This document shows positions 1 through 64,000 of a DNA stretch of 64,000 bases, one piece after another (position 1 is the stretch's first letter; the number at the start of each line of letters is the position of its first letter). The translations under genes were made by a program, and so were the position numbers. The notes beneath the pieces were generated by a model. The model had not been told where the DNA came from, ran no database searches, and saw only the letters and a list, made by a program, of their open reading frames with translations. The DNA lies in the NCBI RefSeq assembly GCF_055900595.2, contig NZ_CM148325.1; one strand, 5' to 3'.

Positions 1-870
1 TTTACCAGACATACACGTATTTTCATAAACACTTCTACAAGTGTTTTCATTAAGTATTGCTATACACATTGCTTTGTCTGATACACATCCAGTTTAGTAA
101 ATTTGTTAGTCCTGTTTTTACGATAGCTAAAATCAGTTAACGTCACTACAAAACTTTCTGTCCTGTTTAAGCAGTCAATGTGCTATTCGATTTTACTGAT
201 GTTACATTTAACCTTTTCTTAGTTTTTGTGTTTTTAGTCGTTAACCTGAGACAAGTGTCTTTATGTAAAAATGCAAATCCGGCTGAGATAACCTGGCGTG
301 ATTTACTGTGTGCTTACGATGATTTTGTTAAATGGTTTTATGGATGATTTTGTAACGATGAGATTGATGAGATGATTAACTGGTCCTGGTGTTTTTTCTC
401 AGTGCAAGGTGATTATCTTCATCATAAGGCTCTTTTCAGAAAAGCGTGATGATTGGTTCTGGTGTTTTGATTCAGATGAGGTTTACGTTATCGATGGTTA
501 ATCGTTTTTATGGTGCGTAGTGAAAAGTAACGTTTTCAGTATAAGAAAATCGATTCTGATGTTGGTGGTTTTTGTTCTTGGGGTGGGGTGTCTGTAAACA
601 GGTTTTAAACGCGCTATTCGGCTCTGTGATTGAGTTTTGTGGTTAAGCTGTAGGTTTTGGTATTGTTGTTGATTCACAGCAGCAGAAAGCGTTCTGATTG
701 CGTTTTTGGTGTTTTGTTTGCACGTTCTGTTGATCCGTTTCCCTTCGGGCTTTGTAGTTTTTAAAAACCATTTATGCCGTTGTTGTGTGTTTTACCCTGC
801 GTGTAGGTTTATCTTTTCTTCGTGGGGGATTCATTCTGTTTTAATCAGGAGCCATTGGCGTTGCTCAATG

Positions 871-936
871 GCGGGATGCCGTAAAGTTTTACCGCGGTGA
901 TTAATGATGTGAAGTCAATCCAAATCAACGGAGATC
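871..936 (+). repeat. Conserved leader element copy 1 (core gattaatgatgtgaa...tcaacggagatc) immediately upstream of a Rep-like gene
   Basis: Near-identical ~60-bp element recurs at 6625..6686; both end with ...caacggagatc 7-30 nt before a Rep-like start. Confidence 0.6.
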
Positions 937-943
937 TCTCATC

Positions 944-1675
944 ATGAATCAACCAATACACAATGCTTACTGGTTATCCCGTTTTGACAGCCTTCTCGAC
1001 AGTGCCCTGGTGCAGCACCGTGCCGTCTCGTTAATTCGGGTGGATTTACGTTTTCCTGAGTATATGCCTGCCACTATTATGGATACCGATTTAGATTCAG
1101 CAGTGATTTCTCGTTTTTTCGAATCCCTGAAAGCAAAAATTCAGGCTTACCAGCGGAAAAAACGACGTGCCAACAAGCGTGTGCATGCAACCACTCTGCG
1201 TTATTTCTGGTGTCGGGAGTTTGGCAAGGAAAAAGGCAGGAAACATTATCACGTGATATTACTGCTCAACAAAGATACCTGGTGCTCGCCAGGGGATTTC
1301 ACCGTTCCTTCTTCGCTGGCGACGCTGATCAAGCTGGCATGGTGTAGCGCTCTGCATCTTGAGCCCTGGCAGGGTAATGGACTGGTTCATTTTTCCAGGC
1401 GGGCGCCTTTCCGTAAACCGACATCATCTGATGCTCGCCCTTCTTCCGATGATACGCCTTTGTCGGGTGGATGTTCTGATACCCGGAAAGCTTCTGACAA
1501 AAAATCTGGTGGATCCGCTGTGCTCTGGGTCAAGCGTGGTGATGTGGAAGCGATGCAGAAAGCCATGGAGAGAGCCTGTTATCTCGTGAAGTATGAGACG
1601 AAGCAGCATGACGGTTCTGGTCAACGTAATTATGGTTGCAGTCGTGGGCCGGGGCGTTTACTGGATGGCAGGTGA
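944..1675 (+). CDS. Rep-like protein (YfjJ/YagK 'inovirus Gp2'-type), HUH motif
   Basis: 243-aa ORF; motif KHYHVILLL (His-hydrophobic-His) and downstream Tyr/Lys patch YLVKYETK; N-terminus LIRVDLRFPE shared with paralogs at 6028 and 6841. Confidence 0.55.
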   Translation: MNQPIHNAYWLSRFDSLLDSALVQHRAVSLIRVDLRFPEYMPATIMDTDLDSAVISRFFESLKAKIQAYQRKKRRANKRVHATTLRYFWCREFGKEKGRKHYHVILLLNKDTWCSPGDFTVPSSLATLIKLAWCSALHLEPWQGNGLVHFSRRAPFRKPTSSDARPSSDDTPLSGGCSDTRKASDKKSGGSAVLWVKRGDVEAMQKAMERACYLVKYETKQHDGSGQRNYGCSRGPGRLLDGR

Positions 1676-1739
1676 GCCCTGTAAAACGGCATCCGGTGCC
1701 TGAGCATACGTCACGTAATTAACTGTCTTGACCAACAAA

Positions 1740-2425
<686 letters not shown>

Positions 2426-2442
2426 TATTGCCCATTCTTGCT

Positions 2443-2485
<43 letters not shown>

Positions 2486-2858
2486 TGGCTCAGCGTATGC
2501 GCCATTTGCTTACATATGGGCTTAAACCCTAAGGGGCACCAGGCTGCATACGCTTTGCCAAATCTGTTCGCTGCTCATGATAACGAAGAACCAGGATACA
2601 AGGTGGAAGATCCTCAACGCTCAGGGGCGCAATGTTCCCTGTGTTTCATGCCCCCATCGTTTGTTGCTGTGGTGCCAGACTTCTGAGGCACCTCCATGTC
2701 GTTTTGCTTTTGTCAGCATCATAAATGCGTCGGGACTGGTGAATGGATACAAGTCATTTTATTATCGACGTCAGCGAACATACTCACTATGTCGGTATAT
2801 TTCTGAACTGAACAGTAAGTTTTGCGTTGATTACAGTATGCGAAGGAGGTCCATTACA

Positions 2859-4463
2859 ATGAATCCCGATTATGTGCAATCCTTGCAGACATCCCACCAC
2901 TTCCCAGCTGATTTAACCTACAGATTATTTCCTAGTGAGCTTGCGTATCTCATTGACGACTTATATGAAAGTACCCAACTTCCGTTGGAGCTCATTTTTA
3001 ATACTGTACTGGCAACGCTCTCACTCTCCTGTCAGTCATTGGTTGACGTTGTTCATCCTCACACCAACATGCCGGAACCCTGCTCACTTTATCTGTTGGC
3101 AATCGCAGAGCCAGGCGCGGGAAAAACAACGATAAACAGACTGGTGATGAACCCCTGTTACGAATTTGCCGATCGACTCATTCAACAATACGAAGAGAGA
3201 AACAAAGATTATAAGACTGAACTACAGATCTGGAATACCCGGCAGAAAGCGCTTGCTGCCAATTTAAGAAAGGTTGTTAACCGGGGGTATCCGGGGGAAC
3301 AGGAAGAAGAGGCGCTGCGTAATCACGAAAGAAATAAACCGACACGTCCGGTTCGACCGAATTTTATCTATGAAGATGTTTCGCTTAAAGCGCTTGTGGA
3401 AGGGCTCAATGAACATCCTGAGGCAGGGGTTATTTCTGATGAGGCGGTCACTTTTTTCAGAAGCTATCTGAAAAATTATCCGGGCCTGTTGAATAAAGCA
3501 TGGAGTGGGCAACCGTTTGATTTTGGACGGGCTGACGAGAAATACCATATCGCGCCACGTCTGACATTTTCGTTAATGTCTCAGCCGGATGTCTTTACGA
3601 ATTATATAAATAAAAATGACGTACTGGCGTGGGGAAGCGGATTTCTTTCCCGGTTTCTGTTCAGTCAGGTTGTAAGTTCTTCCTGGATACGTGATTATAC
3701 GAGAGGTGAGTTCAGAACAATATCAACCCTGGAGAACTTTCATAAAAAGATTAACGGATTCCTGTTAAACCACAACATTAATTTCCCCGGCATGAGCACC
3801 GAAAGGAAGACATTAAAACTTGCGAAGAAAGCGTTGGGGGAGTGGCAGGAAAACCAGATTAAGATTGAAAGAAAAGCGCTTGCAGGCGGGGAGTGGGAAC
3901 ACATCAGAGATATTGTTCTGAAAGCAGGCTCTAATATACTGAGGATAGCTGGAATATTCACCTGCTATTGCTATAAAGATGCTGAGGAAATTGAATCAAT
4001 TACGCTTTTTAAAGCTATGCATCTCATGGACTGGTATCTGGAGGAGGCGAGCACAATATTTTATCCCATGTCTGCACGATGCCAGTTTGAACAGGATGCC
4101 TGTGAACTGTATGCATGGATTATGACCCGAATAAGGCAGAATAATTGGCGTGCTATCAGGAAAACAGACATTGAAAGATATGGTCCCAATCGACTGAGAA
4201 GAGCAGAAAAACTTACACCTGTACTCAATCAGTTAATCTGTCAGGGGTATTTATGTATCATCAGAATGCGATCGCATCAGGCACTTTATGTTTCTGTTTA
4301 TTGTAACAATGGTTACCTCCTTCCTTTAGGCGCAATGTATTACGAACAGTTTGATATTGTTCTACCCGAGAATATTCATAAAGCGAAAGCATATCACGTT
4401 AATATTCCACCGGAATTAATTCCGTCATTTGCGTCACCTTTTTCAGAGTATAGCTTATTTTGA
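2859..4463 (+). CDS. P-loop NTPase, YfjI-like (DUF3987-type) satellite/prophage replication-associated protein
   Basis: Walker A AIAEPGAGKTT; ATG at 2859 preceded by GAAGGAGG Shine-Dalgarno; the track ORF from 2577 is an unsupported upstream extension. Confidence 0.5.
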   Translation: MNPDYVQSLQTSHHFPADLTYRLFPSELAYLIDDLYESTQLPLELIFNTVLATLSLSCQSLVDVVHPHTNMPEPCSLYLLAIAEPGAGKTTINRLVMNPCYEFADRLIQQYEERNKDYKTELQIWNTRQKALAANLRKVVNRGYPGEQEEEALRNHERNKPTRPVRPNFIYEDVSLKALVEGLNEHPEAGVISDEAVTFFRSYLKNYPGLLNKAWSGQPFDFGRADEKYHIAPRLTFSLMSQPDVFTNYINKNDVLAWGSGFLSRFLFSQVVSSSWIRDYTRGEFRTISTLENFHKKINGFLLNHNINFPGMSTERKTLKLAKKALGEWQENQIKIERKALAGGEWEHIRDIVLKAGSNILRIAGIFTCYCYKDAEEIESITLFKAMHLMDWYLEEASTIFYPMSARCQFEQDACELYAWIMTRIRQNNWRAIRKTDIERYGPNRLRRAEKLTPVLNQLICQGYLCIIRMRSHQALYVSVYCNNGYLLPLGAMYYEQFDIVLPENIHKAKAYHVNIPPELIPSFASPFSEYSLF

Positions 4464-6027
4464 AATAACCTTACACAGATAAAACAAAATCAACCAACCT
4501 TCATTCGGAGGTTGGTGATAAGGCGTTTTGCATATCCTGCACCTATGCAAATGTTCACCAATTATGGGGGGTGAATGAGAATTTCTCTGAAAAAACCGCT
4601 ACGGTAGCAACAGTAGCAGCACATGCACCACATCTGTGATTTAATTTTGTTTTCATAATGACCTGCTGTCAGAGCTGGTTGAATACAGGAGTGTGCGCAC
4701 TGGTGGAAGCATGGCTTTCGTTTTTTTATTGATCGAAAGTGAATCGAAAGATTATTTTTAACATAGATTAAAGCTAATCATTAACCATATTGTGTGAGTT
4801 TTCATATATAACTTCGTTTGATTTTTGTCGTGATGAGTGCAGGTGTATATGATAATGTTGGTCTCTGCCTGAATAACGAATGGTTATCACTGTTACTGAA
4901 AAGAGATGCTGTTCAAGTTTGCATTTCAATAGGAGAGTGAAGAAAAATGATTTGATATTTTTTTCTGTAAGATAATGGTTTGTCATGTTCGTATTCAGAA
5001 CGGATGATTTCTTATTTTTACTCATCAAACATGGATAATTTTAATTTAGGTTTATTACTATAATTAGTATCTACCCCTTTATTTATCATCCATCTCTGCC
5101 CTTCATTTTCCCTCTCTGTCTTTACACATTCCATTACTCTTATTCTCATCCAGTTATATTCACTCCCTTCCTTGTCTAATCTGCATTGTCACCATTATCA
5201 TGGTATCCACCTTCTCCATTCCTCAATCATAACTACTGTAACTCATATGATACTCAGATAAGTTATTCTCTACTACGCTATTGCTGATATCCATCTGTTC
5301 CTGTTTTCAGTAAAATAATAATTTATTTTAATTTTATCTATCATGAGCTGTATTTGCTTAACAATGATTGTTTATCTGATATGTTTTAACCATTCCGGTA
5401 AATATCAATACTTCTGTCATCACTGATTAACTGAATGTTTACTCTTTGATAAGGTGTCCATGATTTCGTCATGTTTAACAGTGCAGGATAAACAATGAAA
5501 TTAACAGAGTGAATTCCTGATTATGTTTTTTTCGGGTTGTATTGTTTAAGATGCAGGGTAAAAATCATGCCAGTGGTATTTTTTACTCTGGTAATGTGTG
5601 CGGTTAACGTTCATGTCCTTAAGAACAGATTGGATGAGGGCGTATAAGTTTATTGTGTTGGCCTTGTATACGTTTTTTTTAGAACCACTGAGAGCAAGTT
5701 TGTAGTTTATGATGTTATTGGTCGTAATATGTTTCTTGAACTTCTGGTCGTGGGTTTTTATCGCGTGTTTTGCAGTATTTTGTGATGTTTATTGATTCTG
5801 TATTTTATTCGCTCCTCGTTTATCTCATCTCTTTAGCTAATACCATCAGATAATCCATTTATTTCTGCACAACGCTACGTGTCGTTAATAACCGACGTAT
5901 CCATTCTGTTACAGCATGCCTGATAAATACCGTCTGTAAGTTATTACCGTTTTAGATCTGATTATGAGCGAAAGCATTAATTCGTTTACAGCACTTAAAA
6001 CGTCATTAACTTTCAGGAGTCATCAGC

Positions 6028-6594
6028 ATGCCTAAATCTTACACACCAAACTGGTTTTTTACCGCTTTACTTGACAATCACATCAATCAAATGATGGCAC
6101 GCTATTCCTGCCTGCGGGCCTTACGCATGGATTTCTTCTACAGGAAAGATACGCCTGATTTCTTACAACCTGATCATCGCTGGCTTGAATTGCAGTTGCG
6201 TATGCTGCTGGAGCAGGTGGAACAATTTGAAAATATCGTTGGCTTCTTCTGGGTGATTGAATGGACGGCTGATCATGGTTTTCATGCGCATGCGGTTTTC
6301 TGGATCGATCGTCAGAGGGTTAAAAAAATATATCCCTTTGCGGAGCGGATTACGGAATGCTGGCGGTCTATTACGCATAACAGTGGTTCGGCACACCGCT
6401 GTACATATCAGCCGCATTATACATACAACATCAACATTCCTGTGCGCCACAACGATCCTGAAAGCATCGATAATATTCGCGGTGCCCTGCATTATCTGGC
6501 GAAAGAAGAACAAAAAGACGGGCTGTGTGCCTACGGCTGCAATGAAGTTCCTGAACGTCCTGCTGCAGGGCGTCCTCGTAAGCCTCACTTCTGA
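6028..6594 (+). CDS. Rep-like protein paralog, HUH motif
   Basis: 188 aa; motif GFHAHAVFWI and Tyr/Lys patch LHYLAKEEQK; N-terminal LRALRMDFFYRKD parallels ORF 944; SD caggag upstream. Confidence 0.5.
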   Translation: MPKSYTPNWFFTALLDNHINQMMARYSCLRALRMDFFYRKDTPDFLQPDHRWLELQLRMLLEQVEQFENIVGFFWVIEWTADHGFHAHAVFWIDRQRVKKIYPFAERITECWRSITHNSGSAHRCTYQPHYTYNINIPVRHNDPESIDNIRGALHYLAKEEQKDGLCAYGCNEVPERPAAGRPRKPHF

Positions 6595-6624
6595 AGCTTA
6601 AGGCCTGAGCCTCCGCTCCTGGAA

Positions 6625-6686
6625 ACACTCCGTCGGTAAAACCTTACCGCCTTGATTAATGATGTGAACTGAAGTCAACGGAGATC
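6625..6686 (+). repeat. Conserved leader element copy 2
   Basis: ggtaaaaccttaccgccttgattaatgatgtgaactgaagtcaacggagatc vs cgtaaagttttaccgcggtgattaatgatgtgaagtcaa...caacggagatc at 871..936. Confidence 0.6.
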
Positions 6687-6840
6687 ATTCACCCTGAACC
6701 TGCATCCGGTGTTCTGTCCCTTATCTTCCCGTTCTGCTTCAGTTCTTCACTTATTCCATCAATCTCATCCGCAAGCCATAACACGTCAGCTCATTCACGG
6801 GCAGGACGCATTGTGGGCTGCGCATAACGGAACATATCTT

Positions 6841-7416
6841 ATGAATGCTATTCCTTATTTCGACTATAGCCTGGCACCCTTCTGGCCATCTTATCAGAAC
6901 AAAGTCATCGGCGTCCTTGAGCGTGCGCTGCGTGAGCAGTCCGGCTCACGGATACGGCGGATCCTGCTTCGTCTGCCGTGGGAACATGACAACGCCTTCA
7001 ACAGCAGACAGACCTGGTTTGGTATGGATTTTATCGAAACCGTCAGTGCGCTGATGAATGCGAAACCCGGACGCGACCTTTGCTGGCTCCTGACCCGTCA
7101 TCCGGAAAAGCCGGAATACCACGTGGTGCTGTGCGTCAGACAGGAGTATTTCGACGGCCCCGAACTGGACCGGCTGATTCTGGATGCCTGGAGCAACGTA
7201 CTGGGCTTCGCGTCACCGGGGGAAGCGGCACCGTACCAGAAACAGATAACCCGGGATGTGGTGCTGGACAGTCGTTCACCGGACTGCGAAGACATCCTCA
7301 AAGATTTGATCTGGGCGTTCAGTGATTTCGCCCGCGATCGTCGTGGTGTGTGCGATCCGGAAGCCCGTTGCCTCGCCGGTAATCCCGGCTATCCCGGATC
7401 TGCAGGACCGTTCTGA
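6841..7416 (+). CDS. Rep-like protein paralog with degenerate HUH motif
   Basis: Internal Met of track ORF 6709..7416; MNAIPYFDYSL...RRILLRLPWEHDN...PEYHVVLCV aligns with the other two paralogs, but the first His of the motif is replaced by Glu. Confidence 0.45.
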   Translation: MNAIPYFDYSLAPFWPSYQNKVIGVLERALREQSGSRIRRILLRLPWEHDNAFNSRQTWFGMDFIETVSALMNAKPGRDLCWLLTRHPEKPEYHVVLCVRQEYFDGPELDRLILDAWSNVLGFASPGEAAPYQKQITRDVVLDSRSPDCEDILKDLIWAFSDFARDRRGVCDPEARCLAGNPGYPGSAGPF

Positions 7417-7484
7417 GAATACGGCTCAGCACCTTTCCCCGCATTCGCACAACCTTCATAAATCTCACAGAGGATATTCTGACC

Positions 7485-7721
7485 ATGTTGACCTCAATGA
7501 CAGGCCACGACTGCGTGTTGCTGCGTGCCGACGATCCCCTGATCGACATGAACTACATCACCAGTTTCACCGGTATGACAGATAAATGGTTTTACAAGCT
7601 GATCAGTGAAGGCCATTTCCCGAAACCCATCAAGCTGGGCCGCAGCAGCCGCTGGTACAAAAGTGAAGTGGAGCAGTGGATGCAGCAGCGAATTGAGGAA
7701 TCACGAGGAGCAGCAGCATGA
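7485..7721 (+). CDS. AlpA-family phage/island transcriptional regulator (HTH); true start may be the internal Met near 7550
   Basis: C-terminal FTGMTDKWFYKLISEGHFPKPIKLGRSSRWYKSEVEQWM matches the AlpA/Vis-type HTH pattern. Confidence 0.6.
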   Translation: MLTSMTGHDCVLLRADDPLIDMNYITSFTGMTDKWFYKLISEGHFPKPIKLGRSSRWYKSEVEQWMQQRIEESRGAAA

Positions 7722-7876
7722 AACGTGTTGCAATGTCGGCGCTGGTATTGCGGAAATCAGCCCTGTCCCTGGTGCTGGCGACATTACCGTTCATCTTCCT
7801 GCTGACCCTCTCCGGTCAGCCAGCAGATTGTAGCTCTTTCCTGACTGATTCGTCATTCCATTCACATTGTTTATAA
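7718..7876 (+). CDS. Small hydrophobic protein (52 aa), start overlaps the AlpA-family stop
   Basis: ATG at 7718 overlaps the TGA of the upstream gene (ATGA); MKRVAMSALVLRKSALSLVLATLPFIFLLTLSG... predicts one TM helix; below the 60-aa track cutoff. Confidence 0.3.
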   Translation: MKRVAMSALVLRKSALSLVLATLPFIFLLTLSGQPADCSSFLTDSSFHSHCL

Positions 7877-7912
7877 CTGGCATTACACCGGTGTTGATGC
7901 GCACCTTCCCGT

Positions 7913-8512
7913 GTGTCTGCACCGGCTGAACAAAATTCAACAGGGTTTGAAAAGGAACATTTCGTGCAAATAACCGAAGCATTAATTTCAGAGCCGGGAG
8001 ACATCCGGCGTTTTATTCAGCAGGCGGTGGACCACTGGCCGCATTTGCTGGCATTTTACTTCACACTCCATTCGGCAGAAGGAAATATCAACGGGCAACA
8101 GATTCATGCATTCTGTACTTCCTTTTACCGACAGGTGCACGAACGTATTACTGAGCGTAATCACACGGCCAGTCCATCATCGCCGGTGGTGTTACGCTGG
8201 TTGCGGGAACAACATGGAGGAGCAACAATTCGATGCCTGTTGCTGCTCAGCCAGACGAGTATTTGTCACCCGCGAGCCAGTGTCACAGTTGATGAACAAT
8301 GTTCGCAAATGGTGGATTTATTGCAACAGACATGGCGGGTGATAAGTGCTGACGGACAATGCCGGGTGGAAAGGTGTTTTCAGGCTGCCCGGGGTGATAC
8401 ATCCGGCCAGTATATTGCGTTAAAAACAGTTGCATTGTCTCTGGGGTTACCGGTTGTGACCGGTATTACCCATCGCCCGGTACAGCGCTGTACATTGATT
8501 ACAGCTCAGTGA
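7913..8512 (+). CDS. Hypothetical protein
   Basis: 199-aa ORF with no recognisable motif. Confidence 0.25.
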   Translation: MSAPAEQNSTGFEKEHFVQITEALISEPGDIRRFIQQAVDHWPHLLAFYFTLHSAEGNINGQQIHAFCTSFYRQVHERITERNHTASPSSPVVLRWLREQHGGATIRCLLLLSQTSICHPRASVTVDEQCSQMVDLLQQTWRVISADGQCRVERCFQAARGDTSGQYIALKTVALSLGLPVVTGITHRPVQRCTLITAQ

Positions 8513-9523
8513 ACAGCGCTGTTGTGCAGTCAACGAGGTTTTCTGTCTTTTCGTCGGTCATTCAGCATCATTAAACGGGTCTCTGCCTCTTTCTGTTCCT
8601 GTGGTGTCACTTCCCCGCACGGCTGACCGTTCAGGTTGTAACGGGCGCCACCTGCTATTAACGCACGGTAATAGCGCGGAGACTGCACATAAGACGCCAC
8701 TGCTGCATGTAATGTACCAGCGCCAAACGCCAGTTCTCGGATGGCGATATCCTGTATCAGGTCGTCAGGTATCCCCACTTTAAGTGGTTTTGTTTTTTTC
8801 CCGGTTGAATGACTCAGGCCAGAGTTCCACAAGACGAATAATGCGCTTACGGTTTTTGCTCTGGCGTTTTGTCATGTCGCCACGGTGTTTTATCAGCAGG
8901 TTTCTGTTTATCGTTCAACTGTGGTATCTGGTCACCGGCCTTCATTTTGTATGCTGTGTCCGTTTTATTCTGCAGCGGCGTTGCCGGTGATTTACTGAAA
9001 ATACCCTGCGGTTTACGGTTAATGGTCAGAGTTACCATCAATTTTGTTACCTCGCGCTGTCAATGGAAGTAGTACCTCATCCGATATCTGAAAATGTTTT
9101 CCGGTGGATGTTACAGCGAATTTCATGTAAGACATGTTGTTGTCGGTATTGTTCAGTACTGTGCGTTGTGAGCGTATTCGTTATCAGACAGAGGGGCAGG
9201 GAACAAACGTCAGAGGTTAAGGATATCCGGGAACAAATGGCGTAAACGGACATCTCAGTGCCTGAGAAACAGTACAGGTCAGGCCATCATGGCCTGCAAA
9301 CAGAGCCCTGGCGACCCCGTGGCCGAAAACGAAACAATAACCCGCGCGCAGTGCGAGGAATCCGGATGTGAAGCAATCAGCAGGTAATATTAATGGCAGG
9401 ACCAGCAGGTTCTTTAAACAAACGAACATGCTGTAATTGATATTTTGCTTATTGTATTTTCTTTTTAGTTATTAAATTAATTTATTTACGAAAAATTTTC
9501 TGCAGATACAGGATGGGAATTCA

Positions 9524-9552
9524 GGGTGTCATCACGCCTTATGATGACACCC
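9524..9552. terminator. Perfect 11-bp inverted repeat hairpin (gggtgtcatca-N7-tgatgacaccc) downstream of the LacI-family gene
   Basis: Read directly; no flanking T-run on either strand, so it may be a protein-binding palindrome rather than a terminator. Confidence 0.3.
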
Positions 9553-9633
9553 TTCCCCTGGTTGTGGAAAACCGAAGGATATATCAGGTTCAGCAACAAA
9601 ATCAGTGAGCTGAAAGATACCAGTCCCCCAGCT

Positions 9634-10653
9634 TCAGCAGCTTTCACGTAAACATAAACAGGGCTCAATGAATATCTGATTGCTCCAGTTACCTTCTTTA
9701 ATTCGTTCCAGCAAAACATTTCCTGCTTCCAGACCAATTTTCCTGTGAGGAACGGCCATTGTTGTTAATGATGGTTGGCAAACTTTGCTGACGTCACTGT
9801 CACCAAATCCTACTACGGCGAGCTCGTCTGGAACTTTGATCCGTCTTCGTTGACATTCATAGAGAACACCGCAGGCTAACTCATCTGACACACATACCAG
9901 GGCATCCAGTTCCGGCCATGCGAGCAAAAATTCCGGTAGTTGTGATGCTCCGGTGGAAAAAACAGGTGGCAGAGCAGCGTTAATAACACGGTTGGGAGAC
10001 ATATGATGGCGTAACATAGCTTTATACCATCCCTGTAAATGCTGCTGAAAGATCCACTGTTCCTGGTTAGCGCATAGCAAACCGATATTCTGATAACCAC
10101 GTTGTACCAGCATATCCGTCAGCTCGAACATTGCTGCAACATTATCAATACCAATGTTGATATCTATCGGATCAGTACGAATGGCACCGATTTCTATAAC
10201 AGGAATCGAGGCATTTTTGAGCAAGTGACGCACGGTACTATTATGCTCAACACTAAGCAAAATTGCTGCAGCGATATTAGAAGCCAGCAGGGTTTCCAGC
10301 AGTTTTTCTTCTTGTTCCAGACGATGGCGTGACTCAGCCAGGATTATTTGATACCCCGCTGGTTGTAGCACATGTTGCAGCCCGGCAAACATTTCCGTGC
10401 ATCCCGCTTCAGCCAGGTTTGGCACGACCATTGCGATCGTGTGTGAAGATGCCGATGCCAGTGCGCTTGCAGTGAGGTTGGGCATATACCCTAATTCATT
10501 AACTGCGGCTTCAATCTTCTCCCTCAATTTATCTGAAACTTGTTCGGGAGTGCGTAACGCTCTGGATACAGTCATTGTGCCAACTCCCGCGAGTTGCGCG
10601 ACATCAGCAATAGTGACTTTACCTGTACTACGACGTTTTCGGGTTATTGCCAT
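9634..10653 (-). CDS. LacI-family transcriptional regulator
   Basis: N-terminal HTH VTIADVAQLAGVGTMTVSRAL plus periplasmic-binding-protein-like sugar-binding fold; divergent from the PTS operon. Confidence 0.85.
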   Translation of the reverse strand: MAITRKRRSTGKVTIADVAQLAGVGTMTVSRALRTPEQVSDKLREKIEAAVNELGYMPNLTASALASASSHTIAMVVPNLAEAGCTEMFAGLQHVLQPAGYQIILAESRHRLEQEEKLLETLLASNIAAAILLSVEHNSTVRHLLKNASIPVIEIGAIRTDPIDINIGIDNVAAMFELTDMLVQRGYQNIGLLCANQEQWIFQQHLQGWYKAMLRHHMSPNRVINAALPPVFSTGASQLPEFLLAWPELDALVCVSDELACGVLYECQRRRIKVPDELAVVGFGDSDVSKVCQPSLTTMAVPHRKIGLEAGNVLLERIKEGNWSNQIFIEPCLCLRESC

Positions 10654-10785
10654 ACAAAATCCTGCTCAGCGACTACATATGGAGATCTTTTATTACTTAT
10701 CATCAACGGCTTCCTGCACTGCCAGTAGCAGAGTATACCTCTTAATATCTGCCATAAGTCTGGATTTAATCAGTGAAATCTATTT

Positions 10786-10799
10786 TGATAGCGCTATCA
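10786..10799. promoter_or_regulatory. Candidate LacI-family operator 1 (perfect 14-bp palindrome TGATAGCGCTATCA)
   Basis: Perfect palindrome in the divergent intergenic region between the LacI-family gene and the PTS operon. Confidence 0.55.
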
Positions 10800-10819
10800 C
10801 AAATTCGAACAATACCTCC

Positions 10820-10833
10820 TGATAGCGCTATCT
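10820..10833. promoter_or_regulatory. Candidate LacI-family operator 2 (TGATAGCGCTATCt, 13/14 palindromic)
   Basis: Second copy of GATAGCGCTATC 34 bp downstream of the first. Confidence 0.5.
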
Positions 10834-10904
10834 TTGTGATATTGATCGCAGATATACCGTCGTTACTTGAATACATTCTGGTCATATAAATAAGAAATTA
10901 GGGG

Positions 10905-11354
10905 GTGGGAGTGCTTAATATCTGGCTTTCTGATTCAACAATCGCATTACGAAAGAATGCCGCAACCTGGCAGCAGGCATTAGATATCTGTGCCAGACCG
11001 TTACTGGATGCAGAGATAATTACGACGGATTATCTCAGTGCGATAAAGACACAACATGAAAAACTGGGGCCTTATTATGTCCTGGCACCCGGGCTGGCCA
11101 TGCCGCATGCCCGACCAGAAGAAGGGGCAAAAGGATTAGGTTTATCATTATTAAAACTTGAAGAAGGTGTCAGTTTTCATACAGAGGAATTTGATCCTGT
11201 AGATGTTATCATTTTACTTGCCGCACCAGACAAACACAGTCATATCGAAATGATATCTGCACTGGCTGAGTTATTCTCCAGCGAAAAAGATTTACATGAA
11301 TTGCATCAGGCTCGCAATGTGGAGGAAATAAAAAAGATAATTTCACGGTTCTGA
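10905..11354 (+). CDS. PTS EIIA component (ascorbate/mannitol-type EIIA-2 family)
   Basis: 149 aa with the EIIA-2 pattern around LAMPHARPEEG; GTG start per ORF track. Confidence 0.75.
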   Translation: MGVLNIWLSDSTIALRKNAATWQQALDICARPLLDAEIITTDYLSAIKTQHEKLGPYYVLAPGLAMPHARPEEGAKGLGLSLLKLEEGVSFHTEEFDPVDVIILLAAPDKHSHIEMISALAELFSSEKDLHELHQARNVEEIKKIISRF

Positions 11355-11432
11355 TTACATTATAAATTCAGTCTTTTCACAACATTGCGCCGTTGCGTGA
11401 TGGGACTTCTTCAACTTAAAATGGTGAATATA

Positions 11433-11705
11433 ATGAAAATTATGGCTATTTGTGGCTCAGGGCTTGGTAGTAGTTTTATGGTCGAAATGAATATTAAAAA
11501 AGTTCTGAAAAAAATGGATATAGAGGCGGAAGTGGAACATTCCGATCTCTCATCAGCAACGCCAGGGGCTGCCGATTTATTTGTGATGGCCAAAGATATT
11601 GCTGCCAGTGCCAGCGTACCGGAAAGTCAGTTGGTGGTTATCAACAACATCATTGATATTAATGAACTCGAAACGCAACTGCGTAACTGGTTAGCAAAAC
11701 AATAA
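11433..11705 (+). CDS. PTS EIIB component (ascorbate-type)
   Basis: MKIMAICGSGLGSS phosphocysteine loop; internal Met chosen over the track ORF start at 11385. Confidence 0.75.
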   Translation: MKIMAICGSGLGSSFMVEMNIKKVLKKMDIEAEVEHSDLSSATPGAADLFVMAKDIAASASVPESQLVVINNIIDINELETQLRNWLAKQ

Positions 11706-11727
11706 CCTTAATTGAAGCGAGGTGGAT

Positions 11728-13116
11728 ATGTTTATCCTTGAAACGCTGAATTTTGTTGTTGATATACTTAAAGTGCCCGCGATACTGGTCGGCTTGATTG
11801 CCTTAATTGGTCTGGTTGCCCAGAAAAAATCTTTTTCAGATGTTGTTAAAGGTACAATTAAAACTATTCTCGGCTTTATTGTACTGGGCGGTGGTGCCAC
11901 TGTTTTGGTTGGTTCGTTAAATCCTCTTGGGAGTATGTTTGAACATGCCTTTAATATTCAGGGCATCATTCCGAATAATGAGGCTATTGTTTCTATTGCG
12001 CTGGAAAAATATGGCGCATCGACGGCCCTTATTATGGCATTTGGTATGGTGGCGAATATTATTGTTGCCCGCTTTACCCGCCTTAAATATATCTTCCTGA
12101 CCGGACACCACACATTTTACATGGCCTGCATGATTGGTGTGATTCTGACAGTGGCTGGTTTTGAAGGTATATCACTGGTCTTTACCGGTTCTCTTATTCT
12201 GGGACTTGTGATGGCATTTTTCCCGGCATTAGCACAACGCTATATGAAGCGTATTACGGGGAATGATGACATTGCTTTTGGTCACTTTGGCACTCTGGGA
12301 TATGTACTTTCTGGCTGGATTGGCAGCGTGTGCGGTAAAGGTTCCCGCTCCACCGAAGAGATGAATTTGCCCAAAAATCTGAGCTTCCTGCGCGACAGTT
12401 CCATCTCTATTTCTCTTACGATGATGGTGATTTATCTGATCATGGCGATCAGTGCTGGTCGTGAGTTCGTTGAAAGCCAGTTCAGTGGTGGTCAAAACTA
12501 CCTTGTCTACGCCATCATAATGGCCATCACCTTCGCTGCTGGTGTATTTATTATTCTGCAAGGCGTGCGTTTAATCCTTGCTGAAATAGTTCCGGCATTT
12601 ACCGGGTTTTCAGAAAAGCTGGTGCCGAATGCCCGTCCGGCCCTCGATTGCCCGGTTGTGTATCCGTATGCGCCAAACGCAGTGTTAGTTGGTTTCTTGT
12701 TTAGCTTTTTTGGCGGTCTGGTAGGGCTATTTTTGTTGGGACAGATGAAACTGGTGTTGATTCTTCCGGGTGTCGTTCCTCACTTTTTTACCGGGGCGGC
12801 TGCTGGCGTATTTGGTAACGCTACGGGGGGACGTCGTGGCGCAATGATTGGTGCTTTTGCGAATGGCTTATTGATTACCTTCCTGCCAGTACTGTTATTG
12901 CCGGTTCTTGGGGCGATAGGCTTTGCTAATACGACCTTTTCCGATGCAGATTTTGGTGCTGTCGGCATCGTCCTCGGAAACCTGGCACGTTATCTCTCAC
13001 CTTTTGCCATCACCGGACTTGTAGTAGCGCTATTTGTGCTGCTGGTTGCCTGGAACATTTTCGCCAGTAACAAAATCGCTGCCAAAGCGCAGAAGAAGAG
13101 TGGAGCCAAATCATGA
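11728..13116 (+). CDS. PTS EIIC permease (UlaA/SgaT ascorbate family)
   Basis: About 460-aa polytopic membrane protein; ATG at 11728 after GAGGTGG Shine-Dalgarno. Confidence 0.8.
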   Translation: MFILETLNFVVDILKVPAILVGLIALIGLVAQKKSFSDVVKGTIKTILGFIVLGGGATVLVGSLNPLGSMFEHAFNIQGIIPNNEAIVSIALEKYGASTALIMAFGMVANIIVARFTRLKYIFLTGHHTFYMACMIGVILTVAGFEGISLVFTGSLILGLVMAFFPALAQRYMKRITGNDDIAFGHFGTLGYVLSGWIGSVCGKGSRSTEEMNLPKNLSFLRDSSISISLTMMVIYLIMAISAGREFVESQFSGGQNYLVYAIIMAITFAAGVFIILQGVRLILAEIVPAFTGFSEKLVPNARPALDCPVVYPYAPNAVLVGFLFSFFGGLVGLFLLGQMKLVLILPGVVPHFFTGAAAGVFGNATGGRRGAMIGAFANGLLITFLPVLLLPVLGAIGFANTTFSDADFGAVGIVLGNLARYLSPFAITGLVVALFVLLVAWNIFASNKIAAKAQKKSGAKS

Positions 13117-13943
13117 ATGTTAAAGAATTGACTCAATTTGCACGGGATATACGTATCCAGACGCTTAAATCATTAACTCATCTCGGCTTCGGTCATTATG
13201 GTGGCAGCATGTCGGTTGTGGAAACGCTGGCAGTGCTTTATGGCGCTGTAATGAAAATTGATCCTGCTGCTCCCGACTGGCCTGAGCGTGACTATTTTAT
13301 CCTGTCCAAAGGACATGCCGGACCTGCTCTCTACAGTACTCTGGCGCTGAAAGGCTACTTTCCACTGGAAGAATTAAGCACCTTAAATCAGAACGGAACC
13401 CGCTTACCAAGTCATCCGGATCGGCTAAAAACGTGTGGTGTTGATAGCACCACAGGATCGCTGGGGCAGGGGATATCCATTGCCGGAGGGATGGCGCTGT
13501 CGCATAAACTGGCGGGGCGCAAGAATCGGGTTTTTTGTATTGTCGGCGATGGCGAACTTAATGAAGGCCAATGTTGGGAAGCTTTCCAGTTTATCGCGCA
13601 TCATCGTTTGAATAACCTCACTGTGTTTGTGGACTGGAACAAACAGCAGCTTGATGGTCAACTGGATGAAATTATTAATCCATTTGATTTGGAAGGAAAA
13701 TTCCGGGCTTTCGGTTTTGATGTCGTGACAGTGAAGGGCGATGATATTGAGGGCTTGTTGAATGTAGTTAAACCTGTCCTGCCAGCTGAGGCCAGACCGA
13801 GAGTGGTCATTCTCGATAGCATTAAAGGGCAGGGGGTGCCGTGTCTCGAGCAACTCAGTAATTCTCATCACTTACGCCTCACAGAAGAGATGAAGGGGAC
13901 GCTAAACGAAACAATTCGCCAACTGGAGGCTATGCATGATTAA
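13113..13943 (+). CDS. Transketolase, N-terminal (TPP-binding) subunit
   Basis: Split-transketolase N-half (HYGGSMS, GHAGPALY, IVGDGELNEGQ); start overlaps the EIIC stop. Confidence 0.85.
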   Translation: MNVKELTQFARDIRIQTLKSLTHLGFGHYGGSMSVVETLAVLYGAVMKIDPAAPDWPERDYFILSKGHAGPALYSTLALKGYFPLEELSTLNQNGTRLPSHPDRLKTCGVDSTTGSLGQGISIAGGMALSHKLAGRKNRVFCIVGDGELNEGQCWEAFQFIAHHRLNNLTVFVDWNKQQLDGQLDEIINPFDLEGKFRAFGFDVVTVKGDDIEGLLNVVKPVLPAEARPRVVILDSIKGQGVPCLEQLSNSHHLRLTEEMKGTLNETIRQLEAMHD

Positions 13944-14889
13944 TCTCGCACCGGCAGGACAAAAAGACAGCATTGAAATGCGCAAAGTTTATGCAGATTT
14001 TATCGCGCAACAGAGTAAAAACGTCAGTTCTGTCATTGCTCTTGAGGCTGATTTAATGAGTTCCATGGCAATGGACAGCGTGGCGCAGGATTATCCAGAT
14101 CACGTCATTAATTGCGGCATTATGGAAGCCAATGTTATCGGCACAGCTGCAGGGCTGGCCTTAACCGGGCGCAAGCCATTCGTGCATACCTTTACCGCAT
14201 TTGCCAGTCGTCGCTGTTTTGATCAACTCTTTATGTCGCTTGATTACCAGGGCGCTAACGTCAAAGTTATAGCTTCTGATGCGGGTGTTGCTGCTTGCCA
14301 CAATGGCGGAACACATATGTCATTTGAAGATATGGGAATTGTGCGCGGGCTGGCGCATTCGGTGGTGATGGAGATGACAGATGCCGTAATGTTCAGCGAT
14401 ATCTTGCGTCAACTCGTTGCACTGGAAGGATTTTATTGGATTCGTACCATTCGGAAGCAAGCAGCGAGTATTTACGCACCAGGTACAACCTTTACAATTG
14501 GCAAAGGGCAGGTATTACGTGAAGGTACGGATGTCACCTTAATTGCTAATGGCATTATGGTGGTGGAAGCCCTGGAGGCCGCACGTCAACTTGAGCTGGC
14601 TGGGGTAAGTGTAGCGGTGATTGATATGTTTACGCTCAAACCCGTTGATCGGATGTTAATTAAAAATTATGCCGAAAAAACAGGACGGATCGTAACATGT
14701 GAAAACCATAGTATTCATAATGGATTAGGTTCAGCAGTTGCTGAAGTGCTTGTAGAAACTTGTCCTGTGCCCATGCGTCGGGTGGGGGTTAAAGAGCGGT
14801 ATGGCCAGGTTGGAACTCAGGACTTTTTACAGAGAGAGTACGGGTTAACCGCGCAAGATATTGTGGCGGCAGCCAGAGAGCTATTGTAA
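13936..14889 (+). CDS. Transketolase, C-terminal subunit
   Basis: Transketolase pyrimidine-binding and C-terminal domains; start overlaps the N-subunit stop. Confidence 0.85.
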   Translation: MINLAPAGQKDSIEMRKVYADFIAQQSKNVSSVIALEADLMSSMAMDSVAQDYPDHVINCGIMEANVIGTAAGLALTGRKPFVHTFTAFASRRCFDQLFMSLDYQGANVKVIASDAGVAACHNGGTHMSFEDMGIVRGLAHSVVMEMTDAVMFSDILRQLVALEGFYWIRTIRKQAASIYAPGTTFTIGKGQVLREGTDVTLIANGIMVVEALEAARQLELAGVSVAVIDMFTLKPVDRMLIKNYAEKTGRIVTCENHSIHNGLGSAVAEVLVETCPVPMRRVGVKERYGQVGTQDFLQREYGLTAQDIVAAARELL

Positions 14890-15077
14890 TTCATGGAGTT
14901 TGTTTACCATTCTGTTTTTCTTAAAAGTGAGTGTCTGTGCGGTCACTAAACTCGGTAATAAAGCAGTTCATTGCAGGATAAGAAGCGTTTGGTTGTGTCG
15001 TTTTACCGTAAGAACCGACCGCCGTATGTAGCCATTAAGCCAGTATTGGTAACGTAGGTGCCCACCTTTTCAAACTG

Positions 15078-15337
15078 GTGGACGCCTGTTATGGAGCAAA
15101 AACATTATCCGCAGAACCCCGCAGATCATTTTCAAATGAGTTAAACTTCAAATGGTTAAACTGGTTTTGCAACCAGGAGCCTCTGTTGCCCGTATTGCCC
15201 GGGAACACGATATCAATGATAACCTCCTGTTCAAATGGCTCAGACTCTGGCAGAACGTAAGGTACAGGGAGATGAAAAAGGCAATAGCAGAACTGAGTGA
15301 CAGTGAAACCATTCTGGCGTACAGGGTTGGATGGTGA
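15078..15337 (+). pseudogene. IS66-family accessory transposase gene (tnpA-type) remnant
   Basis: ...QPGASVARIAREHDINDNLLFKWL... parallels the intact IS66-family orfA at 18862 (QPGACVAQIARENGINDNLLFNW) but is split across frames. Confidence 0.5.
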
Positions 15338-15835
15338 AACTGATAAAAAAACCCCTCTGAAAATTCTGTCAGAGGGGTGTAGTCAATAAGGGTGTCATAT
15401 TCAACATGAAGATGTCTTCTGGGAATGTTTACATAGCAAATGCTTTCACTCCGGTAATTAATTTCCGTGATTAACTGCTTTCGATCAATAAAGGAATTGC
15501 AAAAGTGTGATCTTGCTCACGACATTGTGGATGATAATATGCCTGATGTCTGAATCCGGAAACAGTGCTCTGGCGGGTTTCATGTGAAGTTGACGGATAA
15601 AAAATCCTCACGACCAGACAGACGTGCGGTTTACGAAATTCGTAACAAGAGGCTTTTCTACGGATCACGTGGTGCGTGCCACGTGAAATTTTTGTAGCGC
15701 AAAATGTGCAATGTGTAAATACAAGGAAGGAAAAAGTTAAATTGGTGGAAGTCCATGCCTGCCACATGTACGTCTGCATTCCTCGTTTTGAACAGAATTC
15801 TCACCAGACATCGTGAATTTCTCATTCAATCTGCA

Positions 15836-15960
15836 AAATGGCATCTGAATCGATCGCAGTTTGGCATTCGAATCGATCATGATTTGGCATCCATCTCCGA
15901 TCACAGTTTGGCATCACAATCGATCACGATTTGGCATGCTTCCGATCATTGATTGGCATC
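15836..15960 (+). repeat. Six spaced TTTGGCAT/TGGCAT repeats (IS21-family terminal multiple repeats)
   Basis: aaaatggcat..agtttggcat..gatttggcat..agtttggcat..gatttggcat..gattggcat at about 20-bp spacing. Confidence 0.6.
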
Positions 15961-16033
15961 CTGCCAGTCACTCCGGGAATTCACTCTTTTCACCACAGTC
16001 TCCATTGCCGTGTTTAAACCAGTGGAGACGTCA

Positions 16034-17599
16034 ATGTCCAGAAAGCGAAAATCCAGGAGCACTATGGAAACCTGTTTTAAGATCCTTCAGCTCAAGTTCG
16101 ACAAGAAGCTGACTAACCGTTGTATCGGACTGACGTTACACATCAGCGCCTCAACCGTTTTTGAGGTTATTGCCCGCTTCAAAGCCTCTTCTCTGCCATG
16201 GCCATTACCTGCTGATATATCCCATGACACGCTGGAGAAACTCATTTTTCCGCCCAAAGACACCTTTGCATCAGAGCTTGTAATGCCTGACATGTTGTAC
16301 TTCGATACGGAAATGAGAAAACCAGGTGTGACGCGGCAACTGCTGTGGATGGAATACAAGGCACAGGCAGGTGACAAAGCGATGGGATACTCGCACTTCT
16401 GCCTTTGCTACCGGGAGTGGAAAAAAACGCGACGTCTCTCCATGCGCCAGGAGCATCGTGCCGGCGAAAAGCTTTTTATCGACTTCTGTGGTCCTACTGT
16501 TCCTGTTATTAATCCGGACACCGGTGAGATACGCCGCGTGGCAATCTTCGTGGCCGTAATGGGGGCGTCCAAGTATACCTACGTTGAAGCGTGCGAAGGT
16601 CAGGACATGATGTCATGGTTAAATGCCCACAGCCGTTGCCTGACCTTCCTGGGCGGCGTACCGAAGCTGCTCATCCCCGATAACCTCAGAAGCGCAGTGA
16701 AAAAGACCGATCGCTATGAGCCTGTCATCAACGACAGTTATCAGGCACTGGCTGAGCACTATGGCACGGTTATCATCCCGGCCCGACCACGCAAACCTAA
16801 AGATAAACCAAAAGCAGAAAACGGCGTCCTCATCGTCGAACGATGGCTTCTTGCCCGCATCCGTAATGAAACCTTCCACACGCTCAGGGCGCTGAATGCG
16901 CGCCTTTGGGAGTTACTGACAGACATGAATAACCGGCCAATGAAGGGGTACGGCAATCAAACCCGTGCAGAACGCTTCCGCATACTGGATGCGCCAGCTC
17001 TCTCTCCGCTGCCTCTGACACCTTATGAATACACGGAATACAAAGCCGTGAAGGTTGGCCCTGACTACCACGTTGAATATGCCCGTCACTGGTACTCCGT
17101 TCCACACGAACTGGTCGGTCAGCGTCTGTCACTGAAAGCGGGGCAGTCGGTGGTACAGCTCTGGCACAAGGGGCAGTGTGTGGCACAACATCCGCGCAGC
17201 ACACATGAATATAAACACACAACCAATCCGCTTCACATGCCAGAGCGCCACCGGCAGCACGGGACATGGACACCGGAACGCCTTATCGGGCAGGGAAAAC
17301 GTACGGGCCCGTCCACAGGCCGGGTGGTTGAATCCATGCTGAAGGCAAAACCCCATCCGGAACTGGCTTATCGTGCAGTTCTGGGGCTGCTGGCACTTCA
17401 GAAAAAATACGGCCCGGAACGGCTGGAAAAGGCCTGTTACGTTGCCCTGCACTATAATGCCCCGGACAGACGCTTTATCGACAATCTGCTGCGTCACCAT
17501 CGGGAGAACCTGGAGCTTCCGTTATCCCGCCAGGGCGAACAACATCCGGCATATGCTTCAGAGCATGAAAACCTGTGTGGTCCGGGCTACTACCACTGA
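16034..17599 (+). CDS. istA: IS21-family transposase IstA
   Basis: N-terminal HTH then DDE core; ATG at 16034 after GGAGACG SD; the track ORF from 15953 is an upstream extension. Confidence 0.75.
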   Translation: MSRKRKSRSTMETCFKILQLKFDKKLTNRCIGLTLHISASTVFEVIARFKASSLPWPLPADISHDTLEKLIFPPKDTFASELVMPDMLYFDTEMRKPGVTRQLLWMEYKAQAGDKAMGYSHFCLCYREWKKTRRLSMRQEHRAGEKLFIDFCGPTVPVINPDTGEIRRVAIFVAVMGASKYTYVEACEGQDMMSWLNAHSRCLTFLGGVPKLLIPDNLRSAVKKTDRYEPVINDSYQALAEHYGTVIIPARPRKPKDKPKAENGVLIVERWLLARIRNETFHTLRALNARLWELLTDMNNRPMKGYGNQTRAERFRILDAPALSPLPLTPYEYTEYKAVKVGPDYHVEYARHWYSVPHELVGQRLSLKAGQSVVQLWHKGQCVAQHPRSTHEYKHTTNPLHMPERHRQHGTWTPERLIGQGKRTGPSTGRVVESMLKAKPHPELAYRAVLGLLALQKKYGPERLEKACYVALHYNAPDRRFIDNLLRHHRENLELPLSRQGEQHPAYASEHENLCGPGYYH

Positions 17600-17615
17600 C
17601 AGAAGGAACAACAGT

Positions 17616-18371
17616 ATGAGTGATAACCTGTTAAACAAACTGACCCAACTGAAACTCCCGGCGATGGCCGGGAGCCTGATACGGCAGCGGGAAACGCCTC
17701 AGACCTACGACGAGCTGTCGTTCGAGGAAAGGCTGACGCTGCTGGTTGATGACGAGCTTCTGAGCAGGGAAAACATCCGTGTGGCACGGTTGAGAAAAAA
17801 TGCCGGCCTGAAATACCAGGCAACACCGGAAGGGCTGCGCTATCCGGCCTCAAGAGGTCTGCGGGCTGAACAGATGAGGGAACTGCTGAACGGCCACTAC
17901 ATAACCCACAGGAAAAACCTGCTGATAACCGGTCCGACAGGATGTGGCAAGAGCTGGATAGCCAATGCGCTGGGCGAACAGGCATGTCGACAGAAACACA
18001 GCGTCCGGTACTGTAGAACCGGGCGATTACTGGAACAACTGGCTCAGGGACGTGTTGATGGCAGCTGGCTGAAGTATCTGAAACAGTTGCAAAAAATACA
18101 GGTTCTAATCCTGGACGATCTGGGGCTGGAGTCGTTAAGTAACGCCCAGTGTAATGACCTTCTGGAGCTCATAGAGGATCGTTACGGACAAAGCAGCACG
18201 ATAGTGGTAAGCCAGTTCCCGGTAGATAAATGGCATGGTCTGATGGAGAAGCCAACAACAGCAGATGCCATCCCGGACAGACTGGTACATAACTCACACA
18301 GACTAGTCCTTCAGGGAGAGTCCCTGAGGAAAAATCCCTCGATAGTGGAAAGCATCGAAAAAACGAGTTAA
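17616..18371 (+). CDS. istB: IS21-family ATP-binding helper IstB
   Basis: Walker A ITGPTGCGKSW and Walker B LILDDLG; ATG at 17616 just after the istA stop. Confidence 0.85.
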   Translation: MSDNLLNKLTQLKLPAMAGSLIRQRETPQTYDELSFEERLTLLVDDELLSRENIRVARLRKNAGLKYQATPEGLRYPASRGLRAEQMRELLNGHYITHRKNLLITGPTGCGKSWIANALGEQACRQKHSVRYCRTGRLLEQLAQGRVDGSWLKYLKQLQKIQVLILDDLGLESLSNAQCNDLLELIEDRYGQSSTIVVSQFPVDKWHGLMEKPTTADAIPDRLVHNSHRLVLQGESLRKNPSIVESIEKTS

Positions 18372-18861
18372 AAAGCGGTAGAAAAAGTTAAGTTCCCGGT
18401 TGATCGAATGGATGCGAATAGCTGATCGGACTTCGATGCCAATCCGTGATCGAATAGAGCGGAATACGCACTTTAACAACACAAAACATCATTTTTTGAA
18501 ACAATATTCACGGAACTTCTTATCCCTTCACTTCCCGTTTTATATGGGCAGCACCGTCTGTCTTTCCTATTGATGCGATTCGTATAATTTATTTTACCCA
18601 TGAGAAACTCACATTTAAATTTATGAGATGTCATATATGAAGAATAAGGAAATGCCCGGATAGGTGGATTGTGGAAAAGTTACTGGCAATAACTTAACTA
18701 CAATAACCGGCACGTTTTCAACGCTGGCGCAGGCAAGTGCGGACAAAACGGGATTCTTTATCACGGGTAAAACTTGTGCATCTGTGACGGTATTAATCCT
18801 GTTCATCAGTAAGCGCCTCATCTGAACCGTCTGGTCTGTTTCCTCCGGCTCCACAAAAATA

Positions 18862-19539
18862 ATGTCCATCATTTTTAATGGACACTATCGTATGGAATAC
18901 CGGACCTGGATCACCGAAGCTTTACGTCTTCACTTTGAAGAACATTTACCACGGATTGTGGCCGGACGTCGCCTGGGCGTACCAAAATCAACAGTTTGTG
19001 GTATGTTCGTGCGCTTCCGCAAAGCTGGCCTTTCATGGCCTCTGCCCGCAGGTATGTCGGAGCGGGAACTTGATGCCCGTCTTTACGGGAGTGCCTCCAC
19101 AGTACCTGTCGTACTTACTGAAAACACCGTTATGTCCGAAGTCCCGGTGGTAAAAAAACGTCCCCGGCGGCCTAATTTTCCTTATGAGTTTAAAATCGCC
19201 TTAGTGGAGCAGTCACTGCAGCCCGGAGCCTGTGTGGCGCAGATCGCCCGTGAAAACGGAATCAACGATAACCTGCTCTTCAACTGGCGCCATCAATACC
19301 GGAAAGGTGGCCTGCTGCCTTCCGGAAAAAATATGCCTGCACTGCTTCCCGTGACGTTAACGCCGGAGCCGGATAATAAAATCCCGGCTCCGGCACAGGA
19401 ACCAGAGCAGATAAATACACCGTCCGACAGTCTGTGCTGTGAGCTGGTTCTGCCGGCCGGAACTCTCAGGCTGAAAGGTGAACTGACACCGGCCTTATTA
19501 CAGACACTTATCCGCGAAATGAAAGTGAGCAGCCACTGA
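18862..19539 (+). CDS. IS66-family accessory protein (orfA)
   Basis: VAQIARENGINDNLLFNWRHQYRKGG HTH region; the N-terminal extension resembles an IstA-type HTH. Confidence 0.75.
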   Translation: MSIIFNGHYRMEYRTWITEALRLHFEEHLPRIVAGRRLGVPKSTVCGMFVRFRKAGLSWPLPAGMSERELDARLYGSASTVPVVLTENTVMSEVPVVKKRPRRPNFPYEFKIALVEQSLQPGACVAQIARENGINDNLLFNWRHQYRKGGLLPSGKNMPALLPVTLTPEPDNKIPAPAQEPEQINTPSDSLCCELVLPAGTLRLKGELTPALLQTLIREMKVSSH

Positions 19540-19886
19540 TGATATCTCTCCCTGCAGGTTCGCGTATCTGGCTGGTTGCCGGTATCACCGACATGCGAAA
19601 TGGCTTTAACGGCCTGGCCTCAAAAGTTCAGAACGTCCTGAAGGATGACCCGTTCTCCGGACACCTGTTCATCTTCCGCGGACGCCGGGGTGACCAGATA
19701 AAAGTGTTGTGGGCTGACAGTGACGGACTGTGCCTCTTCACCAAACGCCTGGAGCGGGGCCGCTTCGTCTGGCCGGTCACCCGTGACGGCAAGGTGCACC
19801 TTACTCCGGCCCAGTTATCCATGCTTCTTGAGGGCATCGACTGGAAACATCCAAAACGAACGGAACGCGCTGGAATCCGCATATAA
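19539..19886 (+). CDS. IS66-family TnpB
   Basis: 115 aa, MISLPAGSRIWLVAGITDMRNGFNGLA signature. Confidence 0.85.
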   Translation: MISLPAGSRIWLVAGITDMRNGFNGLASKVQNVLKDDPFSGHLFIFRGRRGDQIKVLWADSDGLCLFTKRLERGRFVWPVTRDGKVHLTPAQLSMLLEGIDWKHPKRTERAGIRI

Positions 19887-19905
19887 CCCGTTGTAAAGTG
19901 AGGAT

Positions 19906-21477
19906 ATGGACACCTCACTTGCTCATGAGAACGCCCGCCTGCGGGCACTGTTGCAGGCGCAACAGGACACCATCCGCCAGATGGCCGAATACAATTGCCT
20001 GCTCTCACAGCGGGTGGCGGCTTATGCTTCTGAAATCAACCGGCTGAAGGCGCTGGTTGCAAAACTGCAGCGCATGCAGTTCGGTAAAAGCTCAGAAAAA
20101 CTTCGCGCAAAAACCGAACGACAGATACAGGAAGCACAGGAGCGAATCAGCGCACTTCAGGAAGAAATGGCGGAAACACTGGGTGAGCAATATGACCCGG
20201 CACTGCCATCTTCCCTGCGCCAGTCTTCAGCCCGTAAACCGTTACCGGCTGCACTTCCCCGTGAATCCCGGGTTATCCGGCCGGAAGAGGAATGCTGCCC
20301 GGCTTGTGGTGGCGAACTCAGTTCTCTGGGATGTGATGTGTCAGAGCAACTGGAGCTTATCAGCAGCGCCTTTAAGGTTATCGAAACACAACGTCCGAAA
20401 CTGGCCTGTTGCCGGTGCGACCATATCGTGCAGGCACCAGTACCTTCAAAACCCATTGCACGCAGTTATGCCGGAGCGGGGCTTCTGGCTCATATCGTCA
20501 CCGGGAAGTATGCAGACCATCTGCCGTTATACCGCCAGTCAGAAATATACCGTCGTCAGGGCGTGGAACTGAGCCGCGCCACGCTGGGGCGCTGGACCAG
20601 TGCCGTTGCTGAACTGCTGGAGCCGCTGTATGACGTGCTGCGCCAGTATGTGCTGATGCCCGGTAAAGTCCATGCGGATGATATCCCCGTTCCGGTCCAG
20701 GAGCCGGGCAGTGGTAAAACAAGAACTGCCCGGCTGTGGGTTTACGTCCGTGATGACCGTAACGCCGGTTCACAGATGCCCCCGGCGGTCTGGTTCGCGT
20801 ACAGCCCGGACCGGAAAGGTATCCATCCACAGAATCACCTGGCCGGTTACAGCGGTGTGCTTCAGGCCGATGCTTACGGTGGTTACCGGGCGTTATACGA
20901 ATCCGGCAGAATAACGGAAGCCGCGTGTATGGCCCATGCCCGGAGAAAAATCCACGATGTGCATGCAAGAGCGCCTACCGATATCACCACGGAAGCCCTG
21001 CAGCGTATCGGTGAACTGTATGCAATCGAGGCAGAGGTCCGGGGATGTTCAGCAGAACAGCGTCTGGCGGCAAGAAAAGCCAGAGCTGTGCCACTGATGC
21101 AGTCACTGTACGACTGGATACAGACTCAGATGAAAACACTGTCGCGTCACTCAGATACGGCAAAAGCGTTCGCATACCTGCTGAAACAGTGGGATGCACT
21201 GAACGTGTACTGCAGTAATGGCTGGGTGGAAATCGACAACAACATCGCAGAGAACGCCTTACGGGGAGTGGCCGTAGGCCGGAAAAACTGGATGTTCGCG
21301 GGTTCCGACAGCGGTGGTGAACATGCGGCGGTGTTGTACTCGCTGATCGGCACATGCCGTCTGAACAATGTGGAGCCAGAAAAGTGGCTGCGTTACGTCA
21401 TTGAACATATCCAGGACTGGTCGGCAAACCGGGTACGCGATCTGTTGCCCTGGAAAGTTGATCTGAGCTCTCAGTAA
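19906..21477 (+). CDS. IS66-family transposase TnpC
   Basis: 523 aa with N-terminal coiled coil, CxxC zinc motifs and DDE region. Confidence 0.85.
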
Positions 21478-21615
21478 ATATCAATACGGTTCTGACGAGC
21501 CGCTTACTATTCAGCAATGATGCTATTTTTTTTGAAGTAGATCACATTATCTGTGTTTCCCTTCCAGATTTATTTAGATAGTCTGATTTCTCGGTTTTAA
21601 TAAAAGGGGGAAGTA

Positions 21616-34104: not shown

Positions 34105-35248
34105 GTGACTCTGTTCATAGTTATCGTCGGCGCCGGATACAGCATCTACCCTGCTCAGGGCAGACGCTATGGCTTGTATTTTCCGTCCGCCACTGGTACT
34201 GCCGTAACCCGGCTTGTTCACGTAAAATTTTTGCCGGGTCGCTTGCCCCCTTCGCCGGTTCACTCCCAGCATTCTTCACAGGTGTTACAAAATTTACAAC
34301 ATCAACTGGGATTAATAGCCGGAGGTGAGGCCGGGAAACAGGCAGCAACGGCAGTGGGGCTCCGTTGCAGTGCTGATACTCTTCTTCGCAGGGTTATTAA
34401 TACCCCGGAGACGAAACAGTCGGGCGCGCCTCATGTCGGTATTGATGAGTGGGCGTGGCATCGGGGCCACCATTACGGCACGTTAATCGTCAATCTTGAT
34501 ACTCACCGTCCCCTCGTCCTGCTTCCCGGTTGCGATCAGAGTACGCTGGCGACCTGGTTCAGAAAATATCCGGAAATACAGGTTGTCTCACGTGACCGTG
34601 GCGGAGTCTATGCGACAGCAGCACGTGAAGGTGCACCTCAGGCCAGACAGATAGCTGATCGATGGCACCTGCTAAAAAATATTGGCGATGCGCCTGAACG
34701 AATGATGTACAGACAGATGCCTCTGATACGTCTTGTTGCCAGTGGGTTGTCACCAAAGAAATCACCTAAGCCAGTACTGTCTGTGCCTGTAGCATCGCTC
34801 CGTCGTCCGGAACGCCTTAAACAGCAAACCCGCCAAAAACGGCATCAGCGTTGGACAGAGGTTATGGCACTACATAACAAGGGATGTGGGTTCAGGGGAA
34901 ATATCCCGTATTACAGGCTTATCCCGTATTACAGGCTTATCACGTGTGACAGTCAGTCTCTGGGTGTGTTCAGGAACATTCCCTGAAATGTCAACCCGGC
35001 CTCCAGAGCGAGGACTTCTGGACCCATGGAGGGAGTGGTTAAAAGAGCAACGAGAAAGTGGTAACTTCGGCGCGTGGCTGCAAGGATGGCAGCTGATGCT
35101 GCGGCTATATGTGAGGCAATCAGCAGTCGCTGGAATAATGGGGGGTGTCGAAAGTCATGTAAATTGGCTAAAAATGCTGAAAGGCCAGATGTATGGTCGA
35201 GCCGGATTTGAACTACTCAGGCAGAGGGTCATGAGTCCACTGGCATGA
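34105..35248 (+). pseudogene. ISL3-family-like transposase remnant (frameshifted, lacks N-terminus)
   Basis: GIDEWAWHRGHHYGTLIVNLD...VSRDRGGVYATAAREGAPQARQIADRWHLLKNI fits the ISL3 DDE pattern; reading frame breaks near 34900; IS1 end abuts at 33981. Confidence 0.4.
34903..34938 (+). repeat. Perfect 18-bp tandem duplication (atcccgtattacaggctt x2) inside the ISL3-like remnant
   Basis: Read directly; encodes the duplicated ISRITGLSRITGLSR. Confidence 0.8.
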
Positions 35249-35271
35249 AAATCTCCATCCAGGTTGCGGAA

Positions 35272-35297
35272 GAGCCACTTTTCATCCGTCGTTGACA
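35272..35297. repeat. Solo IS21-type terminal inverted-repeat copy (gagccacttttcatccgtcgttgaca)
   Basis: 22 of 26 nt identical to the IS21 right end at 33549..33574; no adjacent ist genes. Confidence 0.5.
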
Positions 35298-36083
35298 GCT
35301 TGGGGGGTAGTGCATCTGTACCTCTAGGTCAAAGGAGGTATTCATATCCATATTAACGACTTGAATATGTTGACAGTACTGATTCAGATTAACGAAAAAC
35401 GACCGAGCTTCTCTACTACGCACCTCACCTATCCAGAGGATTGATGAGTATCCGCATCGGCTACGACGGTGCGTAACGATGAGCTTTGAACAGGGCAAAC
35501 TCTTTCATGACCCGGCCTTGGCAGTACATCAATCAGACCCTGTGACCTCTATTTGCAACTGACGTTTGTCGATAGTATTGATGATATGCTAGTGCAGGGT
35601 AAGAAATTACGAAATATGTTTAATCGGCAAGATTTTGAGTAACGCCTCAACATGCTCAATGAGTCATGTGGTCTGATGAGCATAAGGCTTTAGCCAGCTG
35701 ATATAATCCCGAACTATGCCGTAGTTAGGGCAAAGAATGCGGTAGACGGGTAGGCGTAACTGAACTGGAAATACCAGTATTGTTCATTACGATAAGGTGC
35801 GAAGTGAAGCATCGTGAACGGCTTTAGCCTGTTTGCCACAAGAGTAATGACCGTTTTCAATCGGTTTTAGGTGGATGATGAGGGGGATTTTACTCAGTAG
35901 GGACGACGTCAAAGCCTATCCAGAGATAAATGGAAAAGATAGTATTCGAAATTGAGAACGGTTGGGGTTGGTTATCGTTCTGTTTTAGCAACTAAACAAT
36001 AACTCCCCAACCGTTATCATTTCCAGCCCACGATAATCTGCAATGAACATTAAAAATTCACGGCGGCGGTCGCTTTCCTTAAT

Positions 36084-37046
36084 TTACGTCTCCTCTTGGG
36101 AGTGGATAATATGGGTGCCTGTTTCGCCACGCAGTGCCGCGGACAGGCATTCAGGCGTGGTGATAATCACTCTTTTACCTCCACGTTCCAGGAACTCCAG
36201 ACTGGCAAGAATCTTCGGTAACATACTCCCAGGCGGGAAGTGACCCTCCTGCATGTAACGGGCCATCGTTAGGACATCCACTGTATCCAGTGCATGCTGG
36301 TTGGGTTTCCCAAAATGAATACTCACTTTTTCCACGCCGGTGGTGATCACCAGAATGTCGGCGTGAATTTCGCGAGCCAGTAGCGCGCTAGAGAGATCTT
36401 TGTCGATAACCGCGTCCACGCTTTGGTAATCCCCTGCGTCAGTACGCACCACCGGAATGCCACCGCCGCCCGCGCCAATCACCACAAAGCCTTGCTGGAT
36501 CAGAGTCTTAATGGCAGGTGCTTCGACAATACGTTTCGGTTCCGGCGAGGCGACCACGCGGCGATAGCCCCGTCCGGCATCTTCAACAAAACGCCAGTCA
36601 GGGTTTGCCTTTTGTAGTTCATCACGCTGGTTTTCACTAAAGAATGCACCGATGGGCTTGGTGGGATGGACAAACCCCGGATCGTTTTTATCCACTTCCA
36701 CCTGAGTCACCACGGTGACGGCTTTTTTCTCGCCGTGAGGCGCCAGCCGGTTGTTCAGCGCCTGCTGGATCAGATAGCCAATGCCGCCTTGCGTATCCGC
36801 CACACAGTTCGCCAGCGGCGTTAAGGGTAGCCCTTCGCGCTCGTGGGCTATCTCCGCGCGGCGTAAATCCAGACCGACCTGCGGCCCGTTGCCGTGGGTC
36901 AGCACAATGTCGTAATCGGAAGCCAGCATTTCCAGAACCGTATCGGCGACGGCCTTCACCGCCTCCGCCTGATGCTCAATCGACTGGCTGGCGTTATCTT
37001 TGATAATGCTGTTGCCACCAATGGCAACGACCACAAGTTCTTTCAT
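36084..37046 (-). CDS. Carbamate kinase-like protein (ArcC/YahI/YqeA family)
   Basis: MKELVVVAIGGNSI...THGNGPQVG amino-acid kinase fold. Confidence 0.85.
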   Translation of the reverse strand: MKELVVVAIGGNSIIKDNASQSIEHQAEAVKAVADTVLEMLASDYDIVLTHGNGPQVGLDLRRAEIAHEREGLPLTPLANCVADTQGGIGYLIQQALNNRLAPHGEKKAVTVVTQVEVDKNDPGFVHPTKPIGAFFSENQRDELQKANPDWRFVEDAGRGYRRVVASPEPKRIVEAPAIKTLIQQGFVVIGAGGGGIPVVRTDAGDYQSVDAVIDKDLSSALLAREIHADILVITTGVEKVSIHFGKPNQHALDTVDVLTMARYMQEGHFPPGSMLPKILASLEFLERGGKRVIITTPECLSAALRGETGTHIIHSQEET

Positions 37047-37072
37047 AGAATTATCTTCCGTTTGCAGGCTAT

Positions 37073-38623
37073 TCAGGTCGTTTTAGTCTCTTCCTGCTCA
37101 GACGCAGCCACTGTTTCACGGCTATCAATAACATGCTTGAGGGCAAACATAGCAAGCATCATCAGGTAGGCCACAACAAACACAATCGAGCTGCCTTCCG
37201 CAAAGCCAACCGCTGGGGAGTGAATCACGCCAAACAGCGATAACAGTGCTCCAAAGGATGCAGCTATCGCCCCGCGCAGCGGCTTATTCATAATGGCAAA
37301 GATAGCAATGCATCCCCACAGCATGCTGGCCAGCGGTGCACCGCTTCCCAGATGCATCAGTCCATCGTAATAGACGCCTTTGCTGTGCAACAGGTCGCTA
37401 CCAAGTTTCTCAGCGGATGTTCCGGCTGCGCCCATCACGCTGTTAACGATGGTCAATGCCCAGTTGGCGACCCATGGGAACAGACAGATGAAAATGACGG
37501 GAACCTCGACTTTAGGAGTTTCTCGCACCACCTGATTGGCGGTTACCACACCGATAAAAACCAGAATTGGCACTATAGCAGTCATGGGAATAATGGCGAG
37601 CATAAACGCGCCCAACCCAAACAATGGCACCAGAAACATAGTGATGCCTGATGCGAGGGTATAGCAGATACTAGCGCCCATAGCTTTCCAGCCTGCATGC
37701 CCAACATATACGGTTACCGGGAACGGATTACCCAGCATGCAACCGAGCATGGAGGCAAAGCCGTTCGCCATCATGACCTTACGGGTGTTGTATTCATCAC
37801 CAGCCGCGTGCGCACTTTCAATGTTCTCGAGGTCAAAAATGTAGTTAGCCAGGCCCAAAGGAACTGCAGAAGCCAGATATGGCAGAGCGTGCGGCAAACC
37901 TTGCAGGAAGCTCCTTACATGAATTTCCGGCGGGTTGAAGCCGAAGGAAGACATCGACGCTTTAATGTCTTCCGGGCTTTGTAAACCGGATATCCACGCT
38001 AGGGACGTACCAGCAATCAGCAACAGCAAACCGGTAGGAATATGGGGAAAAATCGGCTTCTTACCGAACCAGTTAATGAAGATCAATAACAGGACGATGA
38101 AAGAAACTGTCGGCGCTTCGAACGCTTGCAGCATCGGGTTCATTGCCAGCAGTAATAACCCCAGTCCGGACAGACAAGAAAGCAGCACTGTACGCGGGAT
38201 CATCTTGCGGATAGTCTCACCCAGGAAGGAGCCACCGACCAGGATCAACGCTTCGACAAAGCACCACACCAATCCTATCTGAATAGCAAAGTTGGCATCT
38301 TTGGTTTGCTGATAAACCGGCATCAGCACCAGGAATGTCACGGTAAAGATTGAGGGTGCGCTCGGTCCAGACGGCAGCGCCGTTACATCGCTACGACCGG
38401 TTTTCTTCACCATCTGTAGACCAAACCAGGAGTAGCAGACACTGGCCGCCAGCACTGCAAGACCAAAGGCAGGCGCAATGCGTCCATAGACAATTTCAGT
38501 AGGGATTCCGACGACAAAAATTAGCAGACCCATCATTGTCAGCAGGTTAGTCAGATTGTTGGTCATCAGTCCAAAGTAAGCCGCCCAGTCACCACGTTTC
38601 CATTCTAGTTTTATGCTGTTCAT
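37073..38623 (-). CDS. Polytopic membrane transporter, possibly an NCS2/AzgA-like nucleobase-type permease
   Basis: 516 aa with about 12 predicted TM segments between the DUF1116 and carbamate kinase genes; family call is tentative. Confidence 0.6.
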   Translation of the reverse strand: MNSIKLEWKRGDWAAYFGLMTNNLTNLLTMMGLLIFVVGIPTEIVYGRIAPAFGLAVLAASVCYSWFGLQMVKKTGRSDVTALPSGPSAPSIFTVTFLVLMPVYQQTKDANFAIQIGLVWCFVEALILVGGSFLGETIRKMIPRTVLLSCLSGLGLLLLAMNPMLQAFEAPTVSFIVLLLIFINWFGKKPIFPHIPTGLLLLIAGTSLAWISGLQSPEDIKASMSSFGFNPPEIHVRSFLQGLPHALPYLASAVPLGLANYIFDLENIESAHAAGDEYNTRKVMMANGFASMLGCMLGNPFPVTVYVGHAGWKAMGASICYTLASGITMFLVPLFGLGAFMLAIIPMTAIVPILVFIGVVTANQVVRETPKVEVPVIFICLFPWVANWALTIVNSVMGAAGTSAEKLGSDLLHSKGVYYDGLMHLGSGAPLASMLWGCIAIFAIMNKPLRGAIAASFGALLSLFGVIHSPAVGFAEGSSIVFVVAYLMMLAMFALKHVIDSRETVAASEQEETKTT

Positions 38624-38735
38624 GGAATCTCCTTAACAGGTTAAGCATCGTTTGCGATCATGGAGATCGCCCAGCCCTGAAGGTAAACAACGTTTTCCGC
38701 TACTGTGGGGCTAACTGCGTTAGCCCCGGTTATTG

Positions 38736-40154
38736 TTATTGGCAGTAGTGGTCACGCCAGTTGAGGATCGCCTTTTCAAAACAAGTGAACGGCGGGTGAA
38801 CAATTCCTGCGCCGATCATGCCGATCCCTGCGTCTTTGTGCGCAATGGCTGTGTTAATTACCGGCAGAATGCCTGTACTGCCTACACGCGTAATATCGAT
38901 AGCGGTCGGTACGCCCATAAAACCAAGCAGGGGAATGGTGACGTTGGGGTTTTCTCCGAGAGTGATTTCTCTCATTTTACGTGAGAAATCAATAGCTTCC
39001 TCAACTGTTCCGCCCACCAGTGACACAATAGCTGGTGCCGTCGCCATAGCGAAACCGCCAACGCCGTAGGTTTCGGTAATTGCACTATCACCGATATCAC
39101 GTCCGGAATCCTCTAGCTTATAGCCCGCAAACATCGGCCCAATCACCTGCTGCGCCGGACCGGTAAACCACTTGCCCGGCAAACCGCTAATACGAAGACC
39201 GAACTCAACACCATTGCGTGCCATCGTTGTCACCACGGTGCTGTATTCAATGCCGTGCGCAGCGTCCATTGCGGCTTTACACATTGCCATCCATGTTGGT
39301 CCTGAGAAGTAATCACTACTGAGGACAAACTCGAACACCTCACGCTGCTGCTCAACAGGGTAGCCAGTCTGAATAATCCACGGCGTCAGCGTCTGAATCA
39401 GCAGCGCCGTCCCGGCGTTGTTGCGGTTATGGCACTCATCGCCCATATGCAGCGCCTGCGCTAACATCAAGTGCAGATCGATTTCGCCCGCCAGCTTCAT
39501 AGCATCGCGCAACATAGGTCCCAGTACATCTCGCATCCAGTTAAGACGCTCTATAACGCTCTGGTCGTTAGCGCCCATACGCAGGATCTTTGCCATCTGC
39601 TCGCTCATATTGGTATATGCGCGGTTTCCATAGGTTTTGTTCTCGACGATGTGCATAAACATCGATGCAGACGTGACACCCGCCATTGAGCCGACACAGT
39701 CATGTTCGTGGCACGGAGAGAAGATGATTTCACCTGAAGCAGCTAGTTCGGCGGCATCATCCAGATCTTTCGCCAGTCCTTCAAATACCAGAGCCCCGGT
39801 TACTGCGCCCTTCATTGCGCCGCACATTTTTTCCCAGTGGATTGGCGGCCCGGCGTGAAGGATAGTGTTACGGGTCATACCCGGCACGACGTTGATCGCC
39901 TGATCATAGCCAATTAGCACAGGATGCGACTGGATAATGCGTTCCAGCGCCAGCTGATTAGCAGCTGCAATTTTGTCTGCCAGTGGTGAAGCGGCAATGT
40001 CGTCCAGTGCCGTTACCACTTGTATGTTTCCTTGGCCTGGCGGTGTCCAGTCAAGTTGGGTTACCGGTACATTCTGCTTTTTCATGTCATCGCTGAACAT
40101 TTCGATACCGACATTAATAACGTTCAGCGGCTGATTAAACAGTGTCTGGCTCAT
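38736..40154 (-). CDS. DUF1116-family protein (YlbE/YahG-like)
   Basis: 472 aa; start overlaps the FdrA-like stop (ATGA), indicating an operon. Confidence 0.65.
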   Translation of the reverse strand: MSQTLFNQPLNVINVGIEMFSDDMKKQNVPVTQLDWTPPGQGNIQVVTALDDIAASPLADKIAAANQLALERIIQSHPVLIGYDQAINVVPGMTRNTILHAGPPIHWEKMCGAMKGAVTGALVFEGLAKDLDDAAELAASGEIIFSPCHEHDCVGSMAGVTSASMFMHIVENKTYGNRAYTNMSEQMAKILRMGANDQSVIERLNWMRDVLGPMLRDAMKLAGEIDLHLMLAQALHMGDECHNRNNAGTALLIQTLTPWIIQTGYPVEQQREVFEFVLSSDYFSGPTWMAMCKAAMDAAHGIEYSTVVTTMARNGVEFGLRISGLPGKWFTGPAQQVIGPMFAGYKLEDSGRDIGDSAITETYGVGGFAMATAPAIVSLVGGTVEEAIDFSRKMREITLGENPNVTIPLLGFMGVPTAIDITRVGSTGILPVINTAIAHKDAGIGMIGAGIVHPPFTCFEKAILNWRDHYCQ

Positions 40155-41701
40155 CAGCCTTCCTCCCCTTTAAATATAAATTCACGTGCCAGTAATCCGG
40201 TGTTGGTGCTACTGCTTGCCCAAATAACCCCGGCATCGGTCAACATCTGACACTGTTTTTTCAGCGACGGTGTATCAAGGTCGGTTCCCAGCACATAGCC
40301 GAGGATCTCAAGCGGGCGACCGTCTGCGGCAGCAATTTCTTTGGCTTCAACAATTGTATCCAGCATCACTCCAACCGGATCTTCATGTGATCCAAATCCA
40401 AGAATGAAGTCCATCACGATCACGCCAACTTCAGGATCCTGTGCTTCCTGCAAGAGCCGGGTAATGCGATTGGTGGGATCGATCATCGGATGTGGTTTGC
40501 CGTTGGTAAAATAATCATCGCCGAAATCGAGGAAGGTATGCGCCACGCTACGGTTGAGATCTGTAAGGCGGAACGCCGGATTCGGGTGAATATTGCTATA
40601 CACATCCGAGAGTTTTTCCATGGCAGTAAACATCGCTTCATCGCATAACGTGCCACCACAGAACAGGCCACGGATATACTTTTGTTGTGGAGTCAGACGG
40701 GAGCGAACCTCTTCAATCAGCTGCCAGTTGAGCGGATGCAAATCCAGACTCTCTTTTTTCACACCAGTCAACAGTACCGCTTTCAAGGCAGCCTCTTTAG
40801 TACCGCGGGCAAACTGTAGGCCTTCTTCATCCGCAGGGGTGGACTCACGTCCGAGGAAACACACCACCACAGGCTTGTGACAGGTGCGCGCACGTTCCAG
40901 CACCTTACGGGCTACCGCTGGTGCAGGAGGTTTGGATATAAGCGTAATGATCTCAGTTTGTGGATCGGCCTCCAGCATGCTAATCGCGTCAAGCATCATC
41001 AGGCCGCCAATTTTTTCACTCATATCGCGTCCACCTGTCCCAATCAGCTGGGAAATCCCGCCGCCAAATTCGTGAATGCGTACGCTCAGCTCCTGGCTAC
41101 CCGTACCGGAGGCACCAATGATTCCGATGTTGCCGCGACGCACTGCATTGCCAAAACACAACGCTGCGCCGTTAATGATGGCGGTTCCACAATCAGGCCC
41201 CATCATCAACAACCCTTTTTCATGTGCCAGATGCTTGAGTTCCAGCTCGTCCTCAAGAGAGACGTTGTCAGAAAACAGCATAACATTGAGGTTATTTTGT
41301 AGTGCCTGACGAGCTTCACGAGCAGCAAACAGGCCATTGACAGAGATCACCGCCAGATTACTCTCTGGAGCATGCTTCTTCGCACTGGCAATCGTGGCAT
41401 AGCGTGCTTCGTGCTGGCCTCCCTGTTCTTTATGCGCAAACAGCTCATCAATCGCTATTAGCGTCCGCTCGTTCGCCTCCTCGCTGGTACCTTTAATGAC
41501 AATCATCAGATCGCCACTTTTCGCCTCTTCCAGCTCAGGGGTCAGCAGACCGAGATTCTTCAGCACCCCCTTATTCATCTCTGTCGCCATAGCAACAAAT
41601 GCCTGCTCAACTCCATCAAGCTTATTTGCGCGCGTGGAGATAGACATCAGTGAAACAGAATCAAAATACGTGTTTTTTTTTACAACTATCCTGATTGACA
41701 T
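40154..41701 (-). CDS. FdrA-family protein (CoA-ligase/succinyl-CoA-synthetase-like fold)
   Basis: 515 aa; GIIGASGTG nucleotide-binding loop. Confidence 0.75.
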   Translation of the reverse strand: MSIRIVVKKNTYFDSVSLMSISTRANKLDGVEQAFVAMATEMNKGVLKNLGLLTPELEEAKSGDLMIVIKGTSEEANERTLIAIDELFAHKEQGGQHEARYATIASAKKHAPESNLAVISVNGLFAAREARQALQNNLNVMLFSDNVSLEDELELKHLAHEKGLLMMGPDCGTAIINGAALCFGNAVRRGNIGIIGASGTGSQELSVRIHEFGGGISQLIGTGGRDMSEKIGGLMMLDAISMLEADPQTEIITLISKPPAPAVARKVLERARTCHKPVVVCFLGRESTPADEEGLQFARGTKEAALKAVLLTGVKKESLDLHPLNWQLIEEVRSRLTPQQKYIRGLFCGGTLCDEAMFTAMEKLSDVYSNIHPNPAFRLTDLNRSVAHTFLDFGDDYFTNGKPHPMIDPTNRITRLLQEAQDPEVGVIVMDFILGFGSHEDPVGVMLDTIVEAKEIAAADGRPLEILGYVLGTDLDTPSLKKQCQMLTDAGVIWASSSTNTGLLAREFIFKGEEG

Positions 41702-42509
41702 AATTACCTCCGGACCTGTGGCTCAGGGCGCAGGCATCCGCCATGCCATACAGCATGTCGCATCCAGAACTTGAGCCTATATTTTTTATGTCAGTAACAT
41801 ATTGCGTAGAAATGGGTTGTGGCTCAGTAATAAATTGGTTCAGTAGCCGTCCGACTCTTTCCCGATAACGCTGATTAAATGCTTCCTCTAAAGTTATTTT
41901 GCTGAGAAGCGTTATGTTATTTCCTGCAAGTTGTAATGCTGCTAAGAAATCGTATCTATACTTCCTTAGTGGATGTCCTTGAATAAATAAAATAGTGCTT
42001 AAACCTACTAAATAATCATCCGATGATGGCGTCAGCCCTATTCCAAGACCAATTAACTGGTTGACTGCCGCAGTGATGTTTTCTCCTGTACACAACGCCT
42101 TCAGCAAATTTTTTCGGCGGTTGAGTAATTGGCGAGAAATTTCCTGATAAAATGGATTGTCACCCTGGTACAGAAATAATGTGTCGTTGCTTCTTAGTTG
42201 TTGGCGGATAAACTCTTCCCAATGCTGCCAGCCGACTTTGGCAAGGCTTGCTGAATCAGATGTCCACCGTGGTATTCGCCACATCTGACAACCGGTTATT
42301 TCTATCCATTTATCATTTCCAACAGTTATTCCAGACCCGCTAAAATTGACCTGTTCACCGGGGTGAAAAAGGTCTTCATAATGTGTCAGTGCTAAACGAC
42401 AACTGTTAGGTGCGTTATCACAATCCTCACTCAGTAACGTCAGCAGTCGCTGCTGTTCAGGTATTAACAGATTTACCGCATGGGAAAAAACCTGTTCAAC
42501 CTGGCCCAT
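41661..42509 (-). CDS. DUF2877-family protein (YlbF/YahE-like)
   Basis: 282-aa ORF upstream of and overlapping the FdrA-like gene. Confidence 0.55.
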   Translation of the reverse strand: MGQVEQVFSHAVNLLIPEQQRLLTLLSEDCDNAPNSCRLALTHYEDLFHPGEQVNFSGSGITVGNDKWIEITGCQMWRIPRWTSDSASLAKVGWQHWEEFIRQQLRSNDTLFLYQGDNPFYQEISRQLLNRRKNLLKALCTGENITAAVNQLIGLGIGLTPSSDDYLVGLSTILFIQGHPLRKYRYDFLAALQLAGNNITLLSKITLEEAFNQRYRERVGRLLNQFITEPQPISTQYVTDIKNIGSSSGCDMLYGMADACALSHRSGGNYVNQDSCKKKHVF

Positions 42510-42594
42510 TCCCCGAAAAGTGAGAAACGCGCAGTCTGCGGTTAGTGCCCGAAAAGATTGCCGTGATAATATAGCGATAATCGTGCTCCTGTTG

Positions 42595-43200
42595 TCAGGC
42601 TCCAGCCGAAATCAGCAACTCGGCAATTTTGTGGTAGCCTTTTTCTCGCGCCAGCTCCAGCGGGGTTTTACCGTATTTATCCGTCATGTGCGGGTTTGCG
42701 CCATGCTCAAGCAACAGTTTGACGATCTCCTGCTGCTTTTCACCGCCGTCATTCAGCACGATGGCCTCTAGGAGCGGCGTCCAGCCAACAAAATTAGTAT
42801 GGTTGACATTGATATCAGTACGCATCAGCAATTCACGTACAATCTCGACATGGCCTTTTTCGCAGGCAGGTGTAATACCAACACCGCCAAAACGGGTTAG
42901 GCAATTAAGGTCGGGGTTAGCCGGTAATACCGTACGCAACAGTGTTAAATCATTATTCAGGCAGCCAATCAGGAAGGGATTAAAACAAGTTTGATCTTGT
43001 TTATTAATATCAGCACCTGCGGAAATCAATAAAGAAACGCAGTCATAATGTTTATTCAGACTGGCAATAATAATTGCAGTACGCCCCTCGCGGTTAGTCG
43101 CATTAATATCAACCTTTTTATCAAGGCATGATTTTAATCCATCGGAATTACCTTGTTCTGCCGCCAGCAGAAATTCTGTAATGAGTTCTTTATTGGACAT
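42595..43200 (-). CDS. Ankyrin-repeat protein (YahD-like)
   Basis: 201 aa with tandem ankyrin repeats (GRTAIIIASLNKHYDCVSLLISAGADIN; GWTPLLEAIVLN...LLLEHGANPH; GKTPLELAREKGYHKIAELLISAGA). Confidence 0.8.
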   Translation of the reverse strand: MSNKELITEFLLAAEQGNSDGLKSCLDKKVDINATNREGRTAIIIASLNKHYDCVSLLISAGADINKQDQTCFNPFLIGCLNNDLTLLRTVLPANPDLNCLTRFGGVGITPACEKGHVEIVRELLMRTDINVNHTNFVGWTPLLEAIVLNDGGEKQQEIVKLLLEHGANPHMTDKYGKTPLELAREKGYHKIAELLISAGA

Positions 43201-43587
43201 AATCGATCTCCTGCTCTTTTTAAGATTTTACAAATATAACAAGCCAAGAATAGCAACAGAATGCATAGAGCACCATCCATTTAAAATTTACTCATCATTA
43301 GACCATGAATTATTGAAAAAAAATTAACAATAATAAGAGAGTGTGATATAGTGCAATATTTCTATTATAGCTGGGGATATTTTAGCCATTAATCCGCAGT
43401 CATATAAATAAAGGTGGTCTGCAGCACGGATAGCTGCCTGTAATTAAAATTCAGATGTGTGATTTCCTTCAAATTAAATGTAAATACGGTGTTAATTTTT
43501 TCAAAACTGATTGTCGGTTATAAGAATTACAAATACATTCAACAATCATCATGTTGTGTATGTGTATTATCGCCAGAGGAAAGAAAG

Positions 43588-44517
43588 ATGAATTCAATAT
43601 TTACGGAAGAAAACTTACTGGCATTTACTATGGCTGCCCGCTATAGAAGTTTCAGCAAGGCGGCGAAGGAACTGGGCTTAACCACATCGGCAATTAGTTA
43701 CACTATCAAGCGTATGGAAATGGGGCTTGACGTGGTGCTTTTTACCCGAACTACCCGTAGCATTGAGCTGACCGAGCCCGGGCACTACTTTTTTTGCAAA
43801 GCAACTGACCTGCTCAACGATTACCACTCCATCATACGTAGAGTTGATGCCATCGCTCAGGGAATTAAATCCCGGGTGCGCATTTGTATTAATCAACTGT
43901 TGTATACCCCTCAGCATACAGCTCGGCTTCTGCAAGTGCTCAGGGAACACTTTCCAACCTGCCAGATAGCTATTACTACAGAGGTGTATAATGGCGTCTG
44001 GGATTCACTCATTAATAACCAGGCTGATATCGCCATTGGCGCGCCCGATACGTTACTGGACGGTGGTGGAATTGATTACATTGAAATCGGCATGATTCGT
44101 TGGTTGTTCGCGATTTCTCCGGCTCATCCGCTGGCGTTTATTCCTGAGCCCATTTCTGAGAGTCAGTTACGTCTGTACCCGAACATCATGGTGGAAGACA
44201 CTGCAAACACTATTAACAAAAAAGTCGGCTGGCTGTTACACGGGCAAGAGTCGATTCTGGTTCCCGACTTTAATACTAAGCTTCAGTGCCAGATCCTGGG
44301 GGAGGGAATCGGTTTTCTGCCAGACTATATGGTGCGTGAAGCGATGGAAAAGTCATTGCTGGTGACACGGCAGATCCACAACCCACGTCAGGATTCACGA
44401 ATGCTGTTGGCAACCAGGCATTCGGCAAGCGGTCAAGTCACTCAGTGGATAAAAAGAGAATTTAGCTTACAAGGAATACTGACGGGGATTTATCAGGATT
44501 TGATGCATCGAGCGTGA
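43588..44517 (+). CDS. LysR-family transcriptional regulator, divergent from the carbamate-kinase operon
   Basis: N-terminal HTH LLAFTMAARYRSFSKAAKELGLTTSAISYTIKRME; ATG at 43588 chosen over the track ORF start. Confidence 0.85.
   Translation: MNSIFTEENLLAFTMAARYRSFSKAAKELGLTTSAISYTIKRMEMGLDVVLFTRTTRSIELTEPGHYFFCKATDLLNDYHSIIRRVDAIAQGIKSRVRICINQLLYTPQHTARLLQVLREHFPTCQIAITTEVYNGVWDSLINNQADIAIGAPDTLLDGGGIDYIEIGMIRWLFAISPAHPLAFIPEPISESQLRLYPNIMVEDTANTINKKVGWLLHGQESILVPDFNTKLQCQILGEGIGFLPDYMVREAMEKSLLVTRQIHNPRQDSRMLLATRHSASGQVTQWIKREFSLQGILTGIYQDLMHRA

Positions 44518-64000: not shown

What the first reader, a model, noticed from the sequence alone, without database searches (positions are those of the whole stretch)
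1..940. G+T-rich ORF-free leader with short direct repeats upstream of the first Rep-like gene
The 940 bp before ORF 944 are C-poor and G+T-rich and carry short direct repeats: gatgattttgt twice (about 320 and 346), tggtcctggtgtttt / tggttctggtgtttt (about 382 and 452), and runs of ggttttt/tgttttg. Their position and repetition are what one expects of iterons or an origin region for the adjacent Rep-like protein, or of a long regulated 5' leader. The composition matches the 5540..6027 leader of the second Rep-like gene.
Basis: seen in the sequence. Interest (0 to 1): 0.45.

Follow-up and report, generated by a model that had tools for sequence, protein, structure and literature searches.

The report
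Non-coding spacer upstream of island Rep-like gene

Summary
Composition and absence of genes are confirmed: window 1-940 has 15% C and 40% T and is the most G+T-rich stretch of the 64 kb. It has no conserved ORF, no Pfam remnant and no Rfam match. The quoted repeats exist, but they are no more frequent than in dinucleotide shuffles.

The region is the right-hand 943 nt of a ~1.75-kb unannotated intergenic region. That region is present in 1877 of 5426 complete E. coli genomes, always upstream of a YagK/YfjJ "inovirus Gp2" gene that carries HUH-type motifs. It is modular:

- **1-~100:** the tail of a tandem array with a 12-13/25-nt period. The array lies mostly beyond the window's 5' edge and varies in copy number.
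- **~100-768:** a spacer that diverges faster than synonymous sites. It is deleted or replaced in natural variants.
- **769-943:** a module linked to the gene. Its near-invariant last ~60 nt fold into a hairpin that sequesters the ribosome-binding site and AUG. This element recurs upstream of a paralog at 6634-6686.

Iterons in the body are not supported. An origin function for the edge array remains possible but untested. Interest is low to moderate.

The parts
1..100 (+). 3' tail of a degenerate tandem array. The units are TACAC[AG]T[AG]TTTT and ACTAAGTGTTTT, with a period of ~12-13 nt and 25 nt. The rest of the array lies ~130 nt beyond the window's 5' edge.
   Evidence: In-window copies lie at 12-29 and 36-53. 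The full array in L001 8875-9100 is seen by TRF (period 12, 5.2 copies; period 25, 2.7 copies) and by the repeat finder. Its length is 120-225 nt in 18 variants, changing by whole-unit gain or loss. It is the AT-richest point of the region at 26-30% GC. Six TTATNCACA-like 9-mers (at most 1 mismatch), all on the + strand, fall within 212 nt of L001; two of them are in the window at 60 and 79.
27..46 (.). Palindrome AAACACTT-CTAC-AAGTGTTT inside the array.
   Evidence: Self-hit 27-46 / 46-27. It is kept in most variants but broken in the L002-L004 type. As RNA, window 1-100 has the second-lowest z (-1.95) of the sliding scan. As DNA, z is -1.1 to -1.7.
101..768 (+). T/G-rich, C-poor non-coding spacer that evolves fast and tolerates indels and replacement.
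   Evidence: Composition over 100-880 is C .14-.17, G .21-.25, T .39-.41 in all haplotypes. Between-haplotype divergence reaches 0.3-0.4 at 250-450. There are many indels that are not multiples of three. A deletion variant lacks 410-685, and a replacement variant substitutes 482-768 with 1155 nt carrying a reverse-strand 176-aa gene. The repeats are at chance level.
451..560 (.). Conserved block within the spacer; function unknown.
   Evidence: Between-haplotype divergence is 0.05-0.15, against 0.20 overall. Majority fraction is 0.93-0.97. There is no significant fold on either strand. The block is absent from the natural deletion variant of the L040 type.
626..675 (.). Second conserved block within the spacer.
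   Evidence: Between-haplotype divergence is 0.08.
769..943 (+). Proximal module that always travels with the Gp2-family gene. It presumably holds the gene's promoter/operator and 5' UTR.
   Evidence: It is the only part retained upstream of the gene in L036/L079, and it is retained in all replacement variants.
879..938 (+). Near-invariant ~55-nt element, copy 1: CCGTAAAGTTTTACCG .. TGATTAATGATGTGAA .. AAATCAACGGAGATC.
   Evidence: 97-100% conserved in 13 E. coli loci found by BLAST. It has 77% identity to 6636-6686. The alignment of copy 1 with five copy-2 sequences is, and the exact 16-mer recurs at 898 and 6653.
6634..6686 (+). Copy 2 of the element, lying ~155 nt upstream of the ATG (6841) of a third, degenerate Gp2-like paralog.
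   Evidence: The same second copy occurs in L001, L002, L003 and L005. The paralogy with the Gp2 gene is weak (BLASTP E 0.014, centred on the HUH region).
896..954 (+). Predicted mRNA hairpin that sequesters the Shine-Dalgarno sequence (GGAG 930-933) and the start codon (944-946) of the Gp2-family gene.
   Evidence: RNA fold of 880-965 gives -19.8 kcal/mol, z -2.5. RNA fold of 860-1000 gives -42.4 kcal/mol, z -3.9, with 0 of 200 shuffles as stable. It is the only 100-nt window with z below -2 among 80 windows across 1-1680. The upper stem is predicted in all 65 distinct homologous sequences. Its pairs are invariant, and the basal pairs vary without compensation, so there is no covariation support.
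944..1675 (+). YagK/YfjJ ('inovirus Gp2') family gene, Rep-like, carrying an HUH-type motif (HYHVI) and a YxxK motif (YLVK).
   Evidence: Translation. It matches Pfam PF11726 and PF23343 above their cut-offs and is annotated 'inovirus Gp2 family protein' in RefSeq homologues.

Best explanation
Window 1-943 is the right-hand part of a ~1.75-kb non-coding, AT-rich control region. This region belongs to the backbone of CP4/P4-like E. coli genomic islands.

It separates two gene modules. A leftward module runs from a GTPase through antirestriction, RadC and CbtA/CbeA genes (its integrase end was seen only in the CP057032.1 record), with variable cargo next to the intergenic region. A rightward module runs from the Gp2-like gene through the YfjI (DUF3987) gene to AlpA.

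The region is not an iteron field. Three parts can be told apart:
1. The first ~100 nt are the end of a copy-number-variable tandem array at the AT-richest spot. This is inferred to be a protein-binding array, either an operator or an origin-type site.
2. About 100-768 is a poorly constrained T/G-rich spacer. It diverges faster than neighbouring synonymous sites and can be deleted or replaced in nature. Its strand bias is a family trait, and its repeats are composition-driven or recent local duplications.
3. 769-943 is the unit that actually serves the gene. It ends in a near-invariant element whose RNA folds into a hairpin pairing the Shine-Dalgarno sequence and AUG. Translation of the Rep-like protein is therefore inferred to be held off by default and released by an unknown trigger.

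Shown here: the anatomy, conservation pattern, chance level of the repeats and thermodynamic stability. Inferred: protein binding, and translational repression and its release.
For: **Distribution and context**
- The region is found in 1877 of 5426 complete E. coli genomes, unannotated, always 5' of the Gp2-family gene.
- The neighbourhood GTPase(-)|cargo|IG|Gp2(+) is conserved.

**Modularity**
- Natural variants carry a deletion of 410-685, a replacement of 482-768, or retain only 769-943.

**Weak constraint on the body**
- Mean pairwise divergence of the intergenic region is 12.5%, against 8.7% at 4-fold sites of the adjacent CDS, with r = 0.18.
- Segments reach 30-40% divergence between haplotypes.

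**Non-coding**
-.

**Repeats at chance level**
-.

**Real array at the window edge**
-.

**Proximal element and hairpin**
-.

**No long structured leader**
- No + strand promoter or terminator consensus in 1-1100.
- No Rfam hit.
- Fold z of about 0 over 100-860.
Against: - Nothing here shows transcription, binding or translation control directly.
- The hairpin has no covariation support. Its upper stem is invariant, partly because the metagenome loci were fetched with an exact pattern covering 903-933, and its basal pairs vary without compensation.
- Its z-score in a 100-nt scan (-2.5) is only marginal once ~80 overlapping windows are considered.
- Copy 2 of the element does not form the same hairpin, so sequence conservation of the element may reflect a protein site rather than RNA structure.
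- Conserved blocks 451-560 and 626-675 remain unexplained.
- The persistent C-poor, T-rich bias across haplotypes is not explained by 'spacer' alone.
- No promoter was located.
Confidence: 0.5

Rival explanations
1. Origin reading. The intergenic region is the cis-acting origin (vegetative or transfer) for the adjacent HUH-type Gp2-like initiator and the DUF3987 helicase-like protein. The tandem array at the window edge acts as iterons or DnaA boxes beside an AT-rich unwinding region, and the G+T-rich strand is the displaced single strand.
For: - The gene is Rep-like, with HUH and YxxK motifs.
- A real array sits at the AT-richest point, 26-30% GC.
- Six same-strand 9-mers within 1 mismatch of TTATNCACA fall in 212 nt, where about 0.2 would be expected from the locus-wide rate.
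- A 62-kb circular record without any typed replicon is built from island modules and an integrase.
- From established knowledge: the Ff phage intergenic region with the (+) origin lies directly upstream of gene II.
Against: - The array period (12-13/25 nt) and its degeneracy are not typical of iterons.
- Because the motif is part of the repeat unit, its clustering is automatic. A chance DnaA-box resemblance of one unit has a probability of about 0.02-0.05 (own estimate).
- No significantly stable DNA hairpin is found: z is -0.9 to -1.7.
- The array motifs do not recur elsewhere in the window.
- There is no similarity to phage DNA, and plasmid matches are confined to four E. coli records: a 62-kb circle of island modules with no typed replicon (CP057032.1), an island module inserted in an IncI plasmid (pNDM5_LS003), and two not followed up in detail (CP088396.1, IncFIA/FIC; NZ_CP010123.1).
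- 15 of 109 Gp2 genes are disrupted, and the CDS shows weak constraint.
- The circular record may be an assembly artefact.
Confidence: 0.17
2. Long-leader reading. The whole stretch is transcribed as a ~1-kb 5' UTR from a promoter at the left edge of the array (TTGAGA-17-TATACA, L001 ~8853-8881). Its C-poor, G/U-rich make-up keeps the untranslated RNA free of Rho-loading sites, while the C-rich antisense RNA is terminated.
For: - The strand bias is strong and shared by all haplotypes, with T>A and G>C on the gene's sense strand.
- A fully conserved -35/-10-like stretch lies just left of the array.
- No intrinsic terminator is found on the + strand.
- Stop codons in two frames (TGA 898-900, TAA 902-904) sit at the foot of the hairpin. 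An open frame ends there in 51 of 60 sequences, which would allow translational coupling.
Against: - Frequent natural variants interrupt the 'leader' with a reverse-strand gene or unrelated DNA yet keep an intact Gp2 gene.
- The candidate promoter lacks the -7 T and was not called by the scan.
- The open frame changes register between haplotypes, and its length is expected by chance in A-poor DNA (own estimate: about one such ORF per strand).
- There is no structure signal.
- In the 250-450 segment the diverged haplotype has no G>C skew.
Confidence: 0.15
3. Inert-DNA reading. The body of the region is functionally inert decaying DNA, such as a remnant of lost cargo or an old expansion of GT-rich motifs. 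It is retained only because it lies between two selected modules.
For: - It diverges faster than synonymous sites.
- It is tolerated as a deletion or replacement.
- A (GGTGAT)n microsatellite and local duplications are present.
- No ORF, RNA family or structure is found.
Against: - Blocks at 451-560 and 626-675 stay 85-95% identical between haplotypes that differ by 30-40% beside them.
- No protein remnant is detectable in six frames.
- Full-length colinear conservation is seen in more than 1300 genomes.
Confidence: 0.15

Closest known systems
Intergenic (IG) region upstream of gene II in Ff filamentous phages (M13/f1/fd)
   Same: Both are long non-coding regions directly 5' of a gene for an HUH-type G2P-family initiator. 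The window's protein matches Pfam REP_ORF2-G2P and YagK_YfjJ_C.
   Different: No sequence similarity to any phage record was found. No significantly stable hairpins were found. The element here is a chromosomal island with an integrase, not a phage, and no nick site is identifiable. The comparison rests on gene order recalled from established knowledge, not on a test.
Iteron-type plasmid origins (pSC101, P1, F, RK2) with DnaA boxes and an AT-rich region
   Same: A repeat array sits at the AT-richest point next to a replication-protein gene, and it contains TTATACACA-like 9-mers.
   Different: The period is 12-13/25 nt with degenerate units, rather than regular 17-22-bp iterons. Copy number varies between close relatives. 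No replication evidence exists.
Structure-repressed translation initiation regions of plasmid rep genes (e.g. repZ of IncI1/ColIb-P9, repA of IncFII)
   Same: A stable hairpin pairs the Shine-Dalgarno sequence and AUG of a Rep-like gene, stop codons of upstream frames lie at its foot, and a ProQ/FinO-family gene lies nearby in the island.
   Different: No antisense RNA promoter is conserved: the only - strand promoter-like site, at 439-412, is lost in the diverged haplotype. No conserved leader peptide is present, and no covariation is available.
CP4-57 cryptic prophage of E. coli K-12 (intA-alpA-yfjI-yfjJ)
   Same: The same gene families are present: AlpA, DUF3987/YfjI and YagK/YfjJ.
   Different: K-12 CP4-57 has neither this intergenic region nor the 55-nt element. 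There yfjJ follows yfjI after 152 nt, and the gene order and orientation differ.

Membership tests
Iteron-containing replication origin | Three or more well-conserved direct repeats (typically 17-22 bp) at regular spacing, more than chance would give | tested here: not met
   For window 100-940 the longest exact repeat is 11 nt (matched in 35 of 100 shuffles), a 15-mer pair with at most 1 mismatch occurs in 7-9 of 100 shuffles, and TRF finds nothing. The pairs are not conserved in diverged islands.
Iteron-containing replication origin | The same feature, applied to the array at window 1-100 plus ~130 nt upstream | tested here: inconclusive
   A real tandem array is present (TRF scores 53-65, period 12 and 25). 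Its units are degenerate (64-70% matches), and unit number varies between relatives.
Iteron-containing replication origin | Adjacent AT-rich unwinding region and DnaA boxes | tested here: inconclusive
   GC falls to 26-30% at the array. Six TTATNCACA-like sites (at most 1 mismatch) lie on one strand within 212 nt, but they are part of the repeat unit, so they are not independent.
Iteron-containing replication origin | Binding by the cognate initiator and replication when the initiator is supplied in trans | not testable with these tools
   Needs EMSA or footprinting and a replication assay.
HUH-initiator (+) origin / oriT | Conserved hairpin presenting a nick site near the initiator gene | tested here: inconclusive
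   The only conserved hairpin, at 896-954, is not significantly stable as DNA (z -1.5 and -1.1). The array palindrome at 27-46 gives z -1.1 to -1.7. No nick motif could be assigned.
Long structured or regulated 5' leader (riboswitch, attenuator, antitermination leader) | Promoter far upstream, conserved RNA structure or terminator within the leader, and continuity with the gene | tested here: not met
   There is no + strand promoter or terminator consensus and no Rfam match at E up to 1. Fold z is about 0 for 100-860. Continuity is broken in common natural variants.
Structure-repressed translation initiation region | Stable local RNA structure pairing the Shine-Dalgarno sequence and start codon | tested here: met
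   Window 860-1000 folds at -42.4 kcal/mol, z -3.9, with 0 of 200 shuffles as stable. GGA 930-932 pairs with UCC 919-921, and A944/U945 pair with U905/A904. It is the lowest z of 80 windows.
Structure-repressed translation initiation region | Compensatory base changes that keep the pairing | tested here: inconclusive
   The upper-stem pairs are invariant in 65 distinct sequences, and the basal pairs change without compensation. Positions 903-933 were fixed by the search pattern.
YagK/YfjJ ('inovirus Gp2') HUH-type protein family (the adjacent gene) | Match to the family profile above the curated cut-off, plus HUH and Tyr motifs | tested here: met
   PF11726 scores 127.7 bits (cut-off 25.8) and PF23343 scores 35.2 bits (cut-off 27.8). 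HYHVI and YLVK are visible in the translation. No solved structure was found by sequence.

The most novel reading that the evidence does not exclude
The ~1.75-kb intergenic region is the cis-acting origin (oriV or oriT) of a very common family of E. coli pathogenicity and fitness islands. Its parts would be the tandem array with DnaA-box-like units, an AT-rich core and the strand-biased G+T-rich flank. After AlpA-triggered excision, these islands would replicate or transfer as episomes using their own HUH Gp2-like initiator and DUF3987 helicase. The 62-kb replicon-less circular record CP057032.1 would be such an episome.
Probability: 0.12. Interest if true: 0.6.

Novelty: new member of a known kind. 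Interest (0 to 1): 0.25.

Why it matters
If the plain reading holds, this is a clean negative. Short repeats in strongly skewed DNA should not be read as iterons without a composition-matched control.

The useful residue has two parts:
- A map of an uncharacterised, widespread non-coding backbone region of E. coli islands, present in about a third of complete genomes.
- A concrete, testable candidate for translational control of the islands' Rep-like gene.

If the minority reading holds and the edge array is an origin, it would bear on how 'cryptic' CP4-like islands that carry virulence cargo persist or move after excision. That question is still open.

Tried and rejected
- **Known RNA families:** Rfam E-value scans of window 1-10000 and L001 8000-10100 gave only sub-threshold eukaryotic or viral noise.
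- **Structured RNA over the whole leader:** z is +0.6 on the + strand, -0.6 on the - strand and -0.25 for 440-700.
- **Single-stranded DNA hairpins at the array, the 450-565 block and the proximal element:** z is -0.85 to -1.7.
- **Hidden or decayed gene:** there is no conserved ORF, six-frame Pfam gave only a 0.043 Astacin noise hit, and tblastn with neighbouring and variant-cassette proteins found nothing.
- **Sequence relation between the two 'leaders':** none was found; the only match is 881-936 to 6636-6686.
- **Recurrence of array motifs near yfjI or the second Rep-like gene (a P4 ori/crr-style arrangement):** none, and there is no array in 4464-6027.
- **Phage relatives:** none. The plasmid search returned four E. 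coli records; those examined in detail are island modules.
- **Other species:** a peptide scan of 100,044 species genomes returned only two MAG contigs.
- **K-12 CP4-57:** it has no homologue of the region.
- **Cassette boundaries of the 482-768 replacement:** no terminal inverted repeats were found.
- **F-plasmid nic-like GTGGGGTGT at ~583:** noted from memory and rejected, because that stretch is variable even in the closest relatives.
- **Literature:** no paper treats this intergenic region. One preprint (10.1101/2024.08.29.610337) lists Gp2-like, AlpA and RadC genes as likely core functions of a class of islands.
- **Functions of the cargo proteins next to the region:** no Pfam or PADLOC hits.
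Full report
**What is at the coordinates**

Window 1-943 precedes an ORF at 944-1675. Its product matches Pfam YagK_YfjJ_C (E 6e-37) and REP_ORF2-G2P (E 2e-8), both above the curated cut-offs. It carries an HUH-type motif (HYHVI) and a YxxK motif (YLVK) in the translation. 'Rep-like' is therefore a fair description.

The stretch is C-poor and T/G-rich: A .227, C .150, G .227, T .397. It holds the eleven most G+T-rich 600-nt windows of the 64 kb, peaking at 0.675 against a mean of 0.507 with sd 0.035.

No ORF exceeds 64 aa. No reading frame is conserved across 60 homologues, apart from an open frame ending at 898-900 whose register changes between haplotypes and whose length is expected in A-poor DNA. 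Six-frame Pfam and tblastn with neighbouring proteins find no gene remnant.

**The quoted repeats**

All of them exist at the stated places: GATGATTTTGT at 318 and 343, and TGGTCCTGGTGTTTT / TGGTTCTGGTGTTTT at 381 and 454.

Against 100 dinucleotide-preserving shuffles they are unremarkable:
- An exact direct repeat of 11 nt or more appears in 35 of 100 shuffles of 1-940.
- A 15-mer pair with at most 1 mismatch appears in 9 of 100 shuffles (3 of 100 if only 300-940 is shuffled).
- Counts of repeated 9- to 11-mers lie within the shuffle range.

GTTTT-type runs (z 4.3) do not exceed the best k-mer z of shuffled controls. Only GATGATT and GATGA, clustered at 318-480, do. TRF reports no tandem repeat in 1-1000.

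**Homologous islands**

The region is not unique. It is found, unannotated, in 1877 of 5426 complete E. coli genomes. In 1346-1348 of them it is colinear over at least 80% of its length, at 75-96% identity.

In every locus inspected it is the right-hand part of a ~1.5-1.75-kb intergenic region. That region lies between a leftward module and the rightward Gp2-family gene:
- The leftward module runs from a GTPase through DUF932, antirestriction, RadC and CbtA/CbeA genes. Its integrase end was seen only in the CP057032.1 record. One or two unassignable cargo genes lie next to the intergenic region (no Pfam or PADLOC hits).
- The Gp2-family gene is followed in the window by an IS110 remnant, a DUF3987/YfjI gene, two further Gp2-like paralogs and alpA.

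A pattern scan of metagenome contigs added 117 loci. One caveat applies to them: positions 903-933 are fixed by that pattern.

GATGATTTTGT x2 becomes GACGATTCTGT / GGATGTTTTGA, and TGGTCCTGGTG becomes GATTCCTGACG.

**Constraint**

Mean pairwise divergence of the 943 nt is 12.5%. Divergence at 4-fold sites of the adjacent CDS is 8.7%, and 6.8% at all CDS sites. The two are barely correlated (r 0.18), which indicates mosaic recombination.

Between the two main haplotypes, divergence varies sharply along the region:

| Segment | Divergence |
|---|---|
| 250-450 | 0.2-0.41 |
| 826-875 | 0.32-0.43 |
| 451-550 | 0.05-0.15 |
| 626-675 | 0.08 |
| 901-943 | 0-0.01 |

Indels that are not multiples of three are common.

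Natural variants show the region is modular:
- One type deletes 410-685.
- A frequent type replaces 482-768 with 1155 nt carrying a reverse-strand 176-aa gene.
- Two loci keep only 769-943.

The T-rich, C-poor bias over 100-880 is shared by all haplotypes. The G>C skew at 250-450 is not.

The sequence just left of the window start, read in the 96%-identical locus L001, shows a tandem array (L001 8875-9100) whose last units occupy window 1-~100.
- TRF gives period 12 (5.2 copies) and period 25 (2.7 copies). The repeat finder gives families built on ATACAC[AG]T[AG]TTTT and ACTAAGTGTTTT (in-window copies).
- Among 18 variants the array measures 120-225 nt, changing by gain or loss of whole units.
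- It is the AT-richest spot of the region, at 26-30% GC.
- It contains six + strand 9-mers within one mismatch of TTATNCACA in 212 nt. The locus-wide rate predicts about 0.2. Two of them lie in the window.

Because the 9-mer is part of the repeat unit, this clustering is not independent evidence. The resemblance to DnaA boxes is a lead, not a test.

The motifs do not recur elsewhere in the window.

**The proximal element**

Window 879-938 is near-invariant in the BLAST-ascertained loci. It recurs at 77% identity at 6634-6686, upstream of the third, degenerate Gp2-like paralog, in the window and in four other loci.

As RNA, the stability results are:
- 880-965 folds to -19.8 kcal/mol, z -2.5.
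- 860-1000 folds to -42.4 kcal/mol, z -3.9, with 0 of 200 shuffles as stable.

The hairpin at 896-954 pairs GGA of the Shine-Dalgarno sequence (930-932) with UCC 919-921. It also pairs A944/U945 of the start codon with U905/A904.

In a scan of 80 overlapping 100-nt windows over 1-1680, this is the only one with z below -2. The body of the leader sits near z 0.

The upper stem is predicted in all 65 distinct homologues. Its pairs are invariant, however, and the basal pairs vary without compensation, so covariation is unavailable.

Copy 2 does not form the same hairpin. It lies ~155 nt from its gene's ATG, so the shared sequence may be a protein site.

As DNA the hairpin is not significant.

**What was not found**

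- No sigma-70-like promoter or intrinsic terminator on the + strand of 1-1100.
- No Rfam family.
- No phage similarity.
- No similarity between 1-943 and the 5540-6027 'leader', which is T-rich and C-poor but not G-rich and has no array.
- No homologue in K-12 CP4-57.
- No literature on this region.

**Interpretation**

The best-supported reading (confidence 0.5) is a modular, non-coding control region:
1. An edge array, probably bound by protein.
2. A weakly constrained, strand-biased spacer whose short repeats are composition-driven.
3. A gene-linked proximal module whose RNA hides the ribosome-binding site and start codon.

The origin reading survives only for the edge array (0.17). It gains a little from a 62-kb circular record with no typed replicon that is made of island modules plus an integrase. 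That record may be an artefact. In addition, 15 of 109 Gp2 genes are disrupted.

A continuous long leader (0.15) is hard to reconcile with the interrupted natural variants. Pure junk (0.15) does not explain the conserved blocks.

**Verdict**

- A regulated leader is supported only for the last ~60-175 nt.
- This is an uncharacterised member of a familiar kind, the non-coding control region of an integrative island, and is of low to moderate interest.

Noticed in passing
L001 8560-8770 (about 230-440 nt beyond the window's 5' edge): A ~200-nt block stays 93-98% identical even against the most diverged locus. RefSeq annotates a 44-aa ORF in it (WP_000268384.1). L006 carries 1-nt and 11-nt indels inside that ORF, so it may be an RNA or a binding site rather than a protein. 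The peptide has no Pfam hit.
   Followed up: partly
L001 8344-8385: An 11-nt tandem repeat GAACTATTCTC (3.8 copies) sits at the far left of the intergenic region. It overlaps a promoter-like site, TTCACG-18-CATAAT. AACTATTC copies are also present in L004/L005.
   Followed up: no
window ~572 (insertion point); L006, L003 and other loci: A (GGTGAT)n microsatellite is polymorphic here, with 2-8 copies in 10 of 83 distinct upstream sequences and none in the window.
   Followed up: partly
window 5011-5230: This is the most pyrimidine-rich 220 nt of the whole 64 kb, at 71% C+T and 5.9% G, with GC skew about -0.44. It lies inside the 1.56-kb ORF-poor gap between the yfjI-like gene and the second Gp2-like gene.
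   Followed up: no
window 6634-6686: A second copy of the ~55-nt proximal element sits upstream of a third, degenerate Gp2-like gene. That gene's homologous N-terminus starts at ATG 6841. The ORF is nevertheless open from 6673, with an in-frame CTG at the position equivalent to the first gene's ATG.
   Followed up: partly
L132/L133 (CP057032.1, whole record): The 62,375-bp circular 'plasmid' pRHB40-C01_2 has no typed replicon or relaxase. It consists of island modules: an integrase, GTPase through CbtA/CbeA, three Gp2-type genes, two alpA genes and F4-like fimbriae. It may be an excised island episome or an assembly artefact.
   Followed up: partly
L134 (NZ_OP290546.1 147-17896): The same block (cargo genes, intergenic region, Gp2, YfjI, Gp2-like, AlpA) is inserted next to repA in an IncI-gamma/K1 conjugative NDM-5 plasmid. 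It is 99.9% identical to the chromosomal locus L001.
   Followed up: no
window 944-1675 and homologues: 15 of 109 homologous Gp2-family coding sequences are interrupted. Divergence at all sites (6.8%) is close to that at 4-fold sites (8.7%), which suggests weak purifying selection on this gene.
   Followed up: partly
window 1769-2425 (- strand): An IS110-family transposase remnant lies between the first Gp2-like gene and the yfjI-like gene. It is annotated as a frameshifted partial gene in the homologous locus.
   Followed up: no
window ~8530-9130 (- strand); L001 17624-18132: A frameshifted ProQ/FinO-family gene lies just downstream of alpA in the island backbone. This is of interest because a Rep-like gene nearby has a structured translation start.
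   Followed up: no

Follow-up and report, generated by a model that had tools for sequence, protein, structure and literature searches.

A conserved non-coding element repeated 5′ of the Gp2 genes of an E. coli island family is a candidate DNA-level control site

Introduction

A Gp2-AlpA gene pair is conserved at the core of many genomic islands with a tyrosine integrase, a large class to which the pathogenicity islands of E. coli, the SRL island of Shigella and the tmRNA islands of Pseudomonas belong (PMC6980539; bioRxiv 10.1101/2024.08.29.610337). A literature search found no functional study of YfjJ, YagK or Gp2. In a stretch of 64,000 nucleotides (the window; RefSeq assembly GCF_055900595.2, contig NZ_CM148325.1), a preliminary description pointed to a conserved sequence of ~60 bp before two Rep-like genes and proposed that it was a nick site or origin, a shared operator or a translational leader. 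Its motif strings were found in no paper in a full-text literature search.

Several described systems resemble this element in part. In circovirus, geminivirus and CRESS-DNA origins, as here, a stem-loop followed by short direct repeats lies before an HUH rep-like gene. Rep in these systems also represses its own promoter, and by analogy one site could here serve both recognition and autoregulation. Their loop, however, is conserved, 9–13 nt long and carries the nick, whereas here it has 4 nt and is variable; the element also differs in its weak repeats, its chromosomal location, its two to three copies per island and its presence before a catalytically dead paralogue. At IS200/IS605 ends, same-strand subterminal hairpins flank an HUH transposase gene. 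There and in REP/RAYT systems the enzyme is a Y1 TnpA, whereas the proteins here are of the YagK_YfjJ_C/REP_ORF2-G2P type. The double-strand origins (dso) of rolling-circle plasmids and the phiX174/P2-type phage origins stand, like the element, beside a rep-like gene and contain a conserved A/T-rich tract, and its two direct copies could in principle be initiation and termination sites. Duplicated promoter-operators of paralogous genes share with it a dyad with fixed half-sites and a free centre before presumably co-regulated genes, and a purifying selection stronger than that on coding sequence. Finally, the traJ leader of F-like plasmids, with FinP and FinO, recalls copy 1 in that a stem-loop contains the ribosome-binding region and the island also carries a gene of the FinO/ProQ family.

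Results

Copies and Anatomy of the Element

The repeated element is non-coding and ~65–80 bp long. A small palindrome comes first, then an invariant A/T-rich box, and last a tail that resembles a ribosome-binding site. The features of the window that concern it are as follows.

879..943, plus strand: copy 1, with palindrome, A/T-rich box, TSAAN-like short units and GGAG, ending at the Gp2-1 ATG
879..894, no strand: copy 1 palindrome/hairpin, CCGTAAAGTTTTACCG, core GTAA-N4-TTAC
898..913, plus strand: A/T-rich box, TGATTAATGATGTGAA, a 16-nt exact match to copy 2
904..945, plus strand: hairpin of copy 1 only, AUGAUG:CAUCAU, enclosing the Shine-Dalgarno (SD) sequence and the first two start-codon bases
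925..936, plus strand: 3′ tail of copy 1, TCAACGGAGATC, in which GGAG (930–933) is the SD of Gp2-1, 10 nt before the ATG
944..1675, plus strand: Gp2-1, 243 aa, YagK/YfjJ ("inovirus Gp2") family, motifs HYHVILLL and YLVKYETK
5930..5968, plus strand: copy 3, partial and diverged, CCGTCTGTAAGTTATTACCG, then 8 nt, then CTGATTATGAG
6028..6594, plus strand: Gp2-2, 188 aa, YagK/YfjJ domain, motifs HAHAVFWI and HYLAKEEQK
6620..6699, plus strand: conserved block of copy 2; the portion homologous to copy 1 is 6630–6699
6634..6649, no strand: copy 2 perfect palindrome, CGGTAAaaccTTACCG
6653..6686, plus strand: copy 2 box and tail, TGATTAATGATGTGAA, CTGAAG, TCAACGGAGATC, with one 5-nt unit fewer than copy 1
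6841..7416, plus strand: Gp2-3, 191 aa, highly diverged YagK/YfjJ-like, E. coli-restricted
7485..7721, plus strand: AlpA-family small HTH/excisionase-like regulator, 78 aa, directly after Gp2-3

Both copies noted in the preliminary description were confirmed and its quoted strings were correct. By our own count, 42 of the 52 bases aligned within the quoted text are equal (~81%), with one 5-nt indel and exact shared runs of 16 and 12 nt. The ends given there, 936 and 6686, were also right; the starts lay about 9–10 nt too far 5′, the quoted text beginning at 880 and 6635. GATTAATGATGTGAA is exact at 899–913 and 6654–6668, and none of 100 shuffles gave three matches; a third match at 22854, with 2 mismatches, falls within an autotransporter ORF and was dismissed as chance. 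TCAACGGAGATC is exact at both 925–936 and 6675–6686. A profile search with nhmmer detected exactly two full copies per island locus (E about 1e-20), and in both the homology continues for 55 nt beyond the hairpin on its 3′ side, unlike what is expected of the left and right ends of IS200/IS605-type transposons. A further, partial copy is absent from the preliminary description, which named two only. This copy 3 (CCGTCTGTAAgttaTTACCG...CTGATTATGAG) starts 98 nt and ends 60 nt 5′ of the Gp2-2 ATG, equals copy 2 at 15 of 15 specified bases of the search pattern in its first 20 positions and is kept in 26 metagenome contigs.

The dyad spans 16 bp, (C)NGTAA-N4-TTACCG with a core CGGTAA-N4-TTACCG. 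Its half-sites are fixed and its centre varies freely (agtt, aacc, aaac, aaat, gtta), the central 4 nt of copy 2 being aacc, aaac or aaat according to lineage. The copy 1 palindrome has a single C.C mismatch, where loci L014 and L015 have a G-C pair; changes in the arms (CGGTAA/TTACCG) are never compensated (C.C, T.C, G.T, A.C). A hairpin with a 4–6 bp stem is present in all copies, and the element varies most in the CTTGAT-like tract beside the stem (GGTGAT, GTTGAT, GGCGAT, CTTGCT, CCTGCT). By our own estimate from base frequencies, GTAA-N4-TTAC is expected about once in the window and occurs five times. The extended dyad pattern matched without mismatch at 5930 and 6630 and five times with ≤3 mismatches, a number reached in 0 of 100 shuffles. 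The dyads at 879, 5934 and 6634 precede the three Gp2 genes. Fixed half-sites, a variable centre and recurrence before presumably co-regulated genes, sequence marks of a palindromic operator, are found here.

The box TGATTAATGATGTGAA begins four bases past the dyad, and (A/C)ATGATGTGAA is constant in all full copy-1 and copy-2 variants seen. Within it, a -10-like hexamer, (A/C)ATGAT, is invariant across copies 1 and 2 (AATGAT at 903–908); by eye, its counterpart in copy 3 is GATTAT. TSAAN-like 5-nt units follow, four in copy 1 and three in copy 2, and then CAACGGAG(ATC). The run reads TGATG-TGAAG-TCAAT-CCAAA-TCAAC in copy 1 and TGATG-TGAAC-TGAAG-TCAAC in copy 2, the indel being one unit. The period-5 signal is weak (p = 0.023 and 0.074, before correction for 8 periods), and TRF calls no tandem repeats at the element. 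In copy 2 the tail is followed by no start codon.

Gp2 Genes and Island Context

The evidence indicates an HUH-nuclease fold for Gp2-1, its catalytic residues being conserved. Its predicted model shows this fold and is structurally nearest to viral HUH origin-binding nucleases, and H101, H103, E92, Y213 and K216 are invariant in 16 homologues, the least similar being 42% identical; replication-initiator families gave weak matches as well. Gp2-2, whose assignment draws in part on RefSeq annotation of identical or near-identical loci, has HAH and YLAK. While Gp2-1 has both the motif and the fold of the HUH superfamily, Gp2-3 lacks the motif: it has EYH for HUH, no Tyr motif and no Pfam match, and its hhalign probability is only 84%. 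Of the two Rep-like paralogs between which copy 2 had been placed, the downstream one is this degenerate homologue. The Gp2 proteins can scarcely be aligned with one another (23% over 75 aa, E 0.008), and many Gp2-1 genes are frameshifted or pseudogenes across genomes.

A Rep-like gene had been described as lying immediately downstream of each copy. This is true of copy 1, where the quoted sequence ends 8 nt before the ATG at 944. Copy 2, by contrast, lies 42 nt past the Gp2-2 stop and 154 nt before the Gp2-3 ATG (range 154–190 nt), and the spacer to Gp2-3 is non-coding and differs between island lineages. In the common arrangement, Gp2-1 is followed by a terminator-like hairpin (11 bp, 7 GC) and then by copy 2, an order that suggests that copy 2 heads a Gp2-3-alpA unit. 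The cargo between copies varies; here it comprises an IS remnant, a YfjI helicase and Gp2-2, and in locus L002 a restriction enzyme.

Distribution

Of 5,426 complete E. coli genomes, about 1,900 (~35%) carry the element, at about 5,000 places altogether, and two same-strand copies bracket Gp2-1 in 1,742 genomes. All 40 copy-1 matches in a spread sample overlie a Gp2 gene, and all copy-2 loci opened belong to the same island. Among the matches listed, the association with these genes is exclusive, and the scatter over random positions unrelated to Rep-like genes that would have spoken against the preliminary description is not seen. Nor does the element behave as a transposon end inserted in many unrelated contexts: unlike IS200/IS605, it keeps a constant place in one island family, and the inspected loci and the 40 copy-1 matches show no new contexts. 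The copy-2 block is a joint between exchangeable flanks: left and right sides that are not homologous reassort there, in all four combinations.

Outside this family, a Providencia-type island has an identical 13-nt core, GTAAAGTTTTACC, between its alpA and a Gp2 only ~40% identical. The element is absent from K-12 yfjJ/yagK and from distant Gp2 loci (Brenneria, a Logan metagenome locus and a P0092-type locus), and the dyad from two other distant island types. Phages gave no match and plasmid records only 5, and an IMG/VR search with Gp2-1 returned nothing. A scan of GTDB species representatives with GATTAATGATGTGN{4,24}CAACGGAG returned one E. coli-like MAG; this pattern proved too narrow, as the variants GCTTAATG and GATGAATG also occur. 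The metagenome scan yielded only copies near-identical to those of E. coli. In one low-quality contig, copy 2 had been lost via a microhomology deletion.

Selective Constraint

Across 13 loci, the nucleotide diversity of copy 1 is 0.022, compared with 0.12 at third and 0.047 at second codon positions of Gp2-1 and 0.21 upstream. For copy 2 it is 0.08; the spacer reaches 0.24 and the third codon positions of Gp2-3 reach 0.28. Both blocks are 3–5 fold less diverse than neighboring third codon positions and also lie below second positions; the conservation of copy 1 continues for ~30 nt into the coding region. The element is real and under selection, and the proposal of non-coding DNA conserved at the nucleotide level and tied to Rep-like genes is borne out by these diversities and by the genome matches.

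These values bear directly on the view that the element is a functionless relic of a duplication or gene conversion of the Gp2 leader, its apparent conservation arising from the youth of the islands or from homology-patch recombination between island modules. Such a view would accommodate the narrow, essentially E. coli distribution, with its single GTDB MAG and near-identical metagenome copies, the microhomology loss of copy 2, the recombination joint at the copy-2 block and the likeness of copy 2 to a dead gene start (an SD-like GGAG, with CTG or TTA at the ATG position). It would leave unexplained a diversity below that of second codon positions. Moreover, the differences between copies 1 and 2 persist from lineage to lineage, so the copies are not being made uniform by gene conversion, and the older third copy and the Providencia-type match point to long-term retention. 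We regard a relic as highly improbable.

RNA Structure, Promoters and Small ORFs

When the region 845–960 around copy 1 was folded, a minimum free energy of -34.9 kcal/mol was obtained (z = -2.6), and the hairpin concealing the SD and AUG was found in copy 1 only. No structure is shared: RNAalifold gave -2.78 kcal/mol and 0 covarying pairs over 12 distinct copies, and Rfam returned nothing at gathering thresholds, only chance-level eukaryotic families at E >= 0.3. The suggestion of a translational leader common to both copies is disfavored by this lack of shared structure and covariation and by the missing start codon of copy 2.

An RNA-level role in a wider sense would have the element act in the mRNA, whether as an operator of translation, as a site for processing or stability, or by being targeted by an RNA chaperone or a trans-acting RNA, with copy 1 controlling Gp2-1 translation directly. 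Copy 1 does hold the SD and adjoin the AUG, its hairpin would occlude both, and conservation runs on into the ORF. Two arm variants are G.U-compatible (TTACTG in locus L018, and UUCAU opposite GUGAA), ACGGA fits CsrA sites of the form A(N)GGA, and a ProQ/FinO-family RNA-chaperone gene lies close by in the island; in the window its FinO-like ORF (8530–8832) encodes 100 aa, against 159 aa in related loci. Against this, the copy types have no consensus structure or covariation and no Rfam match, copy 2 stands 154–190 nt from Gp2-3, in some lineages its 3′ arm, TTCAC, has mutated or been lost, and copy 3 and the Providencia-type site retain only the dyad and a short A/T-rich stretch. An antisense (minus-strand) promoter was not detected, nor was complementary sequence elsewhere in the window; here the element departs from traJ/FinP/FinO, as it does in copy 2, which does not share the stem-loop of copy 1. 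An RNA leader is, in our judgment, quite unlikely.

A consensus sigma-70 promoter, with -35 and -10 hexamers 16–18 bp apart, was not detected by scans at or near any copy; the -35 position lies within the dyad and is unlike TTGACA. The lack of a recognisable -35 and an SD-like sequence conserved, though unused, in copy 2 set the element apart from duplicated promoter-operators. By eye, nothing fits sigma-54, sigma-32, sigma-28 or sigma-E promoters. An antisense match in copy 1, TTGATT-17-ATTAAT, is destroyed by the 5-nt indel of copy 2. Sites for DnaA, IHF, LexA (CTGT-N8-ACAG) and TyrR (TGTAAA-N6-TTTACA) misfit in spacing or sequence, as do the P4 alpha iterons (TGTTCACC). The starts, stops and frames of small ORFs (10 codons ending in TGA at 898–900, and a ATGATGTGA mini-ORF) vary by lineage, and those of an N-terminal extension of Gp2-3 from CTG 6694 are not kept across lineages. 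For a nut-like boxA with hairpin, the boxA-like sequence (CGCTCCTG / TGCTCAAT) differs by lineage, and a long-range CUCCGU/ACGGAG pairing of copy 2 is missing in copy 1. A Q-like antitermination by AlpA at an ABE was likewise rejected: in Pseudomonas AlpA the DNA-contact residues reach position 142 and the ABE is GGGACG (PMC9371919), whereas the present AlpA has 78 aa and this ABE is absent here.

A Nick Site or Origin

The HUH fold of Gp2-1, with its invariant H-x-H, Glu and Tyr and its weak matches to replication initiators, raises the question of whether a Rep protein recognises and nicks the element, making it a rolling-circle origin or terminus, or an oriT-like site. An HUH Gp2 would then bind the hairpin of the plus strand and cleave a single-stranded box 3′ of it, and two direct copies around Gp2-1 and its cargo would initiate and terminate, releasing a circular single strand. 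A small hairpin, a conserved A/T-rich tract able to become single-stranded and an adjoining rep gene are the general format of HUH substrates; the same-strand copy pair around Gp2-1, the variable cargo between copies and the reassortment joint at the copy-2 block would also agree with this. Moreover, CCTTGATTAAT in copy 2 resembles the phiX174/pC194 nick region, CTTG|ATA(TTAAT), and YLVKYETK of Gp2-1 is similar to YVAKYVNK of phiX gpA. The former likeness, however, lies where the element is least conserved, a difference from rolling-circle origins, and the dyad arms show no compensatory change. Single-stranded DNA folding of copy 1 is unremarkable (z = -0.5). Copies 1 and 3 stand beside a catalytically competent Rep-like gene, but a copy also precedes Gp2-3, which is without catalytic residues; the site is missing at K-12 yfjJ/yagK and at distant Gp2 loci, and Gp2-1 is often a pseudogene. 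Nor were the expected products seen: a deletion hybrid (copy-1 left, copy-2 right) was found in 0 of 5,426 genomes at >=80% query coverage, and a full-length circle junction or tandem hybrid in none of the best-ranked places; with these queries no copy 1/copy 2 recombinant junction (ori-ter product) came to light in the genomes searched. In our judgment, a nick site is unlikely.

A more specific form of this idea is that the stretch from copy 1 to copy 2 is a rolling-circle-excisable cassette within E. coli pathogenicity-island backbones. It measures about 0.93 kb in its basic form and 5.8–7.6 kb with cargo, which may be a restriction enzyme, a YfjI helicase or Gp2-2. We consider such a cassette very unlikely.

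Discussion

Among leader, nick or origin and operator, a shared operator-like site fits best. With a probability of roughly 0.4, the element may be a cis-acting DNA recognition/control module at the 5′ end of each Gp2 transcription unit in the regulatory core of a P4/CP4-like E. coli island. A DNA-binding protein encoded by the island would recognise dyad and box in every copy. An HUH-fold Gp2, either the active Gp2-1 or Gp2-2 or the catalytically degenerate Gp2-3, is the most plausible candidate, and AlpA is another. Binding would co-ordinate the expression of Gp2-1, Gp2-2 and the Gp2-3-alpA unit, perhaps in a manner resembling Rep autoregulation at the stem-loop/iteron sites of circoviruses and geminiviruses. 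The 3′ part of copy 1 would double as the Gp2-1 ribosome-binding site, and on transcripts from further upstream it may fold onto the box, hiding the SD and AUG.

One architecture recurs at three sites of the window, each 5′ of a Gp2 paralogue, and its core reappears between Gp2 and alpA in the Providencia-type relative. The element is ~81% identical between copies even though the Gp2 proteins can hardly be aligned, and it is far less diverse than its surroundings (0.022 against 0.12 for copy 1, 0.08 against 0.24–0.28 for copy 2). Fixed half-sites, a free centre and uncompensated arm changes form an operator-like pattern, and the lack of a shared RNA fold, of covarying pairs and of Rfam matches agrees with a role at the DNA level. 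The invariant (A/C)ATGAT of copies 1 and 2, the position of copy 2 behind a terminator-like hairpin and the exclusive island association (40/40 copy-1 matches over Gp2) also argue for a DNA-level control module.

Other observations fit a control module less well. No consensus sigma-70 promoter accompanies the copies, and the sequence at -35, within the dyad, is unlike TTGACA. A fixed stem with a variable loop would suit a hairpin of single-stranded DNA or RNA equally well. A pure operator leaves unexplained why CAACGGAG is kept in copy 2, where no start codon follows, and the ~30 nt of coding-region conservation after copy 1 suggest that RNA or the initiation of translation also plays a part. 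The signal of a 5-nt period is weak (p = 0.02 and 0.07 without correction for the 8 periods, with no TRF call), the proposed binder may often be missing where Gp2-1 is frameshifted, and two other distant island types are without the dyad.

The element is a short, strongly constrained and unannotated piece of DNA that accompanies each Gp2 paralogue and is a candidate Gp2 substrate or operator. If it controls Gp2-3-alpA, it would lie at the switch for island excision and induction in ~35% of E. coli genomes. Were it instead a nick site, these islands would hold an unrecognised rolling-circle module. An excisable cassette, if real, would explain why the copy-2 block is the joint of reassorting non-homologous flanks, and would represent an unrecognised mobile sub-element and a route for cargo shuffling between islands.

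Organization of the Repeated Element

The window represents a genomic island of E. coli, of the CP4/P4-like "pathogenicity-island backbone" type, and contains three genes of the YagK/YfjJ ("inovirus Gp2") family, each preceded by a copy of a non-coding repeat.

Element copies and neighboring genes in the window
879-943: copy 1, with its dyad (a small palindrome) at 879-894, CCGTAAAGTTTTACCG
944-1675: Gp2-1, 243 aa; Pfam YagK_YfjJ_C 1.6e-36, REP_ORF2-G2P 3e-7
about 1769-2425, minus strand: IS110-family remnant
2859-4463: YfjI/DUF3987 helicase gene
5930-5968: diverged copy 3, ending 60 nt before Gp2-2; CCGTCTGTAAgttaTTACCG, 8 nt, then CTGATTATGAG
6028-6594: Gp2-2, 188 aa; YagK/YfjJ-domain or inovirus-type Gp2 protein in RefSeq, with motifs HAH and YLAK
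6630-6699: copy 2 (conserved block 6620-6699), with its dyad at 6634-6649, CGGTAAaaccTTACCG
6841-7416: Gp2-3, 191 aa; E. coli-restricted, YagK/YfjJ-like, highly diverged

The repeat is real and under selection. A preliminary description had placed near-identical copies before two Rep-like genes. Both strings it quoted are present and its ends (936 and 6686) are right, but its starts (871 and 6625) lie 9–10 nt 5′ of the true first bases of those strings (880 and 6635); copy 3, before Gp2-2, went unreported. GATTAATGATGTGAA occurs exactly at 899-913 and 6654-6668, and TCAACGGAGATC at 925-936 and 6675-6686. Over the quoted span, counted on the pairwise alignment, copies 1 and 2 are identical at 42 of 52 aligned bases, with one 5-nt indel. 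The first 20 positions of copy 3 agree with copy 2 at 15/15 specified positions of the pattern CCGTCNGTAANNNNTTACCG, and no shuffled window attained the observed count of matches to this pattern. An all-variant profile finds exactly two full copies per island locus (E about 1e-20), with no further match in the 64 kb. Allowing ≤2 mismatches, GATTAATGATGTGAA has one further match, at 22854 within an autotransporter ORF, which is a chance occurrence. The sequence from about 22500-23300 and beyond codes for this large autotransporter; in matching E. coli records the region is annotated as an S6-family peptidase (Tsh/Hbp-type SPATE) and also as a YadA-like adhesin, and IS66 elements lie close by. 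Database and literature searches found no annotation of or publication on the element.

Copies 1 and 2 share a four-part layout: the dyad, the box TGATTAATGATGTGAA after 3–4 variable bases, short TSAAN-like units and CAACGGAGATC. The units read TGATG-TGAAG-TCAAT-CCAAA-TCAAC in copy 1 and TGATG-TGAAC-TGAAG-TCAAC in copy 2; comparison of the two series shows that the indel equals one unit. The Shine-Dalgarno sequence of Gp2-1, GGAG at 930-933, lies inside copy 1. Where copy 1 has the Gp2-1 ATG, copy 2 has CTG (TTA in other lineages). A non-coding spacer of 154–190 nt, wholly different from one island lineage to another, separates it from the ATG at 6841. The invariant box also contains a two-codon mini-ORF, ATG ATG TGA (904-912), which is probably not translated, since the GGTGA 3 nt 5′ of it is found in copy 1 only.

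Distribution and Island Context

Among 5,426 complete E. coli genomes, copy 1 was found at 2,496 places in 1,872 genomes and the copy-2 region at 2,499 places in 1,876. A chimeric query for both types gave 4,993 places (1,905 genomes), in agreement with the sum of the separate counts. The proposed tie to Rep-like genes holds, and the repeat was not found at random sites away from them: copy 1 matches overlie a Gp2 gene in 40 of 40 rows of a spread sample, and every copy-2 locus opened lies between Gp2-1 or Gp2-2 and Gp2-3. Among plasmid records, five in all carry the element; a phage search found none that does, and the K-12 genes yfjJ and yagK are without it. Metagenomes and a set with one genome per species, scanned with sequence patterns, yielded E. 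coli-like sequence only. Loci of Gp2 homologues at about 40% identity also lack the element, barring one Providencia-type island (L011 4617-4633; Gp2 about 40% identical). Here the interval from the Gp2 stop to alpA contains the 13-mer GTAAAGTTTTACC, which is identical to the core of the copy-1 dyad, and the sequence 3′ of the 13-mer is weakly alignable to copy 3 (TGAGCG..ATTAA).

Genes annotated as reading leftward encode a GTPase, DUF905, DUF932, an antirestriction protein, a RadC-like protein and CbtA/YeeU. In island order, a 0.9–1.5 kb AT-rich, ORF-poor stretch is followed by copy 1, Gp2-1, optional cargo, copy 2, Gp2-3, AlpA, UCP030791 and a ProQ/FinO-like gene. The commonest form (1,742 genomes) has copy 1, Gp2-1, a terminator-like hairpin and copy 2 within about 1 kb; in comparison locus L001 the hairpin lies 40 nt past the Gp2-1 stop (12856-12883; GGTAAGGGCG..CGCCCTTACC then TTGTATTCTG). 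In the window it is replaced (about 1676-1730) by the IS110 remnant and then the helicase gene, which together with Gp2-2 are inserted ahead of copy 2. GTPase–Gp2–AlpA–DUF3987 synteny reaches Providencia-type and other Enterobacterales islands, and a Gp2–AlpA pair has been reported as a core both in Pseudomonas islands (bioRxiv 10.1101/2024.08.29.610337) and in the Shigella SRL island (PMC6980539).

The AT-rich, ORF-poor stretches of the window, 1-870 (37% GC) before Gp2-1 and 4464-5925 (34.6% GC) before Gp2-2, compare with 48% overall and show no homology to each other. Degenerate direct repeats in 1-870 (TGGTYCTGGTGTTTT..TCAG at 381, 454, 658 and 704; GATGATTTTGT at 318 and 343) could be iterons or part of an H-NS-silenced control region. 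Downstream of alpA and UCP030791 lie ORFs at 8530-8832 (minus) and 8847-9041 (minus). The former belongs to the ProQ/FinO family of RNA chaperones (ProQ 5.7e-11, FinO 1.9e-10); it has 100 aa, against 159 aa in related loci, and is annotated as frameshifted in another genome.

Constraint on the Element and Divergence of the Proteins

Nucleotide diversity
Copy 1 (13 loci): 0.022
Gp2-1 second codon positions: 0.047
Gp2-1 third codon positions: 0.12
100 nt upstream of copy 1: 0.21
Copy-2 block (9 loci): 0.08
Spacer after copy 2: 0.24
Gp2-3 third codon positions: 0.28

Variation is concentrated in the 4-nt dyad center and the 5–6 nt following the dyad, while (A/C)ATGATGTGAA and GTCAA(C/T)GGAG are essentially invariant. 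The differences that distinguish copies 1 and 2 are stable over lineages, so their similarity does not stem from ongoing gene conversion.

Five residues of Gp2-1 (H101, H103, E92, Y213 and K216) are invariant in 16 homologues with identity down to 42%, and the protein has weak PHROG matches to phage replication-initiator families. Gp2-3, always followed by an AlpA-family gene, has no Pfam match and aligns to the family by profile-profile comparison only (84% probability, E 7e-6). EYH replaces the HUH nuclease motif and the Tyr motif is missing, so Gp2-3 probably has no nuclease activity; it may be a derivative that binds DNA but no longer cuts it. The three proteins are almost unalignable, the best pair showing 23% identity over 75 aa. 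This divergence of paralogous proteins almost beyond recognition indicates that the element is constrained in its own right. That it is a functionless relic or a recombination patch seems improbable.

Possible Recognition as DNA or RNA

The preliminary description suggested folding the element. In copy 1, 904-909 can pair with 940-945 in an mRNA hairpin that buries the Shine-Dalgarno sequence and AUG (z = −2.6). Copy 2 is without the partner strand, and a consensus fold computed from 12 distinct copies (−2.8 kcal/mol) has no covarying pair. Changes in the arms are never compensated (C.C, T.C, G.T and A.C are seen), and an Rfam search of the element gave no match. An RNA leader is an unlikely explanation. 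The sole Rfam match in the window is an ALIL pseudoknot, an IS3-family frameshift signal, at 27647-27710 (minus; 51.3 bits). The copies have their primary sequence in common, together with a dyad whose half-sites are fixed in sequence. This favors a protein that recognizes duplex DNA or an extruded hairpin over a shared RNA structure.

A scan for consensus sigma-70 promoters found none at any copy. All copies keep A2 and T6 of a −10-like hexamer (AATGAT or CATGAT; GATTAT in copy 3) 8–10 bp past the dyad, which, judged by eye, would place the dyad roughly at the −35 position. Copy 2 lies directly 3′ of the Gp2-1 terminator-like hairpin and is the sole conserved sequence ahead of Gp2-3–alpA.

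A Possible Nick Site

In format the element is analogous to the substrates of HUH nucleases: next to an HUH gene, a hairpin is followed by an A/T-rich tract that could become single-stranded, and two direct copies flank Gp2-1 and its cargo. The copy-2 block (6620-6699) joins non-homologous flanks. In a comparison of 69 loci, its left types (a/b; terminator side or Gp2-2 end) are found in all four pairings with the right types (1/2; spacer types), with counts of 5, 14, 45 and 3, indicating that recombination has occurred inside these 80 bp. However, a search of 5,426 genomes found no deletion hybrid, and the best-ranked places included no junction hybrid. The CTTGAT-like tract, which resembles the phiX174 and pC194 origins, varies more than any other part of the element; the 5-nt periodicity of the units is only nominally significant, and TRF reports no tandem repeats. 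Furthermore, one copy precedes the presumably catalytically dead Gp2-3, and many E. coli Gp2-1 genes (P0043, P0064, P0077; L017 15931-16663) either have a frameshift in the low-complexity insert, which gives 214-aa products, or carry a pseudogene annotation, with the element upstream intact. A Rep nick or origin site is unlikely, if somewhat less so than a leader. One metagenome contig (L019, about 3560-3640) has lost the entire copy-2 block through a deletion that ran from one CCTGAA/TCTGAA microhomology to the other; the contig is rich in apparent frameshifts and its assembly quality is doubtful.

The reading we tentatively prefer, at a probability of roughly 0.4, is a shared DNA-level recognition and control module. 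Gp2-family proteins would plausibly bind it at the head of each Gp2 transcription unit, and copy 1 would double as the translation-initiation region of Gp2-1. A single site has more than one role in the origins of CRESS-DNA viruses, and by analogy the element could combine control, nick/origin and leader functions. Narrow in phylogenetic range and putative in function, the element nevertheless provides a concrete candidate DNA partner for the uncharacterised, widespread Gp2/YagK/YfjJ HUH proteins.

What the first reader, a model, noticed from the sequence alone, without database searches (positions are those of the whole stretch)
4464..6027. 1.5-kb ORF-poor interval with a G-depleted polypyrimidine tract
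No credible ORF exists between the YfjI-like gene and the next Rep-like gene. Within it, about 5070..5250 is almost devoid of G on the top strand (ctacccctttatttatcatccatctctgcccttcattttccctctctgtctttacacattccattactcttattctcatcc...), while 5540..5830 switches to a G+T-rich, C-poor composition. Such long single-strand biases are unusual for enterobacterial intergenic DNA and may mark a structured non-coding RNA, an H-NS-silenced leader, or a single-strand origin for a rolling-circle replicon.
Basis: seen in the sequence. Interest (0 to 1): 0.5.

Follow-up and report, generated by a model that had tools for sequence, protein, structure and literature searches.

The report
Noncoding leader of HUH nuclease operon
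This 1.5-kb gene-free stretch of an E. coli genomic island is the untranslated, AT-rich upstream region of a phage-type (HUH) DNA-nicking gene: most of it drifts neutrally, but a conserved 26-base AT-rich core followed by a G-starved C/T-rich tract looks like a control site, probably a promoter plus a loading pad for the terminator protein Rho, not a structured RNA.

Summary
Window 5067-5250 has 11 G in 184 nt. Its best 78-nt window has C29/G2, the most extreme C/G skew in the 64 kb. Window 5540-5830 is G+T-rich and C-poor, but less extreme.

The interval has no conserved ORF, no codon periodicity, no Rfam match and no conserved RNA or ssDNA structure.

About 1 kb (5013-6027) recurs in roughly 1,570 of 5,426 complete E. 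coli genomes. It lies directly upstream of a 188-aa YagK/YfjJ ('inovirus Gp2') gene in every locus fetched. That gene keeps the HUH and YxxK motifs and a Rep-like fold.

Anatomy:
- A conserved AT-rich core (5041-5066, containing TATAAT), shared with Citrobacter, Enterobacter, Salmonella and Mixta relatives.
- A G-depleted tract whose length (74-213 nt) and sequence vary while its composition is kept.
- About 670 nt that evolve neutrally and are partly deletable.
- A nearly invariant proximal 130 nt.

Best reading (about 0.4): a promoter-like core followed by a rut-like Rho-loading leader that keeps the nuclease operon silent or insulated. Main rival (about 0.25): an origin-like cis site for the HUH protein. 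Neither is experimentally tested. The element is undescribed but belongs to a known kind.

The parts
2577..4463 (+). YfjI-family (DUF3987, SF3/P4-alpha-like helicase) gene. The annotated start corresponds to window 2859.
   Evidence: phrog_2373 DNA helicase at 3.7e-42. RefSeq annotation 'YfjI family protein'. Present upstream of the motif at a constant 565-580 nt (638 nt for 50%-identical homologues) in 17 of 68 E. coli-type loci.
4464..5012 (+). yfjI-linked spacer. It contains a terminator-like hairpin at 4493-4516, a small hairpin at 4595-4614, and TTTCG/CGAAAG arms at about 4717-4751.
   Evidence: About 85% identical in diverged islands that keep yfjI. Replaced by unrelated cargo (dsdA, sugar kinase, IS256) in other islands. 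Terminator-like sites are listed.
5013..5066 (+). Left boundary of the conserved module, with the AT-rich core motif TTAATTTAGGTTTATTACTATAATTA (5041-5066). The motif holds a TATAAT hexamer at 5059-5064.
   Evidence: Unique in the window; chance expectation is 0. At most 1 substitution in 11 E. coli-type loci retrieved without using the motif, and 2-4 substitutions in 6 loci from other genera whose Gp2 protein is only about 50% identical. Different upstream contexts join 25-30 nt before it.
5067..5250 (+). G-depleted, C/T-rich, length-polymorphic tract (rut-like). Conservation resumes at about 5226.
   Evidence: C59/G11 over 184 nt. Best 78-nt window C29/G2, with regularly spaced C. Length 74-213 nt in 44 variants; pooled composition is G 4%, C 29%, T 45%. 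Built from degenerate ~25/50-nt units around TTCACTC. RNA MFE is -6.2 kcal/mol, no better than shuffles. The distant short class also has a C-rich tract here, with C 36-42 and G 14-18 per 100 nt.
5251..5898 (+). AT-rich, neutrally evolving untranslated stretch. It includes the G+T-rich, C-poor part at 5540-5830.
   Evidence: About 50% of columns are polymorphic, against 43% of third codon positions in the adjacent CDS. No 3-nt periodicity. No conserved small ORF and no conserved structure. In L014, 5532-5898 has no counterpart; L041, L051 and L052 have the same short leader.
5899..6027 (+). Nearly invariant proximal block. It contains an imperfect inverted repeat (5934-5954 / 5996-6016) and the Shine-Dalgarno AGGAG at 6016-6020.
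   Evidence: 10-18% polymorphic columns and major-allele frequency 0.98-0.99. Inverted repeat I3. Its last ~45 nt (CAGCACTTAAAAC...) are homologous to the short-class 5' UTR.
6028..6594 (+). 188-aa YagK/YfjJ ('inovirus-type Gp2') HUH endonuclease gene, first gene of a Gp2 - hypothetical - AlpA-like HTH module.

Best explanation
The interval is the untranslated, AT-rich upstream region of a HUH-nuclease (Gp2-like) - hypothetical - AlpA-like operon that belongs to the backbone of P4-type E. coli genomic islands.

Proposed mechanism:
1. The conserved AT-rich core (5013-5066, with TATAAT at 5059-5064) is a promoter/operator-type entry point.
2. Any + strand RNA that starts there, or reads in from yfjI or upstream cargo, immediately exposes 75-210 nt of C-rich RNA with almost no G. 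This RNA is unstructured and cannot be translated.
3. That RNA is a textbook Rho-utilisation (rut) substrate. Rho loads on it and terminates within the following ~700 nt of ribosome-free, AT-rich (presumably H-NS-coated) leader.
4. The nuclease operon therefore stays silent and is insulated from neighbouring transcription unless termination is relieved.

Shown here: the anatomy, the conservation pattern, the absence of coding or structured-RNA signal, and the rut-like composition.
Inferred, not shown: promoter activity, transcription direction, Rho action, and H-NS binding.
For: - The module (core + tract + leader) sits directly upstream of the Gp2-type gene in every locus fetched, while upstream neighbours vary.
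- Conservation begins about 55-60 nt before the predicted start site and includes a TATAAT/TATTAT hexamer in all variants.
- The G-poor tract begins right at the predicted +1 in both the E. coli class and the distant short class, although the tract sequences cannot be aligned between them.
- The tract meets the published rut criteria (PMC6407284): a 78-nt window with C/G above 1 (here 14.5), regularly spaced C, G depletion and no structure. In that paper only 37 of about 4,500 validated K-12 predictions had C/G of 3 or more.
- Tract length (74-213 nt) and sequence vary freely but composition is held, which fits a compositional signal such as rut.
- A tract with so few G offers almost no ATG/GTG/TTG start and no Shine-Dalgarno sequence; no conserved small ORF exists.
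- The rest of the leader is neutral and partly deletable, as expected for a termination zone or spacer.
- The neutral part is G+T-rich on the + strand, the known mutational signature of a non-template strand (my own knowledge). Replication bias cannot explain it, because copies lie on both strands all around the chromosome.
- In the short class a hairpin downstream of the tract varies mostly through U-G pairs, which are allowed only in + strand RNA (weak evidence).
- No sigma-70-like promoter is predicted in the conserved proximal block.
- Background from the literature: Rho/NusG cooperate with H-NS to keep transcription out of AT-rich horizontally acquired DNA (PMC6797219).
Against: - There are no transcript, transcription-start-site, Rho or H-NS data for this locus.
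- The core lacks a recognisable -35 or extended -10 element, and the promoter scan did not call it.
- 26 or more conserved bases across genera is more than a promoter needs.
- A polymorphism test did not show clear selection against G in the tract: A->G occurs at 32% of A columns, T->C at 44% of T columns. The composition could therefore be inherited from duplication of a G-poor unit.
- RhoTermPredict-type criteria have many false positives: 43% of 78-nt windows in this window have C/G above 1.
- The other Gp2 paralogue's upstream region shows only a mild C>G segment.
Confidence: 0.4

Rival explanations
1. The core and tract are the DNA-level cis site of the HUH protein: a double-strand-origin-like or nick/bind element, possibly also an autoregulatory operator. 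This would resemble the f1/M13 (+) origin that lies just upstream of gene II. The HUH protein would nick in the meltable AT-rich core. The TTCACTC-type repeats would be binding sites, and YfjI (an SF3-like helicase) would be the partner helicase.
For: - The adjacent gene encodes a HUH nuclease with intact catalytic residues and a Rep-like fold.
- The core is far more conserved than its surroundings and across genera.
- In the short class the core is flanked by GGGGAGTG/CACTCCC inverted repeats that fold as ssDNA (z = -2.5).
- TTCACTC repeats are enriched in many tract variants.
- The ancestral layout is Gp2 - YfjI helicase - interval - Gp2.
- The best local alignment to the M13 origin falls exactly on the nick region, TTAATAG(T)G(G/C)ACTC.
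Against: - The M13 similarity is not significant (p = 0.23).
- The inverted repeat is absent in the E. coli class, and no hairpin forms there.
- One-sided changes in the short-class repeat arms are not compensated.
- CACTC copy number ranges from 0 to 4, with one copy in this window, among variants whose Gp2 proteins are mostly 94-100% identical. That is hard to reconcile with specific iterons.
- Repeat spacing of 25/46-50 nt is not helically phased.
- G depletion also covers the spacers between repeats.
- No second copy of the motif exists in 64 kb.
Confidence: 0.25
2. Only the proximal ~130 nt and the general AT-richness (H-NS silencing) matter. The tract would be a decaying array of duplicated G-poor units with no function of its own, and the 800 extra bases of the E. 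coli class would be junk acquired by insertion or duplication.
For: - The leader is less conserved than third codon positions of the gene.
- The tract is full of indels and copy-number changes, including a 9-nt CCACCTTCT repeat in several copies.
- 5532-5898 has no counterpart in L014, and three other loci have the same short leader.
- There is no clear selection signal against G.
Against: - The core motif is under strong constraint in loci sampled independently of it.
- G depletion directly after the core is retained in a class that diverged to about 50% protein identity and has an unalignable tract.
- The tract's C>G bias runs opposite to the G>C drift of the neutral remainder.
Confidence: 0.2
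3. The interval encodes a structured non-coding RNA or sRNA.
For: Long ORF-free conserved DNA. Terminator-like hairpins lie in 4493-4722. Whole-leader RNA fold z = -1.58.
Against: - No Rfam match even at E<=1.
- A sliding RNAalifold scan on 50 variants gives z from -2.3 to +0.9 on both strands.
- The tract RNA is unfolded.
- Most of the region evolves neutrally, with indels.
Confidence: 0.05
4. The interval hides a decayed or unrecognised protein-coding gene, for example small hydrophobic peptides at 5558 and 5709 (+) or a minus-strand frame open over 5549-5788.
For: - 27- and 28-aa hydrophobic ORFs lie in the G+T-rich part.
- A minus-strand stop-free frame runs 80 codons here and 84-97 codons in L115/L102.
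Against: - The ORFs are intact in only 5-17 of 50 variants.
- Only 1 of 50 variants has a minus-strand ORF above 65 aa.
- No codon periodicity: p = 0.39 for 5549-5788, against 0.001 for the real CDS.
- No NCBIfam or PHROG match.
Confidence: 0.04

Closest known systems
Rho-dependent attenuators and rut sites in long untranslated leaders (for example the Salmonella mgtA/corA leaders and the E. coli rho, tna and rpoS leaders; named from my own knowledge), as defined compositionally in RhoTermPredict (PMC6407284) and Nadiras et al. (PMC6144790)
   Same: A C-rich, G-poor, unstructured, ribosome-free RNA segment of 78 nt or more at the start of a long leader, followed by several hundred untranslated nucleotides before the first gene.
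   Different: No sensor, sRNA or antiterminator partner has been identified. C/G of 14.5 is far more extreme than typical rut sites. The tract is length-polymorphic and made of degenerate repeats. Nothing has been tested experimentally.
Filamentous-phage f1/M13 (+)-strand origin upstream of gene II (gpII, an HUH initiator)
   Same: A cis element immediately upstream of a gpII-like HUH gene, on the sense strand. An AT-rich core is flanked (in the short class only) by GGAGT.../...ACTCC-type inverted repeats, followed by a G-poor and then an AT-rich segment.
   Different: Sequence similarity is not significant (p = 0.23). The loop would be 35 nt rather than 11 nt. The inverted repeat is missing in the E. 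coli class. The protein is 188 aa rather than 410 aa. No phage genes accompany it, and the leader has no match among 50,697 phage records.
H-NS-silenced AT-rich regulatory regions of horizontally acquired islands, shielded by Rho/NusG (Bossi et al. 2019, PMC6797219)
   Same: 25-40% GC, an island location, a position at the border between variable cargo and a conserved module, and a Rho-type signal at the entry.
   Different: H-NS binding was not measured. In that study, H-NS-elicited termination was largely independent of strong rut sites, whereas here a very strong rut-like tract is present.
Phage P4 ori/crr iterons bound by the alpha primase-helicase (TGTTCACC; recalled from memory, not checked)
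   Same: Directly repeated TTCAC-containing units next to a gene for a P4-alpha-like helicase (YfjI).
   Different: No detectable homology to any phage record. Repeat number is 0-4 and degenerate. The module is more often found without yfjI within 5 kb (51 of 68 loci).

Membership tests
Rho-dependent terminator / rut site (RhoTermPredict definition, PMC6407284) | A 78-nt window with C/G above 1 | tested here: met
   C29/G2 = 14.5 at 5074-5151. This is the only + strand region in 64 kb with C/G above 5.
Rho-dependent terminator / rut site (RhoTermPredict definition, PMC6407284) | Regularly spaced cytosines (every 11-13 nt, six in a row) | tested here: met
   The regex C.{11,13}C repeated five times matches the best window.
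Rho-dependent terminator / rut site (RhoTermPredict definition, PMC6407284) | Unstructured and ribosome-free nascent RNA | tested here: met
   MFE is -6.2 kcal/mol for 184 nt, equal to shuffles. No conserved small ORF overlaps the tract. The tract has almost no G, so it offers almost no start codon and no Shine-Dalgarno sequence.
Rho-dependent terminator / rut site (RhoTermPredict definition, PMC6407284) | RNA polymerase pause site or hairpin within about 150 nt downstream | tested here: inconclusive
   No conserved hairpin follows the tract in the E. coli class. In the short class a GC-rich hairpin follows the tract, with 87-89% of pairs kept and weak covariation.
Rho-dependent terminator / rut site (RhoTermPredict definition, PMC6407284) | The tract is transcribed in the + direction, and termination is sensitive to bicyclomycin or rho mutation | not testable with these tools
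   No expression data were available. The element is absent from K-12 and from the 50-kb portion of Sakai SpLE1 that was examined.
Structured non-coding RNA (Rfam family or novel) | Match to a covariance model | tested here: not met
   No hit in 4464-6027 at E<=1.
Structured non-coding RNA (Rfam family or novel) | Conserved secondary structure beyond the shuffled-alignment expectation | tested here: not met
   Fifteen 120-nt windows on both strands give z from -2.3 to +0.9.
Rolling-circle double-strand origin of an HUH replicon | Adjacent initiator with an HUH motif and a catalytic Tyr | tested here: met
   H86, H88, Y156 and K159 are invariant. Rep-like fold.
Rolling-circle double-strand origin of an HUH replicon | Conserved nick-site hairpin or inverted repeat | tested here: not met
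   No hairpin in the window: DNA MFE -1.3 kcal/mol, z = +0.7. A hairpin is present in L012 but not L010, and it shows no compensatory changes.
Rolling-circle double-strand origin of an HUH replicon | Initiator-binding direct repeats next to the nick site | tested here: inconclusive
   TTCACTC occurs in two or more copies in 18 of 40 tracts, against a null maximum of 10. The variants are related, however; the window has one copy, and copy number varies 0-4 with a nearly constant protein.
Rolling-circle double-strand origin of an HUH replicon | Sequence similarity to a characterised inovirus origin | tested here: not met
   Best local alignment to the M13 origin scores 17, p = 0.23.
Single-strand origin (sso) of a rolling-circle replicon | Extensive, strand-specific ssDNA secondary structure | tested here: not met
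   ssDNA folding of 5040-6027 gives z = -1.7 (+) and -1.9 (-). The tract itself cannot fold.
Protein-coding gene or pseudogene | Reading frame kept across relatives and excess variation at the third codon position | tested here: not met
   The positive control (Gp2 CDS) gives p = 0.001.
H-NS-bound silenced region | AT-rich DNA well below the genome's GC content | tested here: met
   GC is 25-41% across 4700-6000, against 48% for the whole window.
H-NS-bound silenced region | H-NS occupancy (ChIP) and derepression in an hns mutant | not testable with these tools
   No data.
RfaH-dependent operon leader | ops element GGCGGTAGnnTG on the non-template strand | tested here: not met
   The best match in the interval is GGTGGAAGCATG at 4702, with 2 mismatches, one of them at the T of GGTAG (T6), which I recall as important for RfaH recognition. 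Chance gives about 42 such matches per 64 kb.

The most novel reading that the evidence does not exclude
The conserved core plus repeat tract may be the cis-acting origin/nick site of a split Rep. The small HUH nuclease (Gp2-type) would work with the neighbouring SF3-like helicase YfjI. If so, the supposedly non-replicative P4-type pathogenicity-island backbones, found in about 29% of complete E. coli genomes, could carry a rolling-circle replication or mobilisation module that fires after excision. The G-starved displaced strand would serve as an unstructured loading platform.
Probability: 0.2. Interest if true: 0.7.

Novelty: new member of a known kind. Interest (0 to 1): 0.35.

Why it matters
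About 1 kb of unannotated, gene-free DNA travels with a HUH-nuclease operon in the backbone of genomic and pathogenicity islands in roughly 29% of complete E. coli genomes. A miniature version occurs in Citrobacter, Enterobacter, Salmonella diarizonae and Mixta.

The function of YagK/YfjJ-family genes is unknown, and so is how these islands keep their mobility genes silent. A defined cis element makes both questions testable with simple reporter, bicyclomycin and nicking assays. Here that element is a conserved core plus an exceptionally strong rut-like tract.

If the Rho reading is right, it is a clean natural example of a portable transcriptional insulator at a module boundary. If the origin reading is right, it changes how these islands are thought to propagate.

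Tried and rejected
- **Rfam scan** of 1-12000 at E<=1: nothing in the interval.
- **Tandem Repeats Finder**: no array.
- **Phage collection**, distant blastn: no match. The motif is also absent from IMG/VR.
- **Plasmid hits** are island fragments carried on IncI/conjugative plasmids, some truncated by ISEc8.
- **Small hydrophobic ORFs** at 5558 and 5709, and the 5343 ORF: frames are broken or highly variable.
- **Minus-strand open frame** at 5549-5788: no periodicity, no family match, and intact in 1 of 50 variants.
- **Structured RNA**: sliding RNAalifold with column shuffles found nothing.
- **Long-range pairing** of the C/U tract with the G/U-rich part appears in the MFE fold but is not significant (z = -1.58), and in L014 the segment 5532-5898, which holds the G/U-rich part, has no counterpart.
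- **Nick-site hairpin** in the E. coli class: absent.
- **M13 origin similarity**: not significant.
- **RfaH ops element**: absent.
- **P. aeruginosa AlpA-type antitermination** as an analogue: that AlpA is a much larger protein (residues numbered up to at least 142 in PMC9371919) than the 77-aa HTH protein here, so the idea was dropped.
- **Esr41 sRNA** of EHEC SpLE1 as a possible identity: the 50-kb portion of Sakai SpLE1 around iha that was examined lacks the leader and the Gp2 gene.
- **K-12 CP4-57**: the gap is only 150 bp, with no motif.
- **Literature searches** for YfjJ/YagK, YfjI/DUF3987/inovirus Gp2 and the motif string found no characterisation.
- **Selection-against-G polymorphism test**: inconclusive.
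- **Caveat on sampling**: metagenome loci L017-L136 were retrieved with the motif itself. They cannot be used to measure motif conservation, so the independently retrieved loci were used for that.
Full report
**1. Observation**

The interval 4464-6027 lies between a YfjI-family gene (2577/2859-4463) and a 188-aa 'inovirus-type Gp2' gene (6028-6594). No ORF of 40 aa or more exists in 5150-6027 on either strand.

The tract 5067-5250 has A39 C59 G11 T75. P is 4e-6 given the interval's own G frequency, and GC skew drops to -0.76. It is the most extreme C/G-skewed segment of the whole 64-kb window at 80, 100 and 160 nt. The best 78-nt window, 5074-5151, has C29/G2, and no other + strand position has C/G above 5.

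The second region, 5540-5830, has A60 C37 G67 T127. It is genuinely G+T-rich and C-poor, but less exceptional.

'G-depleted C/T-rich' describes the first tract better than 'polypyrimidine'.

**2. Distribution**

The full interval is 100% identical in several E. coli chromosomes, and nothing is annotated in it. Parts of it match in 1,572 of 5,426 complete genomes. The copies lie on both strands, at many chromosomal positions, and number up to five per genome.

In most of the genomes sampled down the ranking, only about 5012/5040-6025 is shared, at 80-90% identity.

In the E. coli loci whose annotation I retrieved, this ~1-kb block sits directly upstream of the Gp2-type gene, which is followed by a ~190-aa hypothetical gene and a 77-aa AlpA-family HTH gene. 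What lies upstream differs: YfjI here, a sugar kinase, dsdA, or IS256, IS21 and IS481 remnants elsewhere.

YfjI precedes the block in 17 of 68 loci, at a constant 565-580 nt. For YfjI homologues only 50% identical the distance is 638 nt. Gp2(243 aa) - YfjI - interval - Gp2(188 aa) is therefore probably the ancestral backbone, later interrupted by cargo.

K-12 CP4-57 has only a 150-bp yfjI-yfjJ gap and lacks the element. No phage record matches. Plasmid copies are island fragments.

**3. A conserved core shared with other genera**

A protein-guided search of species-representative genomes found Gp2 relatives of about 50% identity in Citrobacter, Enterobacter, Salmonella diarizonae and Mixta. 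Their upstream DNA cannot be aligned to the window except for one element. That element is TTAATTTAGGTT(A/T)ATTA(A/C)TAT(A/T)ATTA, at window 5041-5066.

A metagenome scan with this motif returned 120 loci. Wherever enough downstream sequence was held, all but a few had a Gp2-like gene downstream. The loci fall into two classes:
- **Long class** (E. coli type): motif to ATG is 640-1057 nt.
- **Short class**: motif to ATG is 145-154 nt.

The last ~45 nt before the start codon (CAGCACT(T)AAA...) are also homologous between classes. The E. coli class therefore equals the short class plus about 800 extra nucleotides.

Those metagenome loci were selected by the motif, so I measured motif conservation only on loci retrieved independently. 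It shows at most 1 substitution in 11 E. coli-type loci and 2-4 substitutions in 6 short-class loci. Different upstream contexts converge 25-30 nt before the motif. The motif is unique in the window.

**4. The tract**

Directly after the core, all 44 distinct long-class variants have a tract of 74-213 nt, with a pooled composition of G 4%, C 29% and T 45%. In the fully listed variants, G is 2-9% in the first 100 nt.

The tract is a mosaic of degenerate ~25/50-nt units, each containing TTCACTC. CACTC occurs 0-4 times per tract, and once in this window. Some variants add a 9-nt CCACCTTCT repeat in several copies. TRF finds no regular array.

The short class, with an unalignable sequence, is also C-rich after the core: C 36-42 and G 14-18 per 100 nt, with very few G in the first ~60 nt by my reading.

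As RNA the tract does not fold: -6.2 kcal/mol for 184 nt, the same as shuffles.

**5. The remainder of the leader**

Across 50 distinct variants the polymorphic fraction of columns is as follows:

| Region | Polymorphic columns |
|---|---|
| 5226-5898 (leader) | ~50% |
| Gp2 CDS, codon positions 1 / 2 / 3 | 28% / 23% / 43% |
| 5899-6027 (proximal block) | 10-18% |

There is no 3-nt periodicity in any 90-nt window (p above 0.15), against p = 0.001 for the CDS.

In L014, 5532-5898 has no counterpart, and L041, L051 and L052 have the same short leader.

The two hydrophobic mini-ORFs that could explain the G+T richness are intact in only 17 and 5 of 50 variants. A minus-strand open frame over 5549-5788 has no periodicity and no family match, and it forms a real ORF in just one variant.

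A sliding RNAalifold scan gives z between -2.3 and +0.9 on both strands. Rfam finds nothing. ssDNA folding z-scores are -1.7 and -1.9.

So most of the interval is neither coding nor a structured RNA nor an sso-like structure, and it evolves about neutrally. The proximal block (5899-6027) is nearly invariant. It contains an imperfect inverted repeat (5934-5954 / 5996-6016) ending at the Shine-Dalgarno sequence.

**6. The downstream gene**

**7. Mechanism**

I favour, at about 0.4, a promoter/operator-like core followed by a Rho-loading leader. The arguments are:
- The conserved block starts about 55-60 nt before a start site predicted from the invariant TATAAT/TATTAT hexamer.
- The G-poor tract starts at that point in both classes.
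- The tract satisfies every compositional criterion for a rut site and is far more extreme than typical ones (PMC6407284).
- Its sequence and length are free while its composition is held.
- It has so few G that it offers almost no start codon and no ribosome-binding site.
- It is followed by hundreds of neutral, untranslated, AT-rich nucleotides.
- The neutral part carries the G>C, T>A bias expected of a non-template strand. Replication bias cannot explain that, given the many orientations of the copies.

Rho/NusG-assisted protection of H-NS-silenced AT-rich islands is established (PMC6797219).

Promoter activity, transcription direction, Rho action and H-NS binding are all inferred, not shown. 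Weak points:
- There is no -35 element, and the promoter scan makes no call at the core.
- The core is more conserved than a promoter requires.
- The test for selection against G was inconclusive.

**8. Main rival (about 0.25): an origin-like cis site for the HUH protein**

M13 shows the same layout, with the (+) origin just upstream of gene II. The short-class core is flanked by GGGGAGTG/CACTCCC arms.

My best local alignment to M13 lands on the nick region, but it is not significant (p = 0.23). The arms are missing in E. coli, and changes in them are not compensated. Repeat copy number varies 0-4 under a nearly constant protein.

**9. Other rivals**

A 'no function beyond AT-richness' reading (about 0.2) explains the drift. 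It does not explain the constrained core or the cross-genus retention of G depletion.

Structured RNA, hidden genes, an sso and an RfaH ops element are rejected or very unlikely.

**10. Novelty**

No paper in the searchable library characterises YagK/YfjJ genes, this leader or the motif. The element is undescribed, but under every surviving reading it belongs to a known kind: a Rho/H-NS-controlled leader or an HUH cis site. Interest is moderate.

Noticed in passing
window 1-943 (and L001 3883-5480): The other Gp2 paralogue (243 aa, 944-1675) also has a long ORF-poor, AT-rich upstream region (about 1.6 kb in L001). It is mildly C>G at first, then strongly G+T-rich and C-poor on the sense strand (skew -0.58 to -0.68 at 298-600). 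It shares no sequence homology with the 5067-6027 leader. Long G+T-rich untranslated upstream regions may be a family trait of YagK/YfjJ genes.
   Followed up: partly
L012 3905-3935 and the equivalent position in 27 short-class loci (alignment A4, columns 65-88 and 102-121): Two small GC-rich hairpins lie between the C-rich tract and the ribosome-binding site of the short-class Gp2 gene. 87-94% of pairs are kept. There are a few UA->CG compensations, and many one-sided changes give U-G pairs, which are allowed only in + strand RNA. Statistical support is weak.
   Followed up: partly
L003 about 8150-8200; also L049, L059, L086, L134: A 9-nt unit, CCACCTTCT, is tandemly repeated inside the tract. 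There are three copies in W60 and more in some metagenome variants, read as PPS/HLL repeats in translation. This looks like slippage-type copy-number variation.
   Followed up: no
window 4493-4516 and 4717-4751: Just after the yfjI stop there is a hairpin (CCAACCTTC...GGAGGTTGG) kept with wobble or compensating changes in diverged islands. Further on, TTTCG / CGAAAG arms are invariant while the 12-13-nt loop between them differs completely, and a second CGAAAG follows. These could be terminators or a protein site.
   Followed up: partly
window 5934-5954 / 5996-6016: A 21-nt imperfect inverted repeat (81% complementary, 41-nt spacer) ends exactly at the Shine-Dalgarno sequence, inside the ~99% conserved proximal block. 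W60 has a 12-nt deletion that overlaps the end of the left arm and the adjacent loop. It could be a translational or operator element. Covariation cannot be assessed because the block does not vary.
   Followed up: no
window 53739-53838: This is the second most extreme skew in the window: C2/G19 in 80 nt on the + strand, so C-rich and G-poor on the minus strand. It is unrelated to the finding and was not examined.
   Followed up: no
L141 1-96 (E. coli strain 2D): An island-encoded 'H-NS histone family protein' gene lies about 1.3 kb upstream of the module's core motif in this strain, with IS256 and IS21 fragments in between.
   Followed up: no
window 6709-7416: The second gene of the module is annotated as a ~187-190-aa hypothetical protein. 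The longest ORF here, with a GTG start, is 235 aa. It has no NCBIfam or PHROG match. Whether it is another diverged YagK-like domain was not tested.
   Followed up: no

Follow-up and report, generated by a model that had tools for sequence, protein, structure and literature searches.

The module described here, in which a gene for a LacI/GalR-family regulator is divergent from genes for EIIA, EIIB and EIIC and for the two halves of a transketolase (Table 1), is an ancestral Enterobacterales locus and not an ExPEC invention. Its intergenic region carries two palindromes, O1 and O2, and the evidence strongly supports them as the predicted binding sites of the regulator. The account that we propose, that of an island copy of the ancestral locus whose operon is controlled by a repressor and by CRP, is in our judgment probably correct as a whole.

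Gene content and layout

Searches against Pfam and NCBIfam returned the expected domains in all six proteins, and the genes with their divergent LacI-family regulator lie as the original prediction had placed them. The start of the TktN gene overlaps the stop of the EIIC gene, and the TktN and TktC genes share 8 nt; such tight or overlapping junctions support a single operon from EIIA to TktC. By gene content, the module is an intact, complete and self-contained catabolic unit. EIIA and EIIB are found in strain BEN2908 as RefSeq WP_001317566.1 and WP_000699820.1, respectively. An in-frame GTG is present at 10905, ahead of the RefSeq start of EIIA.

Table 1. Genes and predicted control elements of the module, with positions counted from the first base of the window.
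Feature	Position	Strand	Description
LacI/GalR-family regulator gene	9634..10653	-	339 aa; PF00356 and PF13377/PF00532
Predicted -10 of the regulator gene, TATACT	10732..10737	-	Nearly invariant in orthologs
Predicted operator O1, TGATAGCGCTATCA	10786..10799		Perfect 14-bp palindrome (halves TGATAGC and GCTATCA); invariant through 10801
Predicted operator O2, TGATAGCGCTATCT	10820..10833		Near-copy of O1; palindromic at 13/14 positions
Predicted CRP site, TGTGA-tattga-TCGCA	10835..10850		Centre 10842.5; one base past O2 in all orthologs
Predicted -10 of the operon, TACATT (TAAAGT in most orthologs)	10872..10877	+	21 nt past the CRP site
EIIA (PTS_EIIA_2 type)	10911..11354 (RefSeq start)	+	PF00359, 118.6 bits
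EIIB	11433..11705	+	PF02302 (PTS_IIB), 62 bits
EIIC, ascorbate/galactitol (EIIC-GAT) superfamily	11728..13116	+	PF03611, 510 bits; NF009549, 989 bits
TktN, split transketolase N-terminal (ThDP-binding) subunit	13113..13943	+	PF00456
TktC, split transketolase pyrimidine-binding and C-terminal domain subunit	13936..14889	+	PF02779 and PF02780

Conservation of the operators and of the regulator

Both palindromes that had been reported between the divergent genes are present, 34 bp apart from start to start. When the window (the whole 64-kb stretch of DNA analysed) was searched for the palindrome with up to two mismatches, O1 and O2 were the sole matches, against an expectation of about 0.15, and none of 100 shuffled windows contained two or more; the pair is not a product of chance. 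Orthologous intergenic regions were compared in 83 cases, ranging from Escherichia to Rahnella, Serratia and Erwinia; O1 is identical in every one of them, and O2 occurs in all 83 as TG[A/G]TAGCGCTATCT, with one variable base, 34 or 35 bp past O1. Conservation across the orthologs reaches 0.98 for O2 compared to 0.67 for the spacer between the operators, the remaining intergenic DNA being about 62-67% conserved.

The regulator combines a LacI-type HTH (residues 14-59, 70 bits) with a periplasmic-binding-protein-like effector domain. Its orthologs in 80 species share 73-96% identity, with an HTH and hinge that are 93% conserved and a recognition helix that is invariant. The O1 sequence was also found upstream of regulators of paralogous modules with only 42-48% identity, while other paralogous modules, with regulators in that same range of identity, carry a symmetrically altered operator, TGTTAGCGCTAACA; in these modules the operator is followed by a CRP-like site and a -10 at nearly equal positions (within 1-2 nt). 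That regulator and site always co-occur, and that the operator of a paralog has changed to match, supports indirectly the predicted binding of the regulator to O1 and O2. The two sites also look like LacI/GalR operators, which are palindromes some 14-18 bp long, have CG at their centre and lie where the neighbouring operon is controlled. The footprint common to all 83 regions, the invariant recognition helix and the related operators of the paralogous modules strongly support the earlier reading of the palindromes as LacI-type operators.

In NCBIfam the regulator scored highest against P. aeruginosa GntR, IdnR and E. coli GntR, without reaching the cut-off of any of them (270 vs 400 bits); these best-scoring named families represent the GntR/IdnR/PtxS branch of LacI-type regulators. 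The module shares its operator core, TAGCGCT, with the published operator of P. aeruginosa GntR, a protein that is released from its operator by its effector and that represses its own gene (PMC5902321). Whereas gluconate-type repressors act on gluconate genes, the presumed target of the module regulator is the PTS/transketolase operon, and its inducer is probably the phosphorylated product of the PTS or a related sugar acid.

A predicted class II CRP-dependent promoter

Downstream of O2 the orthologs keep a fixed order, in which 1 nt separates the operator from TGTGA-N6-TCACA and a further 21 nt, a distance found in nearly all of them, lead to TAAAGT. The half-sites of the CRP consensus are conserved and its 6-bp spacer is free, and the first T, the A at position 2 and the T at position 6 of the operon -10 are invariant. 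On the other hand, the right half-site of the window copy, TCGCA, matches the consensus at only 4 of 5 positions, which counts against the model. From a predicted start near 10884, the CRP site would be centred at -41.5, O2 at -57.5 and O1 at -91.5. Given a conserved CRP site and -10 with CRP at -41.5, we infer a class II CRP-dependent promoter for the PTS/transketolase operon, with the repressor blocking CRP.

At galP1, a GalR operator adjoins a CRP site at -41.5. The module, with positions that are predicted, resembles the gal operon in having a LacI/GalR-family operator directly upstream of a class II CRP site, but the second gal operator lies inside the first gene, whereas O1 is upstream. 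O1 has no obvious role in the proposed model at that position, and the 34 bp between the operators do not amount to a whole number of helical turns.

Under the proposed mechanism, dimers of the LacI-family protein would occupy O1 and O2 without inducer, and the repressor on O2 would keep cAMP-CRP and RNA polymerase off the promoter, because O2 abuts the CRP site and the footprints should overlap. With inducer present the repressor would leave the operators, and in the absence of glucose CRP would then turn on a single transcript for EIIA, EIIB, EIIC and both transketolase halves. The PTS would import and phosphorylate the sugar, and the two-subunit transketolase would pass the product into the pentose phosphate pathway.

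Two other readings of the control region were considered. In the first, which we find doubtful, O1 and O2 chiefly autoregulate the regulator gene and the PTS operon is mainly under CRP. The divergent layout and the self-repression by P. aeruginosa GntR (PMC5902321) are in line with it, as is a weak minus-strand -10-like element in the spacer, TATTGT (10814 to 10809), some 41 bp away from the centre of the CRP site, since O1 and O2 would overlap a promoter that used it. However, conservation of this element is only moderate, the minus-strand -10 that is conserved best (TATACT, with the variants TATAAT or TAGAAT in orthologs) lies more than 50 bp from O1, and O2 adjoins the CRP site that would serve the PTS promoter. 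The second reading, that the operators directly occlude a sigma-70 promoter in the classic layout of steric occlusion, is distinctly improbable. A consensus scan does give TTGATA-17-AACAAT on the + strand at 10785-10813, which would put the -35 within O1, the -10 in the spacer and the start at O2, with the operators sitting over -35 and +1, but promoter-like matches are not above those in shuffled sequence (13 found vs 10.5 expected). Moreover, this candidate -10 varies among orthologs (e.g. GCACCT, ATAAAG), while TAAAGT past the CRP site is conserved, and the implied leader of about 90 nt is poorly conserved. The operators thus most likely cooperate with the adjacent CRP site rather than merely covering a sigma-70 promoter.

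PTS family and the ascorbate question

An EIIC of the PF03611 type together with separate PTS_IIB and PTS_EIIA_2 proteins fits the PTS L-ascorbate (EIIC-GAT) family. The match of EIIC to E. coli UlaA (PDB 4RP8) yielded only 177 bits over about 390 residues and, judged from its sequence, EIIC is a paralog of UlaA and not UlaA itself. Neither the UlaG lactonase nor the UlaD decarboxylase nor the UlaE/UlaF epimerases were found in or beside the module in the window, E. marmotae, Rahnella, Erwinia or Serratia. The label of ascorbate-type PTS denotes membership of a family and no more. The ula operon of E. coli (sgaTBA) has the same PTS family, with IIC, IIB and IIA likewise as separate proteins, but it includes UlaG, UlaD, UlaE and UlaF and has no transketolase, unlike the module; its regulator, UlaR, is of the DeoR type, and that of the module is of the LacI type.

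In gene content the module is analogous to the ula2 operon of S. pneumoniae (ulaR2-ulaB2-ulaA2-tktN-tktC), which also joins an ascorbate-family PTS to a two-subunit transketolase (PMC4324149), although ula2 has an activator, UlaR2, a different operator and, in strain D39, no separate IIA gene. The ula2 operon is induced 2-3 fold by ascorbate (PMC4324149), and NCBIfam labels the EIIC of the module an ascorbate transporter; both speak for the module as a second L-ascorbate uptake system in which the transketolase would simply absorb surplus xylulose-5-phosphate. We nevertheless regard this as unlikely, given the distance of EIIC from UlaA, the lack of Ula enzyme equivalents in the loci checked, and sister modules in which this PTS type is accompanied by a homolog of ribulose-phosphate 3-epimerase or by no enzyme at all. 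The content of these sister modules suggests a product that belongs to the pentose phosphate pathway or lies close to it.

Native locus and probable Salmonella counterpart

Where a species locus offered enough sequence, which was so for 80 species, the divergent six-gene unit was always present, and in 62 of 83 loci, including that of Salmonella arizonae, it lies between pta/yfcC and yfcD. It is chromosomal in E. marmotae, E. albertii, E. whittamii, S. arizonae, Citrobacter, Klebsiella and others. E. coli has no native copy at pta/yfcC-yfcD; a near-identical island copy was found in 132 of 5,426 complete E. coli genomes, and about 230 more retain only a deletion remnant, so the module is accessory in E. 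coli, in line with the original prediction. Among its carriers are ExPEC/APEC islands, for example PAI I5155 (PMC4232414). The window copy is island-borne, and its homology to the native locus ends no more than 4 bp from either outer stop codon.

In the S. arizonae copy all six genes recur, in unchanged order and between pta-yfcC and yfcD, with matching O1, O2 and CRP sites, and its proteins are 75-94% identical to those of the window copy, EIIA being the lowest. We take STM2340-STM2345 of strain LT2 (tktC, PTS IIC/IIB/IIA and PagR) to be the probable Salmonella counterpart of the module, a match made by synteny and by the LT2 annotation. The counterpart lies at pta/yfcD, whereas the window copy is in a mobile genomic island. 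Activity has reportedly been demonstrated by Shaw 2018 for Salmonella TktC, the counterpart of the module transketolase. For tktC, as a third transketolase of Salmonella, a review refers to Shaw 2018 (JBC) (PMC12651746). PagR, which is STM2345, has been assigned to the LacI family of regulators (PMC12413039; PMC7808427). Its description as an activator of SPI-2 genes and not as a sugar repressor (PMC12413039) counts against the repressor model; SPI-2 itself is lacking in E. coli.

Residues of the split transketolase

The closest solved structures are 6YAK, a split transketolase, for TktN and 6YAJ (241 bits) for TktC, and the separate N- and C-terminal polypeptides are encoded by adjacent genes, as in split transketolases. 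In E. coli TktA numbering, TktN keeps the equivalents of His26, His66, His100, Asp155, Asn185 and His261, and TktC those of Glu411 and His473; the TktA sequence used as reference agrees with all the numbered residues. The substrate channel of TktC is non-canonical on the other hand, with Ser114 for His461, His122 for Glu468 and Asn123 for Asp469. Of 79 copies with a TktC match, 78 have the corresponding motif, ASDAG..ACHNGGTHM, with only conservative changes outside the three positions, and these residues suggest that the transketolase reaction may differ from the textbook one, a point that weighs against the proposed account.

A two-step pathway could accommodate these features, although we put it forward only tentatively as a whole: the ascorbate-family PTS would deliver an unusual ketose phosphate, and a specialised transketolase, tuned to it by the altered channel (Ser, His-Asn), would cleave this product directly. 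Such a phosphate might derive, for example, from a free ketopentose, from a heptulose or from some other rare ketose of plant or host origin. PagR may be primarily a sugar-sensing repressor whose control of Salmonella virulence is a later add-on tied to the nutrient, and the pathway may have been lost by E. coli and regained on islands by some ExPEC/APEC lineages.

Relation to the tkt1 island and significance

The original prediction had likened the module to the tkt1-type islands of ExPEC. The tkt1 island of APEC O1 is, like the module, ExPEC-associated accessory DNA with a transketolase-like gene and a PTS gene, but the two have different gene architectures, PTS families and regulators and occupy different chromosomal sites: tkt1 is a single full-length gene of 1,998 bp, carried by an island of 16 kb that lies between metE and ysgA and also encodes a glucose-type IIBC, a sugar isomerase and regulators of the RpiR and LysR types (PMC3349570). 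That the module is part or a variant of this pathogenicity island, for which nothing speaks but the ExPEC context and the word "transketolase" common to both, is virtually impossible, being refuted by the architecture of the tkt1 gene and by strain BEN2908, which has both loci about 640 kb apart.

Two mislabels are thereby corrected, since the module is distinct from the tkt1 island and "ascorbate" names only a family. A previously unstudied piece of ExPEC/APEC island cargo is tied to a Salmonella locus with two studied components, TktC and PagR, and its substrate and the unusual transketolase residues become a small biochemical question. The predicted control region (O1, O2, the CRP site, the -10 and a start near 10884) provides a testable model that holds across the Enterobacterales. 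For Salmonella, the operator motif makes it possible to ask whether the effect of PagR on SPI-2 is direct, and the invariant operator beside pagR suggests that the ancestral job of PagR is local sugar control.

Gene content and layout of the module

The ORF list and the sequence bore out the original prediction of a LacI-family regulator gene divergent from a PTS and split-transketolase operon, with two intervening palindromes, O1 and O2, all in place. Every domain of the six proteins received a strong Pfam score. The EIIC stop codon overlaps the start of the gene for the N-terminal transketolase half (TktN), which in turn overlaps that for the C-terminal half (TktC) by 8 nt, an arrangement compatible with one translationally coupled transcript. 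An Rfam search for RNA elements or riboswitches in the control region and operon gave no match at E<=1.

Features of the module and its control region in the window
Feature	Position	Strand	Basis or sequence
LacI-family regulator gene (339 aa)	9634..10653	-	ORF list; Pfam LacI HTH and Peripla_BP_3
Regulator-EIIA gap	257 bp		Genes on either side divergent
Predicted -10 of regulator gene (likely)	10737 to 10732	-	TATACT
Degenerate inverted repeat	~10758-10772		TGATTAAATCCA
O1	10786-10799		TGATAGCGCTATCA
O2	10820-10833		TGATAGCGCTATCT
Core of both palindromes			TAGCGCTA
Predicted CRP site	10835-10850		TGTGAtattgaTCGCA
Hexamer past CRP site	10872-10877		TACATT
EIIA	10911..11354	+	Pfam PTS_EIIA_2
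EIIB	11433..11705	+	Pfam PTS_IIB
EIIC	11728..13116	+	Pfam EIIC-GAT
TktN	13113..13943	+	Pfam Transketolase_N
TktC	13936..14889	+	Pfam Transket_pyr and Transketolase_C

The module belongs to a widespread enterobacterial locus

All six genes belong to the core chromosome of Escherichia marmotae, where they encode proteins 91-98% identical to those of the window and are flanked by pta-yfcC and by yfcD-yfcE-yfcF. When one genome per species was scanned, 80 loci proved to hold a regulator ortholog (73-96% identity), from genera including Escherichia, Citrobacter, Salmonella (arizonae), Enterobacter, Klebsiella, Raoultella, Kluyvera, Kosakonia, Lelliottia, Mixta, Cedecea, Serratia, Erwinia and Rahnella. 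The divergent six-gene unit had the same layout at every ortholog locus with enough sequence, and 62 of 83 loci were flanked by pta/yfcC and, at the opposite end, by yfcD. At the nucleotide level the window module is 93.4% identical to that of E. whittamii and 91.9% to that of E. marmotae, and homology with the native loci extends no further than 9630 on one side and 14890 on the other, each no more than 4 bp from an outer stop codon. Hence the native locus is missing from E. coli proper, in some lineages of which a captured copy resides on islands. The module is ordinary in kind: a known enterobacterial locus of wide distribution, here carried on an island.

In position and gene order the native locus matches what we take, from the LT2 annotation, to be STM2340-2345 of Salmonella Typhimurium, the locus of the LacI-family regulator PagR, and synteny at the S. 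arizonae locus (L027) agrees with this correspondence. A third Salmonella transketolase, tktC, is attributed in a review (PMC12651746) to Shaw et al. 2018, JBC.

The original prediction had likened the module to the tkt1 island of ExPEC strains. That likeness is refuted by both gene content and position: tkt1 is a single 1,998-bp gene on a 16-kb island between metE and ysgA, where it is accompanied by genes for a glucose-type IIBC, a sugar isomerase and regulators of the RpiR and LysR types (PMC3349570), and strain BEN2908 has both, with tkt1 at 4.23 Mb and the module at 4.88 Mb. Identity with c3405-c3410 of CFT073 (PAI-metV) was likewise rejected, as those genes encode a maltose/glucose-type PTS.

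Conserved palindromes as predicted operators

In the 64 kb, O1 and O2 were the only matches at <=2 mismatches (~0.15 expected; none of 100 shuffles contained two), and at 3 mismatches no further copies were found above chance. We compared the regulator-EIIA intergenic region of the window with those of 82 orthologous loci (81 of the sequences being distinct). O1 was exactly TGATAGCGCTATCA in all 83 regions and O2 read TG(A/G)TAGCGCTATCT in all 83, with a start-to-start spacing of 34 bp in 68 regions and of 35 bp in the other 15. Column conservation was 1.00 for O1 and 0.98 for O2, compared with 0.67 in the O1-O2 spacer and 0.62-0.65 in flanking sequence. In the regulator, the HTH and hinge were the best-kept part (93% versus 84% for the rest), and the recognition helix was invariant.

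Paralogous modules were found at L088 (7262-9026 and 4946-6936), L089, L093 (5583-9044) and L087, all loci from other genomes; among regulators at 43-49% identity, P0125, with no PTS context, was left out. The identical palindrome lies beside 42-48%-identical regulators with related PTS genes in both loci checked (L087 and L093). In a paralogous module with 42% identity and no linked enzyme, the TGATAGCGCTATCA motif occurs three times, exactly or nearly so, at closer spacing than O1 and O2. For a 45%-identical LacI-type regulator, whose module encodes IIA-IIB-IIC and a ribulose-phosphate 3-epimerase homolog, the two operators, TGTTAGCGATAACA and TGTTAGCGCTAACT, are symmetrically altered and spaced by 33 bp, followed by a CRP-like site and then TACATT. 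The mirroring of the change on both sides of the palindrome is as expected of a cognate regulator-operator pair.

The best-scoring named family for the regulator was Pseudomonas aeruginosa GntR, with a score below the family cut-off; the published operator of that protein also has a TAGCGCT core (PMC5902321). The exact 14-mer occurred in none of the papers searched for the operator. The comparative evidence, namely the conservation of both palindromes in 83 of 83 regions and the paralog operators, strongly supports the proposal that O1 and O2 are operators of the LacI-family regulator, as the original prediction held.

A model of the control region

In the ortholog alignment, TGTGA-N6-TC(A/G)C(A/G) occurs at a fixed position one base past O2; retention of the half-sites around a free spacer is the signature of a CRP site. 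A hexamer, TAAAGT, follows 21 bases past this predicted site, with T1, A2 and T6 invariant and a conserved YCAT next. The hexamer begins 29.5 bp from the CRP centre (10842.5), as in class II CRP promoters, and this spacing predicts a transcription start near A10884. The inferred geometry would place CRP at -41.5, O2 at -57.5 and O1 at -91.5. Another candidate promoter for the operon, a sigma-70-like match overlapping O1, is not conserved in orthologs and was therefore demoted to a rival. On the opposite strand, the near-invariant TATACT is likely the -10 of the regulator gene, which O1 and O2 may also autoregulate.

With a LacI-type dimer bound at O2, its footprint and the 22-bp one of CRP should share a few bp, from which we propose that repression would act by excluding CRP and the polymerase alpha subunit, and not by covering the -35 and -10 elements. 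LacI has 360 aa, with a C-terminal tetramerisation helix; as the regulator is shorter, we assumed that it lacks this helix and would bind as two dimers, with no looped tetramer.

Upstream of the regulator gene's -10, by ~25-40 bp, an inverted repeat (TGTGAAATCACA) is present in Salmonella, Citrobacter, Enterobacter and others. The Escherichia copies, that of the window among them, have it in degenerate form. A further regulator of pagR may bind there.

Distribution in E. coli and island setting

The complete module was found at identity of at least 99% in 132 of 5,426 complete E. coli genomes, within island DNA at variable chromosomal positions. Carriers include APEC BEN2908, IMT5155 and O2-211 and UPEC F11, and 27 of the 60 carrier records listed are of poultry origin. 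In BEN2908 the island lies on the nanC/nanM side, and near the module are genes for an AlpA-like regulator and a YadA-like adhesin, a ProQ/FinO pseudogene and IS remnants, among others. A remnant only (the last ~180 bp of tktC plus downstream island DNA; window 14711-15100) was present in ~230 further complete genomes. In E. coli RM10410 (L085 3252-4543), the sole remnant example inspected, an IS1 stands exactly in place of the rest of the module on the same island backbone. By these counts (~233 remnants, 132 intact), module-deleted island copies are commoner than intact ones.

The ~590 bp from the ProQ/FinO-family pseudogene to the regulator stop codon (9042-9630) hold no annotated gene in BEN2908 or N61 and have no homology to the native locus, and the scanned part (9300-9630) gave no Rfam match. 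An IS21-type element lies 3' of the module (15953-18371; istA 15953-17599, istB to 18371); the corresponding point in BEN2908 and N61 is occupied by the YadA-like adhesin gene instead. No single place in any complete E. coli genome of the collection matched more than 63% of window 1-25000. Elsewhere, 21616-25731 encodes a 1,371-aa serine-protease autotransporter (Peptidase_S6 and autotransporter beta-domain, SPATE type) flanked by IS66 genes. A minus-strand cluster at 36084-44517, adjoined by a divergent LysR-type regulator gene, encodes a carbamate-kinase-like protein, an unassigned 516-aa protein, AllG-/AllH-like oxamate carbamoyltransferase subunits, an FdrA-like CoA-ligase-domain protein and a 201-aa ankyrin-repeat protein, unusual in E. 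coli.

Transketolase and candidate substrates

Among solved structures, the split transketolase of Carboxydothermus hydrogenoformans is the closest to TktN and TktC (220 and 241 bits, respectively). Alignment with E. coli TktA showed that cofactor and catalytic residues (H26, H66, H100, D155, N185, H261, E411, H473) are kept; so are phosphate-binding R358, S385 and R520, as judged from a manual alignment backed by one with 6YAJ. In the substrate channel, at TktC residues 114-127 (14275-14317), His461 is replaced by Ser and Glu468-Asp469 by His-Asn. Of the 79 copies with a TktC match, 78 have the resulting motif, ASDAG..ACHNGGTHM, with all three altered residues, whereas the solved split transketolase 6YAJ has THAG..GEDGASHQ. 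Judged from these residues, the enzyme is probably active on phosphorylated sugars and may prefer a non-standard partner.

EIIC is a member of the ascorbate/galactitol superfamily; its relation to UlaA is distant (177 bits) and no Ula catabolic enzymes are linked to the module, so "ascorbate" is a family label and not a substrate call. Sister modules with the same PTS type have either the ribulose-phosphate epimerase homolog or no sugar-phosphate enzyme linked to them; in the latter case the one adjoining gene is a divergent one for an alcohol dehydrogenase. The module itself consists of PTS and transketolase only. Most simply, though speculatively, the PTS would yield an intermediate of the pentose phosphate pathway or a compound one step removed from it, as a ketose phosphate would be. 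By analogy, ascorbate-like compounds may also be substrates, since the pneumococcal ula2 operon, which shares the logic of a PTS plus split transketolase, is weakly induced by ascorbate (PMC4324149).

Extra genes that might point to the substrate were sought beside distant orthologs in Rahnella, Erwinia and Serratia; the neighbours were limited to pta, yfcD-type NUDIX and GST genes, with a KdgM porin gene in one Serratia, and even in the most distant genera checked no added catabolic gene accompanies the module. The porin gene, of the KdgM oligogalacturonate-type family, directly adjoins the regulator in Serratia oryzae (L076 8156-8860), at the place of yfcD in other genera; it may hint at a plant-derived acidic sugar or be a coincidence.

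The interest of the module is modest, and lies in a precise and testable model of its control region, a likely ancestral role for PagR, the unusual active-site residues of its transketolase and its pattern of loss and regain in E. coli.

What the first reader, a model, noticed from the sequence alone, without database searches (positions are those of the whole stretch)
15790..18500. IS21-family element with a six-fold TGGCAT terminal repeat array
An intact istA/istB element sits between a decayed IS66-family tnpA fragment (15078..15337) and a complete ISEc8-like IS66 element. Its left end carries six TTTGGCAT-type repeats at roughly 20-bp spacing (15836..15960) and the right end an inverted copy. 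Stacking of two IS66-family relics around an IS21-family element implies serial insertion and deletion at this site.
Basis: partly seen in the sequence, partly recalled or inferred. Interest (0 to 1): 0.3.

Follow-up and report, generated by a model that had tools for sequence, protein, structure and literature searches.

The report
Ordinary ISSso4-type IS21 insertion sequence
This is a full-length copy of a common, already annotated enterobacterial jumping gene of the IS21 family, and its six-fold end repeat is that family's normal set of transposase docking sites, so the finding is real but ordinary.

Summary
Window 15832..18470 (2639 bp, not 15790..18500) is a complete IS21-family element with open istA (16034..17599) and istB (16-bp gap, 17616..18371).

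- **Identity:** it is 98.3% identical to hundreds of E. coli copies that PGAP labels IS21 family / ISSso4 family, and 95.6% identical to a Shigella sonnei copy.
- **Ends:** eleven independent copies fix them exactly as TGCAAAATGGCAT... and ...GGAATACGCA.
- **Left repeats:** the left end carries six direct units (xTTGGCAT, about 5 nt, then ATCGATC) spaced 23, 23, 24, 23 and 22 bp apart.
- **Right repeats:** the right end carries three inverted units.
- **Family fit:** 23 bp is the published IS21-family repeat spacing. Relatives have 3 to 6 such units at the left end (ISPsy40 has six, IS408 five).
- **Function:** the units are best read as IstA binding sites. Motif columns are nearly invariant in relatives down to 83% identity, while the spacers vary. 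Natural variants with only three left units still carry target duplications, so units L2-L4 are probably accessory.
- **This copy:** other copies have 5-7 bp target duplications, but this one has none, and its two flanks come from unrelated loci. It sits at a rearrangement joint, at the left edge of a 12-kb IS-rich mosaic that interrupts a YadA-like adhesin gene.
- **Neighbour:** the adjacent complete IS66 element is ISCro1-like, not ISEc8-like.

Interest is low.

The parts
15832..18470 (+). Complete IS21-family insertion sequence of the ISSso4 type, 2639 bp, with 5'-TG...CA-3' termini
   Evidence: The ends are identical in 11 independent copies with different flanks. It is 98.3% identical to the common E. 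coli variant and 95.6% to a Shigella sonnei copy.
15832..15970 (+). Left terminal array of six direct 23-bp-phased units, L1-L6. Units are 15832-15855, 15855-15878, 15878-15901, 15902-15925, 15925-15948 and 15947-15970. Each has xTTGGCAT followed by (A/C)TC(G/C)GATC; L6 lacks the second half-site.
   Evidence: Repeat and pattern searches and the unit listing. Across relatives, 2 of 83 motif columns vary against 20 of 53 spacer columns.
18401..18470 (-). Right terminal array of three units in inverted orientation, R1-R3. R1 is 18447-18470 (degenerate), R2 is 18425-18448 (perfect GGCAT/GATC) and R3 is 18401-18424.
   Evidence: The segment 18399..18470 is invariant across the five aligned relatives except for three single-base positions (18413, 18420, 18429).
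16034..17599 (+). istA, a DDE transposase of 521 aa (alternative start 16064 gives the 511 aa used by PGAP). Catalytic candidates are D150, D216 and E262.
   Evidence: NF033546 at 273 bits; Pfam rve plus Mu-transpos_C_2. It aligns to IS5376 IstA (8q4d/8b4h) at E 2.4e-13.
17616..18371 (+). istB, the AAA+ helper ATPase of 251 aa. Walker A is GPTGCGKS at residue 106 and Walker B is LILDD at 164. It carries a private L220P change.
   Evidence: NF038214 at 248 bits; PF01695. Private substitutions are listed.
15998..16029 (+). Predicted RNA hairpin (GUCUCCAUUG / CAGUGGAGAC) that covers the istA Shine-Dalgarno GGAG at 16024-16027
   Evidence: Fold z-score is -2.16. Three one-sided, pair-preserving changes occur in the 83%-identical Enterobacter copy. 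Function is inferred, not shown.
15143..15334 (+). Context: short relic of an IS66-family tnpA, not part of the IS21-type element
   Evidence: NF038385 positions 97-135 at E 4e-15; tblastn. PGAP marks the same relic as a frameshifted partial transposase in L001, L009 and L024.
18471..18808 (+). Context: 338-bp fragment of an unrelated intergenic region (yebF-like to polysaccharide deacetylase), trapped between the two IS elements
   Evidence: It is 96-98% identical to 30 E. coli chromosomes, and only over this stretch.
18809..21507 (+). Context: complete ISCro1-like IS66-family element (tnpA 18862-19539, tnpB 19539-19886, tnpC 19906-21477) with no 8-bp target duplication

Best explanation
Window 15832..18470 is one full-length copy of a widespread enterobacterial IS21-family insertion sequence of the ISSso4 type. 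It belongs to the subgroup with a long IstA (about 510-520 aa) that also includes IS408, IS1162, ISPsy40 and ISEc12.

The 'TGGCAT array' is the element's own left terminal inverted-repeat region. It holds six direct copies of a bipartite site (xTTGGCAT, about 5 nt, then ATCGATC) phased every 23 bp, starting at the very first base. Three copies lie in inverted orientation at the right end.

By homology with the IS5376 IstA-DNA structures, each unit is a binding site for the N-terminal helix-turn-helix region of one IstA subunit. The two outermost units at each end (L1/L2, R1/R2) would be held by the IstA tetramer, which cleaves at the terminal CA and, once activated by IstB bound to target DNA, inserts the element with a 5-7 bp duplication.

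The inner units (L3-L6, R3) are accessory sites. They are probably extra transposase docking or regulatory sites lying between the end and istA. They are not strictly required, because natural variants lacking L2-L4 are still found flanked by target duplications.

Shown here: the element's identity, its exact ends, the repeat geometry, the conservation pattern and the existence of short variants. Inferred: IstA binding, and the division of roles between outer and inner units.

This particular copy has no target duplication and joins two unrelated sequences. It was therefore a substrate of a later rearrangement, most likely homologous recombination between two copies of the IS. It now forms the left edge of a 12-kb IS-rich mosaic that replaced the 5' part of a YadA-like adhesin gene.
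For: - **Family identity:** NCBIfam and Pfam assign IstA and IstB.
- **Abundance:** 2472 E. coli records and 504 plasmid records match. The best full-length copies are 98.2-98.4% identical, and PGAP labels them 'IS21 family transposase' and 'ISSso4 family helper ATPase IstB'.
- **Ends:** identical ends in 11 copies, with 5-7 bp duplications in 9 of them.
- **Repeat geometry:**
- **Conservation:** in relatives of 98% to 83% identity, 2 of 83 motif columns vary against 20 of 53 spacer columns (Fisher p = 6e-8, alignment).
- **Same design in relatives:** counts read from the 23-bp-register display are ISPsy40 six, IS408 five, ISAs29, ISAs27, IS1162 and a Sinorhizobium meliloti element four, ISEc12 three, all phased at 23 bp. 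The automatic chain count, a lower bound, gave 3-5 for these relatives and 6 for the window element, while 200 shuffles gave mostly chains of 1-2 and 3 in only three of them.
- **Three-unit variants:** 2569-bp elements with a 70-bp deletion fusing L1 to L5 carry duplications AGGCT (L025) and ATCTAAG (L027). The same deletion is present in an E. albertii copy at a third site.
- **No duplication and unrelated flanks in the window copy:**
Against: - No binding or transposition experiment exists for this element. Assigning the units as IstA sites rests on homology with a distant relative: IS5376 IstA aligns only over residues 87-383 at E 2.4e-13, and the N-terminal DNA-binding region does not align.
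- The motif classes in the conservation test were defined from the window sequence itself, and only five related, non-independent sequences were compared.
- The three-unit variants could have lost L2-L4 after insertion. The same 70-bp deletion sits in two diverged backbones (99.7% and about 96% identical to the common long form). That fits either recurrent deletion at an 8-bp microhomology or transfer of the deletion between copies.
- This copy has 21 private substitutions, 11 nonsynonymous against 8 synonymous. They include IstB L220P and IstA R124L, R292W and R515C, at positions conserved even in the 83% relative. 'Intact' therefore means open reading frames, not proven activity.
- No sigma-70-like promoter was found on the + strand inside the element, so a regulatory role for the inner units is conjecture.
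Confidence: 0.9

Rival explanations
1. The missing target duplication arose from IS-mediated intramolecular transposition (an adjacent deletion or inversion made by this copy itself), not from homologous recombination between two copies.
For: About 0.5-0.7 kb of ancestral sequence next to the left junction is missing: L001 6134-6651 and L024 8202-8899 have no counterpart in the window. One original flank would be retained, as expected for an adjacent deletion.
Against: The right flank is not sequence from further along the same locus. It is a 338-bp piece of an unrelated island, followed by another IS that also lacks a duplication. IS21-family elements are thought to move by a copy-out/paste-in or tandem-junction route (PMC11208146), which does not typically make adjacent deletions. 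No second copy or reciprocal junction is present in the window.
Confidence: 0.2
2. The junctions are an assembly artefact: a 2.6-kb multicopy repeat was used to join two contigs that are not adjacent in the genome.
For: None of 5426 complete E. coli genomes shares either junction, and no record covers 80% or more of window 13000-22000. The next IS also joins unrelated sequences.
Against: The remainder of the interrupted adhesin locus resumes 12 kb downstream in the same orientation (28064-28981 and onward to 29921, matching L001 and L009). This is what a real insertion or replacement mosaic looks like, and it is unlikely from random misjoins. IS-rich islands commonly have such joints. No reads are available to test this.
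Confidence: 0.08
3. The 23-bp array is a neutral tandem duplication (a minisatellite-like expansion of the end), or a binding array for a host or plasmid protein such as iteron-type sites, and not a set of transposase sites.
For: A period-47 super-repeat (83% matches) suggests growth by duplication of a two-unit block. Units L2-L4 can be lost without destroying the element. Plasmid iterons have similar unit lengths (own knowledge).
Against: The array starts at base 1 of the element and is mirrored at the other end. Every chromosomal and plasmid copy carries it. Motif columns are conserved while spacers drift. Unrelated motifs with the same 23-bp phasing sit at the ends of IstA relatives only 37-47% identical, as expected if each transposase recognises its own ends. 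The 23-bp spacing is the published IstA repeat spacing. The six-unit form outnumbers the three-unit form (461 against 32 records at 99% identity or more).
Confidence: 0.04

Closest known systems
ISSso4 (IS21 family, Shigella sonnei) and its common E. coli variant, annotated by PGAP as 'IS21 family transposase' and 'ISSso4 family helper ATPase IstB'
   Same: Same length (2639 bp), same termini, same six-plus-three repeat arrays and same gene order. Nucleotide identity is 98.3% to the E. coli variant and 95.6% to a Shigella sonnei plasmid copy.
   Different: This copy has 21 private substitutions and no target duplication. The ISfinder reference sequence could not be consulted, so the name rests on PGAP labels of near-identical copies.
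Long-IstA IS21 subgroup: IS408, IS1162, ISPsy40, ISAs27, ISAs29, ISBmu3, ISEc12
   Same: IstA of 505-527 aa, 41-47% identical over the full length. IstB is about 250 aa. Left ends carry 3-6 direct units phased at 23 bp (about 21 bp in ISBmu3), and right ends carry 2-4.
   Different: The unit sequences are unrelated (for example GATTCCAC in ISPsy40, CGTGATCAC in IS408). Several relatives (ISAs29, IS1162, ISEc12) also carry inverted copies internal to the direct ones, which were not seen here.
IS5376 and IS21 (structural and genetic prototypes)
   Same: DDE IstA plus AAA+ IstB, TG...CA ends, multiple terminal repeats 23 bp apart, two repeats per end engaged by an IstA tetramer, and a short target duplication (PMC10122671, PMC11208146).
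   Different: Prototype IstA is about 390-400 aa, and IS5376 IstA aligns only over residues 87-383. The papers describe the prototypes with L1/L2 and R1/R2. Here there are six left and three right units, and the duplication is 5-7 bp, mostly 6, instead of 5.
Phage Mu and Tn7 ends (multiple transposase sites per end)
   Same: Asymmetric numbers of phased transposase sites at the two ends, with only the outer ones seen in the catalytic core. The comparison is drawn by the authors of PMC10122671.
   Different: These are different transposase families and site sequences. The resemblance is an analogy of design only.

Membership tests
IS21 family | Two consecutive genes: istA (DDE transposase with an rve core and a Mu-type C-terminal beta-barrel) followed by istB (AAA+ helper ATPase) | tested here: met
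   NF033546 at 273 bits (cutoff 160); NF038214 at 248 bits (cutoff 200); PF00665, PF22483 and PF01695. There is a 16-bp gap between the genes.
IS21 family | Catalytic DDE triad in IstA and Walker A/B motifs in IstB | tested here: met
   D150 (FIDF), D216 (PDN) and E262 (AENG) align with the IS5376 IstA motifs. GPTGCGKS is at residue 106 and LILDD at 164. Activity was not tested.
IS21 family | Terminal inverted repeats ending 5'-TG...CA-3' | tested here: met
   TGCAAAATGGCAT... / ...GGAATACGCA, identical in 11 copies.
IS21 family | Multiple direct repeats within each end, about 23 bp apart (L1, L2...; R1, R2...) | tested here: met
   Six left and three right units with spacing of 22-24 bp. The family rule is taken from PMC10122671.
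IS21 family | Short target-site duplication (4-8 bp) | tested here: not met
   The element type makes 5-7 bp duplications: 6 bp in five copies, 5 bp in one and 7 bp in three. This copy has none (TCAATC against CTTTAA). That argues for a later rearrangement, not against family membership.
IS21 family | IstA binds the terminal repeats, and IstB-dependent transposition occurs | not testable with these tools
   Needs biochemistry or genetics.
ISSso4 (same IS or isoform) | Nucleotide identity of about 95% or more to the ISfinder reference, with the same ends (the ISfinder naming convention, from own knowledge) | tested here: inconclusive
   Identity is 95.6% to a Shigella sonnei plasmid copy whose IstB PGAP labels ISSso4 family, with identical ends. 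The ISfinder reference itself was not available, and the 98.3% E. coli variant may carry its own ISfinder name.
   Against a PGAP 'ISEc8 family' copy, TnpC is 59%, TnpB 77% and TnpA 43% identical (and 126 aa against 225 aa). Against an 'ISCro1 family' copy they are 97.5%, 99% and 92%. IS66-family membership itself is met (NF033517, NF033819, NF038385).

The most novel reading that the evidence does not exclude
The inner units (L3-L6, R3) may not be spare sites. They could form a functional accessory array, for example an extended IstA-DNA wrap that favours synapsis on supercoiled DNA, or an operator that titrates IstA over the istA leader. That would explain why the six-unit form is about 14 times more common than the three-unit deletion form, and why long-IstA IS21 elements keep 4-6 phased units when the solved transpososome needs only two per end.
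Probability: 0.3. Interest if true: 0.3.

Novelty: already known. Interest (0 to 1): 0.1.

Why it matters
It matters little beyond annotation. The element is a common, already annotated IS, and its multi-repeat ends are a textbook property of the IS21 family.

Three things are useful:
- Exact coordinates for masking and annotation (15832..18470).
- The recognition that this copy and the neighbouring IS66 copy are recombination joints. They bound a 12-kb IS-rich mosaic that carries a serine-protease autotransporter gene and disrupts a YadA-like adhesin gene. This is relevant to how the island was assembled and to checking the assembly.
- A small natural experiment for IS21 mechanics: six-unit and three-unit left ends both exist with target duplications.

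Tried and rejected
- **Bare octamer:** TTTGGCAT alone is not enriched in the window (7 found, 4.4 expected). Only the longer unit pattern is significant.
- **Source record:** no plasmid or complete E. coli genome covers 80% or more of window 13000-22000, so the exact junctions could not be confirmed in another assembly.
- **Internal promoter:** I looked for an istA promoter and for a junction promoter that would form when the ends abut, as described for IS21 (own knowledge). The consensus scan found no + strand sigma-70-like site in 15600..18700. By eye, no convincing -35 in the right end pairs with CAAAAT in the left end. I dropped this line.
- **Alternative termini:** I considered whether the inner units are nested alternative ends. 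This was rejected because all 11 full-length copies use the same left end, and only L1 begins with TG.
- **ISSso4 literature:** papers mentioning ISSso4 only list the element and say nothing about its ends.
- **Second copy in the window:** the only other IS21-family sequence is a different, IS100-like element at about 31.6-33.6 kb. It cannot be the recombination partner.
- **Not run:** structure prediction and the large protein-database searches, because family assignment was already unambiguous.
Full report
**What is there**

Reading window 14800..19200 and listing ORFs shows two consecutive + strand genes.

- The first runs from ATG 16034 to 17599 (521 aa); PGAP starts equivalent copies at the position of 16064. 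It is an IS21-family transposase (NF033546, 273 bits; Pfam rve plus Mu-transpos_C_2).
- The second, 17616..18371 (251 aa), is an IstB helper ATPase (NF038214, 248 bits; PF01695).
- The catalytic candidates D150, D216 and E262 and the Walker A/B motifs are present.

**Exact ends**

A megablast of 15700..18560 against 5426 complete E. coli genomes hit 2472 records. Full-length matches start at window 15817-15832 and stop at 18470-18484.

I fetched eleven full-length copies with different flanks: eight from E. coli, one from Shigella sonnei, one from an STEC plasmid and one from an Enterobacter plasmid only 83% identical.

- All begin TGCAAAATGGCAT and end GGAATACGCA.
- Ten are 2639 bp; the Enterobacter relative is 2646 bp.
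- Nine of the eleven are flanked by direct duplications of 5-7 bp, mostly 6 (GTATGG, GTTATTC, GCTAT, GTCAAT, GCTTTA, CTCTAA, TTCAAA, CTCAGGC, GTTAACG).
- The window copy has none (TCAATC on the left, CTTTAA on the right).

**The repeat array**

- The left end holds six units whose GGCAT cores end at element positions 13, 36, 59, 83, 106 and 128. Spacing is 23, 23, 24, 23 and 22 bp.
- Five of the six are followed by (A/C)TC(G/C)GATC.
- The right end holds three units in inverted orientation: one perfect and two degenerate.
- Tandem Repeats Finder reports period 23, plus a better-matching period 47. This suggests growth by duplication of a two-unit block.
- The 17-nt unit pattern occurs 7 times in the 64-kb window against 0.62 expected, and every occurrence is in these two ends.
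- The bare octamer alone is not significant.

**What the array is**

The IS21 literature states the following (PMC10122671; PMC11208146):

- The terminal inverted repeats are built of multiple direct repeats, usually at least two, separated by 23 bp.
- Two complete repeats per end are required for integration.
- The helix-turn-helix domains of the catalytic and structural subunits of the IstA tetramer contact R1 and R2 in the same way.

The array here has exactly that geometry. Three further observations support a protein-binding role.

1. Across relatives from 98% down to 83% identity, only 2 of 83 motif columns vary, against 20 of 53 spacer columns (p = 6e-8). The right-end array is invariant apart from three single-base positions.
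2. IstA relatives only 37-47% identical carry their own, unrelated motifs with the same 23-bp phasing. Read from the sequences printed in 23-bp register, ISPsy40 has six, IS408 five, ISAs29, ISAs27, IS1162 and a Sinorhizobium element four, and ISEc12 three. The automatic chain count gave 3-5 for these relatives, while shuffled sequence mostly gave chains of one or two and reached three in only 3 of 200 shuffles.
3. An IS100-like element elsewhere in the window has about two repeats per end.

Six units is therefore the top of the normal range for this subgroup, not an exception.

**Natural variation**

Some copies have a 2569-bp form in which a 70-bp deletion fuses L1 to L5, leaving three left units.

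- It occurs on an E. coli plasmid with duplication AGGCT.
- It occurs on an E. coli chromosome with duplication ATCTAAG.
- It occurs on an E. albertii plasmid at a third site.
- Junction-specific queries give 32 records at 99% identity or more for the short end and 461 for the long end.

The inner units are thus probably dispensable for insertion, though the deletions could post-date insertion. The six-unit form predominates.

**State of this copy**

It differs from the common E. coli variant at 44 positions: none in the left array and one in the right.

- Twenty-one substitutions are private to it.
- In coding sequence these split 11 nonsynonymous to 8 synonymous.
- They include IstB L220P and IstA R124L, R292W and R515C, at positions conserved even in the 83% relative.

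The genes are open, but activity is not assured.

**Surroundings**

- **Left flank.** Window 14711..15831 is colinear with E. coli islands in which it leads into a YadA-like adhesin gene (L001, L009, L024). The short IS66 tnpA relic (about 15143..15334) lies in this shared sequence in strains with no IS21-type element at this position, so it predates this insertion and is unrelated to it.
- **Right flank.** Window 18471..18808 is a 338-bp piece of an unrelated intergenic region, found in 30 chromosomes between a yebF-like gene and a polysaccharide deacetylase gene.
- **IS66 neighbour.** It is followed at 18809..21507 by a complete IS66-family element that is ISCro1-like, not ISEc8-like. It also lacks its 8-bp duplication, while a reference copy has ATTCTCGC.
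- **Further downstream.** Next come a 1371-aa serine-protease autotransporter gene (21616..25731) and IS110/IS3 debris.
- **Adhesin locus resumes.** The locus picks up again at about 28064-28123.
- **Comparison strain.** In strain P19_598 the same IS type sits inside that adhesin gene, at the site equivalent to window 28135-28140. That site is empty in the window.

The element is therefore the left boundary of a 12.2-kb IS-rich mosaic that replaced about 0.5-0.7 kb of the adhesin locus. Its mismatched flanks are most simply explained by recombination between two copies of the IS. An IS-mediated deletion or an assembly misjoin cannot be excluded without the rest of the genome or the reads.

**Verdict**

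The family assignment and the idea of serial rearrangement hold. The 'two relics', 'ISEc8-like' and 'special array' elements do not. This is an already known element with family-typical ends, and interest is low.

Noticed in passing
window 16079-16273 (IstA aa 16-80) and 18922-19158 (IS66 TnpA N-terminus): The N-terminal region of this IstA matches the NCBIfam model of the IS66 accessory protein TnpA (NF038385 positions 7-71, E 2.8e-14). It aligns at 29% identity with the N-terminus of the neighbouring 225-aa ISCro1-type TnpA. The ISEc8-type TnpA (126 aa) lacks this extension. Two different IS families appear to share a DNA-binding module.
   Followed up: partly
window about 31610-33583: A second, different IS21-family element (IS100-like). 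Its istA is split by a frameshift (31708-31989 and 31986-32729) and its istB (32726-33508) is intact. It has only about two GATCCAC-type repeats per end.
   Followed up: partly
window 18809-21507: The complete ISCro1-like IS66 element has no 8-bp target duplication (GTTCATCA against TATTCAGC), so it is also a recombination joint. From 18810 to at least 22000 (the end of the query) it is 100% identical to a stretch of an avian E. coli plasmid that runs into the S6-peptidase gene.
   Followed up: partly
window 15832-28123: A 12-kb IS-rich mosaic replaces the 5' part of a YadA-like trimeric adhesin gene, whose 3' part survives at 28064-28981. The mosaic holds the IS21-type element, a 338-bp foreign fragment, the IS66 element, a 1371-aa serine-protease autotransporter gene at 21616-25731, and IS110/IS3 debris at 25833-28048.
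   Followed up: partly
loci L025 (193-2762), L026 and L027 (2701-5269): Natural deletion variants of the same IS have three instead of six left-end units (a 70-bp loss fusing L1 to L5). They are flanked by intact 5- and 7-bp duplications. The same deletion occurs on two backbones about 3% apart, which suggests recurrent deletion or exchange between copies.
   Followed up: yes
window 15998-16029: A 10-bp hairpin in the istA leader sequesters the Shine-Dalgarno GGAG (fold z = -2.2). Pairing is kept through three one-sided changes in an 83%-identical relative. This may be translational damping of read-through transcripts.
   Followed up: partly
window 53762-54421 (minus strand) and 18471-18808: The window contains a diverged (85-89%) inverted paralogue of the yebF-like region. 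It overlaps by about 55 bp the sequence from which the 338-bp fragment next to the IS derives.
   Followed up: no
loci L016 (1272-1317), L020 (1275-1340), L011 (867-912): In ISAs29, IS1162 and ISEc12 the direct left-end units are followed by two or three copies of the same motif in inverted orientation. This was not seen in the window element.
   Followed up: no

What the first reader, a model, noticed from the sequence alone, without database searches (positions are those of the whole stretch)
34903..34938. Perfect 18-bp tandem duplication inside a transposase relic
atcccgtattacaggctt occurs twice in tandem, followed by a partial third unit (atcacgt...), duplicating six codons (ISRITG LSRITG). 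A fresh, perfect tandem duplication marks recent slipped-strand mutation and could be a strain-typing marker.
Basis: seen in the sequence. Interest (0 to 1): 0.2.

Follow-up and report, generated by a model that had tools for sequence, protein, structure and literature searches.

The report
Variable 18-bp repeat in dead transposase
The perfect 18-bp tandem duplication is real and lies in a long-dead ISL3 (ISEc38-like) transposase gene on E. coli ColV-type virulence DNA, but it is an ordinary, neutral slippage repeat seen with 1, 2 or 3 copies in other genomes, not a fresh strain-specific event.

Summary
ATCCCGTATTACAGGCTT occurs at 34903-34920 and again at 34921-34938, followed by ATCACGT.

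The host gene is an ISEc38-like ISL3-family transposase pseudogene (33983-35297). An IS1 cuts off its 5' end, and it carries four 1-nt frameshifts and a 349-nt deletion.

Intact ISEc38 and about 2,900 sister relics have one unit, so the duplication is derived. All the inactivating lesions are shared by 1-, 2- and 3-copy alleles. The gene was therefore dead before the repeat expanded, and the six extra codons (ISRITG, in an HTH-like motif) have no protein consequence.

The 2-copy allele is not fresh. It is identical in about 102 complete E. coli records (mostly ColV plasmids from poultry, humans, dog, pig and panda) and in one Klebsiella plasmid.

The locus is nevertheless polymorphic: about 74 records have 1 copy, about 102 have 2, 5 have 3 and none has 4. 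Copy number disagrees with the flanking SNP haplotypes, so it changes recurrently.

The best mechanism is replication slippage, seeded by a TATC...TATC microhomology 18 bp apart and then acting on the perfect repeats. It is a weak, homoplastic typing marker, and it is not the MLVA locus CVN002. Interest is low.

The parts
34903..34920 (+). Repeat unit 1, ATCCCGTATTACAGGCTT
34921..34938 (+). Repeat unit 2, identical to unit 1. This is the derived extra copy; which of the two is 'new' cannot be told.
   Evidence: Absent from intact ISEc38 and from 1-copy alleles.
34939..34945 (+). ATCACGT, the ancestral 3' flank that mimics the start of a unit. TATCACGT matches TATCCCGT at 7 of 8 positions. It is the microhomology partner, not a decayed third copy.
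   Evidence: Present directly after the single unit in 1-copy alleles.
33983..35297 (+). ISEc38-like ISL3-family transposase relic (pseudogene plus right end). It is 93.6% identical to the intact ISEc38 CDS over aligned parts. The stop codon of the old frame is at 35246-35248.
   Evidence: Pfam DDE_Tnp_ISL3, E=3.8e-17. RefSeq annotation 'ISL3 family transposase, frameshifted' in p1ColV5155. Pairwise alignment.
34895..34898 (+). G4 run where ISEc38 has G3. This +1 frameshift lies 4 nt upstream of the repeat and splits the reading frame between ORF 34105-34986 and ORF 34886-35248.
   Evidence: Shared by 1-, 2- and 3-copy alleles.
35062..35063 (+). Junction of a 349-nt internal deletion relative to ISEc38 CDS nt 1087-1435.
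   Evidence: Shared by all alleles of this relic lineage.
34083..34084 (+). Site of a 1-nt deletion (frameshift) relative to ISEc38.
34264..34264 (+). 1-nt insertion (frameshift) relative to ISEc38.
35140..35140 (+). 1-nt insertion (frameshift) relative to ISEc38.
33574..33982 (-). Right part of an IS1 that abuts and truncates the relic. The first 25 nt of the transposase CDS, its promoter and its left inverted repeat are missing.
   Evidence: InsA ORF 33652-33927, annotation, alignments.
30287..33573 (+). IS100 (istA/istB) inserted into that IS1. The IS100 is itself interrupted near its left end by an IS2 (about 30311-31640).
   Evidence: Boundaries are approximate to a few nt.
29922..30286 (-). 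Left part of the same IS1.

Best explanation
This is a small variable-number tandem repeat (18-bp unit; 1, 2 or 3 copies in the population, 2 here). It arose by replication slippage inside an already inactivated ISEc38-like ISL3 transposase gene.

Proposed steps:
1. An ISEc38-like element decayed. It acquired frameshifts, a 349-nt deletion, and later a 5' truncation by IS1.
2. Three substitutions in this relic lineage changed the flank after the future unit from CCTGTCGCGT to CTTATCACGT. This created a TATC...TATC direct microhomology 18 bp apart (TATCCCGT / TATCACGT).
3. A rare slippage between these short repeats duplicated the intervening 18 bp.
4. Once two perfect units existed, slippage became much easier in both directions. 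It produced 3-copy alleles and probably contractions back to 1 copy, repeatedly and in different backgrounds.

The array has no function. It lies in dead coding sequence, no ORF of 30 aa or more overlaps it on the other strand, and it forms no notable structure. The array and the relic hitch-hike on the ColV-plasmid / aerobactin-island accessory DNA of E. coli.

What is shown: the duplication, its derived state, the polymorphism at orthologous loci, the gene's death before expansion, and the homoplasy. What is inferred: slippage as the molecular mechanism, the role of the TATC microhomology, and neutrality.
For: Duplication and coordinates.

Ancestral single copy: intact ISEc38 (539 aa...FREISRITGLSRVTVSRWV...) and the common chromosomal relic each have one unit.

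Synthetic 1-, 2-, 3- and 4-copy queries against 20,395 complete E. coli records gave 81, 109, 12 and 7 records at >=99% identity. The 7 found with the 4-copy query are short partial hits, because the best full-length hit to it is only 94.3%. Subtracting them gives about 74 records with 1 copy, about 102 with 2, 5 with 3 and 0 with 4 (independently gives 102).

The same locus (IS1 - relic - transposase fragment - carbamate kinase) occurs with:
- 1 copy: pMTY1886_IncF, pAPEC3701 and the AR_0085 chromosome;
- 2 copies: the window, p1ColV5155, and the 104 and MDR_56 chromosomes;
- 3 copies: the 135, GF43, TUM9803 and Br_112 chromosomes.
Copy numbers were verified by regular expression.

The paralogous iucA-shiF-relic context has 1 copy (DG341, SMS-3-5) and 3 copies (GF60).

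All inactivating lesions are shared by 1-, 2- and 3-copy alleles.

Homoplasy: among the IS100-bearing loci, both alleles of the SNP at 35165 occur with both 1 and 2 copies. The window and pMTY1886 are identical over 1.7 kb except for copy number. AR_0085 (1 copy) and Br_112 (3 copies) share one SNP haplotype.

Control: a synthetic 2-copy version of the abundant sister relic finds no full-length match above 94.3% among about 3,200 records. Those sister copies, which lack the TATC...TATC repeat, never expanded.

No hairpin: DNA fold z-score 0.17. No minus-strand ORF of 30 aa or more overlaps the array.

From established knowledge: short tandem and direct repeats in E. coli expand and contract mainly by RecA-independent replication slippage or misalignment.
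Against: The mechanism is inferred from sequence patterns only. Unequal recombination or gene conversion between the paralogous relic copies (some chromosomes carry 2-6 copies) could also move or change alleles. It could also explain part of the apparent homoplasy.

The microhomology argument rests on a single lineage (n=1), and the difference from ISEc38 is modest: 4 versus 2 contiguous matching bases, 8/10 versus 7/10 overall.

Whether the 1-copy alleles in IS100-bearing plasmids are ancestral or contractions is not resolved.

Neutrality is assumed, not measured.

Record counts are not independent samples. Many records are clonally related plasmids, and a few assemblies are duplicated in the collection.
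Confidence: 0.85

Rival explanations
1. A fresh, strain-specific slipped-strand duplication that marks this particular isolate.
For: The two units are perfectly identical, and copy number does vary among relatives.
Against: The same 2-copy allele, with flanks 99.9-100% identical, is in about 102 complete E. coli records from many hosts and countries and in 64 PLSDB plasmids at >=99% identity (this count includes a few short partial hits), one of which is labelled Klebsiella pneumoniae. It is inherited with the ColV-type segment and did not arise newly here.
Confidence: 0.05
2. Copy-number differences arise mainly by homologous recombination or gene conversion between paralogous relic copies, or between plasmids and chromosomal islands, rather than by repeated replication slippage.
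For: The relic exists in at least two contexts: iucA-shiF-relic, and IS1-relic-carbamate kinase. Many chromosomes hold 2-6 places. The 5' 400 nt of the two contexts differ strongly while the rest is near-identical, a mosaic that itself implies past recombination. The four-gamete pattern is also what recombination produces.
Against: Recombination can shuffle alleles but cannot create the 2- and 3-copy states, so at least two expansion events are still required. Loci identical in all flanking SNPs differ only in copy number, which is simplest as local slippage.
Confidence: 0.1
3. Assembly or sequencing artefact in the window.
For: Short tandem repeats can be mis-assembled, and reads were not available.
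Against: An 18-bp x 2 array (36 bp) is far shorter than any read length. The identical array occurs in about 102 independent complete assemblies made in different laboratories, and discrete 1- and 3-copy alleles exist.
Confidence: 0.01
4. A functional in-frame repeat. In this reading, ORF 34886-35248 (GTG start, 120 aa: MGSGEISRITGLSRITGLSRVTV...) is an expressed small HTH protein salvaged from the relic, and its DNA-binding helix is lengthened or shortened by the repeat in a contingency-like switch.
For: The ORF exists and contains the HTH-like motif (sub-threshold HTH_17, HTH_38 and HTH_Tnp_ISL3 matches at residues 302-338 of intact ISEc38). The unit length is a multiple of 3.
Against: No Pfam family matches the 120-aa ORF. 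The part after the 349-nt deletion (which is not a multiple of 3) is out of frame with the ancestral protein until a later +1. The chromosomal alleles carry a further +G at 35146 that changes its C-terminus. Inserting six residues in the middle of a helix-turn-helix would be expected to disrupt the fold. RefSeq annotates the whole as a pseudogene. There is no evidence of a promoter or of selection.
Confidence: 0.02

Closest known systems
Bacterial VNTR / minisatellite loci of the kind used in MLVA typing (e.g. the E. coli CVN loci of Lindstedt et al., cited in PMC3407997 and PMC8143711)
   Same: Head-to-tail repeats of a short unit (18 bp, the same unit length as CVN002). Whole-unit copy-number polymorphism at an orthologous locus. 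The presumed slippage mechanism. Homoplasy.
   Different: It is not one of the published loci: the CVN002 primers are absent from the window even with 3 mismatches. It has only 1-3 copies, whereas CVN002 alleles up to 18 are reported in PMC3407997. It lies on accessory, mobile DNA inside a pseudogene and is absent from most E. coli.
ISEc38 (ISL3 family insertion sequence of E. coli)
   Same: The host sequence is 93.6% identical to the ISEc38 transposase CDS over 1,245 aligned nt. It has the same DDE_Tnp_ISL3 domain and the same right end.
   Different: The window copy is a relic. The 5' end is cut off by IS1, there are four 1-nt frameshifts and a 349-nt deletion, and it carries the 18-bp duplication. 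It cannot encode the 539-aa transposase.
Microhomology-mediated tandem duplications/deletions by replication slippage in E. coli (classical lacI-type hotspots; own knowledge)
   Same: The duplicated segment is bounded by a short direct repeat (TATC...TATC, extended TATCCCGT/TATCACGT) present in the ancestral single-copy sequence. The product is an exact head-to-tail duplication.
   Different: No experimental rate data exist for this site. The inference comes from comparative sequence only.
Contingency loci (phase-variable genes with intragenic repeats)
   Same: Repeat-number changes occur inside a coding-like sequence.
   Different: The unit is a multiple of 3, so it does not switch the frame. 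The gene is already dead, and no phenotype is plausible.

Membership tests
VNTR (variable-number tandem repeat) locus | Two or more head-to-tail copies of a unit | tested here: met
   Two perfect 18-bp units at 34903-34938; TRF score 81, 2.4 copies.
VNTR (variable-number tandem repeat) locus | Copy number differs by whole units among orthologous loci | tested here: met
   1, 2 and 3 copies occur in the same IS1-relic-carbamate kinase context. Counts are about 74, 102 and 5 records, with no 4-copy allele.
VNTR (variable-number tandem repeat) locus | Recurrent change (mutation rate above that of flanking point substitutions) | tested here: inconclusive
   Copy number is incompatible with the flanking SNP at 35165, and identical SNP haplotypes carry different copy numbers. 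Recombination is an alternative explanation, and no rate was measured.
ISL3 family insertion sequence (ISEc38) | DDE_Tnp_ISL3 transposase domain | tested here: met
   PF01610, E=3.8e-17, on ORF 34105-34986. The intact homologue scores E=2.3e-36 and also matches Zn_ribbon_ISL3.
ISL3 family insertion sequence (ISEc38) | Uninterrupted transposase ORF and both terminal inverted repeats (a functional element) | tested here: not met
   The 5' end, including CDS nt 1-25, is removed by IS1. There are four 1-nt frameshifts and a 349-nt deletion. RefSeq annotates homologous copies as 'frameshifted' pseudogenes.
E. coli MLVA locus CVN002 (18-bp unit) | Flanked by the published CVN002 primer sites | tested here: not met
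   Neither primer (sequences from PMC8143711) matches the window with up to 3 mismatches.
Contingency / phase-variable locus | The repeat lies in a functional ORF or promoter, and repeat changes switch expression | tested here: not met
   The host gene is a multiply disrupted pseudogene. The unit length of 18 preserves the frame. No minus-strand ORF of 30 aa or more overlaps the array.

The most novel reading that the evidence does not exclude
The 18-bp array could be an unusually unstable minisatellite that flips between 1, 2 and 3 copies on short, possibly epidemiological, time scales within ColV plasmids and aerobactin islands. It would then be a usable fast clock or marker for tracking these virulence plasmids. 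A still less likely reading is that the 120-aa ORF 34886-35248 is an expressed HTH protein whose helix length is tuned by the repeat.
Probability: 0.05. Interest if true: 0.3.

Novelty: new member of a known kind. Interest (0 to 1): 0.1.

Why it matters
It matters little. The repeat is a neutral scar in a dead insertion-sequence gene.

Its practical value is modest:
- It is a three-state marker (1, 2 or 3 units) that travels with the IS1-ISL3 relic-carbamate kinase segment of ColV-type plasmids and related chromosomal islands. It could help sort sub-lineages of these virulence elements or flag plasmid-to-chromosome transfers. Because it is homoplastic, it should only be used together with SNPs.
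- It is a clean natural example of the two-step behaviour of tandem repeats. First comes a rare microhomology-seeded duplication, which never occurred in about 2,900 sister copies lacking the TATC repeat. Frequent expansion and contraction follow once two perfect units exist.

Tried and rejected
1. Known MLVA locus CVN002 (which also has an 18-bp unit): rejected. The primers are absent from the window.

2. Hairpin or secondary-structure-driven instability: rejected. The DNA fold of 34890-34955 gives -4 kcal/mol, z = 0.17.

3. Alleles with 4 or more copies: none found in complete E. coli genomes.

4. Duplication in the sister ISEc38-type copies: none found.

5. A second copy of the unit or of the relic elsewhere in the window: none found.

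6. Pfam on the 120-aa ORF that contains the repeat: no family matched. The HTH assignment rests only on sub-threshold matches in the intact homologue.

7. Literature on ISEc38: there are 28 full-text hits. I read only the 8 listed titles and abstract openings, which are genome-survey papers and do not mention a repeat polymorphism.

8. I first assumed the window was collinear with p1ColV5155. It is collinear only from 31639 to about 46120. Its left flank instead matches the chromosomal YadA-sigma-IS256'-IS1 context.

9. Not attempted: read-level confirmation (no reads available), a full phylogeny of all ~180 loci (only 16 loci were fetched), and protein-database or structure searches (not warranted for a pseudogene).

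Full report
**Observation.** The window reads ...GGGGAAAT ATCCCGTATTACAGGCTT ATCCCGTATTACAGGCTT ATCACGTGTGACAGTC... The two perfect 18-bp units lie at 34903-34920 and 34921-34938. Tandem Repeats Finder reports 34902-34945, period 18, 2.4 copies and no indels. The unit occurs nowhere else in the window even with three mismatches, and shuffled sequence never gives two matches. By arithmetic, a perfect 18-bp tandem duplication is expected about 1e-6 times in 64 kb.

**What the host sequence is.**
- ORF 34105-34986 matches Pfam DDE_Tnp_ISL3 (E=3.8e-17).
- Megablast against complete E. coli genomes finds the 1.4-kb stretch at 99.9% identity in many 180-215-kb plasmids, where RefSeq annotates it 'ISL3 family transposase, frameshifted'.
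- The closest intact element is ISEc38, whose transposase has 539 aa.
- A pairwise alignment with the ISEc38 CDS shows what the window copy (33983-35297) has lost or gained:
  - it lacks CDS nt 1-25, because an IS1 abuts it at 33982/33983;
  - it has a 1-nt deletion after 34083;
  - it has 1-nt insertions at 34264 and 35140;
  - it has an extra G in the run 34895-34898, 4 nt upstream of the repeat;
  - it has the 18-bp duplication;
  - it has a 349-nt deletion at 35062/35063.
- Aligned parts are 93.6% identical. This is a long-dead relic.
- In intact ISEc38 the region reads ...HNKECSFREISRITGLSRVTVSRWVRSGTFPE... Several Pfam HTH families converge there below their thresholds (HTH_17 E=2.6e-4, HTH_38 and HTH_Tnp_ISL3; residues about 302-338), between the two stretches of the DDE domain.
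That frame, however, is already broken.

**Surroundings.**
- The window is E. coli ColV-type virulence DNA. From 31639 to about 46120 it is collinear (99.7-99.8%) with plasmid p1ColV5155, in the order IS100, IS1 remnant, relic, transposase fragment, carbamate kinase family gene, 516-aa permease-like gene, DUF1116 and fdrA.
- An autotransporter ORF (21616-25731) lies upstream. The best plasmid matches over that stretch annotate tsh/hbp.
- To the left of the relic the window has a nested IS pile: IS1 left part (29922-30286), the first ~24 bp of IS100, an IS2 (about 30311-31640), the rest of IS100 (to 33573), and the IS1 right part (33574-33982).
- This pile is preceded by the region homologous to the sigma-like HTH gene and IS256 fragment of the chromosomal loci (window 29009-30286 aligns to MDR_56; annotated there) and by a YadA-like gene (28064-28981). 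That left flank is the one seen in chromosomal copies of the locus.

**Ancestral state and polymorphism.**
- An alignment of the window with a near-identical chromosomal relic, intact ISEc38 and the common chromosomal sister relic shows one unit in all three. The sequence TATCACGT (TGTCGCGT in ISEc38) follows the single unit directly. The 'partial third unit' is thus the ancestral flank.
- I queried the 20,395 complete E. coli records with synthetic 1-, 2-, 3- and 4-copy versions of the 281-nt region. Records at >=99% identity numbered 81, 109, 12 and 7.
- The 4-copy query has no full-length match better than 94.3%, so its 7 records are short partial hits common to all four searches. Subtracting them gives about 74 records with one copy, about 102 with two, 5 with three and none with four. 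independently gives 102 at >=99% over 1.4 kb.
- In PLSDB, 64 plasmids carry the 2-copy form at >=99% identity (this count includes a few short partial hits), including one labelled Klebsiella pneumoniae.

**Same locus or paralogues?** I fetched 15 loci.
- The IS1-relic-(transposase fragment)-carbamate kinase context occurs with:
  - one copy in plasmids pMTY1886_IncF and pAPEC3701 and in the AR_0085 chromosome;
  - two copies in the window, p1ColV5155 and the chromosomes of strains 104 and MDR_56;
  - three copies in the chromosomes of strains 135, GF43, TUM9803 and Br_112.
- A second, paralogous context (iucA-shiF-relic-integrase fragment-IS256) has one copy in DG341 and SMS-3-5 and three in GF60.
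- Copy numbers were verified by pattern matching.
- The two contexts differ strongly in the first ~400 nt of the relic but are near-identical from there on. They share the extra G, the 349-nt deletion and the later +1.
- Every inactivating lesion near the repeat is therefore older than the expansions. The duplication happened in an already dead gene.

**Recurrent change.** Across 1.7 kb around the array:
- The four IS100-bearing loci share two markers (35090 C; no extra G at 35146) that set them apart from the chromosomal loci without IS100.
- Within that group, the window (2 copies) is identical to pMTY1886 (1 copy).
- p1ColV5155 (2 copies) shares 35165 C with pAPEC3701 (1 copy). All four SNP-by-copy-number combinations therefore exist.
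- Among chromosomal loci, AR_0085 (1 copy) and Br_112 (3 copies) share one SNP haplotype, and MDR_56 (2 copies) differs from it by one SNP. AR_0085 and MDR_56 also share an IS421 insertion in the neighbouring YadA gene.

Copy number thus changes faster than flanking substitutions accumulate, or is reshuffled by recombination.

**Mechanism.**
- The single-copy sequence of this lineage is [TATC]CCGTATTACAGGCT[TATC]ACGT, a 4-bp perfect (7 of 8) direct repeat spaced 18 bp apart.
- Misalignment of the nascent strand between the two TATC motifs gives exactly the observed product.
- In ISEc38 and the abundant sister relics the second motif is TGTCGCG(T/A). A synthetic 2-copy version of the abundant sister relic finds no full-length match above 94.3% among about 3,200 records. 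The first duplication is therefore rare and seems confined to the lineage with the better microhomology. This is suggestive only, since it rests on one lineage.
- Once two perfect units exist, slippage over 18-22 bp of identity is expected to be frequent in both directions (established knowledge of RecA-independent repeat instability in E. coli). That fits the 3-copy alleles and the homoplasy.
- The region has no special secondary structure (z = 0.17), and no ORF of 30 aa or more overlaps it on the minus strand.

**Comparison with known things.**
- It behaves like an ordinary bacterial VNTR.
- It is not the 18-bp MLVA locus CVN002. The published primers (PMC8143711) are absent from the window, and CVN002 reaches far higher copy numbers (PMC3407997).
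- It is not a contingency locus, because the gene is dead and the unit preserves the frame.
- The host is a degenerate member of the ISL3 family closest to ISEc38. It fails the test for a functional element.

**Verdict.**
- 'Fresh/recent' is wrong. The 2-copy allele is an inherited feature of a widespread ColV-type segment.
- The locus is a poor, homoplastic, three-state marker on accessory DNA.
- It is a previously undescribed but entirely ordinary example of a known kind. Interest is about 0.1.

Noticed in passing
window 29922-33982: A nested insertion-sequence pile: an IS1 is split by an IS100, and the IS100 is itself interrupted about 24 bp from its left end by an IS2. ColV plasmids such as p1ColV5155 share the IS100-in-IS1 insertion at the same position but lack the IS2.
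   Followed up: partly
window 28064-30286, compared with L001 and L012-L014: The window's left flank (YadA-like adhesin, then the region that aligns to the sigma-like HTH gene and IS256 fragment annotated in the chromosomal loci, then IS1) matches the chromosomal version of the locus. In p1ColV5155 the same IS1 abuts a truncated serine acetyltransferase gene next to RepFIIA. The window therefore combines the 'chromosomal' left flank with the 'plasmid' IS100 insertion, an intermediate arrangement.
   Followed up: partly
L016 (p1ColV5155) 13400-13678 and 30625-30945: The serine acetyltransferase gene is split into a 3' fragment and a 5' fragment, each next to an IS1, about 17 kb apart. The IS1-bounded segment between them carries the ISL3 relic and the carbamate kinase/fdrA cluster. 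This suggests an IS1 composite-transposon insertion, or an inversion, that brought this segment into the plasmid. Target-site duplications were not checked.
   Followed up: no
L002 and L011 (first ~400 nt of the relic) versus window 33983-34380: The aerobactin-context copy of the relic (iucA-shiF-relic) is highly divergent from the window copy in its first ~400 nt, with a 17-nt deletion, but nearly identical afterwards. It shares the same frameshifts and the 349-nt deletion. This mosaic implies an old recombination between two different ISL3 elements or relics.
   Followed up: partly
window 36084-42509 and L016 2525-6454: ColV plasmids carry two paralogous fdrA - DUF1116 - carbamate kinase clusters (a putative carbamate/ureide-type catabolic module). 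In p1ColV5155 the fdrA of the copy next to the relic is annotated as frameshifted, whereas the window has an uninterrupted 515-aa ORF at 40154-41701.
   Followed up: no
window 35305-35512 (approx.): Directly after the relic's right end, RefSeq homologues annotate another short transposase fragment on the opposite strand ('frameshifted; missing N- and C-terminus'). In strain 104 an IS2 is inserted at this point (window 35307-35311).
   Followed up: no

What the first reader, a model, noticed from the sequence alone, without database searches (positions are those of the whole stretch)
35300..36083. ORF-poor 780-bp interval downstream of the carbamate kinase gene with a long inverted repeat
Between the IS21-type solo IR (35272..35297) and the carbamate kinase stop there is no ORF of 60 aa or more. 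The interval contains perfect 11-bp arms aacggttgggg / ccccaaccgtt (35957..35967 and 36005..36015) separated by 37 nt. In homologous operons a deaminase-type gene would be expected after the kinase (from memory of the yah locus), so this may be a decayed gene, an IS-mediated deletion scar, or a structured RNA.
Basis: inference. Interest (0 to 1): 0.3.

Follow-up and report, generated by a model that had tools for sequence, protein, structure and literature searches.

The report
Dead ISL3 insertion sequence with leader hairpin
The "empty" 780 bp after the carbamate kinase gene is the decayed front half of an ISL3-family insertion sequence that cut off the neighbouring yahJ gene, and its inverted repeat is a hairpin conserved just before the transposase start codon in this group of elements.

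Summary
The window is an E. coli ColV/APEC-type IncF plasmid region. The 11-bp inverted repeat is real and sits exactly where reported.

**What the interval is**
- 35298..36049 (minus strand) is 82% identical in DNA to the first ~750 bp of an intact 1.3-kb ISL3-family insertion sequence on a Shewanella plasmid. That stretch covers the left terminal repeat, the leader and transposase codons 1-222.
- The copy is dead. Its start codon is ATT, it carries several stops and frameshifts, and it is cut off at 35297/35298 by a 21-nt IS100 end fragment.
- 36050..36083 is the first 11 codons of yahJ, the amidohydrolase gene that follows yahI in the E. coli core chromosome. The insertion sequence truncated it.

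**What the inverted repeat is**
- It forms the outer stem of a 56-77 nt hairpin found in all 60 distinct relatives examined.
- The hairpin ends 0-5 nt before the start codon.
- It covaries: 10 of 11 pairs show compensatory changes.
- It matches no Rfam family.

**How it probably works (inferred only)**
I propose an IS10-like control module. The hairpin would occlude the start codon in read-through transcripts, and it would also form the body of an outward antisense RNA. A promoter-like motif for that RNA is conserved in 59 of 60 relatives.

In this window the element is a non-functional relic. The locus itself is ordinary.

The parts
36084..37046 (-). Carbamate kinase gene (yahI paralogue). 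Context: last intact gene of the yah-like cluster.
   Evidence: 320-aa ORF. Pfam AA_kinase, E = 2e-24. 93% aa identity to K-12 YahI. Annotated as carbamate kinase family protein in identical plasmids.
36050..36083 (-). Stub of yahJ (amidohydrolase): 11 codons, IKESDRRREFL, with the ATG position reading ATT. The gene is cut off by the IS end.
   Evidence: Core-chromosome yahI-yahJ loci align at 85-88% right up to about 36054. Pairwise alignment with K-12. tblastn finds YahJ residues 1-11 at 36083..36051 and no other yahJ remnant in the window.
35298..36049 (-). Relic of an ISL3-family insertion sequence: left end, leader and transposase codons 1-222. It is 3'-truncated and decayed.
   Evidence: 82.4% nt identity to the intact IS on Shewanella putrefaciens pSA70-3. 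tblastn E = 1.6e-70 with in-frame stops and frameshifts. The Shewanella protein carries DDE_Tnp_ISL3, HTH_Tnp_ISL3 and NF033550.
36027..36049 (-). Left terminal inverted repeat (IRL) of the relic: TGTTCATTGCAGATTATCGTGGG. The family consensus starts GGTTC(A/T)TCGC.
   Evidence: Aligns with the terminal repeat of the Shewanella IS, whose two ends are 80% complementary over 25 nt. The same terminus appears in dozens of relatives.
35948..36024 (-). Leader hairpin. There is also a 10-bp inner stem and an apical loop. The hairpin abuts the degenerate start codon.
   Evidence: Folding. Covariance-model match at 35950..36018 (-), 47 bits, E = 1.7e-8. The homologous hairpin is present in 60/60 relatives. 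Covariation.
35298..35952 (-). Transposase pseudogene. The start codon ATG is ATT at 35950..35952. It encodes residues 1-222 of about 397, with several stops and frameshifts.
35277..35297 (+). 21-nt fragment of the IS100 (IS21 family) right end, marking the break that truncates the ISL3 relic.
   Evidence: Identical to 33554..33574, the end of the complete IS100. Zero matches expected by chance.
35917..35945 (+). Candidate, degenerate antisense promoter of the IS (TATCCA-N17-TAGTAT) reading outward through the hairpin. Inferred only.
   Evidence: The homologous motif TTCCCA/TGGCCA-N17-TAnnnT is present in 59/60 relatives at the same position. It was not picked up by the consensus promoter scan.
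35996..36001 (-). Conserved -10-like hexamer TATTGT in the 5' half of the hairpin. It is a candidate transposase promoter element. Inferred, weak.
   Evidence: TAnnnT lies 44-52 nt upstream of the start codon in 57/60 relatives (58 with one at 58 nt), but the -35 is poorly conserved.

Best explanation
SHOWN. The interval is not an intergenic region of the kinase operon. An ISL3-family insertion sequence, in the same orientation as the operon, inserted into codon 12 of yahJ, 34 nt after the kinase stop. IS100 later broke it at transposase codon 222, and further insertion sequences piled up to the left. What remains is the left terminal repeat, the leader and a transposase pseudogene. The inverted repeat is the outer stem of the leader hairpin that this IS group carries between its left terminal repeat and the transposase start codon.

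INFERRED from sequence conservation only. In live copies the hairpin works as an IS10-like control module in two ways. (a) Transcripts that read into the IS from outside contain both arms. The stem then buries the start codon and the 20 nt before it, which lack any Shine-Dalgarno sequence, so transposase is not made from host read-through. (b) A conserved outward promoter in transposase codons 2-12 would start an antisense RNA at the start codon. That RNA would consist of the same hairpin, followed by a U-tract in about half of the subgroups, and would pair with the transposase mRNA. The element's own mRNA may start in the apical loop, downstream of a conserved TAnnnT, and so lack the 5' arm. 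In this window the module is a fossil with nothing left to regulate.
For: IS identity:
- 82% nt identity over 35298..36051 to an intact 1298-bp IS with 25-nt terminal repeats.
- tblastn E = 1.6e-70 to its transposase, residues 26-222.
- ISL3 Pfam and NCBIfam domains in the Shewanella homologue.
- IS100 end fragment at the break.
- NCBI annotates a transposase pseudogene here.

yahJ truncation.

Hairpin conservation in 60 distinct leaders from plasmids and genomes of many genera:
- All fold into one hairpin of 56-77 nt with 19-27 bp, mean z = -4.2, ending 0-5 nt (median 1) before the start codon.
- Arms pair with their own partner at 8.1 of 9 positions against 3.8 of 9 with other members' arms; 0 of 2000 shuffles reach this.
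- On a covariance-model alignment, 90.5% of cells are paired, 10 of 11 pairs have compensatory changes, and the covariation score is 0.524 against 0.223 for shuffles and 0.17 or less for slid partners.

Occlusion: there is no Shine-Dalgarno sequence in -20..-1 (median duplex energy +0.7 kcal/mol).

Antisense promoter:
- A -35-like hexamer (TTCCCA x39, TGGCCA x9 and others), exactly 17 nt, then TAnnnT in 59/60 leaders. The -10 ends at sense +4 or +7.
- The codons involved keep A/T bases even where the amino acids differ and the hosts are GC-rich.

Other support:
- Both strands fold, and G:T against A:C mismatches are balanced at 23:22.
- 26 of 60 leaders have at least 5 T in the 8 nt after the stem on the antisense strand.
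- IS1411, an ISL3 member, is reported to carry outward-directed promoters at its left end (PMC3485313).
Against: - There is no transcript or reporter data. Every regulatory step is read from sequence.
- The antisense -35 and its 17-nt spacing overlap the conserved FWEG codons, so protein constraint could explain part of that conservation.
- The proposed sense promoter has only a conserved -10-like hexamer. Its -35 is weak (5-8 of 12 matches).
- The Pseudomonas and Alcanivorax subgroups have no U-tract after the antisense hairpin.
- Many leaders have Shine-Dalgarno-like purine runs just 5' of the stem (median -6.3 kcal/mol), which fits an activating role instead.
- The covariation alignment was fitted to the structure and includes reverse-strand matches.
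- I did not check whether IS1411 shares this leader.
Confidence: 0.6

Rival explanations
1. The hairpin activates rather than represses. It folds out about 65 nt of spacer so that a Shine-Dalgarno-like purine run just 5' of the stem is brought next to the start codon, as reported for phage T4 genes 38 and 25 (from memory).
For: There is no Shine-Dalgarno sequence in the normal position, but SD-like motifs occur within 0-9 nt of the 5' stem base in many subgroups. Examples are GTAGGAGACGGCGG in the Marinobacter group and GAGGGGGTG in L118. The median duplex energy is -6.3 kcal/mol there against +0.7 kcal/mol at -20..-1. The stem ends 0-5 nt from the start codon. This model would also let a promoter formed at a circle junction drive translation.
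Against: The window, Shewanella and Vibrio subgroup has only GGA/GGGA, and it lies 2-15 nt from the stem. Part of the purine run is the inner end of the terminal repeat, which is conserved for another reason. The model does not explain the conserved antisense promoter motif or the antisense U-tracts.
Confidence: 0.2
2. The inverted repeat acts at the DNA level, as a subterminal binding site or cruciform for transposase or a host factor during synapsis or circle formation, and not as RNA.
For: It lies at a fixed distance of about 25-35 nt inside the left terminal repeat in all relatives. G:T against A:C mismatches show no strand bias (23:22), as expected if neither RNA strand is the selected one. 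The loop carries a conserved sequence, (G)TCGCCAAA(C/A)A.
Against: No matching element was seen at the right end. In the Shewanella copy the transposase stop lies within the right terminal repeat region. Compensatory changes over 19-27 bp with bulges and internal loops are typical of RNA folding. The tight coupling to the start codon (0-5 nt) is unexplained by a DNA site.
Confidence: 0.12
3. The interval is a decayed yahJ-type deaminase gene or another operon gene, with the hairpin as the operon's terminator or an independent small RNA or riboswitch.
For: yahJ does follow yahI in the core locus, and its first 11 codons are present.
Against: Beyond codon 11 there is no YahJ similarity anywhere in the window. 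All of 35298..36049 is accounted for by ISL3 homology. On the operon strand the hairpin is followed by CUCAAUUUCG, which is not a U-tract, and the terminator scan finds nothing there. No Rfam family matches the window or six intact copies.
Confidence: 0.03

Closest known systems
Unnamed ISL3-family IS of Shewanella (S. putrefaciens pSA70-3, CP078040.1 101369..102666; 99% aa copy in S. insulae)
   Same: 82% nt identity over the left 750 bp. It has the same terminal repeat, the same hairpin (outer arms differ at one base) and the same transposase N-terminal half.
   Different: The Shewanella copy is intact: 1298 bp, a 397-aa ORF and both terminal repeats. The window copy has ATT for ATG, stops, frameshifts and a mutated loop motif (TTGCTAAAAC instead of TCGCCAAAC), and it lacks everything after codon 222.
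ISAeme19 and ISPst9-like ISL3 elements of Aeromonas, Klebsiella, Pseudomonas and Stutzerimonas (ISAeme19 is the name in NCBI annotation of L013; ISPst9 is recalled from memory and was not seen in any tool output)
   Same: Same family (56-60% aa identity to the Shewanella transposase). Same GGTTC(A/T)TCGC terminus. A leader hairpin of the same size and position, with the same loop motif GTCGCCAAACA.
   Different: The stem sequences are completely different (GACAGxCAGGG / CCCTGCTGTC). GTG starts are common. The antisense -35 is TGGCCA, and there is no U-tract after the antisense hairpin.
IS10/Tn10 RNA-IN / RNA-OUT and fold-back inhibition (established knowledge; compare PMC5006887)
   Same: An inverted repeat next to the transposase start at the outer end of the IS. 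A proposed outward antisense promoter inside the first codons. An antisense RNA that is a long imperfect stem-loop. Read-through transcripts predicted to fold back over the initiation region.
   Different: It belongs to a different IS family (IS4) and shares no sequence similarity. Nothing here is experimentally shown. Here the mRNA leader has no Shine-Dalgarno sequence at all.
IS200 tnpA 5'UTR stem-loop plus art200 antisense RNA (PMC4513863); ISPpu9 5'UTR structure plus small RNAs (PMC8450116)
   Same: Transposase translation is suppressed by a 5'UTR hairpin that sequesters the initiation region, combined with a cis-encoded antisense RNA.
   Different: These are unrelated IS families with unrelated sequences. 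Their mechanisms are demonstrated by experiment.
E. coli core yah locus (yahD-E-F-G-I-J)
   Same: The plasmid and island cluster is a paralogue. Its kinase is 93% identical in aa to YahI, and the yahI-yahJ junction is retained.
   Different: yahJ is cut after 11 codons. An extra 516-aa ORF without any family hit lies between the yahG-like and yahI-like genes.

Membership tests
ISL3-family insertion sequence | Encodes a DDE transposase of the ISL3 type | tested here: met
   tblastn of the Shewanella transposase (Pfam DDE_Tnp_ISL3 2e-69, HTH_Tnp_ISL3; NCBIfam NF033550 1.4e-97) hits 35882..35298 at E = 1.6e-70, covering residues 26-222. The gene is only a pseudogene fragment.
ISL3-family insertion sequence | Terminal inverted repeats at both ends | tested here: inconclusive
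   The left repeat is present at 36027..36049 and is homologous to the Shewanella terminus and the family consensus GGTTC(A/T)TCGC, with 2-3 substitutions. The right end is missing because the element is truncated at 35297/35298.
ISL3-family insertion sequence | 8-bp direct target duplication | not testable with these tools
   The right end of the element and its flank are gone. Every E. coli record examined in detail shows the same ISL3-truncated arrangement; a minority of records match only part of the interval and were not examined.
ISL3-family insertion sequence | Intact, potentially mobile element | tested here: not met
   The start codon is ATT. There are at least 6 in-frame stops, several frameshifts and a 3' truncation.
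IS10-type antisense / fold-back control | Stable stem-loop overlapping the transposase translation start | tested here: met
   Hairpin present in 60/60 leaders, ending 0-5 nt from the start codon. Covariation supports pairing.
IS10-type antisense / fold-back control | Outward promoter producing an antisense RNA | tested here: inconclusive
   A conserved -35-like hexamer, 17 nt and TAnnnT occur in 59/60 leaders, but part of the motif is constrained by coding and there are no transcript data. Outward promoters are reported for IS1411 (PMC3485313), but I did not check its sequence.
IS10-type antisense / fold-back control | Element's own mRNA starts inside the repeat and so lacks the 5' arm | tested here: inconclusive
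   TAnnnT lies 44-52 nt upstream of the start in 57/60 leaders, but the -35 is weak. No 5'-end data.
Any Rfam RNA family | Covariance-model match at or near the gathering score | tested here: not met
   In the window the best match is mir-3613 at 21.5 bits against a gathering score of 91. Six intact IS copies give nothing relevant.
Intrinsic terminator of the kinase operon | GC-rich stem with a short loop followed by a U-tract on the operon (minus) strand | tested here: not met
   The loop and inner structure span 37 nt. The tail is CUCAAUUUCG. The scan finds no terminator there.
yahJ amidohydrolase gene | Full-length coding sequence after yahI | tested here: not met
   Only residues 1-11 remain (36083..36051). 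There is no other YahJ similarity in the 64 kb.

The most novel reading that the evidence does not exclude
The hairpin is the core of an undescribed two-way control module shared by a large proteobacterial subgroup of ISL3 elements (Shewanella, Vibrio, Enterobacterales, Marinobacter, Pseudomonas, Aeromonas, Alcanivorax, even Lentisphaera). In this reading an outward promoter hidden in transposase codons 2-12 makes an antisense RNA of about 70-80 nt that is the hairpin itself. The same repeat blocks translation of host read-through transcripts. That would be a convergent re-invention of the IS10 RNA-IN/RNA-OUT logic in an unrelated IS family, and a candidate new Rfam family.
Probability: 0.4. 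Interest if true: 0.45.

Novelty: new member of a known kind. Interest (0 to 1): 0.3.

Why it matters
For this locus the gain is annotation. The gap after the kinase gene on ColV/APEC plasmids and related chromosomal islands is explained as an IS relic plus an 11-codon yahJ stub. This shows that the mobile copy of the yah cluster has lost its amidohydrolase.

[quoted passage not shown] ISL3 members such as ISAeme19 are reported in studies of resistance plasmids and polymyxin resistance. A conserved, covarying leader hairpin with a linked antisense promoter motif gives a concrete hypothesis that can be tested cheaply. It is also a ready seed alignment for an RNA family.

Tried and rejected
- **Rfam scans.** Scans of the window interval and of six intact IS copies found no family.
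- **Exact-pattern scan of viral contigs** for terminal repeat plus loop motif. It gave 97 hits, but only 2 had a transposase downstream. The rest are chance matches, as expected for 17 specified bases in a collection of that size. I therefore did not run the same pattern on metagenomes.
- **Protein-based scan of viral contigs.** It yielded only 8 loci.
- **MAFFT plus RNAalifold on all 60 leaders, and on trimmed hairpins.** No consensus structure emerged, because sequence-only alignment puts the diverged 5' arms in different registers. I solved this with a covariance model seeded on the closest subgroup.
- **Strand assignment from G:U against A:C mismatches.** No asymmetry (23 against 22), so the folded strand could not be decided.
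- **Consensus promoter/terminator scan of the interval.** Counts were at shuffle level and it missed the motifs later found by comparison.
- **Kallastu et al. 1998 (PMC107577).** The paper is not held, so the mapped IS1411 outward promoters could not be compared.
- **Deaminase-remnant hypothesis for the body of the interval.** Rejected.
- **Operon-terminator reading.** Rejected.

Full report
**Source and observation.** The window is identical to IncF ColV/ColBM-type plasmids of avian and extra-intestinal pathogenic E. coli such as p1ColV5155. The same segment also occurs in chromosomal islands at 99.1-99.7% identity. The reported inverted repeat is exactly where stated: 35957..35967 and 36005..36015, 11 perfect base pairs with a 37-nt spacer. 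Only 1 of 300 shuffles of the interval reaches 11 bp. The region folds strongly on either strand, at -36.8 and -32.1 kcal/mol with z-scores of -8.3 and -6.9. The 'IS21-type solo IR' is also real: 35277..35297 is identical to the right end of the complete IS100 at 33554..33574. The statement that no ORF of 60 aa exists is only approximately true, because an 89-aa TTG ORF at 35229..35498 (-) lies mostly inside the interval. That ORF is a piece of the broken gene described next.

**What fills the interval.** A sensitive DNA search against plasmids found one informative non-E. coli hit. Window 35298..36051 is 82.4% identical to Shewanella putrefaciens pSA70-3, across the 5' half of an annotated ISL3-family transposase gene and the sequence upstream of it. 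That Shewanella element is a complete insertion sequence of 1298 bp. It has 25-nt terminal inverted repeats (AAGGTTCATCGC...) and a 397-aa transposase with the DDE_Tnp_ISL3 and HTH_Tnp_ISL3 domains and NCBIfam NF033550. The pairwise alignment and tblastn (E = 1.6e-70, residues 26-222, 63% identity) show that the window copy lies on the minus strand. The ATG position reads ATT (35950..35952). The copy has at least six in-frame stops plus 1-bp and 5-bp indels, and it ends abruptly at residue 222, where the IS100 end fragment begins. NCBI's own annotation of identical plasmids marks part of this stretch (35304..35511) as a frameshifted, partial 'transposase'. To the left lie a second, unrelated ISL3 element on the plus strand (26% aa identity, right repeat ending at 35276), an IS1 fragment and a complete IS100. 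The area is an IS pile-up.

**What was there before.** The kinase gene and its 3' flank match the core-chromosomal yahI of about 5000 E. coli genomes at 85-88% identity, right up to window position ~36054. The feature under the end of that match is yahJ, an amidohydrolase. Aligned with a K-12-derived strain, the 34 nt after the kinase stop read IKESDRRREFL against YahJ's MKESNSRREFL. Homology then stops at the first base of the IS terminal repeat. No other YahJ similarity exists anywhere in the 64 kb. So an ISL3 element inserted into codon 12 of the island's yahJ, and the rest of that gene has been lost. The true 'intergenic' DNA of the operon is essentially nil.

**The inverted repeat belongs to the IS.** In the Shewanella copy the same repeat lies between the left terminal repeat and the transposase ATG, and its 3' arm ends 4 nt before the ATG. 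I collected relatives by tblastn against plasmids (loci), by a protein-pattern scan of viral contigs, and by a scan of one genome per species (80 loci). This gave 60 distinct leaders from Shewanella, Ferrimonas, Aliagarivorans, Vibrio, Photobacterium, Citrobacter, Serratia, Kluyvera, Buttiauxella, Pectobacterium, Marinobacter, Alcanivorax, Pseudomonas/Stutzerimonas, Aeromonas, Sphingobium, Lentisphaera and several MAGs.

Every one of the 60 folds into a single long hairpin:
- It spans 56-77 nt and has 19-27 base pairs.
- The mean z-score is -4.2 against dinucleotide shuffles.
- Its 3' end lies 0-5 nt (median 1) from the start codon.

The stem sequences differ completely between subgroups yet stay complementary:

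| Subgroup | 5' arm | 3' arm |
|---|---|---|
| Window / Shewanella | ACGGTTGGGG | CCCCAACCGT |
| Ferrimonas / Aliagarivorans | ACGGCTGG | CCAGCCGT |
| Vibrio / Citrobacter | ACGGTAGT | ACTACCGT |
| Marinobacter group | GACGGCGGT | ACCGCCGTC |
| Pseudomonas / Aeromonas | GACAGxCAGGG | CCCTGCTGTC |
| Lentisphaera | GTCGTTCTC | GAGAACGAC |
| Alcanivorax | GGCGGACAGTG | CACTGCCGCC |

Arms pair with their own partner at 8.1 of 9 positions, against 3.8 of 9 with other members' arms (0 of 2000 shuffles reach this). Sequence-only alignment failed to give a consensus. I therefore built a covariance model from the closest subgroup and used it to align all loci. It finds the window copy at 35950..36018 (-) with 47 bits. 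On that alignment 90.5% of cells form standard pairs, 10 of 11 pairs show changes on both sides, and the covariation score is 0.524, against 0.223 for shuffles (0 of 500) and 0.17 or less for slid partners. Two caveats apply: the alignment is fitted to the structure, and it contains some reverse-strand matches. The apical loop carries a conserved motif, (G)TCGCCAAA(C/A)A, which is mutated in the window copy. No Rfam family matches the window or six intact copies. Literature searches found nothing on regulation of these elements. One paper states that little is known about IS1411 regulation.

**How it probably works.** The following is inference from conservation.
1. The 20 nt before the start codon contain no Shine-Dalgarno sequence (median predicted duplex energy +0.7 kcal/mol) and lie entirely in the 3' arm. 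Any transcript containing both arms should therefore have its initiation region buried. Here the kinase operon reads into the IS in the transposase direction, which is exactly the situation such a block would guard against.
2. On the opposite strand, 59 of 60 leaders carry a -35-like hexamer (TTCCCA x39, TGGCCA x9, TTTCCA x4 and others), exactly 17 nt, then TAnnnT. The -10 ends at sense position +4 or +7, so transcription would start at about the start codon and run outward through the hairpin. The -35 overlaps the conserved FWEG codons. The -10 lies in codons whose amino acids vary (N-A-N, D-A-T, H-P-I, N-I-T) while the A/T bases are kept, even in GC-rich hosts.
3. In 26 of 60 leaders the hairpin is followed on that strand by at least 5 T in 8 nt, which is terminator-like. 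The Pseudomonas and Alcanivorax groups lack this.
4. Mismatches inside the stems show no G:U over A:C bias (23 against 22). This is what one expects if both strands must fold.
5. A TAnnnT hexamer lies 44-52 nt upstream of the start codon in 57 of 60 leaders, 0-7 nt before the apical loop. This suggests that the element's own mRNA starts in the loop and lacks the 5' arm. Its -35 is poor, however.
6. IS1411, an ISL3 member, is reported to carry outward-directed promoters at its left end (PMC3485313).

Together these points resemble the IS10 arrangement, in which one inverted repeat serves both as the stem of the antisense RNA-OUT and as the fold-back inhibitor of read-through transcripts. They also resemble the IS200 and ISPpu9 5'UTR controls (PMC5006887, PMC4513863, PMC8450116).

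**Rivals.** The main rival is activation. Many leaders have Shine-Dalgarno-like purine runs right at the 5' base of the stem, so the hairpin could bring SD and AUG together. This fits some subgroups but not the window, Shewanella and Vibrio subgroup, and it leaves the antisense motifs unexplained. A DNA-level binding site cannot be excluded, because the lack of strand bias fits it, but it does not explain the coupling to the start codon. Readings as a decayed deaminase body, an operon terminator or an independent small RNA are rejected.

**Status in this window.** The module is a fossil. The transposase is dead and truncated, the start codon and loop motif are mutated, and the antisense -35 is degraded to TATCCA. 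Both stems happen to be intact. The copies of the interval found in E. coli and Klebsiella plasmids and chromosomes are 99-100% identical apart from one plasmid at 96.4% (NC_007675.1). This says nothing about selection.

**Verdict.** The side result may be worth following up by IS and RNA specialists. It is a conserved, covarying leader hairpin with a linked antisense promoter motif across a wide ISL3 subgroup, absent from Rfam and from the searchable literature.

Noticed in passing
window 37073..38623 (-): A 516-aa ORF between the yahG-like (AllG/DUF1116) gene and the kinase has no Pfam or NCBIfam hit and is annotated as hypothetical. The K-12 yah locus has only a 67-aa hypothetical protein at that position.
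   Followed up: partly
window 33554..35297: IS pile-up. A complete IS100 ends at 33574, an IS1 fragment runs to about 33982, and a second, unrelated ISL3 element on the + strand has a right repeat (...GCGGAAGAGCC) ending at 35276. A 21-nt IS100 right-end fragment follows at 35277..35297. This implies at least three nested insertions and a rearrangement.
   Followed up: partly
loci L129, L134, L135, L141, L192, L117 (about 30 nt before the IS left end): Intact relatives of the relic often sit immediately after a GC-rich hairpin plus T-run, that is, on intrinsic terminators of neighbouring genes. In the window the target was GAATTTTTAA. This suggests a preference for T-rich or terminator targets.
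   Followed up: no
window 36027..36049 and all leaders: The left terminal repeat of this IS group is itself a small palindrome (GGTTCATCGC-N6-GCGTGAACC). It folds as a separate short hairpin in nearly every leader.
   Followed up: no
window 36050..36083 (-); L203 2498..2530: The YahJ N-terminus carries a twin-arginine-like motif (SRREFL), and the stub keeps it (RRREFL). This suggests that YahJ is a Tat-exported amidohydrolase.
   Followed up: no
window 36084..36098 (-): The kinase here is 4 codons longer than K-12 YahI, because the K-12 stop TAA reads CAA. It ends at a TAA that lies directly against the yahJ start position.
   Followed up: no
window ~35719..35730: Some plasmids match only 35719..36083 or only 35278..35730 of the interval. 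This points to a further insertion or recombination breakpoint inside the relic in those records.
   Followed up: no
L015, L016 (Ralstonia, Burkholderia ISL3 copies): Betaproteobacterial relatives (about 51% aa identity) have a different leader. It has an explicit AGGAGG before the start codon and a shorter, different hairpin, so the long hairpin is specific to a subgroup.
   Followed up: partly

Follow-up and report, generated by a model that had tools for sequence, protein, structure and literature searches.

The yahB-yahJ genes of Escherichia coli K-12 form an uncharacterised y-ome cluster (PMC11551758). A related cluster, with the gene of a polytopic permease embedded in it, lies in the window analysed here, a 64,000-nucleotide stretch of contig NZ_CM148325.1, and raises the question of which pathway such an operon serves and what the transporter contributes. 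The account that we favour, with moderate confidence, is that an IS-flanked yah operon (yahB divergent from yahD-E-F-G-permease-yahI-yahJ) was acquired horizontally, has lost yahJ and would direct a ureide pathway.

Gene organization and control region

All seven reading frames of the first-pass annotation are present and intact (Table 1). The ankyrin-repeat protein, AllH/DUF2877, AllF/FdrA, AllG/DUF1116, the permease and carbamate kinase follow one another on the minus strand, with the LysR-type regulator divergent. As that annotation had it, the AllG start overlaps the AllF stop, the two sharing one base (TGATG). The AllH gene and the start of the AllF gene overlap by 41 nt, and an AAGGAG Shine–Dalgarno sequence lies closely upstream of the permease ATG. 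The intergenic hairpin has no T-run 3' of it on the transcribed strand. Comparison with Citrobacter gave dN/dS values of 0.03–0.19 across all seven genes, indicating strong purifying selection; AllH is the fastest-evolving gene (0.19), while the permease has a value of 0.056.

Table 1. Features of the yah-type locus and its flanks (window coordinates)
Feature	Position	Strand	Size or basis
IS debris at truncation	34027-35511		Mapped from annotated loci of 99.9% identity
yahJ remnant	36051-36080	-	Read directly from sequence
Carbamate kinase, YahI-like	36084-37046	-	320 aa
Polytopic permease, predicted 7+7 inverted-repeat fold	37073-38623	-	516 aa
Hairpin, 10-bp stem, between AllG stop and permease ribosome-binding site	38706-38728	-	Scan; seen in sequence
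AllG/DUF1116 subunit, YahG-like	38736-40154	-	472 aa
AllF/FdrA subunit, YahF-like	40154-41701	-	515 aa
AllH/DUF2877 subunit, YahE-like	41661-42509	-	282 aa
Ankyrin-repeat protein, YahD-like, first gene of operon	42595-43200	-	201 aa
Divergent regulatory region	43201-43587		Alignment of 10 genera
LysR-type regulator, YahB-like	43588-44517	+	309 aa; ORF listed from 43459

The regulator most likely starts at the ATG at 43588, since it is annotated so in identical loci and the alignment with YahB agrees. It shares 85% identity with YahB and 39% with AllS; of the NCBIfam models, AllS and PunR score highest, each below its cut-off. Alignment of the regulatory region from 10 genera, the K-12 yahC-yahD spacer included, revealed a conserved, operator-like palindrome at 43309-43331 of the type ATTGTTAAT-N5-TTCAATAAT, a related box at 43526-43546 and further conserved blocks at 43247-43256 and 43274-43288. 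Promoter-like hexamers in this region were no more frequent than expected by chance. The LysR regulator would turn the operon on.

The permease

The permease had been regarded as an extra in this locus. Our comparison reverses that view: enzyme genes adjoin it in 87 of 87 related loci, those of Firmicutes and Betaproteobacteria among them. Around it are found AllG (86 loci), carbamate kinase (85), AllF (84), the ankyrin protein (76), YahJ (73) and LysR (72), and no family beyond these is conserved in the 87 loci. Homologues are 65–95% identical across Proteobacteria and Firmicutes, and the module also occurs in Janthinobacterium, Brevibacillus, Bosea, Paenibacillus and Pasteurella; distant relatives likewise lie in clusters with a PucR regulator, AllH, AllF, AllG and sometimes carbamate kinase. 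The permease is a standard part of yah-type loci in all other genera examined, and apparently an ancestral one. That it belongs to every such locus does not hold, the native E. coli locus being the exception. K-12 has at this position only a small ORF, as stated at first pass: yahH, which is a 3.9-copy 93-bp REP/BIME array with no permease remnant. Between yahG and yahI, K-12-type loci hold yahH alone or nothing. A dedicated transporter kept here and lost from the K-12 copy may help to explain why the yah genes lack a known function.

Family assignment by HMM, suggested at first pass, recognised no annotated transporter family in Pfam or NCBIfam, and the PDB gave no sequence match. The AlphaFold2 model (pLDDT 78), with short strands in TM3 and TM10, matches SVCT1, SLC26Dg/prestin/BicA, UraA, UapA and AZG1/2 with E values of 1e-6 to 1e-4 and TM-scores of about 0.45–0.5, and the fold search favours no single subfamily. 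The predicted fold is therefore like that of NCS2/NAT (UraA, UapA, SVCT1), AzgA (AZG1/2, GhxQ) and SulP/SLC26 (SLC26Dg, BicA, prestin) proteins, although sequence identity to them is 10–16%. The model places the permease, by fold only, among the 7+7 inverted-repeat transporters of the UraA/SLC26/AzgA superfamily; such a fold would be compatible with an importer, an exporter or an antiporter alike.

Some sources name the protein a 'xanthine permease' or assign it to the AGZA family. Profile comparison shows a weak similarity to GhxQ in TM8-11 (E 0.0055), and a TM10 motif, PVTVYVGHAG, weakly resembles PAAVYIESAAG of the AzgA family. That it is an ordinary xanthine or nucleobase permease, functionally unrelated to its neighbours, is nevertheless highly improbable: Pfam Xan_ur_permease was unmatched even at E<=10 by the permease and 21 relatives, the hhalign probability is just 6.6%, and the linkage to the enzyme genes is strict across phyla.

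Origin of the locus and loss of yahJ

The locus represents a second yah operon in E. coli, foreign in origin, which was acquired horizontally and is truncated at its end. Most of its proteins are 90–96% identical to those of Citrobacter, whose loci are collinear with 36050-44545; identity to K-12 YahB-I is 53–93%. With K-12 yah it shares orthologous genes, gene order and the upstream palindrome, whereas yahC and an intact yahJ are present in K-12 and missing from the window.

Homology to the Citrobacter loci ends at 36050, 34 nt beyond the kinase stop codon. The truncation by IS-associated DNA just past the kinase, noted previously, is borne out: transposase fragments (one at ~35304-35511) and an ISL3 pseudogene, a frameshifted transposase gene at ~34027-35249, lie beyond this point. 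Contrary to what had been proposed, the module is not self-contained, since all but 11 codons of its conserved last gene, yahJ, are deleted. The remnant, in which the start codon is now ATT, retains K-E-S-D-R-R-R-E-F-L of the twin-arginine signal peptide (compare the YahJ N-terminus, MKESNSRREFLSQ). Among 68 related Enterobacterales/Aeromonas loci, yahJ is the last gene of the operon, 3' of the kinase gene, and in 67-68 of them YahJ carries the twin-arginine motif SRREFL/GRREFL. YahJ is listed among predicted Tat substrates (PMC7549933) and its nearest relatives are AtzC and cytosine deaminase; it is predicted to be a Tat-exported, periplasmic amidohydrolase of this type.

Of 5,426 complete E. 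coli genomes, 141 carry the locus, in most cases on plasmids of the ColV type. Identity is 99% or higher in each of the 146 E. coli records that match, which suggests a single, recent acquisition. The native yah locus is found in ~4,970 records at 80–90% identity, with yahJ annotated under several of the listed hits. Five of seven sampled copies of the acquired locus, that in the window included, have all genes intact. In strain MDR_56, AllH is interrupted by IS50R; p1ColV5155 has a frameshift in fdrA, a partial AllH gene and a LysR gene split by IS3. Because yahJ is missing and two of the seven copies are disrupted, the copy in the window may be non-functional. It could be a decaying IS-carried fragment that hitch-hikes on ColV plasmids or islands and is redundant with native yah, as the IS debris on its flanks and its single recent arrival would also suggest. 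We consider this somewhat unlikely, given that the other five sampled copies keep all seven reading frames and that the conserved boxes of the regulatory region are retained. Moreover, the native locus could supply YahJ, being so widespread with yahJ annotated, and the permease is the sole component that native E. coli lacks.

Enzymes and proposed pathway

The parallel drawn at first pass with yahD-yahI and fdrA-ylbE-ylbF-ybcF is upheld. The latter, now allFGHK, encodes oxamic transcarbamylase (AllFGH, established by experiment) and a catabolic carbamate kinase (AllK) for anaerobic allantoin degradation (PMC11326118, PMC9843812). Similarity to the FdrA, YlbE and YlbF families is clear: AllF scores 489.9 against NCBIfam NF004760 (FdrA; cut-off 433) and matches PDB 3DMY (FdrA; E 1e-83) as well as succinyl-CoA synthetase alpha subunits, AllG matches Pfam PF06545 (E 1e-89) and AllH matches PF11392 (E 2e-22). 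The kinase scores 629 against NF009007, a carbamate kinase subfamily (cut-off 266), and does not reach the cut-off of the arcC equivalog (345.6 versus 358.25). The observations of the first-pass annotation are confirmed and its interpretation is partly supported.

Identities to the K-12 Yah proteins are 83% (AllF to YahF), 90% (AllG to YahG), 53% (AllH to YahE), 93% (kinase to YahI) and 72% (ankyrin protein to YahD); AllG is also ~72% identical to PDB 3CLQ. Four protein families, an AllS-type LysR regulator and tight gene coupling are common to this locus and allFGHK, but AllF, AllG and the kinase are just 38, 46 and 38% identical to AllF, AllG and AllK, and AllH can hardly be aligned; the two loci could therefore differ in chemistry. 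The gene order is H-F-G-permease-K here and F-G-H-K in the all system, and a 40-residue segment carried by AllG here (residues 12-53) aligns with the C-terminus of K-12 AllF. The yah type further includes the ankyrin protein, the in-operon permease and, in intact loci, the Tat-signal hydrolase. The ankyrin protein matches ankyrin-repeat models, and an ankyrin+TPR fusion replaces it in some Alphaproteobacteria and Paenibacillus. In 20 related loci the ankyrin and AllF genes are not separated by an AllH gene, which makes an obligatory three-subunit enzyme awkward.

By analogy with AllFGHK and arginine deiminase, we infer a route from ureide uptake through carbamoyl phosphate to ATP. The permease would carry the substrate, probably an oxalurate-like N-acyl-ureide, across the inner membrane. 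An AllFGH-type complex (YahE/F/G-like), with the ankyrin protein probably as an accessory or scaffold, would transfer the carbamoyl group to phosphate, and the YahI-like kinase would convert carbamoyl phosphate and ADP to ATP, NH3 and CO2. In intact operons the transported compound would most likely be made outside the cytoplasm by YahJ, a step that in this copy may be supplied by the native yahJ of the host or be unneeded.

The substrate might instead be oxalurate itself, the locus being a second AllFGH-AllK isozyme with an oxalurate permease. Cells would then scavenge oxalurate from outside, derived for instance from parabanate or urate oxidation, as a source of ATP and nitrogen, a use described in Streptococcus and Enterococcus. 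The shared families, a regulator closest to AllS, the PucR-type purine-catabolism regulators of Firmicute versions and the transport of oxalate-like anions by SLC26-type relatives of the permease fold are consistent with this. In addition, older work, as relayed in PMC6022934, describes in streptococci an oxamate transcarbamylase inducible by oxalurate or parabanate, with a dedicated carbamate kinase. We judge it unlikely, however, in view of the low identity to AllF/G/K and the retention of both systems by E. coli. The conserved YahJ would be superfluous for oxalurate, as would the CDA-type deaminase or isochorismatase-family hydrolase of other lineages, and the locus of the PDB 3CLQ protein has no adjacent permease or carbamate kinase gene.

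Intact yah operons also share a four-part design with the pathways of arginine deiminase (arcABCD) and agmatine deiminase (PMC6022934): a C-N hydrolase, which in yah operons could generate the ureide, is combined with a catabolic transcarbamoylase, carbamate kinase and a single dedicated transporter. The hydrolase, transcarbamoylase and transporter belong to unrelated protein families, and the yah hydrolase, unlike its counterparts, is predicted to be periplasmic. This architecture suggests that the permease, like ArcD and AguD, could exchange substrate for product or export an oxamate-like end product. No conserved gene of the cluster would metabolise the de-carbamoylated product further, and in Brevibacillus loci a second (NCS1) transporter adjoins the permease. 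We regard this as improbable: many 7+7 inverted-repeat transporters are symporters and, with YahJ in the periplasm, an importer of its product is the simplest reading.

The tkt1 island/GR29 cluster of ExPEC, which holds isochorismatase, yahE/F/G-like and carbamate kinase genes and an NCS1 permease (PMC3349570, PMC12928451), is likewise an accessory cluster of pathogenic E. coli that combines AllFGH-type and carbamate kinase genes with a hydrolase and a transporter of its own. It differs from yah in its location at metE-ysgA, its CodB-like NCS1 permease, its RutB-like hydrolase and the lack of an ankyrin protein, and one of its proteins is ~46% identical to YahG.

Composition of the operon

All seven open reading frames reported in the first-pass annotation are present and intact (see the table). 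Its observations are thus confirmed, and its interpretation is supported in part. The AllF, AllG and AllH genes are neighbouring and overlapping, with one base common to the AllF stop and the AllG start (TGATG), and an AAGGAG ribosome-binding site precedes the permease gene.

Genes of the yah-type operon in the window
Product	Counterpart	Position	Strand	State
Carbamate kinase	YahI-like	36084-37046	minus	intact ORF
Polytopic permease, 516 aa		37073-38623	minus	intact ORF
DUF1116/AllG	YahG-like	38736-40154	minus	intact ORF
FdrA/AllF	YahF-like	40154-41701	minus	intact ORF
DUF2877/AllH	YahE-like	41661-42509	minus	intact ORF
Ankyrin protein	YahD-like	42595-43200	minus	intact ORF
LysR regulator, 309 aa	YahB-like	43588 (likely start ATG)-44517	divergent	start as annotated in identical loci

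The AllF protein scores 489.9 against the FdrA model NF004760 (cut-off 433) and matches the FdrA structure (PDB 3DMY) with an E-value of 1e-83, while AllG and AllH match Pfam PF06545 (E 1e-89) and PF11392 (E 2e-22), respectively. The kinase scores 629 against the carbamate kinase model NF009007 (cut-off 266) and misses the cut-off of the arcC equivalog TIGR00746 (345.6 versus 358.25). We therefore regard it as a member of the carbamate kinase family and not as an ArcC equivalog. The regulator falls below the cut-off of the AllS equivalog NF007501 (265.5 versus 372).

Scans for promoters and terminators gave counts not above those in shuffled sequence, so conservation across genera was used to define the regulatory region. 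A palindrome with the consensus ATTGTTGAAT-N3-ATTCAACAAT is retained here and is conserved across ten genera, K-12 included. When 35000-45500 was scanned against Rfam by E-value, neither a riboswitch nor any other RNA family was detected. Between the AllG stop codon and the permease ribosome-binding site lies a GC-rich hairpin with a 10-bp stem (38706-38728), which is not followed by a T-run on the transcribed strand.

Relationship to the yah and all systems

The orthologues of yahB, D, E, F, G and I are collinear with K-12, with protein identities of 93% (YahI), 90% (YahG), 83% (YahF), 53% (YahE), 72% (YahD) and 85% (YahB); the last value identifies the window regulator as a LysR-family YahB orthologue. 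Identities to the all system are lower, at 38% for AllF, 46% for AllG, 38% for AllK and 39% for AllS, and AllH can be aligned with K-12 AllH over an 18-residue motif only. From these identities we conclude that the window carries a yah-type paralogue of the AllFGHK system; the locus is a catabolic transcarbamoylase operon of the AllFGHK-like kind, in a truncated and mobile form. Among the uncharacterised gene clusters of the E. coli y-ome, yah is one of the dense ones (PMC11551758), and our literature search turned up no study of the function of yah or this permease. AllFGH, the sole characterised relative of the yah products, was not identified until 2024.

AllFGH has been shown to be an oxamic transcarbamylase and AllK a catabolic carbamate kinase (PMC11326118; PMC9843812). 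The window locus might be read, as a rival view, as a second oxalurate system. [quoted passage not shown] The tkt1 island, or GR29 cluster, of ExPEC was considered as the same system and rejected, being a different AllFGH-type cluster.

Residues 12-53 of the YahG-like protein (window 39996-40121) can be aligned with the last 40 residues of K-12 AllF (17217-17342 of the K-12 all locus, L087). Yah-type systems have this segment of about 40 residues at the N-terminus of G, the all system at the C-terminus of F. Since it is encoded by the other gene in each system, the F-G gene boundary has shifted, and its exchange between the two subunits supports the idea that F and G physically associate.

In the permease-less E. 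coli locus yahD and yahE have diverged unusually fast. K-12 YahD and YahE (10367-11875 of the K-12-type yah locus, L086) share just 71% and 55% identity with their counterparts in Citrobacter (L006 and others), against 86-93% for YahB, F, G, I and J.

The permease as a probably ancestral component

A scan with one genome per species recovered 159 relatives of the permease. Among the best 80 of these, and in the loci fetched otherwise, the permease gene always lies beside AllF/AllG/carbamate kinase genes. When every ORF of 87 permease loci was clustered, the conserved neighbours were AllG (86 loci), carbamate kinase (85), AllF (84), ankyrin protein (76), YahJ (73), LysR (72) and AllH (51, at the clustering threshold); no further gene family was conserved. 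The usual enterobacterial order is LysR <> ankyrin-AllH-AllF-AllG-permease-carbamate kinase-YahJ, and the module is also found in Janthinobacterium, Brevibacillus, Bosea, Paenibacillus and Pasteurella. Two more distant relatives likewise lie within PucR/AllH/AllF/AllG clusters. Relatives scoring under about 330 bits occur in unrelated contexts, for example with MtmB-like and corrinoid genes, so the linkage to these enzymes is valid for the closer clade and not for the whole superfamily.

The first-pass annotation had treated the permease as an embedded extra and gave only a small ORF at the corresponding position in K-12. The second point is correct: 'yahH', in the native yahG-yahI spacer, consists of 3.9 tandem copies of a 93-bp REP/BIME unit (PMC11551758). 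The first is not, since the gene stands beside the enzyme genes in other genera and native E. coli is the exception. From this pattern we conclude that the permease is in all probability ancestral to yah-type operons and was lost by native E. coli, not gained at the window locus. Searches of the K-12 yahG-yahI spacer with tblastn and blastn found no permease remnant, only the REP/BIME repeat. The array units (L086 7040-7399) match one another at 96% and occupy the exact slot of the permease in other genera; the array is absent in some E. coli, so that the span of the native locus varies by about 330 bp.

The window locus thus reveals the full composition of the yah operon together with an unannotated transporter clade tied to it. 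The complete eight-gene unit is kept in Citrobacter, Enterobacter, Providencia and others, while K-12 is without its cognate transporter. This is a concrete reason why screens in K-12 may have drawn a blank, and it makes the genera with the complete unit better experimental hosts.

Some side observations concern the more distant relatives. In two loci (L093 9568-10242; L094 7835-8497) an isochorismatase-family hydrolase, of the same family as BiuH, RutB and TrtA, replaces YahJ beside AllH/AllF/AllG. The most distant relatives (L102 6566-9557; L103 5856-9521) adjoin genes for MtmB-like methyltransferases or corrinoid proteins, and the wider permease family therefore serves other pathways.

Family and fold of the permease

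RefSeq mostly names the permease 'hypothetical protein'. Assignment by HMM, which had been proposed as a check, gave no Pfam family even at E<=10, either for the permease or for 21 relatives, and no NCBIfam model for the permease. The NCS2/xanthine-uracil profile PF00860 matched none of these proteins, and a permease profile found no meaningful match among PDB sequences. With hhalign the signals were weak: E 0.05 for XanQ, no match for YbbY, and E 0.0055 at 6.6% probability for the AzgA-family GhxQ, over 104 columns of TM8-11. Naming the protein a 'xanthine permease' is unsupported. An unrelated nucleobase permease might be proposed from these faint similarities, but the failed family tests count against this reading, as does the strict linkage of the permease to the enzyme genes.

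An AlphaFold2 model of the permease (pLDDT 78), which has short strands in TM3 and TM10, was searched with Foldseek and matched solved UraA-fold members with a probability of 1.00 and E-values of 1.5e-6 to 1e-4. The alignments cover 400-510 columns with TM-scores of 0.45-0.5 and 10-16% identity, and SVCT1, SLC26Dg/prestin/BicA, UraA, UapA and AZG1/2 match about equally well. Taken with the failed family tests, the fold match places the permease, as modelled, outside the annotated transporter families, as a predicted 7+7 TM inverted-repeat (UraA-fold) transporter. A transporter family that has no Pfam or NCBIfam model is now tied to a defined metabolic context.

The truncated end and a proposed pathway

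In 68 Enterobacterales and Aeromonas loci yahJ directly follows the kinase gene. YahJ is nearest to AtzC and cytosine deaminase, and a twin-arginine signal is present in 67-68 of the 68 orthologues; Tat export by this signal peptide has reportedly also been validated by experiment. The protein is on a list of predicted Tat substrates (PMC7549933). In the window tblastn found no YahJ. Collinearity with Citrobacter stops at 36050, and the 30 bases past the kinase stop still encode the first residues of the YahJ signal peptide (K-E-S-D-R-R-R-E-F-L) behind a mutated start codon. Beyond this 11-codon remnant lie transposase fragments and then an ISL3 pseudogene. Truncation by IS-associated DNA, as first noted, is borne out; the suggestion of a self-contained uptake and catabolism module is not, the terminal yahJ having been deleted save for these codons.

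Intact yah operons resemble the arginine and agmatine deiminase pathways (PMC6022934) in combining a C-N hydrolase, a catabolic transcarbamoylase, a carbamate kinase and one transporter. The full set is found in intact relatives; in the window, where the hydrolase gene has been deleted, three of the four parts are left. We infer as the most likely mechanism that periplasmic YahJ would make an N-acyl-ureide and the permease would import it; the YahE/F/G-like complex, probably with the help of the ankyrin protein, would then move the carbamoyl group onto phosphate, and carbamate kinase would form ATP. A rival to the import step is that the permease acts as an antiporter or exporter. Under the import mechanism the window copy would lack the first step, which native yahJ could provide, and a plasmid or island copy would give the native locus its missing transporter.

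A fuller account is tentative, and its parts are rather unlikely all to hold together. According to it, yah would be a further 'deiminase-type' fermentative pathway, in which a Tat-exported enzyme resembling AtzC and cytosine deaminase acts in the periplasm on an external compound with an amino or guanidino substituent, which may stem from the oxidation of urate or purines, and turns it into an N-acyl-ureide; an unrecognised branch of the UraA-fold transporters would import the ureide, and an ankyrin-assisted AllFGH-type enzyme with carbamate kinase would convert it to yield ATP. K-12 yah would be cryptic because the REP/BIME array replaced the transporter gene, and in avian and extraintestinal E. 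coli the transporter would be restored by ColV plasmids and islands, with native YahJ acting in trans.

Distribution and origin of the E. coli copies

Of 5,426 complete E. coli genomes, 141 carry the permease gene, in every case at >=99% identity; 105 of its 150 placements are on plasmids and 45 on chromosomes. A plasmid collection yielded 70 matching plasmids, of which 69 are conjugative. Poultry is the source of many carrier strains, and the carriers sampled include the ColV plasmid p1ColV5155; this metabolic module is thus part of the cargo of ColV-type plasmids in avian and extraintestinal E. coli. About 4,970 records have the native permease-less locus alone, at about 82% nucleotide identity. 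The nearest relatives are in Citrobacter: most of the proteins share 90-96% identity with theirs, nucleotide identity is about 85%, and dS is 0.5-1.0. By this divergence the donor is an unsampled relative and none of the known Citrobacter species.

A rival explanation is that the copies are decaying hitch-hikers. Two of seven E. coli copies inspected are disrupted and yahJ is absent from all seven; the other five, the window included, are intact, and all seven genes show purifying selection relative to Citrobacter (dN/dS 0.03-0.19).

The module sits within a mosaic island. On the left (14000-36000) is a patchwork of IS66, IS21, ISL3, IS2 and IS1 with a gene for a YadA-like adhesin, and on the right (44500-61000) are genes for an S6-family (SPATE-type) peptidase, an AbgT transporter and a ROK regulator, together with ABC transporter genes.

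Variants in other genera

The solved 'uncharacterized protein' PDB 3CLQ shares about 72% identity with the YahG-like subunit and presumably comes from Enterococcus faecalis, which is a classical oxalurate fermenter. Its locus encodes a PucR regulator, AllH, AllF, AllG and a 393-aa unknown protein; it was dropped as a pointer to the substrate since neither a permease nor a carbamate kinase gene is adjacent.

The AllH/DUF2877 gene is missing from 20 yah-type operons (L040 6228-8574 and 19 others), which suggests that AllH is dispensable or is encoded elsewhere in these genomes. The loci belong to Enterobacter, Leclercia, Lelliottia, Silvania, Huaxiibacter and Aeromonas cavernicola, and in them the AllF gene begins about 60-100 bp after the ankyrin gene. 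In Bosea and Paenibacillus (L088 11685-12917; L089 11603-12964) a 410-453-aa ankyrin and TPR protein replaces the 201-aa ankyrin protein. The Brevibacillus module (L002) has a PucR regulator in place of LysR and, at 7025-9964, an extra NCS1 (cytosine/purine-type) transporter and a 152-aa CDA-fold deaminase.
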